A stretch of 64,000 nucleotides of DNA, taken from assembly GCA_004431415.1 (NCBI GenBank), contig QPMI01000007.1, positions 21,532 to 85,531 of the forward strand, read 5' to 3'. This DNA comes from Cyanophora paradoxa CCMP329. Taxonomy: Eukaryota; Plantae; Glaucophyta. Below the pieces are notes generated by a model that did not search any database, was not told where the DNA came from, and saw only the letters and a list, made by a program, of their open reading frames with translations. A program made the translations under genes and the position numbers. This document shows, piece by piece, positions 1-64,000 of the stretch (positions within the stretch are counted from its first letter, which is position 1; each line of letters begins with the position of its first letter).

Positions 1-14
1 AGGCGGGGGTACAG

Positions 15-248
15 GTGAACGAGTTCGATCGCCCGACGAACGTCGGCGAGACCCCCCCGCTCGAGCTCTTCGGCCTCGTCGACGTGCCCGTCATCGGCGA
101 CAAGCGCGTACCCCCCTCGAAAACCCCGTACCCCCCTCCTAACTTCGTTCGCAGGTGGGCGGACCTCGGGATCGTGTGCATCTTCTGGGCCGCCTTTCGC
201 GTCTTGACCTGGGTCGCCCTCCGCTACCTCCACAAGGAGCGCCGCTGA
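15..248 (+). CDS. 3' end of an ABCG (White-family) transporter; gene starts before the window
   Basis: Acceptor ...tacag at 14 and an in-frame 51-nt GC-AG intron at 104-154. The spliced text VNEF...LELFGL...KWADLGIVCIFWAAFRVLTWVALRYLHKERR* matches the typical ABCG C-terminus (xNEF motif, last TM helix, basic tail). Confidence 0.75.
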   Translation: MNEFDRPTNVGETPPLELFGLVDVPVIGDKRVPPSKTPYPPPNFVRRWADLGIVCIFWAAFRVLTWVALRYLHKERR

Positions 249-575
249 GCGCCGGCGGGCGGTCGCGCTCATTAGCCGTAACTTCATTCTAACGGCCATT
301 GCTGCTCTATTTCGTTGGTAGACAATCCGTTGTATCTTGTGCCGCAAGCCGCGAGCCCCGGCGCGTTCGACCGTCGGACTCTCAATTGCGATGATTCGGA
401 ATTCTTTCGCCTGTCGTTGCTTTGATTCGCTGCAGCGCTAGCGCCAAGGCGCTACCCCGTTTTCCCAATAGGGTAGGGAGCCCTGAGGTATTGCTCACAT
501 TAGATTAGTACGTTTACATAACTTAGTAACTGATAAATTAGTAATACAGAAACGATTTGCAGCCCGACCCGTTCG

Positions 576-880
576 ATGAACGCCACTTCGGATCCTGTTC
601 AGACGCGATTTCTACAGCTAGTGCGGGGCTGCGGCCGGCGCCCCGCGGCCTGCGAGCTCGAGTGTCAAACGCAGACCCCGGGCCTCGCATATATGCATCG
701 GCGCGGGCGCCGCCGGCGCGCGCCGGCGCCGGCCGACTCAAGCACCGCGGCCGGAGCCTCCGGATCCGGTCCGTGGCGCCGCCTGCAGCTGATCGATATC
801 ACGAAGGCATTGAAGGCAATTCGCGAGGGGTACAAGGCGCGATCCGAGCTTGTTGCATTCTGGCCCGCTGCTCACCGAGT
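576..880 (+). pseudogene. Possible orphan or degraded coding fragment
   Basis: MNATSDPVQTRFLQL | GTGCG...CTGCAG | LIDITKALKAIREGYK splices cleanly, but no family is recognised and it runs into the inverted-repeat element at 890. Confidence 0.2.
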
Positions 881-889
881 AACTGCCGC

Positions 890-1381
890 GAGCTCAGCGG
901 CTAATCAGCGCACAAGCAACGCATCGGTTGTGAGTCGGTGACCTCGCCCGCCGCTTCGACCGCGTTTCGGCAGCGGCGCGCTGATCGGCCGCGCGCGGCC
1001 GCGCGGCGGCCGCGGGTGCACGTGGGCGCCGCGCCCGCAGCGTTAGCTATAGCGGGACGAACTTCGGGAGACTCGGAGCGCCTCACACATCCTAGACCTC
1101 CAGCGATCCCGAGTGGATTCCCTCGGCGCTCGCCCGGCCTGCAGCTGTTTGAATCAACTGCAAGTCGCGCGCGCGCGGCGCGTGGCCGCGCGCGGTCCGA
1201 CGGTCGGTACTGCCGCGCGCAGCTGCTGCTGCAGCAAACACCGACGAGCGAGCCCGGCTCCCAACCTCGACCGCCCCCCGCAGCCGGTGTCGCGCACGGC
1301 CGCGGGCGCCGCGCGCGCTGGCGCGCAACTTGCGGCGCAAGCGAGCCTCTATCTTGGAGCAGCCGCTGAGCCGCTGAGCTC
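890..1381. mobile_element. Candidate MITE-like element with 13-bp terminal inverted repeats
   Basis: GAGCTCAGCGGCT at 890-902 and AGCCGCTGAGCTC at 1369-1381 enclose a non-coding interior. The 10-mer AGCCGCTGAG/CTCAGCGGCT recurs at 1361, ~19713, 29271 and ~35089. No clear target-site duplication. Confidence 0.35.
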
Positions 1382-1447
1382 CGCAGCGCTAGCTATAGCT
1401 ATAAGCTCACAGACGTCGGCACGTGAACGCGTTCAGCGGCTGCAGCT

Positions 1448-2115
1448 TCATGTTTCGAGGCGACTGGAATCGGTCTGATGGCCATGGCGGGCATGCGCAA
1501 GGCGCGCCTTTGCTCTTACATCTGCTTGGGGAGCTACCCGGCTCCCGGGTCCGCTGATCATGAGAATCTGCCACCGGACTGCAGGCGCCAATTCCAACGC
1601 GTCGACGTCGGGGAAGTCTTTCATCGGTTCGGTCCGGGATGAGTTCGACCAGGCGCACCCCGAGAAGAGACACCGCACTCTGGTCGTCGCCTTCACGATG
1701 GGCCCAGGTCCAGGTGAGAACGCCGGCGTGCCAATCAGTCGAATTCGCTTCTGAATCCGCTCGCATCGCACCTTCTGTCCAGTTCCAACTCGGCTGGAAA
1801 GGGGATCCCTGTTTCAGATAGAAAACGCGCAGATCTTGGGGGTTGTCGACGTCGACGTGCCTGATCCGAAGTCGAACGCCGGACAGCATGCAGCGTTCGA
1901 TGCGGCGTATGACCTTCTTAATCCTGGTGCGCCCTGGAGCAGATATCGATCTCCTGCCTTCTCCGCCCGGCTCATTCAAACTTTAGACATTAAATCATGC
2001 TAATTCGACCGCAATCGATAACAGAGGGAGTGGACGGCGTTAGCTTCATCCAAATTCCTCCCGTGGAACCGAAGTCAAATTCGAAGCACGCGTCCTCGGA
2101 TTTGTCGAAAACATG
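1448..2115 (-). CDS. Hypothetical spliced gene, divergent from the gene at 2428
   Basis: Exon-like text MFSTNPRTRAS...SLCYRLR|IKKVIRRIERCMLSGVRLRIRHVDVDNPQDLRVFYLKQGSPFQPSWNWTE ends at a GTGCG donor. No family recognised and the 3' end is uncertain. Confidence 0.3.
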
Positions 2116-2427
2116 CACAGCTCATGATCGAGACTCGGTGGCAGGGTTACGTAAAGGCAGGCTTTTTAAATTCGATCGCATGTTATACTTGAGATGTCAT
2201 TCCATGATTATCAATAGATCGCATATTAATCGAGAGTTCGCGCAGGTTTCTTGAATTTAGGGCTGAAGGCCACCAGCGCTAGCTCCACCAACGGCGCCGC
2301 ACATGTAAAGCTGGTCGCACGGGCCTGGAACAGTGTGCCCCTTTTGATCTAGCTATAGATCTGCCGTTCATTTCCACATAATCCGCAAGAAACGAGTTTT
2401 CACGCAGGCATTTTTAACCCGCAGCCC

Positions 2428-5400
2428 ATGGAAACTTCAAGCAGCAGTTCTACGGCTGCAGGGGTACCGGTGCAACCGGAAAGGGAGGACAGTGGAATGC
2501 GAGGTTTGCGCTCTTCTGTACTCCGTTCTTTCTTAACCTTTCGTTGAAGACCTGGGGGCGTAGGTGACGAAGTACTAGTTTTCGAGGAGGCGAGGGGCCC
2601 GCTCCCTCAGACAGTGGATGTCGTGGAGCTGCGCAAGAGCTACGACCGACGATACCCGTCGCTGCGCGGCCGGACGATCGTCATCTGTACCGATGCCGGT
2701 CAGATTTATAAGCCTAGGCCTAGGACGCCGAGCCCAGCTGCCCCTCAAAGGCATCATGGCAAACCGGTACCACGATCTTGCTGTCGCAGGGGCGCCAAGG
2801 CGGCGTTTAGTCGCCGGCGTAAACTTTGAGAGTGATCACAACGGCCGATGCTTCGGCAGAGAAGACCTTGCGGATGCAGTGGAGGTCGCGGTTGGCCGAT
2901 TAAGTGCGTTGCAGGCAGCGTACATGTGTGCTCATCAGAGTCTGGAGTTAAAGTTGATTTTCCCGAGTTGCAGGTGCAAATACGTGGTTTCGAGAAATAG
3001 GGAACGAGCAGGCGTGCGTGACGGCTGTCCCTCCTATGTTCCTGGGTGCGTTAACGTTCACACATGGCATTCTTGGGAAAGACTCCACGTACACTTTCTA
3101 GTAGGGCTGCGCATGCCTGTGGCCGCTGACTGCAGCGCAGGGTCCTCCGCTGACGTGATGTTAGTTGAGACAGAAGCCAACATCGTATTTGATATCAATG
3201 CGAGTAACCGCCAGCTTCAAGCAGTCGCTAAGCAGCTGCGAGCGATGTTTGAAAAAGAACACCCACGTGCAAGAGATCGCCCTATCATTATTTGCGGAAG
3301 GAGAATCAAGTTTGCAACTGATCGCCATAGAGGTATGAAGAAAATATGAAGAGACTAGCGCTTGAATTTACATAAAGCAGATGTCAGCACGAATGCACAG
3401 CCTCCCTTCATCGTTGATGCCATCGTTGTTTCCGAAGCCCCTCGACCGTTCCGCGGACTCCGCGGCTCCGCCGATCACGAAACCCCGGGCCCCTTCTTCA
3501 GCGGCGCGGTCAAGTTGGGGTCCGAGGCGCCCGTCGACAGCTTCGCTGTCATCGGTATTGACTCGACCCTGTCTAACACGCGTACGTTGAGCTTTCCAAT
3601 AGTTTACATTGACGCGTGCGGTGCGTTCGATTTCGATTAAATTGATTTCGATTTGATTTGATCAAAACTGCTGACCCTGATCAAAACTGCTGATGCCGAT
3701 TATTTTCATTTGCAGATCATTTTATGCCCTACTGCGCTTTCGATTACCAGGACGCACTACCGCTAGAGCTACCCATCATAAGCCTCGCCAGGCTCCCGCC
3801 GATCTTCGAGTTTCCCGGCCACGGCATAATGATCTGCAACTCGGAACACCGTGTGAACTTTGAGGGGGTGAAGACGCGCGACGAGCTTCTGTACTCGTTC
3901 CTCTGGGCGTACGACGCCAAATTCCCGCCCCAGCGCGACCCGAACTCGGATCCAGAGCGCTTCTGGCGGGATCCGGTCGTAGTCCTTGCCTGGATTCGGA
4001 TGCCGCTCGAGTCTTCAAGTGAGTATGGTGCCCAGCTTCTCAAGAGCATAAGCGTCACTGAGGTCACATTGATATGACGATAAGGGGTGACCTTAGCGCT
4101 TTCACAAATTGGCAAAGTGATTAATTTCGGTCTCTGCACAGACATTGGCAAGCCCGGAGAACTGTGGGAGTTGCGCACCAGCGTCCTCGCATTCGTCGGT
4201 TACCCCTTCGAGGAGATCAAGCACGTGTGTGACGTCGGCCGCCCTTTCGACGCCGAAACAAAAGCCGTCGTGATGAGAGCCGCGCAAGCGAAGATCGGTG
4301 ACCACGCCCCAGCCCACCAGCACCTTCGCCGCCCTAGGCTTCCCCCCTGAGTTGAAGGCGCGCTCAGGCTCTCTCTGGAGGAGTTCCGACGACTTCGACT
4401 GGGTCGCGTTGGACGTCGTTCCCCCGTTCAGTACCTCGACGGGCGGGAAGAAAACCCGGGCGGATTCAATTTCGAACAAGGTCGTCGCCGTTGAGCCAAT
4501 CTCAGAGGAAAGCGAGGGTCGACTTCGAGCGGAGCCTGCCGGGGCCAAGGACGGGGGGAAGAACCCGAAGAAGAGCCGGGCGGACACGATCGTCGAGCGG
4601 CTCCGCGAGCGGCAGCGGCTCCGCGAGGCCGAAAGGGAGCGGAAGAGCCGAGCGGAGGAGGAGCGCCGCGCGGCGGCCGCGCGGGCGGCAGAGGAGGGGC
4701 GCGAGGCCGCCGCGCGGGCGCAGCGCGAGATCGAGCAGCAGACACTGGCGAACAAGGTCCGTACTTTTGTGTTTAATTTTTGAATATTCGAAGAAAAGGA
4801 TATCTATAGAGGCCTGACGAGGGGTGGGCGTGCAGGCGGCGGCGGAGCGGCTGGTGCGGCGGTCGGAGTGGGCGAAGGCGCGGGCGCTGCTCGAGGGCGT
4901 GTTGGCCCGCGAGCCCGACTGCCTCCCCTCCCGCCTCGCCCGCCTCAGCGCGCCCCGCCCCGCCCCGCCCCGCTGCTCGTGAGGCTTCTGCCTCTGATTC
5001 CGAAAGCAGGGTGCCTGGTGGGCCTCGGGCTCTTCGAGGAGGCGCTGCGGGAGGCGGACCGCGAGCTCGCCCCGCGCCTCGCCGCCCGCCCCGCCGGCCC
5101 CGACGCCGCCGCGATGACCGCCGAGTGCGCCCCGCCCGCGGCGTTCGCGCCACACCGCGCCGCCGCCGCGCCCGACGCAAGCCGCGCAGAGTGGCGCAGC
5201 GGCGCGCGCAGGCGGAGGAGGGCATCGCGCGGCGCGCGCGGGAGGCGGCGGAGGCGGCGGCGCGGAGGCGGAACGAAAGGCGGCGCGGGAGGCGCGGGCG
5301 GCCGCCTCGGCTCCGGAGGCGCCCGCGGAGCCTGCCGCGCCCGCGAAGGACGAGGAGCCGCCCCCTGCCGAGGAAGCGGCGCCGCCTGCCGAGGCCGAGG

Positions 5401-8108
5401 CCGCGGCGGAGCCGGTGCTGGTCTGCTGTGAGGCGGAGTGCGCGCAGGCCATCCGCCCTCCGATGAGTGCGCCTTCCCCCTCCCTCTTCCGCCCTACCCC
5501 TCTTCCCCTCCTCCTCCTCCTCATCCCCTCCTCCCCCGGCGCGCGGCCGCCGCATCAAGACCCCCCCCCCCCCCCCCTCCCTCCCTCCCCACCCACCCTC
5601 CTCCGAACCCGTCTCACCCTCCCACCCCACCCCTCTTCATCCCCTCTCTCCCTCTTCCGCCCTACCTCCCGTTCCCTTCCCCTCCTGCCCACCCTTCCCC
5701 GCCAACCCCCCGCCCCCGCCCCCCCTCCCCCCCCCGCCCCGCCGCCGCTACGTCAGGCCCCCTCTCTCCTTCCCCTCTCCCCTCCCTCACATCTTCCCAC
5801 CTTCCTCTTTCCCGTCTCCCTCCCGCGACCCCCCCCCCCCCCCCCGCCCTCCCCGAACCTGTCCTCCCCTAGCATCTACCTCCCCTCAGCCCCTCACACC
5901 TACCCGCTCTCCCCACTGCCCCCACCTGCCCGCCCCCCCCCCTCCCCTCGCCTCTCCCTCCGCAAATCCTGTATCCACCCCCTCCCTCCTTCCCCTTCCC
6001 TTTCTACCCCTCCTTCCCCCCGCAACCGCAGCTCGCGCTGGCTTGTTGACCGACGCGGCGGCAGGTACGTCGAGGTGCTCTGCTCCCGCGACTGCCGCGC
6101 CGCCGCGATGCACAAGAGCTGCTGGCGCGCCCCGCCCCCCCACCCGCCGCTCCATATACCTTCTGAAGCCGCCCGACAGGAACCGGTTTAAGCGGGACCG
6201 GGGCCGGCGGGTGGCCGGCGTGCCGTGCCCTGCCGCCAGCTGCGGGGGCGCCGTCGAGGACTCGGAGGTCCGCCGGCCCGGCGAGCCCCGCCGCCGCCAC
6301 CGGCCCCGCCCGCCGCCCCGCCCCGCCGGCGGCCTCGGGGCAGGCGGCAGGGCCCGCCGGCGGCGACCGGCTCTCTCAGCAGCCGCCGCCGCCCCCGGAG
6401 CGGCCTCTGTTCGCTGCAGCGCCGGCGGCTGCCCCCCGCAACGGGGCGGCGGCGGCGGTGCCTGCGCGCGGGCCGCAGGTGCAGCCGCTGCAGGGGACGT
6501 GCGAGCTCTGCGGCAAGCAGTTCAACAGCGCCGCGCAGCTCGCGCAGGTGCGCCACCGGCCGGCTGTCTCGTGTCTGCGCCGGCCGTCATGTAACTGCGA
6601 GATCGGGGCGGCAGCACGTCGAGAGTGACGGGCACCGTCGCCGCGCCGCGCAGCGCGCCCGGTGCGCCCCCACGTCGACCGCTCGCCGCGCCGCGCCCGC
6701 AGAGCCCGCCGACCATTTCCGCAGCCCCACTCCACCGGCGCCAACCTCTTCCCCTCCTCCCGCCCCGACATTCCCCGTTCCCGTTCCCGTACCCGCACCC
6801 GTACCCCGCCCCGCCGGCGCCCCGCCCGCCCCCGCAGCTACGACCCCTTCGCTGCGGCCCGACGCGCCGGCATTCGTCCCAGGCCTGAAAGCCCCGCCCC
6901 CGCCCCCGCCCCCGCCCCCGCCCCCGCCGGCGCCGGCGCCCGAGTCCGCTGCTGCATTCGGTCCTTCGTCCTCCACCGGCCCGGCCCCCGTCCTCCACCA
7001 GGCCGCGGACCCGTTCTCCAGTCTGCCCGGGCCGCCTCCCCCCGGGTTCGAGGCCGGCCCCGGCGCCGCTCCGGCCCCCACGTCAAGCCTGGCTCGCCCG
7101 CCCAGCCCGCCTCGGGGCGTCAGTCCCCCCCCGGCGCCCCCGCCCGCCATCGGGCAGCGACCGCCTGCAATGTCGGGATCGGCCGCGGGCATCTCCGCGC
7201 CCGCGGCGCCCGGCGCGCGCCCCACGCGGCCCTACCTTCCACCCGGCGGCCCCTTCCGCCCCGCGCGTCCCGCGCCCGTACGCCCCGCCCGGCGTCCCGA
7301 CCCTCGCCCCGAGGCCCGCCCCACCCGCCCCGGCGGCCGCGGCTCCCTCCGCCCCGCCGCCCCCTCCGGCCCCCGCCCCGCCGCCCGCCCTTCTGGCCCC
7401 GCCGGTCGTGCCGGAGGACGAGAGGGAGGGGTACGACTCATCGGACGAGCCGGAGGGGTACGGCGTGCGGGAGTGCTCCGTCTGCCTCAGCAAGGTCGCC
7501 ACCGTCCGCTTCGAGCCCTGCGGTCCGCCCCGCCGGCCTCCGCCTGCACCCTCGGCCCATTCCCTGACGGGGCGGGCAGGGCACCAGCGGGCGTGCCTGG
7601 GGTGCGTGCGGACGATGCGGGGCACGTACTTCAAGGACTTCGGCGCACACTGCCCCTGGTGCCGCGCCCCCGTCCACTCCTGGCAGCAGGCCCGCCCCCG
7701 GCCCCCCCGCCCCCGCCCCCCCCTGAAACTCAAGGGGCGGCAGGTGGCGGGGGAGGAGGAGTATCAGGCGCCGGAGCGGTGCGTGCGCTGCTGCGCCCTG
7801 CGCCGCCCCGCGCCCCGCGACGCGCGGGTCCTCTTCCTCCCCTGCGGTCCGCCCCGCCGTCCCTCCCTCCTCCTTCTCCCTCTTTCTGGGGCCTCACGGG
7901 GGCGGGGCGGGGGGCAGGGCACTGGGACCACTGCCTGCGCTGCGTGCGCGAGCTCGCGCGGGCCGCCCCCGCCGGCGCCCCGCCGCGCTGCCCCGCGGCC
8001 GGCTGCGGCGCCCCCGCGCGCTGGCACGGGCCCCGCCACGGGCCCGAGGCCGCCGCCCAGCGCCGCGCCCTCGACGCCGGCTCGGGGGCCGGCGGGGGCG
8101 GGGCGTGA
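2428..8108 (+). CDS. Multi-exon putative E3 ubiquitin ligase: unknown N-terminal region, TPR-like helices, TTC3-like Cys-rich domain, C2H2 finger, PAM2 motif, two RING fingers
   Basis: TPR-like WAKARALLEGVLAREP...CLVGLGLFEEALREAD; YVEVLCSRDCRAAAMHKSCW|NRFK...CPAASCGG; CELCGKQFNSAAQLAQ|HVESDGH; SLRPDAPAFVP; CSVC..EPC|GHQRACLGC..CPWC; CVRC..LPC|GHWDHCLRC..CPAAGC. The join near 4300-4505 is uncertain, so this could be two genes. Confidence 0.6.
5474..6021 (+). repeat. ~550-nt C-rich polypyrimidine low-complexity tract inside an intron
   Basis: Dominated by C runs broken mostly by T. A similar tract lies at ~61330-61650. Confidence 0.9.
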
Positions 8109-8606
8109 GCCGTACAATCAATTAAAATCAAGTCGTCGTGAGTGATAATCACTGAGATAGGATAGTTATCAGTTACAGCCGCGTGGCAGCTGCTGATCAA
8201 TATCATTCTCCGATCATGGCCAGTGGCATGTATAGTCACACTGAGTTAGCGTAAGCGGTCGACGTCGATCTGACGTCGACATAATCGATATCATGATGAC
8301 CATGACGCCGTGCGCGCGGTGACGCTTGAATTTGCTCATGCTAGCCGCGCGCTGAGCGCCCTGCTCGTAATCCTAGTATAGCAACACAGCTTATAATTAG
8401 TTACAAACAGCTTAAGCTGAGGCTATTGACTCACCATGGCATGATCAGTGACTTCACGTGCACGTGCACTGGTGCCTTGAATCGAACAGCAAGCCAGATC
8501 CGTTTTGCTTCAGCTCAAATCTCACGATATTGATCAGGAGTCTACGTATACAGCTACACGGGACAGCAGCAGCCCGAAGCAGCAGTTATCGCGCGCTGGG
8601 CAGGCT

Positions 8607-11600
8607 TCAGATCTCGAGCCCGTTGAGCCCGGCGACGAGGGCGTCCCAGTACCCCCCGCTCGGCCTGCGCCGAAAATTGTAAATACGCTTAAGCGCTGGG
8701 CCGGGCCGGGCCGGGGCGCACGGGCGGTCCCAGGGGCCGGGCGGCGAGAAGGGCGAGACGGAGAGGACGCCGGCGCCGCGCCGGCGGGACTCGCGCAGCG
8801 CGGCCCGCAGCGCGCCCCCCGCCCCGCAGCCGTGCAGGACGTGCCAGAAGCGAGACGCCGGGTAGCTGTCCGAATGCAGTGTTAGAGGCGCGGGAGCGGG
8901 GTACAGGCTAAAAGAAGGGTGGGGTACAATGCGCACCTCGAGCGCCAGCGGGGGAGGAAGGTGGCGGGGTACGCCGCGCAGTCGGACGCTGCGGGCGGCG
9001 TCTCAGCGCGGCGAGCGAGGCAGCAGCACTCCACGCGGGGACCGGCACGCACCCAGATCGATCTGGAGGGCGAGGCCGGGCGGGGCCGGCATGATCATGG
9101 AAGCCGGCGCACGGCGGGGCAGAGCTCGGGGGCGGGGCTAGGAGCGCGGGGCAGCGGCTCCCCGCCGGCGGGGCGGGGCGGGGCGGGGCGAGGCTAGAGA
9201 AGGCGGGGGAGCCTAGGGGCCCCCGGCGGTCGGATGGAAGCGAGGGGGCTGGGTCCCTCGCGGGCGTGGCGGGGGCGCTAGGCGAGCCAGGCGAGAATTC
9301 GAGACGGGGAGGCCTAGGCCTAGGCCCAGGACCCCCGGCGTCCCCGGACCGGAGCGCACGACGAGGTCGGCGGCGCGCATGGCGCACTCCTCCACGCCCG
9401 TCCCCGCCCCCAGCACCGCCACCTGCCCGCGCCCCCGGCGTCAGGTGCACGCCCGGAGAAGGAAGAAATTTAGAGAGCGCCCCACTGAGATCCAAGATCT
9501 AGCTCTAGAGTGCATCTAGATCTAGTTTGGAGGGCCCGGGGCGCTCTCAGAGAGCGCCCCAGAAATGGAGGGCGCCCGGGGCCAGGAGGGCGCCCCGGTA
9601 AGCCTTGAAGATCTAAGCTCTAAAGTGTGTCCAGAACTAAAAAGCTTTCAGATAGAGCGCCCCGGGCCCCGGGCGCACGGCGGTGGAGCCGAAGGTGCGG
9701 CGGACGCGCCGCCGGAGGGCCGCGTAGTACCCCGCCGCCCCGCACGCCCTGCCCCCGCCCCGCGCTCAGACCGCTCAGATCGCTCAGAGGCGGGAGGCCA
9801 GTGCTCATATCTGACCCGCTGCCCTCGTCGAAGAGGATGCCCCCGACGCCCTTGTACAGCGCGCGGTACCCGTCTGACGGCGAGCGGCGGTCGCGAGGGG
9901 TCCGAGCGCGGAGCGGGCAGCCGAAGCTAAGCTTGGTGGAGTCGGGTCCGACGGTCGTACCGATGTCAGAGAGGGCGTCTCGGAGCGGGCGGGCACCCCA
10001 GCCCGTCCGCACGTAGCTGAGACGCGGCTCAAAATGGGGCGCGCTGTATAGCCGGCTACGGATCTCCGCACCCGAGGACCGTCACGCCGGCCGCCCGCGC
10101 GTCGCCGACGGCCTTCGCCTGCACGCGCGCCGCTCGGACCAGAGGGGAAATTCGGGGCGGAGAACGGGGATTGCGCGCGCACGTAGAAGGGGTCCGGGGC
10201 GCCCCCGGGCCCGTCCTGGGGGTTGAAGACCGCGTAGGCACGGACGACCTTCGGGGCGGCCCCCGCCACCCGCCTGCGAGGGCGAGGGTGTCAGCTCCCG
10301 TGAATTAATATTCGAGGGAGGCCGAGGCCGCGCACGCCCAGGGGAATTCGGGAATTCGGGGGGGGGGGGGGGGGAATTCGCGCACGCCCAGTAGGACGGG
10401 GAGCGCGTGCACACGGGCACTCCCAGCGCCTGCCTGCGCATTCCCGGAAATTCGAAGTCAGCGCGCCGCGCACGGGCTGTGAAACGGCGACCGGGCTCAC
10501 CTGAACGTGTCATCTGATTCTGAGCCCGATGCGGTCTTGTTGCCCGCCCCCTCCGCCGCCGCCGCCGACTGCGCCCCTTGCCCCCCCACAACCGCCACCG
10601 CGGGGTCCGCGTAGATGATCTGGGATCACCTGAGCCGTCTGATCGTCTGAGGCGGGGGTACGCGGATCGCGCGCGCACGTCAATGGGGGCCTCCTCGGCG
10701 TAGGGGTCGCTGGGGTAGTCGGATTCGGTCGGCAGGGAGGGTTCGGGCCACGGGCCGGAGGGCTCCAGCTCGCCCGCGGCCGCGGCCGGCGGCACGGTCG
10801 CGTTTCCGGCGCCCGTCAGCGAGGCGCGAAGGCAGGCCTGGGCGCAAGCAAGCTCAAGCTCAGAGAGTGCGCGTGCGGGCGGGCGGGTCGGGCGGGTCGG
10901 GGGGGCTGACCAGGAGCGGGGCGGCGGCGGCCTCGGCCTCGGCGCCGTCGAAGCTGACGCTGAAGCGGAGGCGCAGCGCCACAACGTCAAACGACGCCGC
11001 CGGCACCCCCGCGCCTGCAGGAAACTTAGAAAAGAGCGGCAGACAAAAAGAGTTGTTGCGCAGTATATATGCGCGCCCGGGAGGCGGAGGCGGAGGGCGC
11101 GGGGGGGCGGCGCCCCCGGGTCGGCGAAGAGGTGGGTGACGGGGGCGGAGGCGGTGCAGCCCTCGAGCTCCGACTCCACCGCCGCCGGGACGACCTGCGG
11201 GCAGGCGCGGAATGAATTCGAAATCGAAATCTAAAGCGAGCCCGCCGAAGGCGACGCCGAACCTCGCTCCAGCCGCCGGCGCCCGCCGAGAGGTCGAGTT
11301 CGGAACCGGCCTCCGGGCTCGTCGAGGAGCTGCGGGCCGAGACGCCGGCGCTTCCGTCGGCCACGAGAACCCGAAAGGCTGGGGACGCAGAGCGTAGCGT
11401 AGCGTGGCGGAGCGTAGCGGCCGCACCCGACTTCCCAGACGGAGGCGCGGGAGCACGAGGCGACGAGCTCGGCGGAGAGCAGCCGGGGCGGGCCGGCGGG
11501 GGGCCCGCCCTCCTCCCCGCCGCCCTCCCCGCCCCCCTCCTCGGCCTCGTTCTCCTCGGGGAGGGCGTAGGGGCGGGCGGCCAGGCAGGCCGGCACGGAG

Positions 11601-13114
11601 AAGAGGAAGGAGGGGTCCGCGTCGGACGCGGGGCCCGCGATCTGAGCTCCGATGAGCAGTGTGAGACGGGAACGGGCCGCGGGCCGGGGTCGGGGGGCGC
11701 TGACGCACGAGGGGCGCGGGGAGGTCGACGGTGAGGGGGCCCGCCTCGTTGTCGTCGCCCGCGGCCGCGTCGGCCTCCTCCTGCGCTCCGTTCAATGAGG
11801 AGGACGGGGCGCTGGCTGGCACGCGCGGCCGGACCGCGCCCGAGTCGAGATCGAGGTCCAGGCTCGGGGGCGCCGTGACGTCGATGACCTCTGTCTCCTC
11901 CTCGCCCGCGCCGACGTCGACGCCGGCTGCGCCCCCGCCCTTGCCGCCCCCGCCGCCGTGCACGACGTACGCCCCTTGCAGGCATTCCTGCGCGAGGCGA
12001 GGGGGCCTTAGCTCGCGCCACGGCCAGCGCCGTCGAGCGCAATGCAAGCGCGGACCATCAGCGGGCCCATCACGTCGATGTCGACGCGCTCGTCAGGCCC
12101 TTCCTGCGCGCCGCCGCCGCCCGCAGTCGCCCCGCCCGCCTCGCCTCGGGTGCCCGCCTCCTCCTCCGCCGCCACGCTGAAGTTGAGGCGGAGCACTAGG
12201 CCCAAGCTGTTCTCTGGGGCGGGCGTCAGCTCCGATGTCCGGCCAGGCCTCGCCGAGCGCCGGCGCCTTCGCACCGTCGACGGCGACGATGAGCTTCCGG
12301 CCCGGGACGGTCACGAGGTCCTTCGGGATCGCGTGGACGAGCGAGCACCTGCGCGCGCACCCGTGGACATCAATCCTTGAAGCTCGAGGAGGCGAGGACG
12401 TCCACCGCGGACGAAGGCTGACCCCATGGCCATCCTCGAGTCGTTGTAGTGCTGCTCCACGGGGGCTGCCGTTATCCAGCGCTCGCCGCCGCTATCCACG
12501 TCGATGTCTGCGAGGAATTCGAAGTCGTCCGCGGCCGTCGAGTTATCCAGCGCCCTGCGCGCGCGCGCGGGACGGGGGGCGGGCCCGGCCCGGACCCAGG
12601 AAGCAGTCAGGCGGATGTACGGTGAATGGCGGGCATGATTAGACAGCCGAGAAGCGCGAATGCAGAACGCCGAGGCGCCAGCGCCGGCCGCGTCGCGCGC
12701 GCGCGACACCAATTGCAATTGCAAATTCGAAATTAAACCGATCCAGCTCGCACCGAAGGCGCCAGGACTGCGATGCATTGTTGCAGGAGAGCGAAAGTTC
12801 TACCGAATCTAGCCTTGCGCGACTCCCGCGGTCGCGCGTGGACGTGGCCTCGTCGACGAGCTGAGAGTCAAGGTCGACCTCGGCTACGGCGCTCACACAC
12901 GCCGGGAGCGCAAAGTGCATCACGTAGCCATCGTGTATTGCGCGGGCCTGGCGCGCTGTGAGCCCCGGCAACGCCCAGGGGGCCGAGAAGGGCCGGCGCG
13001 CGATGCGCTCACACCATTCGCGCGTACCTGAACGGGCGGGAGCTCCACGGACACTGTATAGCCCGCTGTGCAAGCGGCGAGGGCCAGCAGGGCGCAGGCG
13101 ACGGCGGCTCGCAT
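8607..13114 (-). CDS. Secreted protein with a C-terminal spherulin-4 / Sph3-like (GH135) domain
   Basis: Signal peptide MRAAVACALLALAACTAG. Spliced C-terminus YWARVAGAAPKVVRAYAVFNPQDGPGGAPDPFY|AKAVGDARAAGVTVLG|YVRTGWGARPLRDALSDI|DGYRALYKGVGGILFDEG...ECAMRAADLV...YPASRFWHVLHG...GAGVLSV...PWDRP|PSGGYWDALV follows spherulin-4 family motifs in the expected order. Confidence 0.75.
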
Positions 13115-13174
13115 TCCTTGCGGCACGGTATCCCCCCCCCGCGCTCGCAAGTCGCTGAGGGCGCGTGCGGGGCG
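13115..13174. promoter_or_regulatory. 60-bp interval between divergent start codons (putative bidirectional promoter)
   Basis: ATG on the - strand at 13114 (signal peptide) and ATG on the + strand at 13175 (presequence-like leader of the ketoacyl synthase). Confidence 0.6.
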
Positions 13175-15191
13175 ATGGCGAGCGCTGTAGCTGTCATTAG
13201 GAGGCGCGCGGCGAGCACCTGGGCCGCCCCACCGCTCCAGCCGCAGCGCCGCGTCGTGGTCACGGGGATCGGGCTTGTGACCCCTCTGGGCGTCGGCGTG
13301 GAGCGCGTGTGGTCGCGCCTCACCGCAGGCGAGACCGCTGTGCGTGCCCTGGCCGGGGACGCGTTCGCGCAGTTCCCGTCGAAGGTCGCGGCGCAAGTGC
13401 CGCGCGGCAAGGGCGACGGCGAGTTCGACGTCGACAAGTACGTGGGAGCAGATGTACGCGCCCGCGCGCCGCCGCACCGCCGCGCGCCCCGATCCCTCTG
13501 CAGGAGCAGCGCAAGACGTCGCCCTTCATCGATTTCGCGCTAGCGGCGGCCGAGGAGGCGCTCGTTGACGCGCGCTGGAAGCCGAGCGACCCGCAGGCGC
13601 TCGCAAGGACGGTCCGCCGTTCCTCCGACGGCCGCGCCGCATCGCAGTCGTCGCTGAATCGCTGGCGCGGCGCAGGGCGTGGCCGTCGGCGCAGGAATGG
13701 GATCCATAGACGACATTTGTGACGTCTCTAGACAGCTGGATGCTCAGGTGAGGGGCGCTTGCGCTCGGCGCTCGGCCGCGTGGCGCCCGGCCCGACCCGC
13801 CCGCCCGCCCTCACGCCTTCGCAGGCGTACCGCCGCGTGAGCCCGCACTTCATCCCGAAGATCCTCATCAACCTCGCGGGAGGGCTCATCAGCATAAGGC
13901 ACAAGTTCGGGGTGCGCAGGGCGCCCCGCGCCCCTACCCTCCCTCCCCCGGAACTGAAAAAGCAGTACCCCCCCAGGGCCCCAACCACGCCGTGTCGACC
14001 GCCTGCGCGACGGGCGCGCACGCCATCGGCGACGCTTACCGCTTCATCAAGTTCGGCGAGGCAGACGTCCGCCCCGCCCCACCCCGCCGTCCGCTCCCGG
14101 GTACCAGAACCCCGCCGATCGACCGGGGTACAGGTCATGGTCGCGGGGGGTACCGAGGCCTCCATCAACCCCGTCTCCTTCGCCGGCTTCAGCAGGCGCG
14201 GCTGCCTATCCCAGTACCCTGCGCGCGCTGAAATCCCGTACCCCCAGAGCAAAGGCCCTCTCGACCAAGTACAACGACCGACCGCATGAGGCGTCGCGAC
14301 CGTTCGACAAGGGACGCGACGGATTCGTCATGGGAGAGGTGCGCTGTACCCCAAACTCGCTTTATGTACCCCTGCCGACGCCGCCCTGCCCCGTCGCAGG
14401 GTTCCGCCATTCTCGTCTTGGAGGCCCGCGCACATGCCCGCCTACCCCTTGCCGAATCGCTTACCCCCCAGCAGGAGATGGAGCACGCGAAGGCGCGGGG
14501 GGCACGCATCTACGCCGAGCTCCGCGGGTACGGCCTCTCCGGTGCGCCTCCCCTCTTCCCCGTACCCCTGCCGCCGCAATCCAAGCGCGGGCCGGGGGGG
14601 GTGTAGGAGACGCGCACCACATCACGGCGCCGAGCCCCGGCGGGGAGGGCGCGCTGCGGGCCATGCGGACGGCCCTGGCGGTCTCGGGCCTCGCCCCCAC
14701 TGACATCGCGTACGTCAACGCCCACGCCACTTCTACCCCGCTCGGTCCGCCGTACCCCCCTCCCGCTTCATCCCGTACCCCCCCTTACCCTACCCGTCCG
14801 CAGGGGACGAAAAGGAGGCGGGGGCGATCGCGGCGCTGCTGGGGCCCGCGGGCGTGGCCGGCGCGTCGGTCTCGAGCACGAAGGGCGCCGTGGGGCACCT
14901 CCTGGGAGCCGCCGGCGCGATCGAGGCCGCGTTCTCCGTCCTGGCCGTCCACCGCGTGCGCCCGTACCCCCCTCCCCCCTCCCCCCCCCCACCCTCGGCG
15001 CCTCCCGACGTGGCCTCGCGCAGGGCGTCGTGCCGCCGACGTGCAACCTGAGCGAGCCGGACGTGGGCGAGGCCGGCGCCGGGCTGCGGCTGGTGGCGCG
15101 CGAGGCGGAGCGGCGGGCTGTACCCGCCGCCATGTCCAACTCCTTCGGCTTCGGGGGTACCAACGCCTCCCTCGTCTTCGCCCAGATCTAA
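13175..15191 (+). CDS. OXSM: Beta-ketoacyl-ACP synthase II (FabF type), probably mitochondrial
   Basis: Eleven short introns splice to a complete protein: [15 protein letters not shown], catalytic [59 protein letters not shown]. The N-terminal leader is short, Arg-rich and acid-free. Confidence 0.95.
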
Positions 15192-15572
15192 TTCCGTCCT
15201 GTACACGTGTCCCTTCTCTCTCTCCAGCTAACTTGAGCCCCACTAGTACTCGTCCTTCCTGCCCTGAGAAGACCCCAAGGCCACTCTCCCGCCCCGCCCC
15301 GCGCGTGTTCGATCGCGTATGTGCAACTTTTCCTCCGGCATATTGGTTCCACTCAGATCTACACTAGAGTACTGCAGCCGCGATCGTGGGGGATCGAAGC
15401 ACACGCGGGGATGCGCATCTTGGGACGATAAACTGAGCACCGCCGCTCTATATCCAAATCGAGCCTACCTAACGGACCTACCCTGGAAAGAAAACGAAGA
15501 AACTGTTGGAAATGGACTGCACTGAGTGAAAGAGGTTGACGAACGGGGCCATTCCTTTTTCCCGCAACCTGC

Positions 15573-16584
15573 TTAGGAGTTCACCGCGACGGTCGGCTGC
15601 GCCGCGTCGTGAACCCCGACCTCCCGCCTATCGGAGCCACCGGCCTTCTTTGAGCTACTGCCGCCGCCTTTGCCCCCGAAGAGATTCGACATGAACGCCG
15701 CAATGCCGCCTTTGCCCTTCTTCCCCTTGAACGCTCCTGCGCAACGGAGATCAGCGGACTCCCGGAGCCCAGCGCCGCGCAGGCGGCGGGGCGCGCCGCG
15801 TCTCTTGTAGGCGTAGAGCCACTTGAGCTGGTTGGCGTTGAATGCCCCGCGGCGGCGCTGGCGCACGTACTCCACTGTGCAGCGGAGAAGGGGAAAAGGT
15901 TTAGGATGCATTGAAGAAGCAGAAACAAGGAAGCTGGCGCACCAGCGTCGAGCGGGTCCATGCCCTTCTCAATGAGCGCGACCGCAATCAGGACCGGGGC
16001 GCTGCGAGGCGGACGGGCGGAGTGAGGAACGGGCGCCCGAAAGCAGCTGCTCGGTTCTAGGAGAGCAGGTGAGCGGGTGAACGCACCGGCCGAGGCCCGC
16101 GACGCAGTGCACAGCGATCGTCTCCGGCGGGTCGACCTCCTTCGAGAAGGTGTCCCCGCAGAGTTTGAGCCAGTCATTCAGGATGTTCTCCGGAGGCGAA
16201 GCACCATCCGGCCACGGCCAGTGCTGCGGGAAAAGGTCAGCGGGGACGCGTGGCGGGCAGTGCGGGAGAGTGGGTTCACATGGAGCTTGATATCCATCCG
16301 CTCGAGCGGCTGCGGAGCGGCGCGTGAGGGCACGAATGAAGATCTGCAGCACGAAGCATGCACCTCGCTCGAGTAGGTGGCATCACAAACGCGGACAACG
16401 TGCTTGACGTTGGCCTTGTTGAGTTCCTGCGCAAGATACGGTCAGCGGAGGCCGCGGCCTTCGCCTGCGGGATGCGAGCCTTGATGTAGACGGGCAGGTT
16501 GGCGTCCGTCGGAGCGTCCATCAGGATGAAGCGCAGGTTGTTGTATTCGATGGTGCTCGCGCGGTAGCTAACTGAGAATGCCAT
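15573..16584 (-). CDS. PTP4A: PRL / PTP4A-family protein tyrosine phosphatase
   Basis: Six introns. Motifs: LRFILMDAPTDANL, VVRVC, WPWPDGASPP, AVHCVAGLGRAPVLIAVALIE, RQRRRGAFNANQL. Confidence 0.93.
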
Positions 16585-17477
16585 GTTGCTGCTGTAAAGC
16601 TTATGGAAGTTGCTGCAGTTGTGGCTGGCGGGACGTTGAAGTTGGGGCGGGTTGAGGGCTTTCTATGGGCTTCGAGGCGCGAACGCCTTGTCTCTCAGGG
16701 AGGACAGGATCGGACTTAGCCGATCCCTCCACGCATCAATAAGCTCCGTTCCTCGTCGGCGGCGGGGCCCGGAGCGGAACCAACTCACATCCGTCACAAC
16801 GACGCTGGCTCTGCCCGACGGTGTCAAGGGTGAGAGGCACGAGCACCACCTCAGCAGCGCACCTGTCGTTCCGCCGGCCAGGAGCGGGAAAACAGGTGAA
16901 GTCAGGGGTGAGGGGCTTCTTTCTCTTTCTGTACCCGGCCGGGGGGAGGGGGGTAGTCGGCTCCCTCGGGCTTCCAAGTTCCACGGCGCGGCTGCGCGGC
17001 AACTGCATATTGAAGTACAGTGCTGCCGACTGCGGCCCTCGGATGCGCGGACCGAGGCGCGTGCGAGCGCGATTCAATTATCCGCCGGGTTCGCGCCAAG
17101 TTCAGCGCTAGCAGCCGCAGCCGCAGTTCGCGGTGTGCTCGCGCGTATCGCAACTCTTCGAAAACCCACTCGCTGAACCGCCGCGCGCGGTCGCAGGCCT
17201 AGGCCGCCGAGGAACGGAGCAGCAGCCGACCTTAAGCTTCAAGCCGCGAACTCCGCCGCAGCCCTCCAGTCGCTGGAATCGAATCTAGATATCGATCTAG
17301 AGTCGAACGTGCGTACGCGTTCCGCGCGCGCGCGCCTGCAGCTGCTCTTTTCTAGGCCTACGTATACGTATACGCGTAGGCCGACGCTTACGCGGACGCT
17401 TACGTGTATGTGTCTCGAGCTCGTTGACGTCCTGAAGTGCAGCGCAGGGCTCCGCGGACGCGCGCGGCCACGGGCCG

Positions 17478-18505
17478 ATGGATTACCGGGGCGCCGGCGA
17501 GTGGCCATGGCTCTTCCGGATGACATTAATATTGGTGCATCGCGCGCGCGCGCGGGGTGAGCCCGAGGCCGGCCAACGAGGCTTCCACGTGCACGGGCAG
17601 GCGATCGGCACCGGCGCGCCCCTCGTGATTGGCATCGGCGCGCTCCTCCTCGTGATCCGCAGCGGCAGGCTCCCCTTCCGCTCGCTCTCGACGGAGGAGG
17701 AGGGCCGGCCGCCTGAGGGCCCGGGCCCGCCTCGAGCTCGCGCGGGCCGAGGAGCATGCGCAGCTGGCGTAAGCGCGGGCGCGGGGGGAGCTCGCGTCGC
17801 GGCTGGCGAAGGCGGCGCAGCTGGGGGCTGCGTGGCCATGGGAGGCTGAGGAGCTCGAGCGGGCGAGGCGGCTGGCCATATGCATGGCCGAGGAGGCCCG
17901 GCGGGCGGCGGAGCGCGAGGGCGAGAGGCGGGCGGAGGAGGCGCGGAGGGGCGAGGCGGCCGCGGCGCGGCGGGTGGCAGCGGCGGAGCGGGCGGCGGCG
18001 GACGCGACGGCGGCGGCAAGGAAGGCGGCCGCGGAGCTCGAGGCCGCCCGCGCGGAGGCGGCGGCGCTGCGGCAGGCGGCCGCAGCTGGGAGGCCCCAGG
18101 CGGTCTCGGCGGCGGCCGCGCTGGCGGAGGTGGAGGCAGGCCTGCCGGCGATGGGCCGCGCGGACCTCTCCGCCCTCGTGGCGCGCCTCGGGGCGCTGCT
18201 GGCGGCCGCCTCGCAGCGCCTCGCGGCGGCCCCACGCGAGCGCGAGTGCGCCGTCTGCCTCACCGTGAAGGCCGAGGAGCACATGCGCGTCCTCCACCCG
18301 TGCGCTGCGCCGCGCCGCAGGGGGTTCCGATCTTAAGCTTCCTCCGCTGATCCTGCGCGCCGCGCCGCGCCGCAGGTGCATGCACGGGTTCTGCGAGGAG
18401 TGCGTGGCGCGGCTGCAGGCCGGGGGCAGCCCCTGCCCGCGGTGCCGGCGGCCCTTCGCGCGCGCCTCGCGCGTCTTCGTGGGCGACGCCCCCTCTGGCC
18501 TTTAG
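17478..18505 (+). CDS. Membrane-anchored coiled-coil RING-HC protein
   Basis: Hydrophobic N-terminus (LILAIGTGAPLVIGIGALLLVI), an A/E/R-rich helix, then CAVC...LHP|CMHGFCEEC...CPRCR; three introns. Confidence 0.75.
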
Positions 18506-19050
18506 TCGACGATCTGATCATTTTAATTATCATGAGGCCCCCTATCATGATTCAGTGTGAGATTATATATAATTATATATAATTAACGTTTTTGGGGGGC
18601 TTCGGGAGATTTAATGGAGACTTTAATGAGATGTAGTCTCCAGCTAATATCCGTTGGAGACTTTTCAGAGACTTCCTAAGCAAGCGGCGTTAAACTAAAC
18701 TTTGTTACTTAGCAGCCTTCAACCCATGGCCATGGCCAGACGCCCATGGCCAGGCACCGGGCACCCGGCTTCCATCGCCTCAATATCTCTTCCATTCTCC
18801 ATTCTCCTTCGAAATCCCTCGCACGCGCGTACATATACAAGCCGGGCGGGGCCGTGAAAGCCAAGGCCCAGGTGCAGGGGGTGGGATCCGGAGCACGGCG
18901 CGGCGAGTGCGTAGGCGCATCCCTCACGCGTCGGCGGCGAGGAACTCGGCCTCCACCTGCAGCGGGGCGCACACGGATCACCCTCAAGCTCCAAATTAAA
19001 AGCCGCGCGGAGTTCGAGCTCGCCGAGTCGCAGCAAATTAAATAAAGCGG

Positions 19051-19320
19051 ACCATGTGGGCGAGGTCGGCGGCGGCGTCGAGCTCGGCGGCGTCCAGCTC
19101 CGCCTCCGCCGCAAAGTCCTCCTCATGATCAACCAGCTGCGGGCCGGTGCGATCAGCTCCGACTCGGCGAGGCCTAGGGCCTAGGCTTTGATTTCTCGGG
19201 GGGCCCGGAGCTCGGCGCATATATACCTGGGACTCCTCGTCCAGGAGGCGGGCAGCGCACGCGGTCCACTGCCACATGCCGTTCACTTTGATGAGACTTT
19301 GGTAGGCCACGGAGGTGGAA
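19051..19320 (-). pseudogene. Possible coding fragment of unknown origin
   Basis: VAYQSLIKVNGMWQWTACAARLLDEESQ|LVDHEEDFAAEAELDAAELDAAADLAHM with plausible splice sites, embedded in palindrome-rich DNA. No start or end could be modelled. Confidence 0.25.
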
Positions 19321-21030
19321 GGGCAGCTGATGGGGCGGCCGCGCGCGGGGCGAACGTCAGCAAAACCGAATTCGAAGAAACACGGCAGCGGCGCGCGGCA
19401 CTAGTTCATTAAATTTAAGGAGATCTGGAAGATCTAGAGGGCCCCGGGGGACCGGGGCCGGCGCGCGGGCCCGGGGGTGCCAGGGTGCGGCCCAGCTGCA
19501 AATTAAAGCGCACTTGGCAGGCGTCGTCGTAGAATATCCATTCAAGTTCGCCGGCGTGCAGCTGGAGTCGCTGAAGCATTTGATGGTCCCGGCGTCAGAC
19601 ATCGTGTCTCAGTGATAAGCAAGGTGCTCCCGCCGGGCTGTCTTGTTTGCGCGAGTTGCAGGTTGTTTAGCGCTCTGCTCTCAGAGTCGACGTCTGCAGC
19701 CTCTGCTGCTCAGCCGCTGAGCGGCTTTCAAGTTTAGATGTTTCGAGCTCCTACTACCTGTAGGCTACTAGGCTAGTAAGGCTACCCGCGGCGGCGCGGC
19801 CAGCGCTACCCGGGTGTACCGGTACCGTCGCGGCGTCGCCTTCCGAGCGGCCCGAGCCTCGCGTACACGGTACCGACTCTACTACGGTAGTACCGAGTCC
19901 TACCGACTCTGCCGCAGTCTCTGCCGACCGTCGGACTCTCTGGCACTCTCTGCGGCTCTGCCGCTCTGCAATGAGTCTGCCAGGCTGCATGAGCCTGCAT
20001 CATGAGGCTGCATGCGGCAGAAGCCTTAGCTTGAACGGCCCGGCTTGAAGGAGAATTCCGAAGGAGAAAAAAACTAATGCTAACCGTTGAACGTTATATT
20101 ACGATCGAGCTCGATCGCGAGCCTTCACCTTCAAAAACTTTATAATTTACGAAAAATCTGACTCCCTGATTATGAAGCTGAAGCCCCCCGGGCCCCGGGC
20201 CCCGGCCGGGGCCGGGCCCGGCCGGCCCCGGCCGCCGGGCCGCCGCCCGCGGGCCGCGGCCGCCCGCCGGGGCCGCGCCACCGCGCCCGCGGCCGCGGCC
20301 GCCGCGCGGGCGGCCGGGCGCGGCCGGGGCCCGGCCGCCCGGGCCGCCCGCCCGGGCCTGCCGGCGGAGGCTGCCGCCCGGGCCCTGGGGGCCGGGGCGG
20401 CGGGGCCCGAGCCGCCCGACGGCCGCCCCACTGCGGCCCCAGCTCCGACGTCGACTCCTCCGACTCGGCGAGTCCGACGGTCCTCCGAGGCTACGACCGT
20501 CTGACTCCGAGGCTCCCCTCGATCGGCTAAAAATCGATCTCCGATTGCGAACTTCGGACTCCGGGAAAACCGACGTTGCGATCGAGCTCGATCGCGAGCC
20601 GGGCGCCCGGCCTTCATGATCATGATTAATATTCATGAGTTGAATGGCAATTGCAATTGCAAGTTACTAGTACCGGTACCGTACGTAGTAATAATTCAGG
20701 CCGCCGGGCATGCGCAAGCTGAAACTTTTTTGAAAGCGTCGCCCGGCGCGGCGGCGCCGCGGCCGTGGCCGCCGGCCCGGCGCCGGGTCCGAAGCGACCG
20801 GCGCGGCGGCGCCCCGGCGTAAGAGCTCGAGTCGTAGGACTCGTCACGGCGTAGCTGACCTCGGAAGGCCTGGGCGGCGCGGCCGCCAAACCGTTGAACA
20901 ACAGCAAACTCGTGCCTAGCATTTAATTTCCTGCACACACATGCGGGCCCCGGGCTCGGGGATCGATATCGAGATCGCGAACGAAAGGAGGGGAATAGAA
21001 AGAAATTTAAAGCGCGCCGGCCTCGCCGGC

Positions 21031-23797
21031 TCAGGCGGGGCTCGAGCTGGACGCGGGCGCCGCGGGGTCGGACCCGGAGGGCCCGGCGGAGGGCCCGGGT
21101 GCGGGGCCGGCGAGGGGCGCGAGGGCCGCCTCCACGCGGGGGAGGAGGCGGGCGAGGGAGACACGGAAGCCGCCCGAGGGCGCGTGCGCGAAGGGCAGCG
21201 CCGGGGGCGCCCCCGCCGCCCCGCCGCCGGCTGCGGGCGCGCGGCGGGCGCGGCTGCGGCCCGGCCTCGGCCCCGGCCCCGGCCTCGGAGGGGGCCGCCG
21301 GGGCGGCGAGGAGCGCGCGGCAGCGATCGAGGACGAGGCGGGCCCGCGAGGCGAAGTGGGCCCGGATGAGGCCCTGCGCGGATGGAGTTCGAAGGGGTAC
21401 ATGCACAAACGCGGCGCGCGGGGCCGGGGACGGACCGCGAAGGGGGCCGGCGGGGCGCGCAGGTTCGTGATCATCGTCCGCAGCGAGAGGAGGTACGCGT
21501 TCTCGCTGAGAGGGGGCGGCGGCTCAGGGCGGGCGGGGCGAGGGGCCGGGCCCGAGAGAGGGGAGGGGCTTGCGGGGCCGACCTGTAGGAGCGGGAGTTG
21601 GACGCGCCCTCCTGCGTACCCATCTGGCTCTCGTAGCCTGCGCTGCGCTTTCAGAAGGGGGGGGGTACGGGAGCAAGGGCGGGAGGAGCGAGAGGGGGGT
21701 ACGGCACGCGCCGGCCTCGTTGTAGTACGGGTGCTCGTTCAGCACGAGGCCCTGCAGGGAGACCAGCACCTGGGCGGGGTACGGCGTTCGGTTCGGAGGG
21801 GGTACAGGGGCGGGGGGTACGGGTAGGCACCTGGAGGAGGGTGCTGCGCTGCGAATCCCACTGCTCCCGCCCCTCGCCGTCCCACGTGCCCAGCAGGCTC
21901 AGGCAGACCTTCCCGTTCGTGTCTGCCGCGCCGCCGCGGGCGTGAGCCGAGCGCCGCGGCGGGGGGAGGGCGCGGGAGGGGGGTACGGGCGCGCGCACAG
22001 AGGTTGGGGTTGATGCGCTCGCCGACGTTCCAGTACGTGAGCTTGGGCGGGGACTGGGGGTAGTCCGGCGGCAGCGTCACGTCGAACACGAACACGGCGT
22101 CCGAGTACCTGAAAGGGGGGTATCAGAAAAAGCTGAAGGGGTGGGGGTACGTCGAATCCGAAGCTAGGCGAGGGGGGTACTACGGTACGCACGGGGTGCC
22201 CTCGGGTCCGACGACGAGGGCGGAGAGGAGCGCGGTGTTGTCCTCGTAGGCGCGCACGAAGATGCCCTCTGCGGCCGCGGCGCGAACGAAGGAACGTTCG
22301 CTCAGGGGAGAAAGAGAGGAAAGGAAGGGCCGGGCGACGGCAGCAGCGGACCGGGGAGGGAGGATCGGAGGGCGCGCCACTCGCGTTGGACGCGCGTCGC
22401 GAAGGCCCGCGGGTTGTTCGGCGCCTGCGTCACGCTGCGAGGGGCCCCGTCAGAGGGGACGCGCCGCTGCGCGAGAGGGAGGCCTAGGGTGCTGCACCTG
22501 CTGTCCGCGTGGCGCCCGGGGACCGCCGGCAGCACGGCGAAGGGCGCGCGGTCGTCCGAGGGCGCGGGGCCCGCCTCGCCGCCCGCCGCCGCCGCGCCGC
22601 CGTCGCCCTCGCCGCCCGCCTCGCCACCCTCCTCGCCGCCCTTCCCGCCCTCGTCCTTCTCCTCGTCCCCATCGCCGTTCTCGTCGTCGTCGTCGTCGTC
22701 ACCGCCGCCGCCGCCGCCGCCGCCCCGCCGCCGCTGGCCGCCGCCGCTGTGCCCGAGGCCCGTCGCCGCCGGACCCGCCGCGGCCGCCTCGCTTCCGCCT
22801 CCTCGTCATCCTCCTCCTCCCCAGGCGGCGCCGCCGACGGGCCCTGCGCGCCCGAGCCGATCAGCCGCCTGTGGCCGAGCGGAGAAGCGCGCGCGAGGGC
22901 GCACCCCGAAGTGGTTGCGGGCCCACTCCCAGGAGCGCTGCAGGAAGCCGCGGAGGGCGCCGCCGGGCTGCTCGGGCCCGCCGGGGCCGCCCTGCCCGCC
23001 GGCCGAGTCGCGCAGCGCCTGCTCCAGCGCGCCGATGAGCTCGGGCGGCAGGTTCATCGCCACGCTGCCGCTGCGCGCCGTCCGCAGCAGGTTCTCGATC
23101 GTCGCCGCCGCCTCGGGCGGGAGCGACGGCCCCGCCCCGCGCCCGCCGCGCCCGCCGCGCCCGCCGGCCCGCCGGGCCCGCCGGTGCCCTCGGGGCGTTC
23201 AGACGGATGGCCTGAAGTCCCTCCACGAGGTTGCCCACCAGAACGACGGCCACTGCGGCGAGAAGTGAGGTCAGAAGGCGGCGGCACCGAGAGCTCGACT
23301 GGGGCGCCGGCGCACTTCGGCTGTTGGTGGCGGGGTCCGCGGCCCCCGCGATCTCTGAGAAGGCAAGGGGCGCGCCCTGCTGCCCGGCCCGCCGCAGGGC
23401 GGCCTGGATCGCCTCGTTCACGTGGGGCGGCAGCGGGCCCGCCATCGTGCTGAAGCGGGGGTGCGGCGGCGGAGGCTGGTTCGGCAGCCGCCCCGACCGG
23501 CCCGCGCGCCTCCCGCCCGCGCCCGGCTCCCGCCGGTTGCCCTTCGGCGTCTGGCCCGCCCCGCGGGCGCCGCCGCCGGCCCCGCCCGCCTCGTAGTGGG
23601 CGGGGTCCTCGTTACTCGCCACCTCCCAGCCGCCCTCCTCGTCGTCCTCGTCCTCGTCGTCCTCCTCGTCCGACCCGCCCTCTCCCGCATCTTCTTCCTG
23701 CTCGCCCTGCCGGAGAGCGAAAGAACGAACAAGTCAGACCCGCGGCGCGGAGCAGCACATCGCAGCGCCGCCCACCGTCCCCTCGTCCCCGTCCTCA

Positions 23798-23838
<41 letters not shown>

Positions 23839-26800
23839 CCCCTCCTCGTCCTCCTCGTCTTCCTCGCCCTCCTCGTCGTACTCGTCGTCCTCCGAGACGA
23901 CGTAGACCTCCGAGGGCCCCACCCACGAGCTCGTGTTGTCCGACCACGTCACCTGGCCCTCAGGTGAGCCGGGGGGTACGACAAGAGAAAGACTTGGGCG
24001 CAGCAGCGCACGTGCAGGAGGCCGCCGTGCATGGAGACCAGCTCGCCGACCCAGCGGGACTGGAGCGCGGGGTCGAGGTGGTGGCACGTGTGCCCGTGCC
24101 GCCCCTCGCCCCCGCCCTCGCTGGACCCGCCCTCGCCCTCCCCGCTCGAGCTCGACCCTTCCTCGCCGCTCTCGCCCTCGGCCACAGCCTCGCCGCCCTT
24201 GCCGTCCGCCGCCGCCCCCCCCGCCTCCTCCTCCTCGCTCTCCTCGCCGCTGCTGCTGTCCGAGTCGTCCAGGGGGATCGGCACCGGCTCCAGCCGCACC
24301 ACGACGTCCCCGAGCCTGCAGAGCTGTAAGCTCCTCTCTCTCAATCTCTCCCTCTCTCTCTACTCTCTCGCACCGGTAGGCGTAGTCGGGGTGCTCGACG
24401 ATGTCGTAGACGGAGACGGTCTCCTCCTTGACCGTCGGGTCCACCGTGATCGTCCCGTCCGAGTGCGTCCGCTGCGGCCGGGCGCGTCGGCGACGGACCG
24501 CGGGCGGGCGGGAGAGGGAAAGCCGGAGGACGGGTAAGCTTAGGCTTATTATCTTCTTGCGCGTCGGCGATGGAGGAGCAACAACAGCTCTAACAAGGAG
24601 ACGACGGCGGTGGGAACAACAGCTCTGCCACGGCACGCACCATCCAGCGGATGACGGCGGTGCGCTCCGCCACGTTGACAGAGAGCACGACACCGGCACG
24701 GCGCTGCGGGGCTTTGTTTGAGACGGGGCGGAGATATGAGAGCTGGGGCCGGGGGCGCGCGGGCCTTGAGGGCGGCGGTGCGCTTGCGGGCCTCGACGAC
24801 CGACTCCTCGCGCGAGAGCTCCGGCGCCTCGTCGCCCTCCCCGTGCTCCCCGTTCGCCTCCCCGTTCGCCTCCCCGCCGCCAACTGCTGCTGCTGCCGGC
24901 GCCGCCGCCGGAGCCGGAGCCGACTCCGCCGGACTCGCCTGACTCGCCGCAGCCTCCCCGGCCTCGCTGGGGGCCGGGGCCGCCTCGGCGGCGGAGAGGG
25001 CGAGGGCGGCCTGCAGGTCGCGCTGCTCCTCCTCGTCCTCGCCCTTCTCCAGCACGAACTCGTCCGGCCAGAAGTCGTGCGCCTGCGCCCAAACGATCAG
25101 ACGGAGACGCGAAGGCGAGTTCGCGCGTTCGCGCGCGCGCGCGCCTGGAGGTGCGAGGCCGGGAGGAGCTTCGTGGACTCCACGTCGCGCTCCACCGAGC
25201 CGTCCTGCCACTGCACGTCCACGCTGGTGTAGACCCGCGTCACCTGCGCGCACTGCGCCAGCGGGCTGTTCTTCTTCGCCGCCCGCTTCTTCTTGGCGGG
25301 CGCCTGCTGCCGGCTCTGCCGCCGCCGCGAGACGCCGCTCGCCACCGCCGCCATGACCCGCCGCAGGCCGGCCACCGGCCCGGAGGACGAGGAGGCGGAG
25401 GCCGCCGGCGCGTCGCATCCGTCGCTGTCGGCCTCTGCGCCTGCGCGGCCGGCCGGCCGGTAAGAGGAGAGTGTAAAAGAGCGCAGGAGAGCGCCGCCGC
25501 CGCACCGTGCGCCGCCGGCTCCTTGGTCTTGCTCCGCTTGGACTGCTCGGCGTACTCCTTGATGGACTCGGGGTCCGTGACGGTGTGGTCGCCCAGCTGC
25601 CACCAGGTCGCGCAGAAGACGGACATCGGCTGCAGCACCGCAGGCTCGCAGGCCTCAGGGGGCGGGTCCGAGTCGTCCTGCCCGTTCGCCTGCCCGTTCC
25701 TCGGCGTCAGCGGAGGCGGTGGCGGCGGCGGCGGAGGCGGCGGCGCTGGGCGCGCGCACCGCAGTGATCCAATCGACGAAGACTTCGGAGACAGTGACCG
25801 AGGCGACGGTGCCCTCCAGCCGGTTGCGGAAGGTGCCCTTGAGCCAGCGCCCCTGCTGCAGCACCCGCGCGCTCGTCGCCCGCACCCGCTGCGCGGCCGT
25901 CGGTCGGTCGGCCGGTGGTCGAGCTGAGCGCGGGCGGGCGGGCGGGCGGGGGCGGGCGCGGCGGCGCGCCTGCGTGGGGAAGAACGGCGTCTGCTCGTCA
26001 AAGGCCTCGTCCAGCGGCGTCAGGACGTCCGGCGTCGCGTTCTGGATCTTGACCTGCGCCCGGCGCGCCGGCGCGCCCCGCTCGACCCGGGCGCCGCGCG
26101 GGGCGGGGCGGGGCGGGCGGGAGGGCAACGCGGCGCACCTGGTGGCCGTCGTCGAACTGGATAACGACGTCGTCGCTCACCTGAGGGCGCGCGCTCGTGG
26201 GCCGGCGGGCGGGCGGGCGGCCCGGCACCGGCGGGTCGGAGAAGGGGCGCACGCTCTCGACTCGGCCGAGCCAGAAGCCGTGGGTCACGTAGTGGCCGGG
26301 CCGGAACTGCCGGATGTGCCCGAGCTTCTCCGAGGGGACGCGGCGGCGCTTCTGCCCGCTCTGCAGGTACTTCAGGTCGACCGCGACTTTCACGCTCGTC
26401 ACCGTGCCGCTCTGGCCGCCCACGGGGTCTCCCACGCGCACTACGATGTCTCCATGCCTGCGTCTGCGTAAGTGGGGGGGCGGGGGGCCCCAGCGCCGCC
26501 CGCCCGGCGCACATGAACGACCTGCGCAACGGCGGGCGGTGAGATGCGCGGAAGCGCGGGGCGCGGCGGGCGCCAGGGCAATCCCGACGCGCGCGAGCAC
26601 CTGTCCACGAGCTCCAGACTGCTTTCCGACTCCATCTTGTTGTCGACTGACTTCAGCCAGGCGACAAGCGCAGAACCCGGCGGGACCTCCTCCTGAAATG
26701 GCTGTCAGCGCACGGGAGAGGCCGTCGGCTCATTCAAGTACCTCATAGTCGTCCTCGTCGTCCTCGGGCTCATCCGTGGACGTCTGAGGAGGAGCCCGAC

Positions 26801-26995
26801 CGTGAGCGCCGCAAAGCCCGTCGCGCGCGGCGGCGCACCCGTGCCACAACGCCGATCTGCTGCGGCTTGTTCCGGAGCTGCACCACGTCGTCGTGTAGGA
26901 ACTGCGCGAACTGGTCAGCGCGGCGGCGCGTTGAAGAAGAGGCAACAGCTCCCTGCGCGTTGCTCTCGCACCTTCTGCACGTGGCGCTCTCCCAT
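21031..26995 (-). CDS. UBE2O: UBE2O / plant UBC23-PHO2-like large ubiquitin-conjugating enzyme
   Basis: N-terminal DRSFMHGDIV, FRPGHYVTHGFWLGRV, WQDGS, HDFWPDEFV, VSVYDIVEHPDYAYRLGDVVVRL. UBC domain GPEGTP..FVFDVTLPPDYPQSPP..INPNLYTNGKVCLSLLGTW..LQVLVSLQGLVLNEHPYYNEAG with the catalytic Cys. Confidence 0.93.
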
Positions 26996-27089
26996 TGCGG
27001 TAGAGCGACGACCTCGACCCAACTCGCCGTACCCGCACCCTGAACAGCGTACCCGGCCGGCGAGTTCAAGTCTGCGGCCAGCAGGCACG
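26996..27089. promoter_or_regulatory. 94-bp interval between divergent start codons, with internal dyad symmetry
   Basis: AACTCGCCG (27021-27029) and CGGCGAGTT (27058-27066) form a perfect 9-bp inverted repeat. Two direct CGTACCCG copies start at 27028 and 27048. Confidence 0.6.
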
Positions 27090-29017
27090 ATGGCGAAGAT
27101 AAAGAACTCCGGTGAGGGTCTCCTCGCTTATCCCAGCAGCCCGCGCGCCATCCCCAGCGTTCCGGCATATCCCTTGAGCGCTCCCTAAAATACGTGTGGC
27201 TAAGCCCTGGCTCCCGCATAGGCGCTCTGAACTCGCAGACACCTCTCGTAGCCCGTGCTCTTTCGAGTGACGCCGCGTGACCTCCGTGGTCTGCAGACAT
27301 TCTGAAGGACTACGACCTGGGAAAGACTCTCGGCTCGGGCTCCTTTGCGACAGTGAAGGTCGGCACGAACAAGGTACGCAACTCGAGGCTGGGCCTTGCT
27401 CTCGCGCAACGCCTCATCACATGAGCTAATCTTTGGCGACCGCCGTAGACCACGAAGGAGAAGTTTGCTATCAAGATCATCGAGAAGGAAAACTGCCAGG
27501 ACGATTCCATCCTCAATGAGATCGAGATCCTGCAGCGGGTCAGTGGCGCCAGCTTCAGCTTTTGCAATCCGCGAACGCCCCTCCAGATATCGCACCCGAA
27601 CGTGGTGGCGCTCTACGAGGCTTATCAGACGCCCAAGCGGTTGTATCTAGTAATGGAGCTGTGCGCTATTTGCGCCTCCCTTTAGTTCTACGCGCTTCGT
27701 TTTGATCTGCCGAACTACAGGGTCACGGGCGGCGAACTATACGACAGGATTGTTGCGAGAGGAAACTACACAGAAAAAGACGCAGCGACGCTCATCGCGA
27801 CGGTGCTTGCGCGCTGTGCGGCCGAGACGAACACATGCCGGGTCCTCATTAGCCATCCTCCTTCCGCCTGCCGCAGATCGTGAAGGCCATCGCCTACTTG
27901 CACGACAATGGCGTCGTGCACCGAGACCTAAAGCCCGAAAACCTGCTGTACGCTTCTGAGGCTTCGGATGCGGAGATCAAGATCACAGGCGCGCCGGCGC
28001 CGCGCCGCCCGCACGTCATCTGCGCGGTCGCCCTCTTACGCGGGGCGGCAGACTTCGGCCTGTCGAAGGTTCTTAACCACGACAAGTCGATGACGACCCT
28101 CTGCGGTTCTCCCCTCTACGTCGGTCCGTCTCATGCGCTGGCGCCCCATGCCGAGCGCCGCGCTCAACCGCCCCGCAGCACCCGAGATTCTCTCGAACAA
28201 GGGCTACGACAAGGCAGTGGACATGTGGTCGATTGGCGTCCTCCTGTACATTCTGTGCGGCCGCTTTCTTTCCTTTTCGGGTCCCTTTCGCACCGATCCG
28301 TTACGCCCGCGGCAGGCTCTGCGGTTTCCCGCCGTTCTACAGCGAGAGTGAGCCTGTACTCTTCAAGCAGATCATGAAGGGCCAGTTCGACTTCCCTGAC
28401 CCGGAGTGGACGGACATCAGCCCCGCCGGTGCGGACTCGCAGGGTTGCGGAGCGGCGCGGCGACGCGGCGCCCTGACCGCCCTGCGCCCCGGCAGCCAAG
28501 GAGCTCGTCACCAAGCTTCTGGACGTGAACCCAAAGACCCGCCTCACCGCCGCCCAGGCCCTCAAGCACCCCTGGATCGCCGTGCGCCGCGCCGCGCCGC
28601 GCAGCCGCCTGCGAGGGTGCGGGCGCTGAACGCGGGGCGGGGGCGCAGACGGAGGACGGCGCGTCGGGGAGGTCCCTGCAGGACACCATCAAGGCCCTCA
28701 AGATCTTCAACGCGAAGCACAAGTTCAAGGCGCGCGCGCCGGCGGGCGGGTCCGGCGCCGCCGCGCTCTGACGCGGGGGGCGAGCAGGTGGCGGCCAAGG
28801 GTATCATCGCCGCCGGCAAGCTCGCGGCGCTGCGCGTGTACGCCCCCCCCCCCCCCCCCCCGCCCTTGCCCCTCCCTCGCGGAGCCCGCTCGCTCGCTCG
28901 CTCACCCCCCGCGCCCCTCAGTGGCGGGAAGTCCCCGGCAGAAGGGTGAGGGCCGATGCGCTCTTCCCGTGTGCTCTTCCAGTGCGCTGACGGCGGCGCC
29001 ACCGCAGGAGCTCGTGA
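27090..29017 (+). CDS. CaMKI-like Ca2+/calmodulin-dependent protein kinase
   Basis: [67 protein letters not shown], then a CaM-binding-like tail [23 protein letters not shown]. No EF-hands. Confidence 0.93.
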
Positions 29018-30513
29018 TAGCGCACAGCGCGGGTCCACATCCCAGGCGCCGATCAGGGCCGGGGGGCCTCGCCGCCCCCCACGCCGGCTGGCGCACAGAC
29101 GGGGTGTGCGATCGGGTAGCGTAGGCTGCAGTGAAACCAAACCACTGATTCCCTGTCCTCGGTTTCGGCAACGAGATCTAGAGCTTGTGCGCAGACGTGT
29201 CTCTACGACTCACTAGGCGCCATCGGTCGCCCTGGGCAAGCGCTAGCCCTGGCGCCCACGGCACGCGGCGCTCAGCGGCTAGAGGAATAGCCCATGCAGC
29301 TGCAGCCTGCAGGCTGCAGCGATGCAGCGCTGCCACAGCAGCGCGAAGTCACTTTGCACAGCACAGCGCTAGCGCTAGCCCGGCACGCCGCGCTCAGCGC
29401 AACCAGGTAAAGAAATAGCGCTAGCCCATGCAGCTGCAGCGCTGGCGTCGCTTGCAGACTCACGTCCGCGAGCTCGAGTTGCACTTACAGGCACGCGCGG
29501 TCGTGACAATGGAAAGTTGCACCGCCCATTCACAGTCGATCCGGGTACAATAAAACATCGGCGCTTCCCTGCGGTCCTCTCGGCAGCAGCGGGCTTTCGC
29601 AATCGCGGCGTTCTCTTGGCGGGCACAACGCTCCGCAACGTTCCCGACGGGCTTAGTCCCGGACGGCGCCATGGTGAGAGCACGCGTGCAATTCTTCCGG
29701 GCCCTCCTGAGCCTTCGGGCGCTCGGGCGCAGGCGCAAGCCTTTGGCATGATGACATCGGTTGGGATGCCTGACCCTCGGCTCCTTCCCGTGGACCCGAA
29801 CTCGGTTGGGCCAACCGAGGTCTCGGGACCCTTGTCGCAGGTCCGCCACGCCGCCGCCGGGCCCGTTCCCGGGCCCTTTCTTTGATACAATATCACCAAC
29901 GCCTATCTCTATCGCTTTACCTTCAGGAGTTTCCCGGCGAGCGTGACACGCTGTTCGCGGCCCAGCGAACAGTACGTTTCGGCCACCAGCAGCGGAGTTA
30001 TTCTGTGCCGACGCAGCTCGCGGATACTTCTACGGAGCGAAGAAACGCACTGGTGAAGGCCCCCGGCCGTGTCGTCGCGGGCGCGCTACTAATGCACGCC
30101 TTAGGACGCCGCTGGTCTCTCCTGCCCGCAGTCGCCGATGGGACTGCTGCCAGGCCGGCAGATGTCAGATTCTAGCATAACCAGCATTGATAGTTATCCA
30201 AGCACCTTCTCCATCGGTTCGGCCGCTTTGGACATTGGCGGCAGCCTCAGGTCTTTGTCGCGGGTCTCATCTGGTGAGCAACGCTACATTCTTGCATCTT
30301 AATCGTGGTGGAACTGATTTTATCCCTCTAAAAAGCAGGCGACGAGTTAAACAGGACGGTTGGCGGCTCTCCGAGCCAAGCAACCGTGTTTCCAGCACAG
30401 TCACTTCATATGCAGGGCTTGTTTGGGTGAGCGTGTTTCTTTGTGTTGTTTACTGCCTCTTGCGGTGTTCTAACGCACTGACCCGCAGGATAAATGATAA
30501 GGCCGAATATACA

Positions 30514-32319
30514 ATGCGGCGCCCCTATGCGGGATTCCCGCCTCGGCCGGGCCCGCTCGGAGCATCCAGTATGAGGAGAACTCGATCACGCGGTACGCAT
30601 GCTAAACTCTCGTTGCCGGCTGCGCGCCGTAACGTCCGCCGCAGTGAGCCTGTACGACGCCATCAACGAGGATCCATCTAGCCTGTCCGAGGACCGCGAA
30701 TCAGACGGGCGCCAGGTCGAAGACGTGGAGTCTGAGCAGGAATCTGGCTTCTTCGGGGGTCCGCTTTCTGCTCTGCAATCGCCCCGAGATCCACTTATGC
30801 CGCCGCCAGACATGGAGAGCGTGAACCAGCCGCTGGAGGAGCCGACGCCGTCGGACCTGCCGCGGAGATCGTCGGAGGAATCTTCTCAGTCGGATGTCAT
30901 GGGCGAGCCTGCAGGAATAAGTATGGCGGCGGCGGCGGCAGCGGCGGCGGCGGAGCAGAACTTGGGCGTTGAGCCCAGCAGAACTCTGTTCGTTTGGGGC
31001 GTGGTTGGATCGAACATGGACGAGATCCGGACGATGTTCGAGGTGCTGACGATCACCGCCTTTTCTTTCCTTTTCCGTTCTCACGCCCGCGCCAGCAATT
31101 CGGCCCGCTGCGGACTTTCTACGCGGCAAGCAAGCACAGGGGATTCGTGATGCTCACGTACAACGACGTGCGGCACGCGACGGCGGCGAAGCGCGCGCTG
31201 CACCTCCAGCCGGGGGCGGGCAGCCCGCGGCTGTCCGTGCACTACGCCGTCTCTCCGAGCGGAGCGCGGGACGCGATGTCGCAAGGAGACGTTGGCATCT
31301 CCGGCCTCGGCTTCGATTCTGGCCCGTCGGCCGGTGCGCTGCGCTGCGCCCCGTCCGCCCGCTCTCCGTCCGCAGGCCTTCTCACCCGCGGCGCACGCGC
31401 AGGCGCACCGCCGGCGCGGAAGATGTTCGCGTCGGGCGTGCCGTCGCTGGAGCCGGTGTCAGAGACGGGGATGCTGGCCTCGACGTTCGGGCGCGTCCCG
31501 AGCATGTTCAGCGAACGCTCGGCGCCCGTCGACATGCTGCGCCCGCCGCCGGCGGACTCGGGCATGCGCGGCCCGCAGCTTTCCTCGTCCGCGCCGGCGT
31601 CGGTGCTGCAGCCGTCGGCGTTCACGCGCTCGCCCCGCCTGGATGCCGTCCCGAGCACGGGCTCGATACCGGACCTGCACGCGCTCTCGAGCAAGCTGGA
31701 GGAGACCCCGCGAACGGCGGTCCTCGGGCTCCCGCGCATGGGCAGCGCCGGCGACCTCTCCGCGCTGGACGGCATGTGGACCCCGAGCGCCGCTGAGTCC
31801 TCGTCCATGCGGCGCGGCGCGCCCGGCGAGGCCTCCGGGCAGTCCTCGTCCTCGTCGCCGACGCCCGCCGCGGCGCCGGCGACCTCGGCCTACGGCCAGG
31901 GCCGCTCCGCCGGCTCGATCATGCACACGAGCCTCTCCGAGCCCTCGCTCATGACCATGGGCGCGCCGCCGGCCTCGGTGCGCCTCCCCCGCCTCGGTTC
32001 GCAAACGGGGCACCGGCTGACCCCTGCGGCAGCGGATGGCGGGCGGGCAGGGCGGCATGGGACCGCCGCCGCCGGTGCCGGCGGGCGGCCGGATGCAGCA
32101 GGGGATGGGCGGGCAGGTGCCGTCGGCGGCGGTGCTGCAGCAGATGCAGGCGCAGGCGCGGGCGGCGGCGGCGGCCACGATCCAGGCGGCGAACATCGAG
32201 CTTGCGGCGCAGAAGGTCGCGGCGCAGCAGGCGGCGGCGCAGCAGGCGGCGCAGCAGGCGGCTCAGCAGCAGGCGAACCTCGAGTTCGAGCTCGCCAGCT
32301 ACGGCGACTACGGCCACCA

Positions 32320-32350
<31 letters not shown>

Positions 32351-34051
32351 GCCGGCGGCGTTGCGGGGCTCACGCCCGCCGCGGCGGCGGCCGGCATGCT
32401 CGGGCTCTACGGGGATACCGCGGCGGCAGCCCGCTCGGGCTCGGCATGGGCGGGAGCCCGGCGGTCTCCCCGCTGGCGCTCGCTCAGGCGGCGGCGGCGG
32501 CGGCGGCCGGCGCGGGCGGCATGGCGCGCGGGCCCGGCGGAATGCGCAGCTCGCTCTCCATGAGCCACCTGCCCTCGGCCATGTACCAGGACCACTACCG
32601 GCGCTCGCCGTCGGACACGGCGCTCAACACCCTCGCGACCTCCTCCGTCGCCGCCGCCGTCGCAGCCGCCACCAAGGCCACCTCGGGCGCCGGCATGGGC
32701 GGGCCGGGGCCCCTCACCGGCTCGCTGGCCGGCCGCGTGCCCAAGCCCGCGTCGGCCTCCCCCGGCGCCGCACGGAGCGGCTCGGGCTCAGCGGGCGGCG
32801 CGGCGGCGGCGGGGCAGAACCCGCACCACAAGAAGCGGGCGGTTTCAGACGCCGAGGACCGAGCGGTCTTCGAGATCGACATCGAGAAGATCCGGGCCGG
32901 CCACGAGCGCCGCACGACCGTCATGGTCAAGAACATCCCGAACAAGTACAGCCAGAAGGTCCGAGCGCCCTTCATCCATCCCTGCCGGACTCGTTTCCTG
33001 ATCGCCGGCGCCTCAGATGCTGCTGGCGGCGGTGGACGAGAAGCACAAGGGCCAGTACGACTTCTTCTACCTCCCGATCGACTTCAAGAACAAGTGCAAC
33101 GTCGGCTACGCCTTCATCAACTTCATCTACCCCGCCAGCATCGTCGACTTCATGATCAACTTCAACGCGAAGAAGTGGGACAAGTTCAACTCGGAGAAGG
33201 TCTGCTCCATCACCTTCGCCCGCATCCAGGGCAAGGTCGGCCCGCCCCGCCCCGCTCTGCTCGCCGGCGCCGCGGCCGCTCACGCGCGCGCGCTCCCTCC
33301 CTCGCTGCAGACGAACCTCATCCAGCACTTCCAGAACAGCTCGCTGATGTGCGAGGACAAGAAGTGCCGGCCGATCATCTTCCACTCGGACGGGCCGCTG
33401 CAGGGCGAGCAGGAGCCGTTCCCCGTCGGCAACAACATCCGCCGGCGCATGAAGTCTGAGGACGGCGGGCAGCCGGCCCCCGGGCCAGCCCCCGGCCTCG
33501 GCCTCGGGCGCGCGGCGGAGCGCTACAAGGGGCGCGCCCCCGGCGGGGCCTCCTCCATGGACTCGCTCTCCTCCATCGACCGCCCCTCCATCGACGCCGT
33601 CCGCCGCCGCGACGCCAGCGGCGGCCCGGGGCCCCGCGACGGCTCCTCGGTCGCCGCCGCCGCGGCCGCGGCCGCCGCGGCCGCCGCCGCCGCGATGGAC
33701 CCGAACGGGATGCTCTCGCAGCTGCACCCGACGGCGGCGGCGCTCATGATGGCGCAGGCGCAGGCGCAGGCGCAGCACGCCCAGGCGCAGGCGCAGGCGC
33801 AGGCGGCGGCGAGCCTGGCGAACCTCGCCGGCCTGCAGCGGGGCGGGCAGGCCCTCGGACACGGTCATGGGCACGGGCACGGCCACGGGCACGGGGACCT
33901 GGCCGCGGCGATGCAGCAGATGCTCGGGGGGGGCCCGATGCTGGGCGGGGGCCCCTCGCTCGGCGCCCTCAGCCTCCGCGGGCCCATCGACCCCGCCGCC
34001 CTCTTGAGCTTCAGCCAGCTCCAGCTCGGCCGCGACGCCGCAGCCGTCTAG
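30514..34051 (+). CDS. Mei2-like RNA-binding protein
   Basis: RRM1 PSRTLFV...FE|QFGPLRTFYAASKHRGFVMLTYNDVRHA and the diagnostic C-terminal RRM RTTVMVKNIPNKYSQK|MLL...YDFFYLPIDFKNKCNVGYAFINF...FNSEKVCSITFARIQGK. The start is uncertain; extra exons may lie at 29748-30490. Confidence 0.92.
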
Positions 34052-34099
34052 CCGCCCGCCCCGGCCTTCTTGCCTTCCGCTTCTTTCGCTCAGCTGCTT

Positions 34100-34520
34100 C
34101 CTTTTTAACAGTCAGTTTGTCCCATATTACGACAAGTCGCACTAAAGCTTAATAATGACAGTTCCCTTTCTTCTCAGCTTTGCACAGACCTTTGGTACCC
34201 CCGTCTTTCTCTCCCCTCGGTTGTAAATCCTACCTTTTGTCCACACACACCTTCCGCGTCCCGCAGCTGTTCACTACCTTTCGATTAGTCACTTTCAGAA
34301 CGCGGGACATTAGAGGGTGTAGGTGGGTCCAGTCAGGCCGCAAGCCATGTCCGAACGCTTGAGAGTCTGCGCGATGTGTTTTTTTCCCAGTTGCCTGATG
34401 CCCTGTACAATAATCAAAACAGTTATCTCTGAGCCTAGATCCGCAGCTAGTCGTTTTCAGGAGTTTGTACACTTATCCCAGTGACCTTGCAGTTCCTCTG
34501 TTCAATTTCTTAGTACAGGT
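34100..34520. mobile_element. Dispersed repeat B, copy 1 (~420 bp, lower GC, non-coding)
   Basis: Aligns end to end with 43910-44369 in the same orientation, with sharp boundaries (CCTTTT(T)AACAG...TAGTACAGGT). It sits ~50 bp after the Mei2-like stop codon. Confidence 0.8.
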
Positions 34521-35240
34521 TGTGCTTCCAGAGCGGGCTGGGGGGTGCACGTGAGACCAGGCAGGACTAGCACTCATGATCAGAAGGGGACGTACAGCAG
34601 CTGGGCGGCCGGAGGGGACGTTGACGCGGGCCACGTGGCCCGGCTTATAGCTTAAGTTGTTTAACGTACGCGTCGACGTCGACTCGCCGATCATCATCGG
34701 ATTAATTAAGTAATTATAATTATAAGCTTCTCCGGCCGGCGGCCCACCGCCGCCCCTCGCGCCCCCGCGGCCTCCAGCTCCGAGACTCTCAATTGCCAAG
34801 GCCTCGGAGTCCGACGGTCTCGCAATTGCAATCCAGCCGCGTCATCAAAACATTGCATTTGCTTGGCAAATGGTGCAACATGTTCGTCAAAAACATTCAA
34901 TGATTCCCGCACATGCCGCAGTGCGCATGCACAGACTACAGCTGTGCATACGTACCGACGTCTAAATCAGAAGTTGACTGCATAATGAAAGAACAGCCAA
35001 ACCGTGGAACAAAAATTCATAACTGTATAGCTTGAAAACGAGACAGTCGACGTCCGATCGGAACTTCGGAAGGCCGATCTTGAGACACAGCCGCTGAGCT
35101 AGCGCTAGCGCTGCCACTTCATGATCAAATTATATATTTAAAGAAAGTACTAGTACCGTTGAAATCAACTATATAGATTGTCAGGATCTATCTTGGTGGA
35201 TCTAGACTACGAAAAGAACGTCGTGATTGTGCCACGGTGA

Positions 35241-38200
35241 TCACGGGCTGAGGACGGGGATGGCCCACGAGGGGGAGGCGGCGGGCGGCTGCCCGCCGCC
35301 GTACGTGCAGCGGATGTGCACGTGGTACGTCCGCACGACCTGCCCCGACTCCGTGTAGGACCTGTTGCTCGGCTTTAGGGAGCGCGTGGGGCGGCGTCGG
35401 GCTCGAGGCTAGCTATAGGTGGACGAATATGTACCCGGGGGCGACGTAGGGGGAGAGGTGGACCGTGGAAAAGTCCTCGCGGCACGTCTGGTTCCAGAAG
35501 GCGTAGGGCGCCCCGTCGAGCGTCTGCATGCCCGCCGCCCCGAGCAGCGCGTCCCCCGCCGCCCCGAGCAGCGCGTCCCCCGCCGCCCCGAGCAGCGCGT
35601 CCCCCGCCGCCCCGAGCAGCGCGTCCCCCGCCGCCCCGAGCAGCGCGTCCCCCGCCGCCCGAGCAGCGCGTCCCCGCCGCCCCGAGCAGCGCGTCCCCCG
35701 CCGCCCGAGCAGCGCGTCCCCGCCGCCCGAGCAGCGCGTCCCCGCCGCCCCGAGCAGCGCGTCCCCGCCGCCCCGAGCAGCGCGTCCCCGCCGCCCGAGC
35801 AGCGCGTCCCCGCCCCGAGCAGCGCGTCCCGCCGCCCGAGCAGCGCGTCCCCCGCCGCCCCGAGCAGCGCGTCCCCGCCGCCCGAGCAGCGCGTCCCCCG
35901 CCGCCCCGAGCAGCGCGTCCCCCGCCGCCCGCACGACGACGCGGCACGCGGCCGCGTGGTCCGCGCACTCGTCGCTCATCGCGAAGCTGCGCAGCGCAGG
36001 TCATTCGGTCAGTCTGGAATCTCAGTCTTCTCGGCCGGGCGCACGGGAGTTTGACGGGGACGAGGGCGGGGCGGCCGCCGACGGCGCCCGCGAGCGCGGC
36101 GGGCTGGGGCGGCCCAAGCTGCCGCACGGCCGGCGGGTTCGCCCGCTGCACGTTGACAGTGACGGGGCAGTCGGAGCCGGCCGGGAAGCGGGACGAGTAG
36201 AGGCGCATCGCGTAGCTCTGGCCCACGACGAGCTGCGCGGGGGGCCGGGGTCAGGTTACGTTGACGCTGTACCCGGAGGTCATTGCAGAATTCGAAGCGG
36301 AAACGCACCTGGGTGCCCGCCGGGATGCTCTGCACGGTGCTCGCGTCCGCCGCGACGTGGCGCAGGCACGGCGTGGCGAAGAGGAGCCCGTCGCGCAGGT
36401 CGGGCGCGGGCGCCGTGCACTGCCCGCTCGGCACCGCCATCGTGCGCGTCCGAGGGGGGCAGACCGCCCCCGCGAAGGGGCCGTGGATGTCCGCGACGGT
36501 GATGGTGAAGGTGCAGCTGCCGCGCGGGCCGGCGCCCGACTGGTTGTCGATCGCGAAGGTCGCCGTGTACTTCCCTGTGCTGGAGCTCGGCAAGCCGGCG
36601 GCGGACCACGCGCCGGAGACGGGCGCGGCGATGGCGGGCAGGAGCGTCAGGTCGGCCCGCGGGCTCTGCGTCACGTTCACGCGCCCGCTCCAGTTGCCGA
36701 AGTTGACGAGGAGCTGCTTGAGGTCTGGCATGCGCGCGCCGCAGACCGACGCGGCCGACCCCGACGGCAGCGGCTCGAGCTTCTCCAGCGTGATGCCGCC
36801 CGGGCACTGCACGTCGTAGTACTGCGTCGGCGGCTGGTACGCGGGGCACGTCGAGCCGCCGGCGCCGGTGCCGCCGCTCGAGCTGCCGCCGCTGCCGCTG
36901 GTGGGAGGCCGCGGCCAGGGCCCCGCCCCGACGGTGTTGTTGCAGTCGGCGTCCGACACGACCAAAGCGAAGTCGCCTGAGGCAACGCAATTTCAGTGGC
37001 CTGCGTCACACACAGTGCCTTCGAGAAATCAACGCGGGGTGCACCAGTGCGGTTCGAATCGGCGGCGATGACCCCCTCAACCACGATGTAGAAGGGGGCC
37101 TGGGGCTGCAGCGTGTGGAAAGCCTCCGTGATCGTCATCTCGCAGCCCTGTGTCACTGCACAAGAGGCCCAGTAAAGCTCAGTAATTGAGCCGAATAGTT
37201 TATGAATTCAGATGAACACGGCCGCACCCGACTTCACGAGGCGGCTGGAGTTGCTGGTTGGGCATCCAATGTACGAGTAGATTGTTGGAACGAAGTCGAG
37301 ATCGATCGAACATACGGAAATGTAGACGCTCGTTCTGCGACGTTTGATGGGTCAGAGGCCGGCCGCGCAGTTGCAGATCTAGACGTCGAAGTTTGTTAGG
37401 ATGTTTCGCTCACGTGGTTCGGCGGATGTCGGAGACCTGAAAGATGGCGCGAATAGCCGCCCCCGCGTTCGGGAACCCGATGGAGGAGGCCAAGGGCCAG
37501 TCCTTCAGGCGCGATCGCGTCGTGCCGCAGAAGGGCGCATTGAGCGTCGGTACGGCCGCCGGGCAGAACGGGCCTGCGGAAACAGTTAGGTGTACCGTAG
37601 TACATGTAGACAAATATAAACCTCGCAATTGGAGCACGGGTTTCGCGCACGGTATTCTGGCACGACGCCTCGCGTGCAGTATGCAACTTTGTTTGGGTAG
37701 GAGAGAAGTGATAGATCCGCCGGGCGCCACGCATCAGCACAGGGACTGGGACAAGAATACATCTGGTGCGCTAGCAACACATAGTACTGGCCTGCCGATC
37801 GAAGGGAGTCAGATGCTCGGACGTCGAAACGTATTATAAAACTAAAGATAAGCGATCACCGGCGAGGAGTTCGGGGGGCAGCAAAAGTTCCATTGTTCCT
37901 CCGAAGCCGTTCAAAGAAACGCCCCCAAAATACGATATTGAAGAAACTGCAGAAGCTGGGAGAACGCGCGTGAGATTCCGAGTCGCTCGCTATTGAGACT
38001 TATAATTAAGCTTGCAGCTCACCAATCAGCCGGCCGCGGCGTGAAGCGTCGGCGGAGGTCAGGTTGGGGCAGCGGTCGAAGACCGCAAACGCTTTGAGGT
38101 TGTTTGTGCGCAGCGTGATCCTAAAGCTCCCCGAGCTGACGCCGAACGGGACACGGAAGCGCGCGACCATGAAGCGCGTCGTGCTGTGCACTGGCTGGAA

Positions 38201-41200
38201 ATTGACCATCGTCATGAGGAGAGCGTCGGGGTGCAAGGTGGAGGGTATCAGAGGGTTGATCGAGTTCGTCACGGTGCTCGTGACTGCGACCGACCCGCAC
38301 TCGAGCATGTCGAACGCCGGGTACGGGCACGTCTCGGTCTTCGAAAGCGGCAGGCTTACATCAAGACACCTGCGCATGCAACGCATGACACGCGATAGCT
38401 ATCATAATCAGCCAAAAGGATCGGAGACGGCCAAGTTAAGAGACGCACGTTCTGTCGTAGAGGGAGATGCCGAACAGGCCGTCGGTGCCCCTCCCGATCT
38501 GGTTGGGGTCGTCGGGTGCGACCCATCTCCCCTGGAAGAGCATGTAGTAGGTCCCGGGCTTGAGGAGGCCGTCCGCCGGGAGGGTGAAGGGCAGGTGGGA
38601 GGGGAGGAGGGGGTTGCCGATGTAGAACTTGTGGTAGATGCTCGAGACTTCGGTGCGGTAGACCTGGGGCACGAATCCAGCACTGGCAAATAAATTAGAG
38701 ATGGAACAGAACAACCCAGCACAAGCTTAAGGTGAGCAGTCTTGAGACTTCGCACCGGTCGCTTTCTACACGGAGCCTCGTCACGAAGACGCCGCCGCGC
38801 CGGGAGAGCGGGGAGGGTATGTCGATGACACCCGTCGATGGCCAGTTTGCCTGCGCATGCGAACGAATCGCCGAGTCAAGTGATCGCGATCTGTAGTGCA
38901 TGCGCAGCGACGCTGCCGCACCTCGTTGCGGTGGCCCCCCGTCCAGAGAACGGAAGTGGTCCCCGAAACCGTCGAGCACACGGACATCGGAGCGCCGAGC
39001 GCCGAGTAGTTGTAGGCAGCGGGACCCGGCTGGCTCGCCATCCCTGCGGCAAGCTGTTGAGCGGGAGCATTATTAATGTCTCGAAGGGCGTCGTCGTACC
39101 CGGAAAGCCGAGCTGCGTTGCGCTCGCGAGGCGGTTCGGCGTGTTGAGCTCGAGGCCGGCCGGGTCCAGCAGAGGCGGGGACCCCGAGACGAGCGCCGCC
39201 TCGACGTCCGAGGGCGACGCGGCGGGGAAGGCCTCGCGGTACAGGGCGGCAAGGCCCGCGACGACGGCGGCGGAGTACGAAGTGCCGTGCGCCACGCCGT
39301 GGTCGATTGTGTGGACGCCGTTCATCTCGGCGACCGGCGTGACGAAATACGCTGGAGAAGATGCTTAGAGGCTGTGTGCGTGCGTGAAAATACAAGAGGC
39401 GGACCTGGACACGCCGAGAGGACTCTGCGCTGCCTCGCGACTCGCATGTTCTGTCCGGGGGCGAGGAGGGAGACGCAGGGGCCCCAGTTCGAGAAGCCCG
39501 TGCGGAAGTCGTCCTGGTCGCTCGCGCCGACGTTGATGGCATTCGGCGAGTTGCCGGGCGGGTAGCGGCACGCGTCGGCGTCGTCGTTGCCCGCCGCCTG
39601 CGCCACCCTCGATCAGCGCGATTGCATGCGCGCACCGAGCAAACGCACCGTGATCACGACCGCTCCCGCCGCCCGCAGGCTGTGCGCCGCGGCGCGCATT
39701 ATCGATATCGTTCCGAATCTCTTATATATATATCTTAGGTCAGAAGAACCTCTCACCTCGAGAACGCCTCGGTGTACGCCGCGTTGATCGCGCTCGAGAG
39801 GGCGTCGCTGGCCTTCGTGGACGCGAGGCCCAGCAGGACGACCGCGGGGCGGCCCGGGCGCGACTGGATCCGCCTTAGCACGGCGTCCACACCGCCGATG
39901 ACGTCGGCGTCCGTCGCGACGGCTTTGCAGGCGCTGTTCGGGTCGGTCGTCGAGACGCGCTGGAAGACTTTGGCGGCGAGGACCGTCGCGTTGGGGGCGA
40001 CGCCGACGGTCCTCCCCGCGGCGATGGACGCGACGGCCGTGCCGTGCAGGTCTGCGTCGCAGTCAGCGGCCCAGGCGGCGCTCGTGTTGCCGTAGTTGCT
40101 GCTGTCCGCGTCGTAGAATCGGATCTGCGCGCGCAGCACATCATCACACACCGACATGAGCATCGCCGGCGCATGAGAAAGGAGGTACCGTGCGGTTTGC
40201 GAGCTCCGGGTGGGAGTCGACGACGCCCGTGTCCAGGACGTAGATGTCGACGCCGGTGCCCGTGAGGCCGCCCGGCTCGAAGCGCCCGTCGAGCGCGTTC
40301 GAGGCCTGGTCCAGCCTGCGCGGCGTTAACGTTGAATTTCGAGGGAATTCGAGGCCAGGGCCGCGGACCGGTCGAGGTGCCAGGGCCGGACTGCGGAGGC
40401 GTTCCACGGCACCAGCGAGGGGAAGACCGTCGTCAGGTCGAGCGGGAGCTCCGCGGGCCTCACGTGCTGCGTACGGATCGGAGCGCGGCCGTGATCAGCG
40501 GATCCGGAGGGAGAGTCGAGCGCGCGGCGGCGCGGCGGGCCGGGGCGCACCCCGACCGGGACGATGTACTTGATATCCTCGTGGGCGGCCAGCTCGTCTC
40601 GGATCTCCGGCGAGAGCCTTCGCGCGCGTCAGCTGCAGGCCGGGGCTCTGGGCCGGGCGCGTGTAGGGTCTGGGCAGCGGCGCACCGGGCGGAGAAGCCG
40701 CGCATGGCGTGGTGGTAGGAGCGGTGGAAGACGGCGTGGCCGGCGTCGGTGCCGTGGACGCCGCGGGCCCGGGCCCGGGCGTGCGCCTTGACCCGCTCCA
40801 CGTGCGCCCCCGCGTCGACGTTCTCCCGCGGGTGAAGGCCCTGCACGAGCGCGCGCACGCGTCAGGCTTGGTGTGCCGGCGAGGTCAAGCGTGGCGGAGG
40901 GCGCGCGCACGATGATGTACATCTGCTCGGAGGCGGCTCCGGTGTCTGCCTCGGGGCCCGAGCCCGGGCCGGGCCGGCCGGCGGTGGCGCCCGGCGCCGG
41001 CCGTGGCGCGCGTGCGGTCGGGGAATCGATGCCGGCGCAGCCGGGCCATGGCCATCGCCAAGGCCCGCAGTTTCCGCGTCCCTGCCGCGGCCGTCGCCCA
41101 GGGCGCCCTCGAGGCTTCGGACCCGCGTGGAGACCGTGTCAAGGACGCGGCGCAGCTCCAGCAGCTCCGCGCGCATCTGCGCCCGCTGATCCTCCGTTTG

Positions 41201-41449
41201 GCCGTGGCCGTGCACGTGGTCCTCAGCGCGCTGCTGCTGGCCATGGCCTGCTGCTGCATCGGAGCCCTCTGCGGCCGTTACGGAGCCTGCGACGAGGGCG
41301 AGGCAGACGAGCGCGCTCAACACGGCCGGCCGAAGGAGGCCCGACGAGCCGAATCCGGATCCGCGAGCCAGGAGCTGCCGCCGGCCGCGGACCGGCGCGC
41401 GCGCCGCACGGCCAGGTTCTGCACTCGCGCATCTCCCCATCTTCATCAT
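35241..41449 (-). CDS. Large secreted subtilisin-like (S8, proteinase K subfamily) protease with a long C-terminal extension
   Basis: Hydrophobic leader, I9-like propeptide (SYHHAMRGFSA), PWHLDRLDQ, triad motifs IYVLDTG / HGTAVA / GTSYS, AAGND, FSNWGPCVSLLAPG. The C-terminus has Cys/Thr-rich HYR-like segments (SCTFTITVADIHGP). Confidence 0.88.
35531..35930. repeat. Minisatellite, ~17 copies of a ~24-bp unit, filling an intron of the subtilisin gene
   Basis: The unit CCGCCGCCCCGAGCAGCGCGTCCC was counted 17 times with variable C-run lengths. It is bounded on the - strand by a GTGCGG donor and a TGCAG acceptor. Confidence 0.95.
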
Positions 41450-42168
41450 ACTGGTATCAGCGCGTCGGCGCAGCTGCTGACCCAGTGCTAGTCTGCTAGC
41501 TATCGCCGCGCGCGCGCGCGCTAGCGGCGCGGCTTAAGCTTGCACTAGTACTCGCGCGCGCGTGCGCGCTAGAGCAAGCTTAAGCTTGCTGCCAAGAATC
41601 TCATAATCAAGCTTGCAATTGCTGCAGGCTGCAGCCTGCAGGCTGCAGCCTCGAGCTCCCGCAGGGCCGCAGCCTCGAGCTCGGGGCCCGGGGCCGCAGC
41701 CCCGCAGGGCCGGCGCCGTCGCAGGCCCGTGGCCCCGCGGCCGTGGTAAAAGCTTCAAGGCCTTAAGCTCCATGCATGAATGCAAAACTGGCGTGTGTCC
41801 GCCAGGCAGTTAGGAGCTAGGCGGTCCCAGATGGGAGGCTCAGTGCTCCTGATGTCTGCGAGCACACGACCGGCGCGCTGGTGCGCGTGGAGCGGTGGTC
41901 TAGATCTTTTCGCGTGCGCCAGCCCGGGGTACACGATGTATGCGCCCCACCGTGCGGCCGGTGCGGCGCGGCTGGCGCCGGTACAATGGGTACATCCTTC
42001 CCGATCAAACCCTCAGCTCGCCAGCCGCGCGCCGTGCTTAGGCCTCGCGGCCGAAGAGATGGACCGCCGACCGTCCGAGCATCCATGAGCATCCGAGCAT
42101 CGCTGCCGACCGGAGAGACCGGCGCATGCCGACCATCTTCAAGGTTCAGAACGCGCCTCGTTTTCGCG

Positions 42169-43230
42169 CAGCCGCGCGCCTCGACCCGTCGCGCGACTTC
42201 GGCGCCTGTGGCCATGGCGCCCGACCGCAGCCCTCGCGCCGCGTGCGATCGATTCAGGCAGAGCAGCTACTGCACGCACTCTGGTGCCCCGAGCCGTACC
42301 GCCGCGCGCGTGTTCGGCGCCGCCGCCGCGTCCCTCCTCTCTCGCCTCACAACCGCCGCAGCAAGCGTTTGGAGCAGTTGTGACGCGCTCCGGACGGCGG
42401 CAGGACGCGCGGACGCGGCTTATGCGCGCCCGCGAGGCGAACGTCGTCTAGGCTCGGGCACACGCGGAGGCTGCGCGGGCCGCACCCGACCCCGCGCGAC
42501 CTAAGCGGACCCTTTCCTCGTCCCCGCCGCGTACGGGTGCGCTTCGGCCCGGCGCCGCCACCTTCGAGCCTGCTCCCCGCCCCTCTCACACCCGGCCAAA
42601 CAGTATTTTCGATGTACCCCTCCGCCACGGTGCCGCCGAAGCCCCGAAGGCACATCGCTGGAATCTTCTTTTCATTCCCGATCGAACGGTGTGCGGCACG
42701 CCGCCGGGGTGCATCCAAAGTACCCGTACCCCCCCTGCCCCTCCGGACTCTACCTTCGCCCCAGGACCCCGTTGAACTTTTGCCCGCCCCTCCCGAGCAC
42801 GGGGGATCCGATGGTGCGTGTCGCGCCGCCCGTAGCTGCATTCGCGAGGCGCTGGAACCGAGGGTGGCCCTCCGAGCAGGTACCCCGGCCCTCCCAGGGC
42901 GCGCCCCGCGGCCGGCGCGGAGCGCTCAGCCTCGGAGCCCCGTACCCACGAGCCCGAAGCGCTGGAGCCGAGCCCGACCCTCTCAGCAGGTACCCCGCCG
43001 GCACCCCCGAGACCTGCCCCGCGGCCGGAAGGCCCCTCCCCTCGCCTCGGGCGCTCTGTGAGCTTTGGACGCCCGGCGCGGACCGCGGAGGAGGGGGCGG
43101 GGTCGCTGGCGCGCCTGGCGCGGAGGAGGGGGCGGGGGGAGGCCGGAGGCGCGGGCGGCGGGCGCCCCGGGCCCGGCCTCCCGTCTCCCGCGCCATCGCC
43201 GGCGGGCGGCCGTCACCCTCGCGCCCCCTT
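42169..43230. repeat. Dispersed repeat A, copy 1 (~1 kb, probable non-autonomous element or segmental duplicate)
   Basis: The core (42486-42650) is near-identical to 50122-50286; homology to ~49690-50795 decays outward; same orientation. Confidence 0.8.
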
Positions 43231-43909
43231 CGAGGCGCCGCGGCGCTCGCAGGGCGCAGCGGCTCGCGCGGCGGCGCTGCTGCCCGACGCCGCCCCTTCT
43301 CGTCCGTCCCTCCGGCCGTCCGGGGAGCCCCTGCCCCGTCCTTCAGCCCCGGGCCCGGGCGGCGGCGCGGGAGGAGGTGAGGCCGTCCGCGCGACGGCCG
43401 GCGCGCCGCCGGCCTCTGGCGAGAAGGCCACCGCCGCGCCGGCTCCGCCGCGCCGCCGCGCGCGAGAGACGTCTTCGGGCGCTGCTGGTGTTAGACTCGG
43501 CGCTGCAGCGGCGCCCCCCCGGAGAATCCTGGGACCTTCAAGTTCTTCCAGGTACCCCCGTCCGTCCCTTCCTTCTTTCTCCCCCCCCTACCCCCCTCTC
43601 CCCTCTTCCCGACTCGCGCGCGGGTGCGGCGCAAGTACAGGGGGGAGGGTATCGGCGCTGCGCCCCTCCATTCCGGTGCCGCCCCCCGCCCGGGCTGATC
43701 CCGCCCTGCTGATCCCGCTGCCGATCCCCGCTCCCAGGCACCGCAAGGGCGCGGCGGAGGCGGGCGCGGCGGAAGGGCCGCCCCCCTCGCAGGCCTCCTT
43801 TCTGTTTCTTTCCCTCTTTTCCTCTTGGCCCCGGAGCTCTGGATCCCCAGAGCTCTGGATCGGGGTCGGGGGCTTGCCCCAGAGCTCTGGATCCCCCGGG
43901 CGGCCCGGG

Positions 43910-44020
43910 CCTTTTAACAGTCAGTTTTTCCCATATTACGAAAAGTCACACTTAAGCTTAATATTGACAGCTCCCTTCCTTCTCAGTTTGCACAGACCTT
44001 TGGCACCCACGTCTTAAAGC

Positions 44021-44054
<34 letters not shown>

Positions 44055-44369
44055 TGTAAATCCTACCTTTAAAAATTTGTCCACAGACACCTTCCGCGTC
44101 CCGCAGCTGTTCACTACCTTTCGATTAATCACTTTCAGAACGCGGGACATTAGAAGGTGTAGGTGGGTCCTCAGAGTCCTGTCAGGCCGCAAGCCTTGCT
44201 CCAATGCTTGAGAGTCTGCGCGATGTGTTTTTTCCTCAGTTGCCCAATGCCCTGTACAATACTCAAAACAGTTATCTCTGAGCCTAGATTTGCAGCTAGT
44301 CGTTTTCAGGAGTTTGTACACTTATCCCAGTGACCTTGCAGTTCCTCTGTTCAATTTCTTAGTACAGGT
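43910..44369. mobile_element. Dispersed repeat B, copy 2
   Basis: Aligns with 34100-34520 and carries an expanded poly-C run and small insertions. Confidence 0.8.
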
Positions 44370-44675
44370 ACCCGCGCCCGGTTGTGGACCCTGACCACCA
44401 GCGGGCCGGGGACCAGGCTGGGGCCAGCTGCAGGCCGCGCCGGGCCGGGCCAGGTTGGAACGGGAAGTATTAGTATATATATTGAGAGAGGAACTTCGGC
44501 CGGGGCCGGGGTAGTTAGGCAGGGGCGGATCCGGCTGGGCAGATCACGGGGTCAAGGGCCGGGCGTCGACGTCGTTTGATTGCAAATGAGGCAAACGTTA
44601 ACTAGCTTAATTAAATGAAAGTATTTCAAGGCGCTCATCTGTCAGTGAATTCGACTCGGCAAATGTTTTATTGTA

Positions 44676-44757
44676 ATAATTGTTTATTAATATTTTTTTT
44701 TTGGTGAATTACCGGCCACAGTATCTAGACACCAGCACATAATTGTTTATTAATATT
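44676..44757 (-). terminator. Duplicated AATAAA-containing 19-mer downstream of the TRP gene (putative polyadenylation signals)
   Basis: ATAATTGTTTATTAATATT occurs at 44676 and 44739 and reads ...AATAAA... on the - strand, ~200-270 bp after the stop codon. Confidence 0.45.
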
Positions 44758-44950
44758 GTTTTTTGAATGCATACAAATCATGAACTTCTCCCTGAGGCGC
44801 TGGAGAAAGCCTTGCCAGCAAGTTGAAGGCAAGATGAATACCCGCGCATACCCACGCGTATGTAGCTTAAGCTTGGCCTCGACTCGTTGGAAAACAGACG
44901 ATAGGACAAAGCAACGTTAACAGACAGGGTCTGAGACGACGGGAGCTTCT

Positions 44951-47900
44951 TCATGGCAGCAAGCCGAAGAAACCGCTGCGGGGAGCCAAAGGGGCAATTC
45001 TCTTCATATCCTCCACGAGCGCCTTCAGCTCATTCTTCACATCCTTGAGTTCGTCCTTTAGCTCCTGAATATTCTCCATCGCCTGACAATGGCCCCGTGG
45101 GTCATAATCAGCCCATGGCGTCGATGGCGATTCGGAGGAAGTTAGAAGCTCGCACCTTGATGCTCTGCTGATGGACAATCTCGTGGAGGATCTCGATGTT
45201 GCGCGGCACGTTCTCCTTCGTGTGCGGCACACGCTCCTGCGGCCACGCTCAGTGAGAAGGCGGCCGCGGAGGGGAATGTTGCTGAGAGACTCTGAGAGGG
45301 GACTCCGAGGGACCTTGAACTGGCCGGAGGGGACGGGGTCTGGCTTCATGCATTTGGTGGCCTCGTCGTACAAGACCGCGAGGCGACTTTCGCCTTTCGC
45401 AAACTTTGCCTTGAGCTCCGCCTCGCGCTGCTCCTGGAAGGCCTTGCACCACGACTCGCGAGTAGTCGCAACTTTAAGAACACTCTCCCTTTGAAGTGCG
45501 AAGATGACAAGAATCGCGATCAAGCTGAGAAGCGTAGCCACGAACAGAAGTGGTAAGGCAAGGGCTGCCGACACCACATTGACGACAGCGACGGCGAGGC
45601 GTGGTGCCGGGCTCAGGGGCAGCCACAGGAGATTCAGCGGTGGTGGGATGTAGCGGTCCATGCAGTGGTACCGCAAGACGATCTGTGTCCGGTTAATTTC
45701 CAACTGGAGCTTAGAGGGGGGATAGAAGCACGAGACAACCTTCGCGCGTCCGAGGGCATACACGTCCTGAGCGTTCTCGAAGATGGCCGTGAAAGAAAAG
45801 CTAGAACTTGGAAAATCAGAACGAAATGGCCAAACTTCGCAGAACTTGCCTGAAGAGACCAGTAAGGACGTTCAGGAGCAGAATAACCTGCAGAGGCGCC
45901 AATGTCAAACAGCTCCCATGGGCCACCATGGGCACATCCACTGTCAGGCAAAGAGCACCGTGATGATTTGATAGATTGAAAAGAAGGCGGAGCCTACAAA
46001 GTGATCGCGATTCAGAGACGTTCGAAATATTAATACAGCATGCTTATATTATAATTAGTTGAAACTGACCGACAATGGGGACACGGGTCCGCATCAAATC
46101 GTAGTCACTCTCGCCCAGAAAAGCAAAATAGAGCGAGCCGCTGGGGGCAGGGGCGCGGCTTGGCGAGAGGGCGTGCCGGCGGTCACTGAATATATATGGA
46201 CTGAGCGCACGCGGTTTCGAGAAGGGTGATGGGCGGCTCGGCATCGATAGTGGCGCGGTTGCGGAACGAAGCCGACCAGCCCCAGAGGGCAAAGAGGAAG
46301 GAGACGAAGACGAGCAGAAAGACGAGGAGCACCGAAAAAATATTCTTAAGCATCTGAGTCCGGTATTAAAGCGATGAAGGCAGGCGCATGCACGGGCGGC
46401 GGGGGCACACCCTGCCGAAGACGGCGAGCATTGGACCTGGCAAGATCCGAAAAGCTTAAGCCGACCGTGGATCGGACGCGGATCCGGAGATCGAACCTAG
46501 GGTGGGGCTAATGTATCCGAACTCCAGGATGCGAAGTAATGCCGGGATGAACACTGCAGGCATATGCATATACGTAATCGACCGAAGTCGGAAGGCCCGA
46601 GGGCTTGATTGAAATATCAATGCTGGCACGCACAGAGGGCAAGCAAGGGCAATGCGTTGTTGGCGAGGTGCACGTGTACGGGGTTCACCTGAACAGCAAT
46701 TGGAGAAGGCTGGAAAACAAAAAGACGTTTCTGAATACCTCAGCAACGATCCCGAGGGCGGTGACCGCGAGGGTGGTGAGGAAGAGGCCAAGATCGAATA
46801 GGTTGAAGACGTCTCCAAGGTACTCCCGTGCGCCCCGCCCTCTCATCTGGATCGGAGACGGTGTGATCTCAATTGCGAGGGAGAGCGGCACTGGGCATAG
46901 CTTGCAGCCGCGCCTCATAGAATTCTGAGAGGAGCATGCCCAAGCAGTGGATTGCGAGGAGAGCAAGGGGCGGGAGGCGGGACTGTCCAGCTGCAGACTC
47001 TCCAACCCAGCTCGATACGGCTGTCAGGCGGAAATTAATTAAAAAAGAGATCTTGACTCAACCCAACGAAGTAGGCGAGGGCACCGAGGGCGAGAAGGAG
47101 GAGGTAGATGAGGTACGTTACGAGGTCAGCGCCAAACCGGGCCGCCCAGTGGTTGAAGAGGTGCTTCTTGGCCTCCCACCAGAGATGTGGACGGCCCGTG
47201 GCATTATTTATTGCGAGGTATTCGGGCTTAACCTTGCAGTCACGAGCGCAATCGCTCAGAGAAGGGACGAGCGCAATCACTGCCGAGAAGAACGCCATCC
47301 CCATGTACATTGGAAGCTCCATCACCTGTGAGGCGAAATGAAAGGAGGAGATTTAACTGATCAAGAAGGCTGCTTCGAAAGCAAGGCAAGGTTTTGATCA
47401 AAATATTGCGCACCGCAGGGATACTCTCGTAAAGGCGCTGGCTGAAGCGCTGCACAAAGGGGTGGCCCTGCATGGGAGCGGCATCAGCGAAGCGGCTATT
47501 GCAACTAGGAGGAAGAGTCAAAGCTGCACACAAAAAAGGTGTGCAAGTCAAGCTTGGCAGCGATGTCGAAGACGTTCCCAACACCGGGCAAGCGACACAT
47601 CAGAGCCTGTGCAATGGTGGATCATCTGATGGAGTGGGCGTGGGGCTGGGGTTGTGCGGCTTAATTGGTTCGTTGTTGCGCACATTGACAGAGTCTTCCA
47701 CAGAGAACTTCTCTTCCACTTTCAAAATTGAAAGCACCTGCAATTTGCCGAAGGCCTGCTCCATGGCGTCCAGCACCTACACGCTACCGTTACAGACAGA
47801 CGGGAATTGTTTTCAAATGCAGTGCGTCCTCCGAAGAAGTTTCCGAACCTGGAAAGCCACGTCGACGGCCTCCGCACGGCGCTTGAGGAGGAGCGATGCC

Positions 47901-49300
47901 TGGTCGGGGCTTGCCCTCGCGGCCCCCTGCGGTGCCAGTTACAATTGAAGTGAAGCCTGAAGTGTCAAGGTCTGTTTGACGGACCTCAAACAGATGGGCG
48001 AGGTGGAGGGCGCAGTGAAGCTTGGCGGCGGGGAACTTGTCGACGATGGCGGCGGGGCTGCAGTCGGCTCCGAGGACTTTGACAGCTGCCTTGCAGACGC
48101 CATTCACGGCGGCCGGGGAAAATCCACCGTTTTTCTGCTTGAGAATGTAGTTGAAGAGGGCCTTGGAGTCAGCAGCCCTATCGAAGGCGGTCTTCCCGTC
48201 CTTGTCTTTCAGGTCCGATGCTGCCCCCTTCTCAAGGAGGAGAGCCATTATGCGCCAGCTCACTTCCGAATTCCACCTGCCAGCATAGTGAAGCGGCGTC
48301 CGCCCGTGCTCCTGCATGGCACGTCAGCTCACAGGCGGCGTGGCGGGGCGAAGAAAGCGGACGTCAACGGCGTCCACTGGCGCGCCACGGTCGAGCAGGA
48401 GGCGGGCGACCGCCTCGTGGCCGCCCTCCGCTGCTTGGTGGAGCGGCGTTTCCCCTGTATTCTGCAGAGAGTATCGGCTCGCAGGCGGCGCAGCGTGATG
48501 AGGGGAGAGGCACTTCAGCTGCGTCCACTCGCGCGCCGCGGTCGAGCAAGAGCCTGCAAAAGGGGGAGGTTAACGGGTGGATTACGAGGCACGTGCACGG
48601 GGCCTCCCGCACCTGACGATTTGCTCGTGCCCCTTGCTCGCGGCCGCGTGGATGGGATGCCAGCCCTTATCGTGCAGATCAAGATCGCATGGTAGCGTGG
48701 GGTCCGCGCCGCGCTCGAGCAGCAGCCGCGCGGCGGCCTCGTGGCCGTGCCAGCACGCGAGCCACAGCGCCGTGCAGTCCGCTTTCTTCTCGAAGGCTCC
48801 TTTCTCAATGATCGTCTTCCCCTTTGCGTCGACCTTCTGCCCGCCGTACGCGTCCAGCATCGTTCTGCCGAAAGAAGGCCGGCCGCGCGCGGTCAGCAGG
48901 GCGCGGCGGGCCGCCCTGGGCGGCGCCTTACCGGAGGGCGTCCGTGTCCCCATCCTCCGCCGCCTTAAACCACTTCGCGTTTGGCAAGTCCGCGTTGCTG
49001 CCATATGCATTAGACGCGGCGCCAGCGGGAGCCGGGGCCGGACGCGGGGCCACGGCCCCGGCGCCTTCGGCCGCCGCGTCGAAGGGGCTCTCTCCTGCGG
49101 CGAGGAGCGTCGCGCGGTCGTCGCCTGCAGCTGGCGCCGTGGTGCCTGCGCATGCGGTGGAGAATTTCGAATCAGCGCCGCAACGTTAACGGGCGGGGCG
49201 GGCAAGGCGGACCGCGCGGGACGAAGGCGACCGGCGGCGGCGGAGTCTCGTCCAGTGCCTGGAACCGGTGTGCCCCTAGGCCTAGGCCTGCAGTGCGCGC
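44951..49300 (-). CDS. Ankyrin-repeat TRP-family cation channel
   Basis: Ankyrin repeats (TALWLACWHGH, HPIHAAASKGH, GRTPLHYAG); TM region LGMLLSEFYE|M..GAREYLGDVFNLFD, LLRILEF..ISPTLGPML, pore SLYFAFLGE, S6 LLLNVLTGLFS and a TRP-box-like ENAQDVYALGRAK; C-terminal coiled coil. The start codon is not resolved. Confidence 0.82.
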
Positions 49301-49689
49301 GGCGGCGCGGCGCGCGCGCCGACCGGTCGGTCAGCTTCTTAACGGGCGATGCGATCGACCGCGATGGACAATAGTTTCGTGGTTCGTTTCGAATGCTGAC
49401 GGGCAACGAATCCGGCGGGCTGGACCGAGGCTGAACGCACCAGAGCGTGCGGAGCGAGCCTGGCCCGTTCCCGTGTGGCCAGACATCGATCGTGTCGATC
49501 AGACCGTCGGACGCGAAAGCTGTGGGTAACGCTCGAATTCGAAGAACTGCCGCGCCCGCAACCTGCGAACCCCAGCTCGCGATTGGCGTACCCTGACGAA
49601 ATTGGCTCTGTTTAAATTGGCATGCGCCATGCGCCGCCGCAGCTGCAGGGATCGGACTGCTGGGCGCACGTCAAGCATCCGCAGGGTCC

Positions 49690-50795
49690 ACAGCCGCGCG
49701 CCTCGACCGCGTCCGAGTTCACTGACGCGCGACCGTCGGACCACGTGCACAGCGGCCATGGCCACAACGCGCGATCTAGATCTGCAGCTGGTGCGCCGCC
49801 GCCACGTCCCTCATCTCTCGCCTCACAGCCGCTGCAGCGCGCGTTTGGAGCACTTTGAGATCTAGATCTGACGCGCTCCGGAGGGCGGCAAGACGCGCGG
49901 ACGGGGCTGGAGTGCGCCCGCAGGCAGGCTCGGGCAGGCGCGGAGGCTGCGCGGGCCGCACCCTCCGGGCTCCGCCGCCGGGTCCTTCCTCTCTCGCCTC
50001 GTAGCCGCCGCAGCGCTTGTTGTGAGGCGCTCCGTATGGAGGCAGGACGAGCGGAATGGGCTGGAATCCGAGCCCGGGCAGGCGCGGAGGGCCGAAGGCC
50101 GCGCAGACTCCAACCCGGTGACCGACCCCGCGCGACCTAAGCGGACCCTTTCCTCGTCCCCGCCGCGTACGGGTGCGCTTCGGCCCGGCGCCGCCACCTT
50201 CGAGCCTGCTCCCCGCCCCTCTCACACCCGGCCAAACAGTATTTTCGATGTACCCCTCCGCCACGGTGCCGCCGAAGCCCCGCAAGCGCACCGCTGGAGT
50301 CCACTTGTCATTCCCGATCGAACGGTGTGTGGCACGCCGCCGGGGTGCGTCCGAAGTACCCGTACCCCCCCTACCCCTCCGGACCCGACCTTCGCCCCAG
50401 GACCCCGTTGGACTTTTGCCCGCCCCTCCCGAGCACGGCGGATCCGATGGTGCTCGCCGCGCCGCCCGTGCCCACGAGCCCGAAGCACTGGAACCGCGAC
50501 CGACCCTCTCAGCAGGTACCCCGGCGCCCCCCGGGGCCGGCCCCACGGCCGGAAGGCCCCTGCACTCGCCTCGGGCACTCTGTGAGCTATGGGCGCCCCG
50601 CACAGACCGCGGAAGAGGGGGCGGGGTCGCCGGCGCGCCGGGGCCGAGCCCGGAGAGGCCGGAGGCGCGCGCTGCGGGCGCCTCGGGCCCGCCCGACCGC
50701 AGACAAGGGCGAAAGGGGCGGCGAAAGTCGTCGGTTCGAGCCCGGGGCCCGCCCCCCCGCCCCCCGCGCCCCTCGCGGGCGCCCTCGCGCCCCTT
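49690..50795. repeat. Dispersed repeat A, copy 2 (with an extra ~150-bp internal subunit)
   Basis: Homologous to 42169-43230; ~49795-49960 and ~49970-50105 are diverged tandem subunits. Confidence 0.8.
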
Positions 50796-50944
50796 CGCCC
50801 GCGCGCGCCACAGCGCGGTCCGGCGGGACCCAGGCCCGCCAATTGGCTCGGCGAGACGAGGCGGGGCGTGCGTGGGAAGTGCCCCGTCCCCGCGACGCGA
50901 GGCGCGCTGAGGCCGCTTGCGGGGGCGGGGCGGTGGCGCGGCCC

Positions 50945-51802
50945 ATGGCCAGCGGCAGCGCAGGCGCGCCCCCGTCGGTCGCCGCGTCGGTGCTGGTCTG
51001 GCCCGCCCCCGTGGCCCTCGAGTGGCTGCGCCGAAAGTGCTTCATCCCCGAGGCCTCCCCCGAGTCCGATGCCCCCACGCCCTTCCCGCGGCCCGCAGCG
51101 CCGGCCTGACCCCAGCGCGTCTCGCAGGCTGCAGTGCCTGCGACGGCTGGCGCTGACGGGGCGGGCACTGCTGATGCGGCCGGCGGAGGCGCTGCGGGGC
51201 CGGCTGCTGGAGAAGCGGCGGGAGCTGTACCCCGACGCCGGCCTCGAGCTCGTCGACGCCCTCGACGCGGTCCTGGACGCCCTCGACTACGAGGTGCGTG
51301 TCCGTGTCCGTGCGCGGGCGGTCTAATCGGCGTACCCCTCGGCTCAGCTGAGCGCTCGCTCGCCCTTCCTTCCGCGGGTGGAGCTCCTCGTCCAAGACGC
51401 CACGCGGCGGTGCGGGAGGCCCTCCCCTGGCCTATAATTAGCCCCCGTACACTCAGTGCTCTCGCCGAGTCGTACCCCCCGGTCCCTAGGCCTGAAGCTC
51501 ATCGTGGGCTCGCCGCGCTCATGATCAGGTGCGGGAACGACAACGCGGCGGCCGGGGAGATCCGGCGTCTCTTCGAGATGCGGTGGACGGCGACGCGGGC
51601 CGGCGGGTCTGGCGCCGGGAAAGGCGGCGAGAACGCGGCGGCTCCGAGGCTCGAGATGCATGTGCATACATATAAAACACGATGGAGGCCTCGGGAGCCT
51701 CCTGCCCGCGGCCCAAGCCCGCGGGAGTACTACGGTATAAGTATGATGATCAATTTCAATGCCGTCAAAGCTTTCTTGGGCAAGCATATATCGGCGTTGT
51801 GA
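50945..51802 (+). CDS. Hypothetical protein with an N-terminal SAM-like domain
   Basis: VLVWPAPVALEWLRRKCFIPE|CLRRLALTGRALLMRPAEALR resembles the SAM pattern W..(V)..WL....(I/L)xG..LL. The later exons are uncertain. Confidence 0.4.
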
Positions 51803-54800
51803 TCATATTCGATATATATGAGCTTACGTCTAGTAGCGGCCCTCCGGCTCGCCGAGGGTGGGCGAGGCGGCCGCCGGCCGCGAGTAGAGCGCCTGCGCCC
51901 TGCGCACGCGAGGGGGCGTCAGGGCCGGGCGCCCCCCAAAAAGGGAAGGCGGGCGGGGGGTACCGGGCGAGGGCGATGGCGGCGTCGGATCCCTCGCGCG
52001 GGGGCAGGGAGAAGCGCTCGATGCGCTGCGCGGCGCCGCTGATGGGCGCCGCCGCCGGCTTGCCGACGGTGCCGGCCTTGACGAGGTCGATGCGGGGCGG
52101 GGGCTTCGTCAGCTCCGCCCACTCCAGCATCTTCTCCTTCATCGCCACTGCCCGCGAACGAAGCCGTCGGCGACGGCGAGGCGGAGCGGAGCGTACCCCC
52201 CGTGGGGAGGAAATGGGAGAAGGGTACCGTCGCGGCGGACGTCGTCGTCGTGGTCGGGGATGAACGCGCGGAGGGCCCACTGCGCCGCGCGGCCGCCCGG
52301 CCCCCGTCAGCTCTGGGTTTTTTTTTGGGGGGGGGGACGGGGGAGGGGGGTACCTTGATGCCGAAGACGACGTGCTCGACAGCGACGAGGGTGAAGAGCT
52401 TCCAGAACTTGGGGTTCTTGGGTGGGGAGGGGGCGGGGCGTGAGGGGGGTACGGGTGCTGGGGAGGGGAGGGGGGTACCGGGATGCCGCGCTTGGTGAAA
52501 ACCTCGTCGACGGAGGTCGAGACGAAGCAGAGGATGAGCACTGCGGGGGCGGAGGGTGAGCGCGGGCGGGGCGATAAAGGACTAGCTAGCAACGTAGAGA
52601 TCGAGCACTAGGTTTCTTAAGCAGCGCTAGGTTTCTTAACTAGCTAGGTAGAGAGCGCGGCTCGGCTCGGCTCGGCGCGGGCGCAGGGGGCGGACCGTTT
52701 GTGACGATGGCGGCGTTGGACATGATGTCGAGGATGCCGAACCAGGGGCCGATGTCCTTGGCGCCCGAGACCCCGGGCCGCTTCTGGATGCGCATGAACT
52801 TGACTGCGTCCGTCCGCAGCTCCACGATGTTGTTCAGCAGGGCGAGGACGGCCGCGAGGGGGAAGCCCGAGGCGAACAGCGTCACGTAGCCGAATCTTAA
52901 GGAAGGGGTGGGGAGAAGGGGGGGGGGGGGGGGTAGAGTGAGAGGAGGTTCGGCGGGCGGGGGGGGGGGGGGGGGGGGGGAGGGAGGAGGGGGCACTGGA
53001 TGATCATCTCGTTGTAGTCGGCGAAGAGGCCGTCGTAGTCGGGCACTGCCGGGGGGGTTCAGTTCAGGGGGGTAGAGGAGGAAAGGGAGAGGGGCGGGAA
53101 AGCACTGTTCGACTGGCGCTCGATCTGAGTGAGCTGCGAAGGAGAGCCGGTAAGTTATAGGGGGTAAAAGAGCAGGGGGAGGGGGGTACGTGCGCACGTC
53201 CGCGTCGGCGAAGGTGCGCTCCTTGGTGACCTTGCGCTTGCCGTTCTCGCGCCAGAGCGGGAGCAGGCTCTTGACGAAGGGGAGGGCGAGCTCGATGGAG
53301 TTGCCGACGAAGATCTGGACGACGAAGACGGAGGCGAGCTGCTTGTTCAGCTCGAACATGCAGTTGGGGGGCGCCATGCCGTCGCCCACGACGGGCAGGC
53401 ACTGCTGCGGCTTCCCCCCGAAGATCGACGGGCCGAAGTTCTTGACAAAGGCCTGCGAAGGGGGGGCGGAGGGAGGGGGGAGGGAGGGCGGGCGCCCCGT
53501 GCGTGAGCGGGCGGGCGGGCGGGCGAGCGGGCGGGCATCAGAGAGAGGGCGAGAGAAGCCCCGCGCACGATGTAGTAGTAGGCGATGTACTGCAGGAGGA
53601 GGGGTAGCAGGTCAGCGCGGGGCACTTTTTTGGGGGGGGGGGAGAGGGCAGGGGTACGCGCGTTGTTGACGAACTGGAAGAGGAAGACCTTGGAGATGAG
53701 CGAGGACTCGTACTTGGACTGCCACACGTGGTCCTCCCGGTCCGTGATGTACTTCGCAACCTGGCCGACCCGGGTTCGACTCCGCGCGGGGGCAAAACGA
53801 CACGGGATCGATCCCCCCGCGGTGAACTTCGCACCCTGTAGTAAACGAAGTCGAGGACCTTGATCGTGATCGCGCTGGGGGTACAGGATAAGGTGGAGTC
53901 GGGGGAAGGGGGTACGGCAGGAAAAGCGGACAAGGAGGGACCGCCGATGTAGGAGGCCCACTGGGGGCCCTTGTTGAAGTAGAGCCACTCGCGGAGGGCG
54001 AGCAGCGTCATCGCAGCCGCCAGCACGATCTGTAGGGGGGGATAAGGGTGAGGGGGGGTACAGGAAGAGGGGGCGGGGGTGGGGGGTACGGCGCACGACG
54101 ACGGCGGTGGTGATGGCACCGTACCCCACGAGGTACCACTTGCGGAGGAAGTGGTACCGGTGTCCCAGGTCCTTGAACTCGGCCTTGTACACCCAGTCTG
54201 CGGGGGGTACGGCATCAGGCTCTATTAAAAGGGGTTGGGGAGGGGTGGTAGAGGAAGGGGTCGGGATCCGAGACGGGGTTACCGCACCGAAGTGCTTGGC
54301 GTACTTCTTCTTGATGACGGTGTACTCCTTGCGGAGGGGTACCGAGACCCACTCCTCTTCCTTGGTCCAGAAGCCCTCGGTGAGATGGCCCTTGAACTCG
54401 GGCCGCTCGATCTCGGCCTGGGTACGCGCTCGGCCCGTGAGGCAGGGTACGGGAGAGACCCCCGGCGCCGTCTCGGGCGGGGACTGCGTTCGCACCTGCT
54501 CGGTCTGCTCCCAGCGGTGCGCCAGCATGTTCTGGTTCCGCTTCCACCACTCGAGGAAGACGGAGACCGAAATCGCCAGGAAGATGCAGTAGAACGGCAT
54601 CACGTACCCTGGAGGGGGGGATCAGGGCTGGGGGGATGATCTACGGGGGGAGGGCGGGCGGGCGGGCCGGGCACCGTCGTAGGTGTTGTAGGCGCGGACC
54701 TCGGTAAGCCCCGTGGCGGGGTTCACGACGAGATAGTCGTCCCTGTCCTGTTGTTGTTGCACGACGGGCCTCAGCCGCGCGCCTTCTTCTCCCTCCTGGC

Positions 54801-56627
54801 AAGAGCGGAGGGGGAGCGGACCGTGGCCTGGGCGACGAAGACCCCGGCGCCGACCAGCGCGGAGAAGACGAGCCAGACTGCAAGAGAAGAAAGAGCAAGT
54901 AAGAAGGGAAAGGAAGCGGGACAAGAGGAGGAGAGAAGAGGGGGCGGGCGGGGCGCACGGGTGTAGACCTCGAGGAAGCCGAAGTACATCGCGATCGACT
55001 CGCCTGCGCGGCAGGGGGCCTCTCTGTTAGTAGATGTGCGTCTTAGAGTACCCCCCTCGAGCTCGTTCTCCGCACCGAAGTAGTCCCGGATCATGTCCAG
55101 GCGCTCGAAGGCAGGCTTGTAGAGCTCCTTCTCCGCGCGCCCTTGCGCGTCGTACACCACGCGCTCCTTCTTGTACCCCAACCACTGCCGCCCGGGGTCG
55201 GCCAGGGAGGGGTAGGGGGGAAGGGAGACGGGGGTACCTGGAAGAACTTGAAGGGGTCGCGGGATTTGATCCAGCGGTTCTCGAGGACGACGCGCTCCTG
55301 CTCGTCGTGGAGGGGGAAGAACTCCTTCACGTACCCCTCCTCCTGCGCGGCCGGGCGGTGAGCAGCCTGTCGAGGCGGGACCGAAAAAGGAAAGGAAAGA
55401 AAGAGAGCGCACCCGCGACTCGCCAAGGGAGAGGCCGGCGCCGCCGCGTTGCCTGTCAGATGGAATGAGAACAGTGGCGCGAGACGAGCGGATTCGAACG
55501 GCACGAGAGGCCGCACGGGTGCTGCGAGATGAGGGTCTGGAGCTGCGGGGGCGTGAGCGACGGTGGGGCGGGGCGGGGCGGGGCTCCGGCGCGCCATGTG
55601 AATGCGCTCGCGCGAGTTGAAGAAGGCCTGGCCCTCCTGCGGGTCGGCGAAGAGGTGCGCGTGGTTCCGGTTGAACCTGCGCGGCACGCGGCCGGTCAGC
55701 CGCGGGCCTCCGGCGCTGAATGCGGCCGGTCCCGAGCGCACTCCATCTCCTCCATGCCGTCGATCTTGTGGCGGAGCTTCTTCTTGATCTTGAGAACCTG
55801 CGGCGGCGTCGAGTCGCAGATGCAAGAAAGGAGACGGCGCTCGGACCTCGGCGTAGGTCTGGAAAAAGGCCTCGTCGCCGCCGACGAGGAGGAAGTGCTC
55901 CGGGTTCGTGTGAAACCGGCTCTCCTGCTCGTCCAGCATGATGCCCTTGATCTGTGCGCGCGCGGCGGTCGGCGCGCGGGGCTGCAACGGCGGCGGCCGG
56001 GCGGCGACGGGGCGGCGGCAGCGGCGGTCCGGCGGTCCTGTGGCGCGTAGCGCACCTTGCGAAGGCTCTGCTTGATGCTTTCAAAGACCTGCTGGTGCGC
56101 CAGCCCTTGTTTCTTGTTCGACTTGAGCATGTCGCGGTCAAACACAATGACATAGTCAAACCAGGGGCCCTTCGCTGCGCCTGCGAGCAAGCGTTTAGTT
56201 CGTGTGCTTAGCTTTCAAACGTCGTCCCCGGTCGGACGCACCGGTGGCGGCACCGACCGCGGGAAGGTTATCGAACTGCTCGGCGGGAAGCTCGACTTGC
56301 ACAACCTCGGGCTCATTGTCATCCACGAATGTAAGACCATGACCGGCGGCCAGTCCGCCGCCGGTACGTGCGGCGCCGACGCCGGCAGGACGACTGTGCG
56401 ACGTTAGGAAGGCCGCACGGCTAAGGCCGTCGCAAGATGGTGACAGCGAACCCAATACTGCTTTGAGACGATTCGACGTCCTGCTCCTCGAAGCGCGTGT
56501 ATGCGATGCCGCCCCCGAGCTCCGTCGCTCCGCGGGAGCCACGCCTGCGGCGCTAGGCGTTGGCTAGACGCTCCAGCGCATGCGCCAGCGTTCCTGCTCA
56601 CCCCTGAAGGGCCTTCCGGCTCGCCAT
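51765..56627 (-). CDS. Anoctamin / TMEM16 family Ca2+-activated channel or scramblase
   Basis: [89 protein letters not shown]. The start and exact stop are less certain. Confidence 0.93.
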
Positions 56628-57033
56628 GCCGCCTGCCTCAGGCTAGATGCACGCTCGGTACCCTCGACCTTCGGTTAGGCTGCTGGACCGGTACGTGAAG
56701 TTTCGCGTGCCGGTCACCGCAGCTGCAGCCTGCAGCCGGTGAGCCTCGAAGAGCGAAGCGTTTGCGATCGATATATCGCTAGCGCTGCGCGCTCGGCCGG
56801 CCGACTGGCGGACCCCCGGATCAAATTCGACGTCGACGTCGACGTCATGCCTCTGTGAGGGCTCCGAGCTAGGCTCGCTCGGCATGCAGGCTTGAAAAAC
56901 CCCAAGCCCGGCGCCACGCGGCAGGCTCCGGCAGGTCTAGCTCGCGCGTCACGCACCCAGACGGCTCAAGCTTCCAGCCACACGCCGGCCGCGGCTTTCT
57001 CGCTTTCGAATTCATAGAAGCTAGCTATAGGGC

Positions 57034-60000
57034 CTACAGGAGCCAGGGTACGTCGAGGAGGAGCTCGACGGAGACGAGGCGGCGGGCGACGGCCCACGCC
57101 GCGAAGTACGCCTTCCGCGAGATCCGCCGCTCCGCCACCCGCCTGCCCTTGTTTTAGGGGGTGGAGGAGGAGGGAGAAGCTCCGGGGCGGGGACAGGGAC
57201 CTGGAGCTCGTGGTCTCGATGCGGTAGAGCAGCGGCGAGTAGTTGAGGTGCGCCCGCGCGTTCGTCCTCGTCAGGCCCTCCTCCCCCATCAGGTGCTGAG
57301 GTAATGACGATCGTCAGGGCGGCGTCAGGGATCGTCAGAGGGGGGAGGGGAGGGTGAAGAGGGGGTACGGGGGCACCGCGACGATGCGGGCGGGGCGGAG
57401 GGGCCCCGCGCCCACGCCCTCCTCCTCGATCACCCCCCGCAGGCATTTAAGCTGCGGCGCAGGCTTAAGAGGGCCCGGGAGGGGAGGGGGGGGGGGGGTC
57501 CGGGGGTACGCGCCATGAGAGCGTCGGAGGGGCGGAGGAGGCGCTCCGCGGGCGGGACGGGTACGCCGTCGGCGAGGCGGACGTGGAGGTCGCCGGCCGC
57601 GAGGGCGCCACCGTCCCCGCCGGGCCGCCGGCTCGGGCCCTCCAGGAGCCACTCCAGCAGCTCGCGCGGGGCCGGCGCCGGCGCGCCCCCCTCCGGCCAC
57701 ACCTGCGAGGCGGCCGTCAGGACGCCGCGGCCGGAAAGAAAGAGAGGGGAGGGGCGTACGTCGATCTGGAAGGCGGGGCTGGCGGCGAGGCAGGCGGCGA
57801 GCTCGGCGGGGTGGAGGAGGGCGTGGGCGCGGGCGGCGGCCCAGAGGCGGGAGCGCTGCAGGCGGTCGGCCCCCGCGTCCGACGCGAGGCGGCTCGAGGC
57901 GCGCTCCACGGACTGCAGCAGCACGCGGAACGGCAGCCGCGGCCGCCCGCCTCCCCCCGGCCCCACCCCCGTCCCCGCCCTCGCTGGCGGCGAGGGCGAG
58001 GAGGCGGAGGGCGGTCATGTGGCACAGGCGCACGTCGCCGGCCGCGCCCCGCCGCGCATCGGCCTCCGCGCCCCCGCGGGGCCCACGTACCGCAGCGCCC
58101 GCCCGTCCCGCGAGAGCCGCGCCACGCCCCGCGCCCACGCCCCCTCCCCCTCCTCCTCCCCATCCCCCTCGCCGTCCTCGGCGTACCCCCCGTCCTCGGG
58201 GGGCCGGAAGAGCCCGAGGACGCGGCGGGCCGCCCGCAGGTCCTCCTCGGGGGGGGTACTCTCGGGGTCGAACGAGGGGTCGCGGGCCGCGCGGGCCGCC
58301 GCCGCCACCGACGCGTCCGTCGCCACGCCCGCCGCGATCACCTGAGCGCGGCGAGGGTCGGTCGTCTTTCTCCCTACCCCCCCCCCCCCCACCCCCCGGC
58401 CCGGGGTACGGCGCGCCTGGCGTGCGGCGATCTCGAGGAGGTCGAGGGTACCCGGGAGGCTCTCGGGGAGGTCGAAGACAGTGGCGGGGGCGGCGGGCCA
58501 GCCGGCCACGGAGAAGGCCGCCGAGGCGAGGCGGGGGCCCGGCCGCCCCAGCAGCTCCGCCAGGCGCAGCAGCGAGGCCGGGTGGTACCCCGGGGACGAG
58601 CAGAGGCCCCGCCGGAAGAGCGCGTCGCCCCCCCGGGGGGCGAAGAACGGCGCGGCGCCCTCCAGCACCCGAAGGCACTCGTCCAGCAGGGGTACGTGAA
58701 CGTCCCGGCCCGTGGGGATACCGCTCCGGAAATCCCGCTCCAGCTGCCGCACCCGCTCCCTGCCTCCCTATCAGAGGGGAACGAGAGAGGCGGTGAAGGG
58801 AGCGCCGGGGGGGTACCGGGTGAGGCCGTGCTCGTCGCCGACCTGCTGGAGGGATGGCTGGCTCTCCTGGCCCAGCAGGCCCAGCCGCTGCAGGATCAGC
58901 GACAGCTGCGGGGGGTACGGCGTCTGGTTAGGCGAGGCGTAGAGGGGGATACATGAACAGACCCGCGCAGAGTCGAGGTGCGAGAAGGTTTCCGCGAGAC
59001 TCCACGTGACGTCCTACGGGCCGGTGGGTTCGGTCGAGGGGGGTACGCCAGGAGGGGAGGGGGGTACGCGCCTCGATGGAGTGGGAGGGGCACCACTCCG
59101 AGGGGCCGGGGGAGCCGGAGGAGCCCTCGTCGATCCAGTCCTCGTCGTCCTCCTCCCGCTGCAAGGGGGGGGGGGTACGCCGGCTCAGGAAGGTCTGGGG
59201 CGTGGAGGGGGGGGGGGGGGGGGAAGGCACCTCGGCGTAGGAGGGGAGGGTCGCGGGGTCGAATCCGGCGACGGGGGAGACGATCAGCGGACCGGAGATG
59301 TACCCCTGCGAGGGGGTTCAGAGTACCCCCGGGGACGTCTCGCGGGGGTACGGCACACGACGAAGGGGGGCGAGTCGGCGTCGAAGCGCTTGTTCGAGAG
59401 GCGCTTCTGCGGAGCGGGGCGGGCGTGGGGGGTACGCAAAGGCCGGCGGGGGGTACGGCGCACGGCGAGGGAGTCGAGGAAGCGAAGGAAGGCGCGGAAG
59501 AAAGTGCCGTAGCGGAGGTCCGCGGCGGGGTCGGCCCCGGGCCGCTCGAGGGCCGCCGGAGCGCCCGCGCGCGCCGCGCGAAGCCGCGCCCTGCGCCCCG
59601 CCGCCTCGGCCGCGGCCGGCGCGGCGCGGGGGCGGTGGGGCGGGGGCGGACGCAGGGGAGGTCGGCGCCGGCCTTGGAGGCGCGGGCGAGGGCGGCGGCG
59701 ATGTCGTCTTTGGAGAGATCGCCGACGATGCGGGCGGCCTCGTTGCGGCTGCGGCCGCGGGGCGAGCGGAGGGCGGCGGCGCGCTCGACGCCGAGGGCCG
59801 TCTCGAGACGGGCGAGGGAGGCGGCGATGCGGGCGAGGAGCGAGAGGGAGCGCCGCTTCAGGTACGCCTTCTGCACGTGGTGGCCCCGCTCGAGCGCCTC
59901 CTGCGCCGGGCCCGCCGCCTGCTCCAGTCGCTCCGCCGTCGCCGCGACGCGCCGCGCCGCGAGCGAGCCGGCCGGCGCGAAGGCGACCCATGGGATGCGC

Positions 60001-60572
60001 GACGGGTCGTCGCGGTAGACGACGAAGCCGCGACCGGACTCCGCCGCCGGCTCCTCCGCGGGGGCGCTCGCGCTCGCCTTGCGAGGGCGGCCCACTCGGC
60101 GCCGCGGCGCCGCGCTCGGCGCCGGCTCCGCCGCCGGCTTCGGGGTCGCCTTCTTCTTGGATGCTCGCGCGGGCTGGACCGCATCGAGCCGCAGCACAGG
60201 CGGCGGGGCGGGGAGCTCGCTGAGGCCCCGCGGCGGAGGGCGTGCAGGCCGCGGCACGAAGAATCCACCGGTCGAGCGCGCGCCGACCCAGCGCATCTTT
60301 CGCTTCAGCAGGGCGCTAACGGCGCTGCGGCGTCCGCCTGCGCTCGCTCCCGTCTCCGCGCTCGCCGCGCCCAGCCGCCGCAGATCGGGGCGAGTCGAAG
60401 CCGTAGGTCTCAGCCAAGCAAATCCCGGGACGGCGAATGCCGCGGCGGAATCACCGCCTGCGGCCGGCATTTCGCGTTGCGGCTGCAATGCGGCAGGTGT
60501 CGGGGGTACGCAACTCGCGGCTCGCCAAATCCGGATCCGGCCGGCCACCACGGCCGCCTCCCGACGCTGCAT
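57034..60572 (-). CDS. Uncharacterised multi-exon protein
   Basis: A long first exon is followed by regular short GTACCCC-containing introns and exons with normal GC3-rich codon use, ending ...AYFAAWAVARRLVSVELLLDVPWLL*. No family recognised. Confidence 0.6.
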
Positions 60573-60845
60573 CGTACTCCCCAGCCTCTATTGGCATCGG
60601 TGCGCATCTTCAAGCGCGCTAGGCGCGCTGGCCACAGTGGCCGATTCGAAATCGTCCAAGCAGGGTCGCGTCGCAGCTCCACGCGTCGTGGTTTATCTCG
60701 GACGACCTGGAGGGACGCGGCGGGATCGCGAACCCGGCAACTTGAAGCCGTGCACTTGCAATTGAAGGCTCAGCAGTCCACCGTCAGGGCCGCGCCGCTA
60801 TACCACGCAGAAGGCCGGTAAGTACGCAATCCGTCATTCAGGAAG

Positions 60846-63800
60846 ATGGTGGACGTCGCGTCGATCGGTGCGCAGCGCCCGCTAGCTATAGATGTAGAAA
60901 TCGCCCCGGCCCCGCACTCGGTCGATGCACGCAGCCAAAGAACTCGAAGCGCTCTAGAATTTGTCTTAGTGTGTCCTTGTGGAATCATTCCACTGACAAG
61001 GGACGCAGCTATCGCGTCTGCGACCGCTGCGCTGTCGTCCATTGGAGGCTACTTCCTCCGACGTATTGCCGCGAGCGAGGAGCAGCGCATCGAGGAGGCG
61101 CAGAAGGCGGCCAGGATCGAAATGGAGCAGCGCTTGGGGGAGGCACGCGCTCCCTGCCGCGCGCTCGATATTGCGACGGCCGAGCGTCTTTCTAGGCTTC
61201 GAGCTCGCCGAGTCGGTCCATCGTACACGAAAGTAACTGGCGAATCTCTCGCGCAGATCAAGTCGCAGATGAAACAGCAGGAGGCACTGCTCGGGGCGCA
61301 GGTGCGTTTGCGCTGCACTCTGCAATCTCTCCCTCTACCCCCATGTCCCACCCCCACCCTCCACCCCTCCTCCCCCTCTGTCCTTTCCAGACTACTGCGT
61401 ATACCGCTAGCTCAACCCAGTTCCCTCCCCTGTACGATCTTTTCACTTTCCACTGCACATGCCTTCCTTCCTCGTTCTTCTCCCCCCCCCCCCCCCCCCC
61501 CCCCACCACCACCACCAAACCCCAAACCCCAAACCACCTCCCAACCCAACTTAACCCAGGCCCACGGGCCTGACTACTCCGAGAAATCCCCCCCCCCCCC
61601 CACTCCCCACCCACCATCCTCTCTCTCTCCCCCCCCTCCCCCCTTGTCTCGACCCCGCCTCGAACTGATCTTGATTGCGTGCAGCTTGGGGAGCGGCAGG
61701 ACACGATGAAGCGCATGCTCAAGAAGGAGGAGCTCATGAACAAGCGCGCCCCTTCGAGCTCTCTCTGACTTCCAGGCTCCGCTGACGGTTCGATCGGCGC
61801 AGGTACCGCGGGCCCCTCGCCAGCGCGGTGCGTCGGACCGTTCTTCTCTCGCGCGTGCTCTCCTTCTAAGCCACGCCGCTCTGCTCCGCCTCAGACGTTC
61901 GAGCTGGTGTCCCGCCTGAAGACCATCCAAGGCGGCTGGCTCGTCTCCAACTACCGCGAGGTCCTCGCCCCTCCTACCCGCGCGTTGACGCCTCTCGACG
62001 CGGGCCGGGGCGCATGCAGGTCCTGCTGTCCCTGGACCTGGTCGCTCTGGAGAAGTTCACGGCGGAGGAGCGGGCGCTCTTCGACGCGTGGGTGGCCGAT
62101 CCCGACAAGAGCAGGCAAGCCGCGGCCCGGCCCGGCCGCACCGCGGACCCGGATCTGTCGCTGACGGGCGGTCCCCCCCGAAGGACGCCCGAGGAAAAGG
62201 AGCGGCTGGCGGAGCTGGGGACCCGCATCCGCGACCCGCTGGACGAGGCGGCGACCAGGCGCGTCGAGTCCCTCGGGCTCCGCATCGAGTGCGCCCGCGC
62301 TTCCCTGAAAGCTTTGTTCTAAGCTTGGAGCGAGCGCGGCTCACCGTCCATCTCGAAGGGAGGCCGCGGGGCCGGACGGGAGGCGGCGGCTCGTGCTCTC
62401 GGGGATGGTCGACATGGAGTGGGAGGCCTGGGCGCCCCCCGAGATCCAGGACGGCCCCCTCTTCCAGAAGCGGGCGCGCGGCTCTTCTAGCCAGGACGGC
62501 GCTGGCGCTCGGCCGGCTCGTGGCTTACCCTTTTCTGGTAGGGCGCCGGCGAGCAGGACGGGAAGAACAAGGCGGCGGGGAGGGGCCCCCGGGAGTGGCT
62601 GACGCGGAGGCAGCGGGAGGCCCTGTGGAACTACCGGCACGCCGTCACCCACACCCTCTTCCTGTGCGCACATCTATGCGCGCGCGCGCGGCGCCATTCC
62701 CATCCGCATTCGCCAGCCATGAAGAATTCGCGTTTGATTTCCACTTACAGGTTTGGAGACTTCTTCGGGCAGCTCGAGATCCTCAGAAGGGCGCGCGCGC
62801 GCGCCTAGGCCTGCGGCTCTGCTCGGTTCTTGCAGCTGATCGTCGCGCCTTCTTTCGCTGCAGGAGATTATGTTCCTGGACGTGAGCGAGGACTCGGAAT
62901 TCTGTGCGTACACGTGTTTGTGTGCCGAGCAAGAGCCGTGACGGCCCGCATGCGCACATCTCACCGTCTCGGCCGCCTCTTTGCAAATCAGGGTCCCTGA
63001 TGAACGTGAAGAAGGCATCTGAAGTCACCAACACGATCAAAGCGAAGGCCGACAAGGCGCGTATGCCCTTAGCTCTATTCGAATTCGCAAACTAGGCCAC
63101 GCTTGCGCGCTTCACCGCGAACTCGGTCGCGCATTCGCCTAATTGAATAACTTGCGCTCGCAGTCGTACGCGGAGAGTACTGGACAAGGGAGGGCGAACG
63201 GGTTCTTCGAGGGTGCAAAGGACGGCAGCAAGACGGCGAGGGGAGACGGCAGCAAGACGGCGAGGGGGCGGAGGGTTGGGCCGTCGGCTTCGATGTCGAC
63301 AGCGGCCGAGGGGGAACAGGAGGAGGACGAGGAGGCGCAGGAGCACAAGCAGACCGTCGCCGAGCACGAAGTGCGCGCAACACGTTTCACTTAACTACAG
63401 GAGAACCTGAACGCTACCACGGATAATATAAAGCATGCCTAGGCCTTTCCTAAAACCCGCGCCGCTTGCAATTGCTGCGAATGCGTCGGCCTCGCCTTCG
63501 CGTCCGCATATTAACATTGCGACCGGCGCGCCGCGGCGCGCGCAGGCGCTGCTGAAGTACCGGCGCACCAAGGAGACCTCCGAGATCCGCGAGGTCCAGC
63601 AGGAGGTGCGGCCGCGGGCGAGCCCGGCCCGGCGTGCGAGGCTGAGGGAGCGAACCCCGCGCTCACTGCCGCTCACGATCAGGTCACCGGGGCCTTCTCC
63701 GTCGAGCCCGGGCGTGCGCCGACGCTTCCCCTGCTCCGTCCTCTTCGTTGCTGCTCACGCCTCTTGCGGCTCCGCAGCGCCACTGAGGGGGAAGCTGGAG

Positions 63801-63980
63801 GCGGCGGTGGGGGCGTACGCGAAGAGCGGATGGACGAAGCTGCTGCGGCCCAGCGAGCGCGGCCTCGACATGCCCGAGGCGTGGGGCGCCTCCCGCGTCA
63901 CCGCCATCCGCCAGGCCTACCGTGCGCATGCGCTGCGCGCGGCGCGCGCCACGCTCGAGCTCGCGAGCTTTCATGAATGA
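60846..63980 (+). CDS. Uncharacterised protein with an N-terminal hydrophobic helix, coiled coil and conserved-looking helical domain
   Basis: Spliced MVDVASIAIASATAALSSIGGYFLRR, KYRGPLASATFELVSRLKTIQGGWL, YRHAVTHTLFLFGDFFGQLEILRREIMFLDV. The 3' exons are uncertain. Confidence 0.65.
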
Positions 63981-64000
63981 ATTAACGGCGCCTGCAACAG

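What the first reader, a model, noticed from the sequence alone, without database searches (positions are those of the whole stretch)
52190..59460. Strand-oriented GTACCCC motif that switches on downstream within gene bodies
Seen: GTAC next to a C run (sense strand usually CGTACCCC) occurs in most introns of the 3' parts of the ABCG, KAS, UBE2O (21400-22200), anoctamin (52190-55340) and 57-60 kb genes, but is essentially absent from their 5' regions. In KAS, hand counts give 3 GTAC in 13175-13960 (none beside a long C run) versus ~17 in 13960-15191. In 57.0-59.5 kb there are ~23. It also enters exons via synonymous choices (GGT ACC, GTA CCC) and occurs in repeat A, while the Mei2-like and TRP genes largely lack it. 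Known: gene-body methylation and linker-associated marks show such 5'-excluded gradients. Inference: this is the footprint of a non-CG gene-body DNA modification site or a splicing/elongation signal.
Basis: partly seen in the sequence, partly recalled or inferred. Interest (0 to 1): 0.78.

Follow-up and report, generated by a model that had tools for sequence, protein, structure and literature searches.

The report
Iterated gene-body DNA word in glaucophyte
A short DNA word, GTACCCC(CC), is packed on both strands into the introns and exons of about half the genes in this stretch of a likely Cyanophora paradoxa genome, stays out of their first 0.8 kb and overrides normal codon choice, which likely makes it an undescribed binding site for a chromatin protein rather than a splicing signal.

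Summary
Real and well above chance. The window is likely Cyanophora paradoxa. Two corrections. (1) The word is not strand-oriented: per C/G run both orientations occur alike in introns (46/237 vs 5/40), and exons hold more antisense copies (12 vs 5). (2) The unit is GTAC plus up to six C, not bare GTAC. It overrides codon choice near intronic copies (13 vs 1.9 in synonymous shuffles; 3 vs 1.7 elsewhere). It is absent from the first 750 bp of six long genes (0/66 runs vs 65/489), but onset varies (0.8-3 kb) and 8 of 15 gene models lack it. Only 5 of 84 are splice donors, and other intronic copies avoid the G that would make one. Published data argue strongly against 6mA and bound, without excluding, non-CG 5mC. 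Best reading (0.5): a selected double-stranded site for an unknown chromatin protein of the elongation zone; no such protein was identified. No paper or earlier scan note on the word was found. All statistics rest on one 64-kb window.

The parts
51957..55337 (.). 18 GTACCCC/GGGGTAC sites in the anoctamin gene body (13 sense, 4 of them donors; 5 antisense)
   Evidence: 29 introns by exact spliced match to P0003, 13 shown as RNA joints
51830..56627 (-). Anoctamin gene, 30 exons; first site 1290 bp after the ATG
   Evidence: PF04547, PF16178
57362..59456 (.). 17 sites in the 57-60 kb gene (minus strand, no Pfam hit; 5' model uncertain): 13 sense, 4 antisense
   Evidence: 1-bp indels vs reads at 57948, 57952, 59164, 59552, 59583
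13965..15160 (.). 11 sites in the KAS gene (13175-15191, +); first at 790 bp; two are GGG GGT ACC (Gly-Gly-Thr) in exons
   Evidence: [10 protein letters not shown] identical in FabF chains
21394..23979 (.). 10 sites, all sense and intronic, in the UBE2O-like gene (21031-26995, -); 9 in the last 1.2 kb, first at 3016 bp
6801..10661 (.). 9 sites in the convergent RING gene (+) and 8.6-12.6 kb gene (-); 4 are exonic antisense GGG TAC
6..134 (.).
51227..51478 (+). 3 sites in a small plus-strand gene convergent with anoctamin; the exception to the 5' exclusion (282-527 bp from its modelled ATG, 350-600 bp beyond the anoctamin stop)
42614..43558 (+). 5 sites in repeat A copy 1 and the adjoining anoctamin-like fragment
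50250..50522 (+). 3 sites in repeat A copy 2, aligned with sites of copy 1 inside conserved blocks

Best explanation
GTACCCC(CC)/(GG)GGGGTAC is a double-stranded 7-9 bp word iterated through the bodies of some genes beyond their first 0.8 kb, and it is likely a selected binding site for a sequence-specific chromatin protein that would act in the elongation zone. Shown: enrichment, both orientations, a width that ends at the sixth C, synonymous override, 5' exclusion, gene-to-gene differences, pairs 20-31 bp apart, avoidance of cryptic donors. Inferred: selection; a protein reader (a zinc-finger or Myb/Reb1-like factor reading the G-rich strand is a guess by resemblance); its job, most likely organising nucleosomes or recruiting chromatin enzymes downstream of the promoter zone, possibly those behind the 3' CG methylation reported in expressed Cyanophora genes. 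The word is built where it costs least: in C-rich introns, on the GT of some donors, on the CAG of two acceptors and at synonymous sites.
For: Near intronic copies (within 250 bp, 1926 of 8664 codons) exons hold 13 seven-mers vs 1.9 expected (0 of 2000 shuffles reach it); elsewhere 3 vs 1.7. Both orientations: sense 6-mer 8 vs 1.4, antisense 12 vs 3.1; anoctamin plus KAS alone 2 vs 0.0 and 6 vs 1.1. Gly is GGG before TAC in 8/8 (49/173 before other codons), GGT before AC in 4/9 (6/172), Val is GTA before Pro in 4/8 (0/93 before non-C codons); from the common codons these need different base changes (inference). Bare GTAC 17 vs 18.9; GATCCC/GGGATC 1 vs 2.6. In 3' introns the C run continues at 72-96% per step to the sixth C (other runs 40-49%), then 5/26 vs 16/27 at the seventh. 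Spacing within introns: 12 of 14 are 20-31 bp (4.3 expected), 1 of 14 under 20 (6.9 expected; uniform null). -1 G: 0/47 non-donor vs 49/304 other internal GT, p=0.001.
Against: No binding protein was identified or tested. No nucleosome-scale period (32 of 400 null sets reach the best peak) and no 10-11 bp phasing (R 0.07-0.17). Onset varies from 790 to 3016 bp; 8 of 15 models have no site, some over 3 kb long; the cut at 1000 bp is not significant. The spacing could follow from the C-rich tail or local duplication. The word is not the Reb1 core TTACCCK (PMC12305957, passages; TTACCCG/T 1 and 2 copies), and SBP factors are reported absent from glaucophytes (PMC7455551, passages). Selection is inferred from composition, without polymorphism or outgroup data. 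One window; 43 doubtful model introns were set aside by eye.
Confidence: 0.5

Rival explanations
1. Neutral accumulation: a context-specific mutation or repair bias acting in transcribed, C-skewed 3' gene bodies would build or protect the word without a function, as proposed for cyanobacterial HIP1.
For: Motif introns are more C-skewed (C 0.54, G 0.19 vs 0.45, 0.28) and nearby fourfold sites lean to C (0.56 vs 0.49), so the zone has its own compositional regime. Intergenic DNA is twofold rich in palindromic 6-mers, a sign of unusual sequence turnover. Elhai 2015 (PMC4390886, abstract) models HIP1 as a product of methyl-directed repair.
Against: Different base changes converge on one word. GCACCCC and GTGCCCC, the intermediates of CpG decay, are not raised (0.79x, 0.74x) and no CpG-deamination footprint is seen. 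The drop at the seventh C is the opposite of what slippage gives. GATC, also a palindrome ending in C, shows no C-run excess.
Confidence: 0.2
2. The word is the target of a base modification that is itself favoured: likely partial 5mC on the C of TA-C-CC by the alga's DNMT3, or a thymine mark that current methylomes would miss.
For: C. paradoxa has 2 DNMT1 and 1 DNMT3. Mouse DNMT3A prefers T,A at -2,-1 and C at +2,+3 (PMC7797059, passages), flanks the word has. One C per site is only 0.48% of CHH in this window, so the reported CHH of 0.53% vs 0.2-0.3% non-conversion leaves room. Expressed genes gain mCG towards their ends.
Against: 6mA in AC context is 0.006% (read as percent from rows such as 10.23 for another species) vs 1.5-3% needed; AMT1 absent. 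No PF01555 N4/N6 enzyme in the proteome. The authors call non-CpG dinucleotides below non-conversion; the site's C is 84 of 13438 CC here. The DNMT3A-best words GTACGCC and GTACACC are not enriched (19 vs 17.9; 6 vs 7.5). Bare GTAC is not enriched. Nanopore calls beside homopolymers may be weak (own knowledge).
Confidence: 0.17
3. An RNA-level signal: GUACCCC would bind a poly(C)- or U1-type factor in pre-mRNA, with exonic GGGGUAC pairing to it.
For: 48 of 53 intronic copies read GTACCCC on the sense strand and 33 of 48 start within 31 nt of the donor. Six G|GTACCC are modelled donors. One intron (59358-59306) holds an 8-bp inverted pair (sequence).
Against: Orientation follows run supply. UBE2O has 10 sense and 0 antisense sites; only 18 of 54 sense sites have an antisense partner within 200 nt, and 3 of 17 antisense sites have none within 600 nt. 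Non-donor copies avoid -1 G. 52 of 87 downstream introns lack the word.
Confidence: 0.13

Closest known systems
Cyanobacterial HIP1 (GCGATCGC; Elhai 2015, PMC4390886, abstract only)
   Same: A short word iterated far above chance, with open function and a possible link to modification or repair.
   Different: HIP1 is a palindrome tied to cognate methyltransferases; this word is asymmetric, eukaryotic, limited to part of some gene bodies, and its palindromic core alone is not enriched.
Internucleosomal CG methylation of prasinophytes and haptophytes (Huff and Zilberman 2014; not read, seen as cited in PMC12344493 and PMC12695648; its effect on codons is recalled)
   Same: A gene-body chromatin feature that enriches its own target sequence and gives way to another state near the TSS.
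   Different: That is a CG dinucleotide with nucleosome periodicity and (recalled) DNMT5; here a 7-9 bp word with no period found, no CG needed, and no DNMT5 listed for C. paradoxa.
Yeast general regulatory factor Reb1 (core TTACCCK; PMC12305957, passages)
   Same: Shares TACCC; an asymmetric site whose protein can act as a nucleosome barrier.
   Different: Strong Reb1 sites are promoter-enriched; this word avoids 5' ends, needs G where Reb1 has T, and the Reb1 core is not enriched here.
SBP/CRR1 GTAC element of green plants and algae (PMC7455551, passages)
   Same: GTAC core, often preceded by C.
   Different: SBP is reported absent from glaucophytes; the C run is required here; bare GTAC and CCGTAC(A/G) (consensus recalled) are not enriched.
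3' gene-end mCG of expressed C. paradoxa genes (Sarre et al. 2025, PMC12344493, section 6)
   Same: Likely the same organism, with a similar unexplained bias away from 5' ends.
   Different: That is a CG metagene signal; overlap with the word is untested and no CpG-loss footprint is seen in the motif zone.

Membership tests
Restriction-type GTAC methylation (6mA or 4mC) | Palindromic GTAC is the target whatever its flanks | tested here: not met
   Exonic GTAC without CC/GG flank 17 vs 18.9 in the zone, 43 vs 45.1 outside
Restriction-type GTAC methylation (6mA or 4mC) | Modified base and cognate enzyme present | not testable with these tools
   Published only: mAC 0.006%; no PF01555 hit in the proteome
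AMT1 ApT 6mA | ApT target just downstream of the TSS; AMT1 gene | tested here: not met
   The word has no ApT and avoids 5' ends; AMT1 count 0 in the published table
Non-CG 5mC by DNMT3 | Methylated C at the site | not testable with these tools
   Bulk CHH 0.53% vs site share 0.48% of CHH: bounded, not excluded
Non-CG 5mC by DNMT3 | DNMT3A-preferred words TACGCC/TACACC favoured | tested here: not met
   GTACGCC 19 vs 17.9, GTACACC 6 vs 7.5
Linker-periodic gene-body methylation | Nucleosome-length periodicity | tested here: inconclusive
   Best peak 125 bp, reached by 32 of 400 null sets; few sites
Intronic splicing enhancer or 5' splice signal | Sense-strand specificity | tested here: not met
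   46/237 vs 5/40 per run in introns; antisense enriched in exons, 12 vs 3.1
Intronic splicing enhancer or 5' splice signal | Use as donor | tested here: not met
   5 of 84 sites are donors
HIP1-like iterated palindrome | Palindromic word | tested here: not met
   Asymmetric; G_C flanks of GTAC 30 vs G_G plus C_C 77
HIP1-like iterated palindrome | Over-representation inside coding DNA beyond codon use | tested here: met
   13 vs 1.9 in the zone
Reb1-type GRF site | TTACCCK core at promoters | tested here: not met
   TTACCCG 1 vs 3.4, TTACCCT 2 vs 1.7
Reb1-type GRF site | Protein-bound nucleosome barrier | not testable with these tools
   Needs footprint or MNase data
SBP/CRR1 element | SBP-domain factor in the genome | not tested
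   Reported absent from Glaucoplantae; no proteome was on hand
Transposon or introner end | Inverted terminal copies at fixed intron ends | tested here: not met
   Copies run in the same direction at variable offsets and arise at synonymous exon sites

The most novel reading that the evidence does not exclude
C. paradoxa writes a sequence code into gene bodies: a 9-bp double-stranded word, selected strongly enough to override codon bias and to remodel splice sites, is read by a dedicated factor that marks the elongation domain of a gene class and directs the 3' CG methylation reported in expressed genes of this alga. That would be gene-body chromatin specified by DNA sequence rather than by Pol II-coupled histone marks alone.
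Probability: 0.25. Interest if true: 0.86.

Novelty: new variant of a known kind. Interest (0 to 1): 0.68.

Why it matters
Gene-body chromatin in eukaryotes is usually seen as laid down by the passing polymerase, without a sequence word. A word that reaches one site per 200-300 bp, bends codon use and spares promoter-proximal DNA would show sequence-specified gene-body organisation in the glaucophytes, a deep branch next to plants and red algae. It also gives a concrete handle on the unexplained 3' methylation of expressed Cyanophora genes, testable on methylomes that are already published.

Tried and rejected
Whole genome: none held, so no genome-wide test. More DNA of this alga or of relatives: metagenome scan gave 1 locus, a fungus-like contig with a local tandem repeat; GTDB scans gave 0 and 98 loci, the 80 listed all titled prokaryote (reused as GC control); the viral scan gave 120 loci, none of those over 2 kb as motif-dense as the window except two 2.3-kb loci with several adjacent matches. 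Supplement of PMC6704402 could not be read, so a k-mer count in its transcripts was dropped. No RNA holder was on record as RNA; contig depth cannot rank genes, so a link to expression was not tested. CpG-deamination origin: rejected. Amino-acid-level excess of GY, GT, VP, YP: none (225, 492, 1255, 738 of 2000 shuffles). Nucleosome and helical periodicity: not found. Site conservation between repeat A copies is uninformative, as the flanks are as conserved; the Mei2 3'-flank copy has lost its site, one case only. tRNA and Rfam: none. Telomere-repeat origin and base J: searches gave no Cyanophora data, left open. SBP reader: rejected on published absence.
Full report
Source. The window is 68% GC with short introns. 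No whole genome is held. One anoctamin exon is 100% identical to EukProt protein tig00000053_g23503.t1 (P0003), and all 885 residues map exactly through 29 GT/GC-AG introns. Price et al. 2019 (PMC6704402, passages; supplement unreadable) use this id style for Cyanophora paradoxa and give 67.6% GC, 9.2 introns per gene and a mean intron of 86 bp. Earlier scan notes name the same alga (unreviewed AI notes). The species is therefore an inference, but a strong one.

Gene models. A self-trained spliced gene finder gave 14 further models. All 13 listed anoctamin RNA joints agree, and 9 of the 10 joints checked in the phosphatase and UBE2O models match in length, one being 6 nt off. I set aside 43 doubtful introns by eye and kept 179, one of them added by hand. 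Start codons of the RING, kinase, Mei2-like, TRP and 57-60 kb models may be wrong. Pfam supports the anoctamin, KAS, UBC, kinase, RRM_2, subtilase, ankyrin and RING labels; 23 of 35 queries had no hit, among them all five from the 57-60 kb gene.

The observation. The hand counts are exact. GTACCCC/GGGGTAC occurs 84 times vs 20.9 expected from an order-3 model, third among all 7-mers after one other pair; vs order 4 it is 84 vs 43.7. GTA precedes a run of four or more C in 84 of 490 cases; the next trinucleotide, CTA, in 18 of 233. In 618 kb of GC-rich prokaryote loci (71 of 77, matches masked) the figure is 73 of 4382. Of the 84, 48 are intronic sense (5 donors), 5 intronic antisense, 12 exonic antisense, 5 exonic sense, 1 in a doubtful intron and 13 outside models.

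Orientation. Introns offer 237 C runs and 40 G runs on the sense strand; 46 and 5 carry the word (p=0.38). Exons: 5 of 194 and 11 of 202 (p=0.20). The apparent strand orientation is the intron C-skew. Two introns end in GGGGTACAG.

Synonymous override. The zone was defined from intronic sites only (250 bp; 1926 of 8664 codons). There, synonymous shuffles expect 1.9 seven-mers and 13 are seen (0 of 2000); outside, 1.7 and 3 (449 of 2000). Both orientations exceed every shuffle for the 6-mer at 150, 250 and 500 bp; anoctamin plus KAS alone give the same, and anoctamin alone is weaker (43 and 21 of 3000). Gly is GGG before TAC in 8/8, GGT before AC in 4/9, and Val is GTA before Pro in 4/8, although GGT is 37 of 860 Gly codons and GTA 12 of 580 Val codons. 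In KAS the FGGTN stretch that carries a site is identical in the two FabF alignments shown; the GYG Tyr is Tyr in one and Phe in the other shown. Bare GTAC, CG, TA, C/G runs and GATCCC are not enriched in the zone. Dipeptides are not in excess.

Shape of the word. In introns beyond 750 bp of motif genes, 46 of 58 sense GTAC go on to four or more C. The run continues at 91, 96, 90, 78 and 72% per step up to six C (other runs 42-49%, 40% at one step), then 19% vs 59% (p=0.005; whole window 25% vs 40%, p=0.11). The modal site is GTACCCCCC. Where an intron has two or more sites (13 introns), 12 of 14 gaps are 20-31 bp and 1 is under 20, against 4.3 and 6.9 under uniform placement. No 10-11 bp phase and no nucleosome period were found.

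Position. In the six long motif genes 0 of 66 runs in the first 750 bp carry the word vs 65 of 489 beyond (p=3e-4); for 14 models, not chosen on outcome, 3 of 135 vs 65 of 617 (p=0.001); within-gene permutation 3 vs 10.1 (6 of 10000). At a 1000-bp cut p=0.14. First sites lie at 790, 840, 1290, 1687, 1975 and 3016 bp; the small convergent gene has three within 530 bp. Eight of 15 models have none, and genes differ beyond 750 bp (p=5e-9). Beyond 750 bp, 35 of 87 introns of the six genes carry it. It is thus a property of some genes, switched on at no fixed distance.

Splicing. All 6 GTACCC donors follow G; none of 47 other intronic sense copies does, vs 49 of 304 other internal GT (p=0.001). I infer that G|GTACCC works as a donor and that copies elsewhere avoid making one, so splicing constrains the word rather than explains it. 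Sense-antisense pairing cannot be general: 18 of 54 sense sites have a partner within 200 nt and UBE2O has none.

Modification. Romero Charria et al. 2025 (PMC12695648; passages, sections 7 and 9, rows of supplement files 5, 7, 9) list C. paradoxa as AMT1-lacking with mAC 0.006, which I read as percent from other rows; the word's adenines are 1.5-3.0% of AC here. Sarre et al. [quoted passage not shown] One C per site is 0.48% of CHH in this window, so partial 5mC is not excluded; their Supplementary Fig. 5, which I could not see, bears on this. Mouse DNMT3A prefers TACGYC and TACACC (PMC7797059, passages), a resemblance in flanks only, since those words are not enriched. Motif introns have lower CG o/e (0.97 vs 1.20 and 1.31) but GC falls too (0.83 vs 1.14 and 1.37), and TG/CA do not rise together. 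These bounds assume the window is typical of the genome.

Reading. A fixed-width, asymmetric, orientation-free word reached by several kinds of base change and kept 20 bp or more from its neighbour fits a protein-binding site under weak selection best (0.5). Neutral mutation or repair bias (0.2), a modification target (0.17) and an RNA signal (0.13) remain.

Prior art. Paper searches (listings) and text look-ups in the two methylome papers (GTAC 0 hits each) found no description of the word; the library lacks most subscription papers. Scan look-ups showed no note on it. Nearest analogues: HIP1 (PMC4390886, abstract), prasinophyte linker CG (cited; the original not read), Reb1 (PMC12305957, passages) and SBP/CRR1, reported absent from glaucophytes (PMC7455551, passages). 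PMC5405695 (passages) gave no telomere repeat for Cyanophora. The word fails membership of each family tested but works like an iterated, codon-overriding genome word, in a eukaryotic gene-body setting.

Verdict. Interest 0.68.

Noticed in passing
window, DNA outside gene models (e.g. 19780-20720, 56700-56860): Palindromic 6-mers are 1.96-fold over an order-2 model (1884 vs 960), against 1.15 in introns and 0.98 in exons; many overlap in chains.
   Followed up: partly
window:42316-44369: Composite repeat: repeat A (83% to 49968-50552), a 48-bp piece of an anoctamin exon-intron junction (43525-43572, 88% to 55219-55266) and a copy of the Mei2-like 3' flank (43912-44369, 85% to 34103-34520); looks like local capture by a mobile element.
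   Followed up: partly
window, introns: The main donor is GTGCG (77 of 179 kept model introns); at least 27 begin with GC, with RNA joints fitting those at 53661, 24764 and 25144; donors without +5 G mostly have -1 G.
   Followed up: partly
window:21259, 57948, 57952, 59164, 59552, 59583: One-base insertions in read contigs relative to the window, likely assembly errors that disturb the UBE2O 3' and 57-60 kb gene models.
   Followed up: no
window:15320-15342: RNA contigs of the convergent KAS and phosphatase genes overlap by about 10-20 bases at their 3' ends; KAS has 11 sites, the phosphatase none.
   Followed up: no
window:35540-35930: Tandem repeat of about 24 bp inside a modelled exon of the subtilisin-like locus, with length variants that shift the frame.
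   Followed up: no
window:5440-6030: Long C/T-rich intron region of the RING gene with several CTACCC but no GTACCCC, showing that C richness alone does not bring the word.
   Followed up: partly
window:53771-53783 and 50735-50745: tRNA T-loop-like GGTTCGA..CC in an anoctamin intron and beside repeat A, seen by eye; ARAGORN and Rfam found nothing.
   Followed up: partly
L173: Archaeal MAG locus with 9 GTACCCC/GGGGTAC in 9.4 kb outside the masked match.
   Followed up: no
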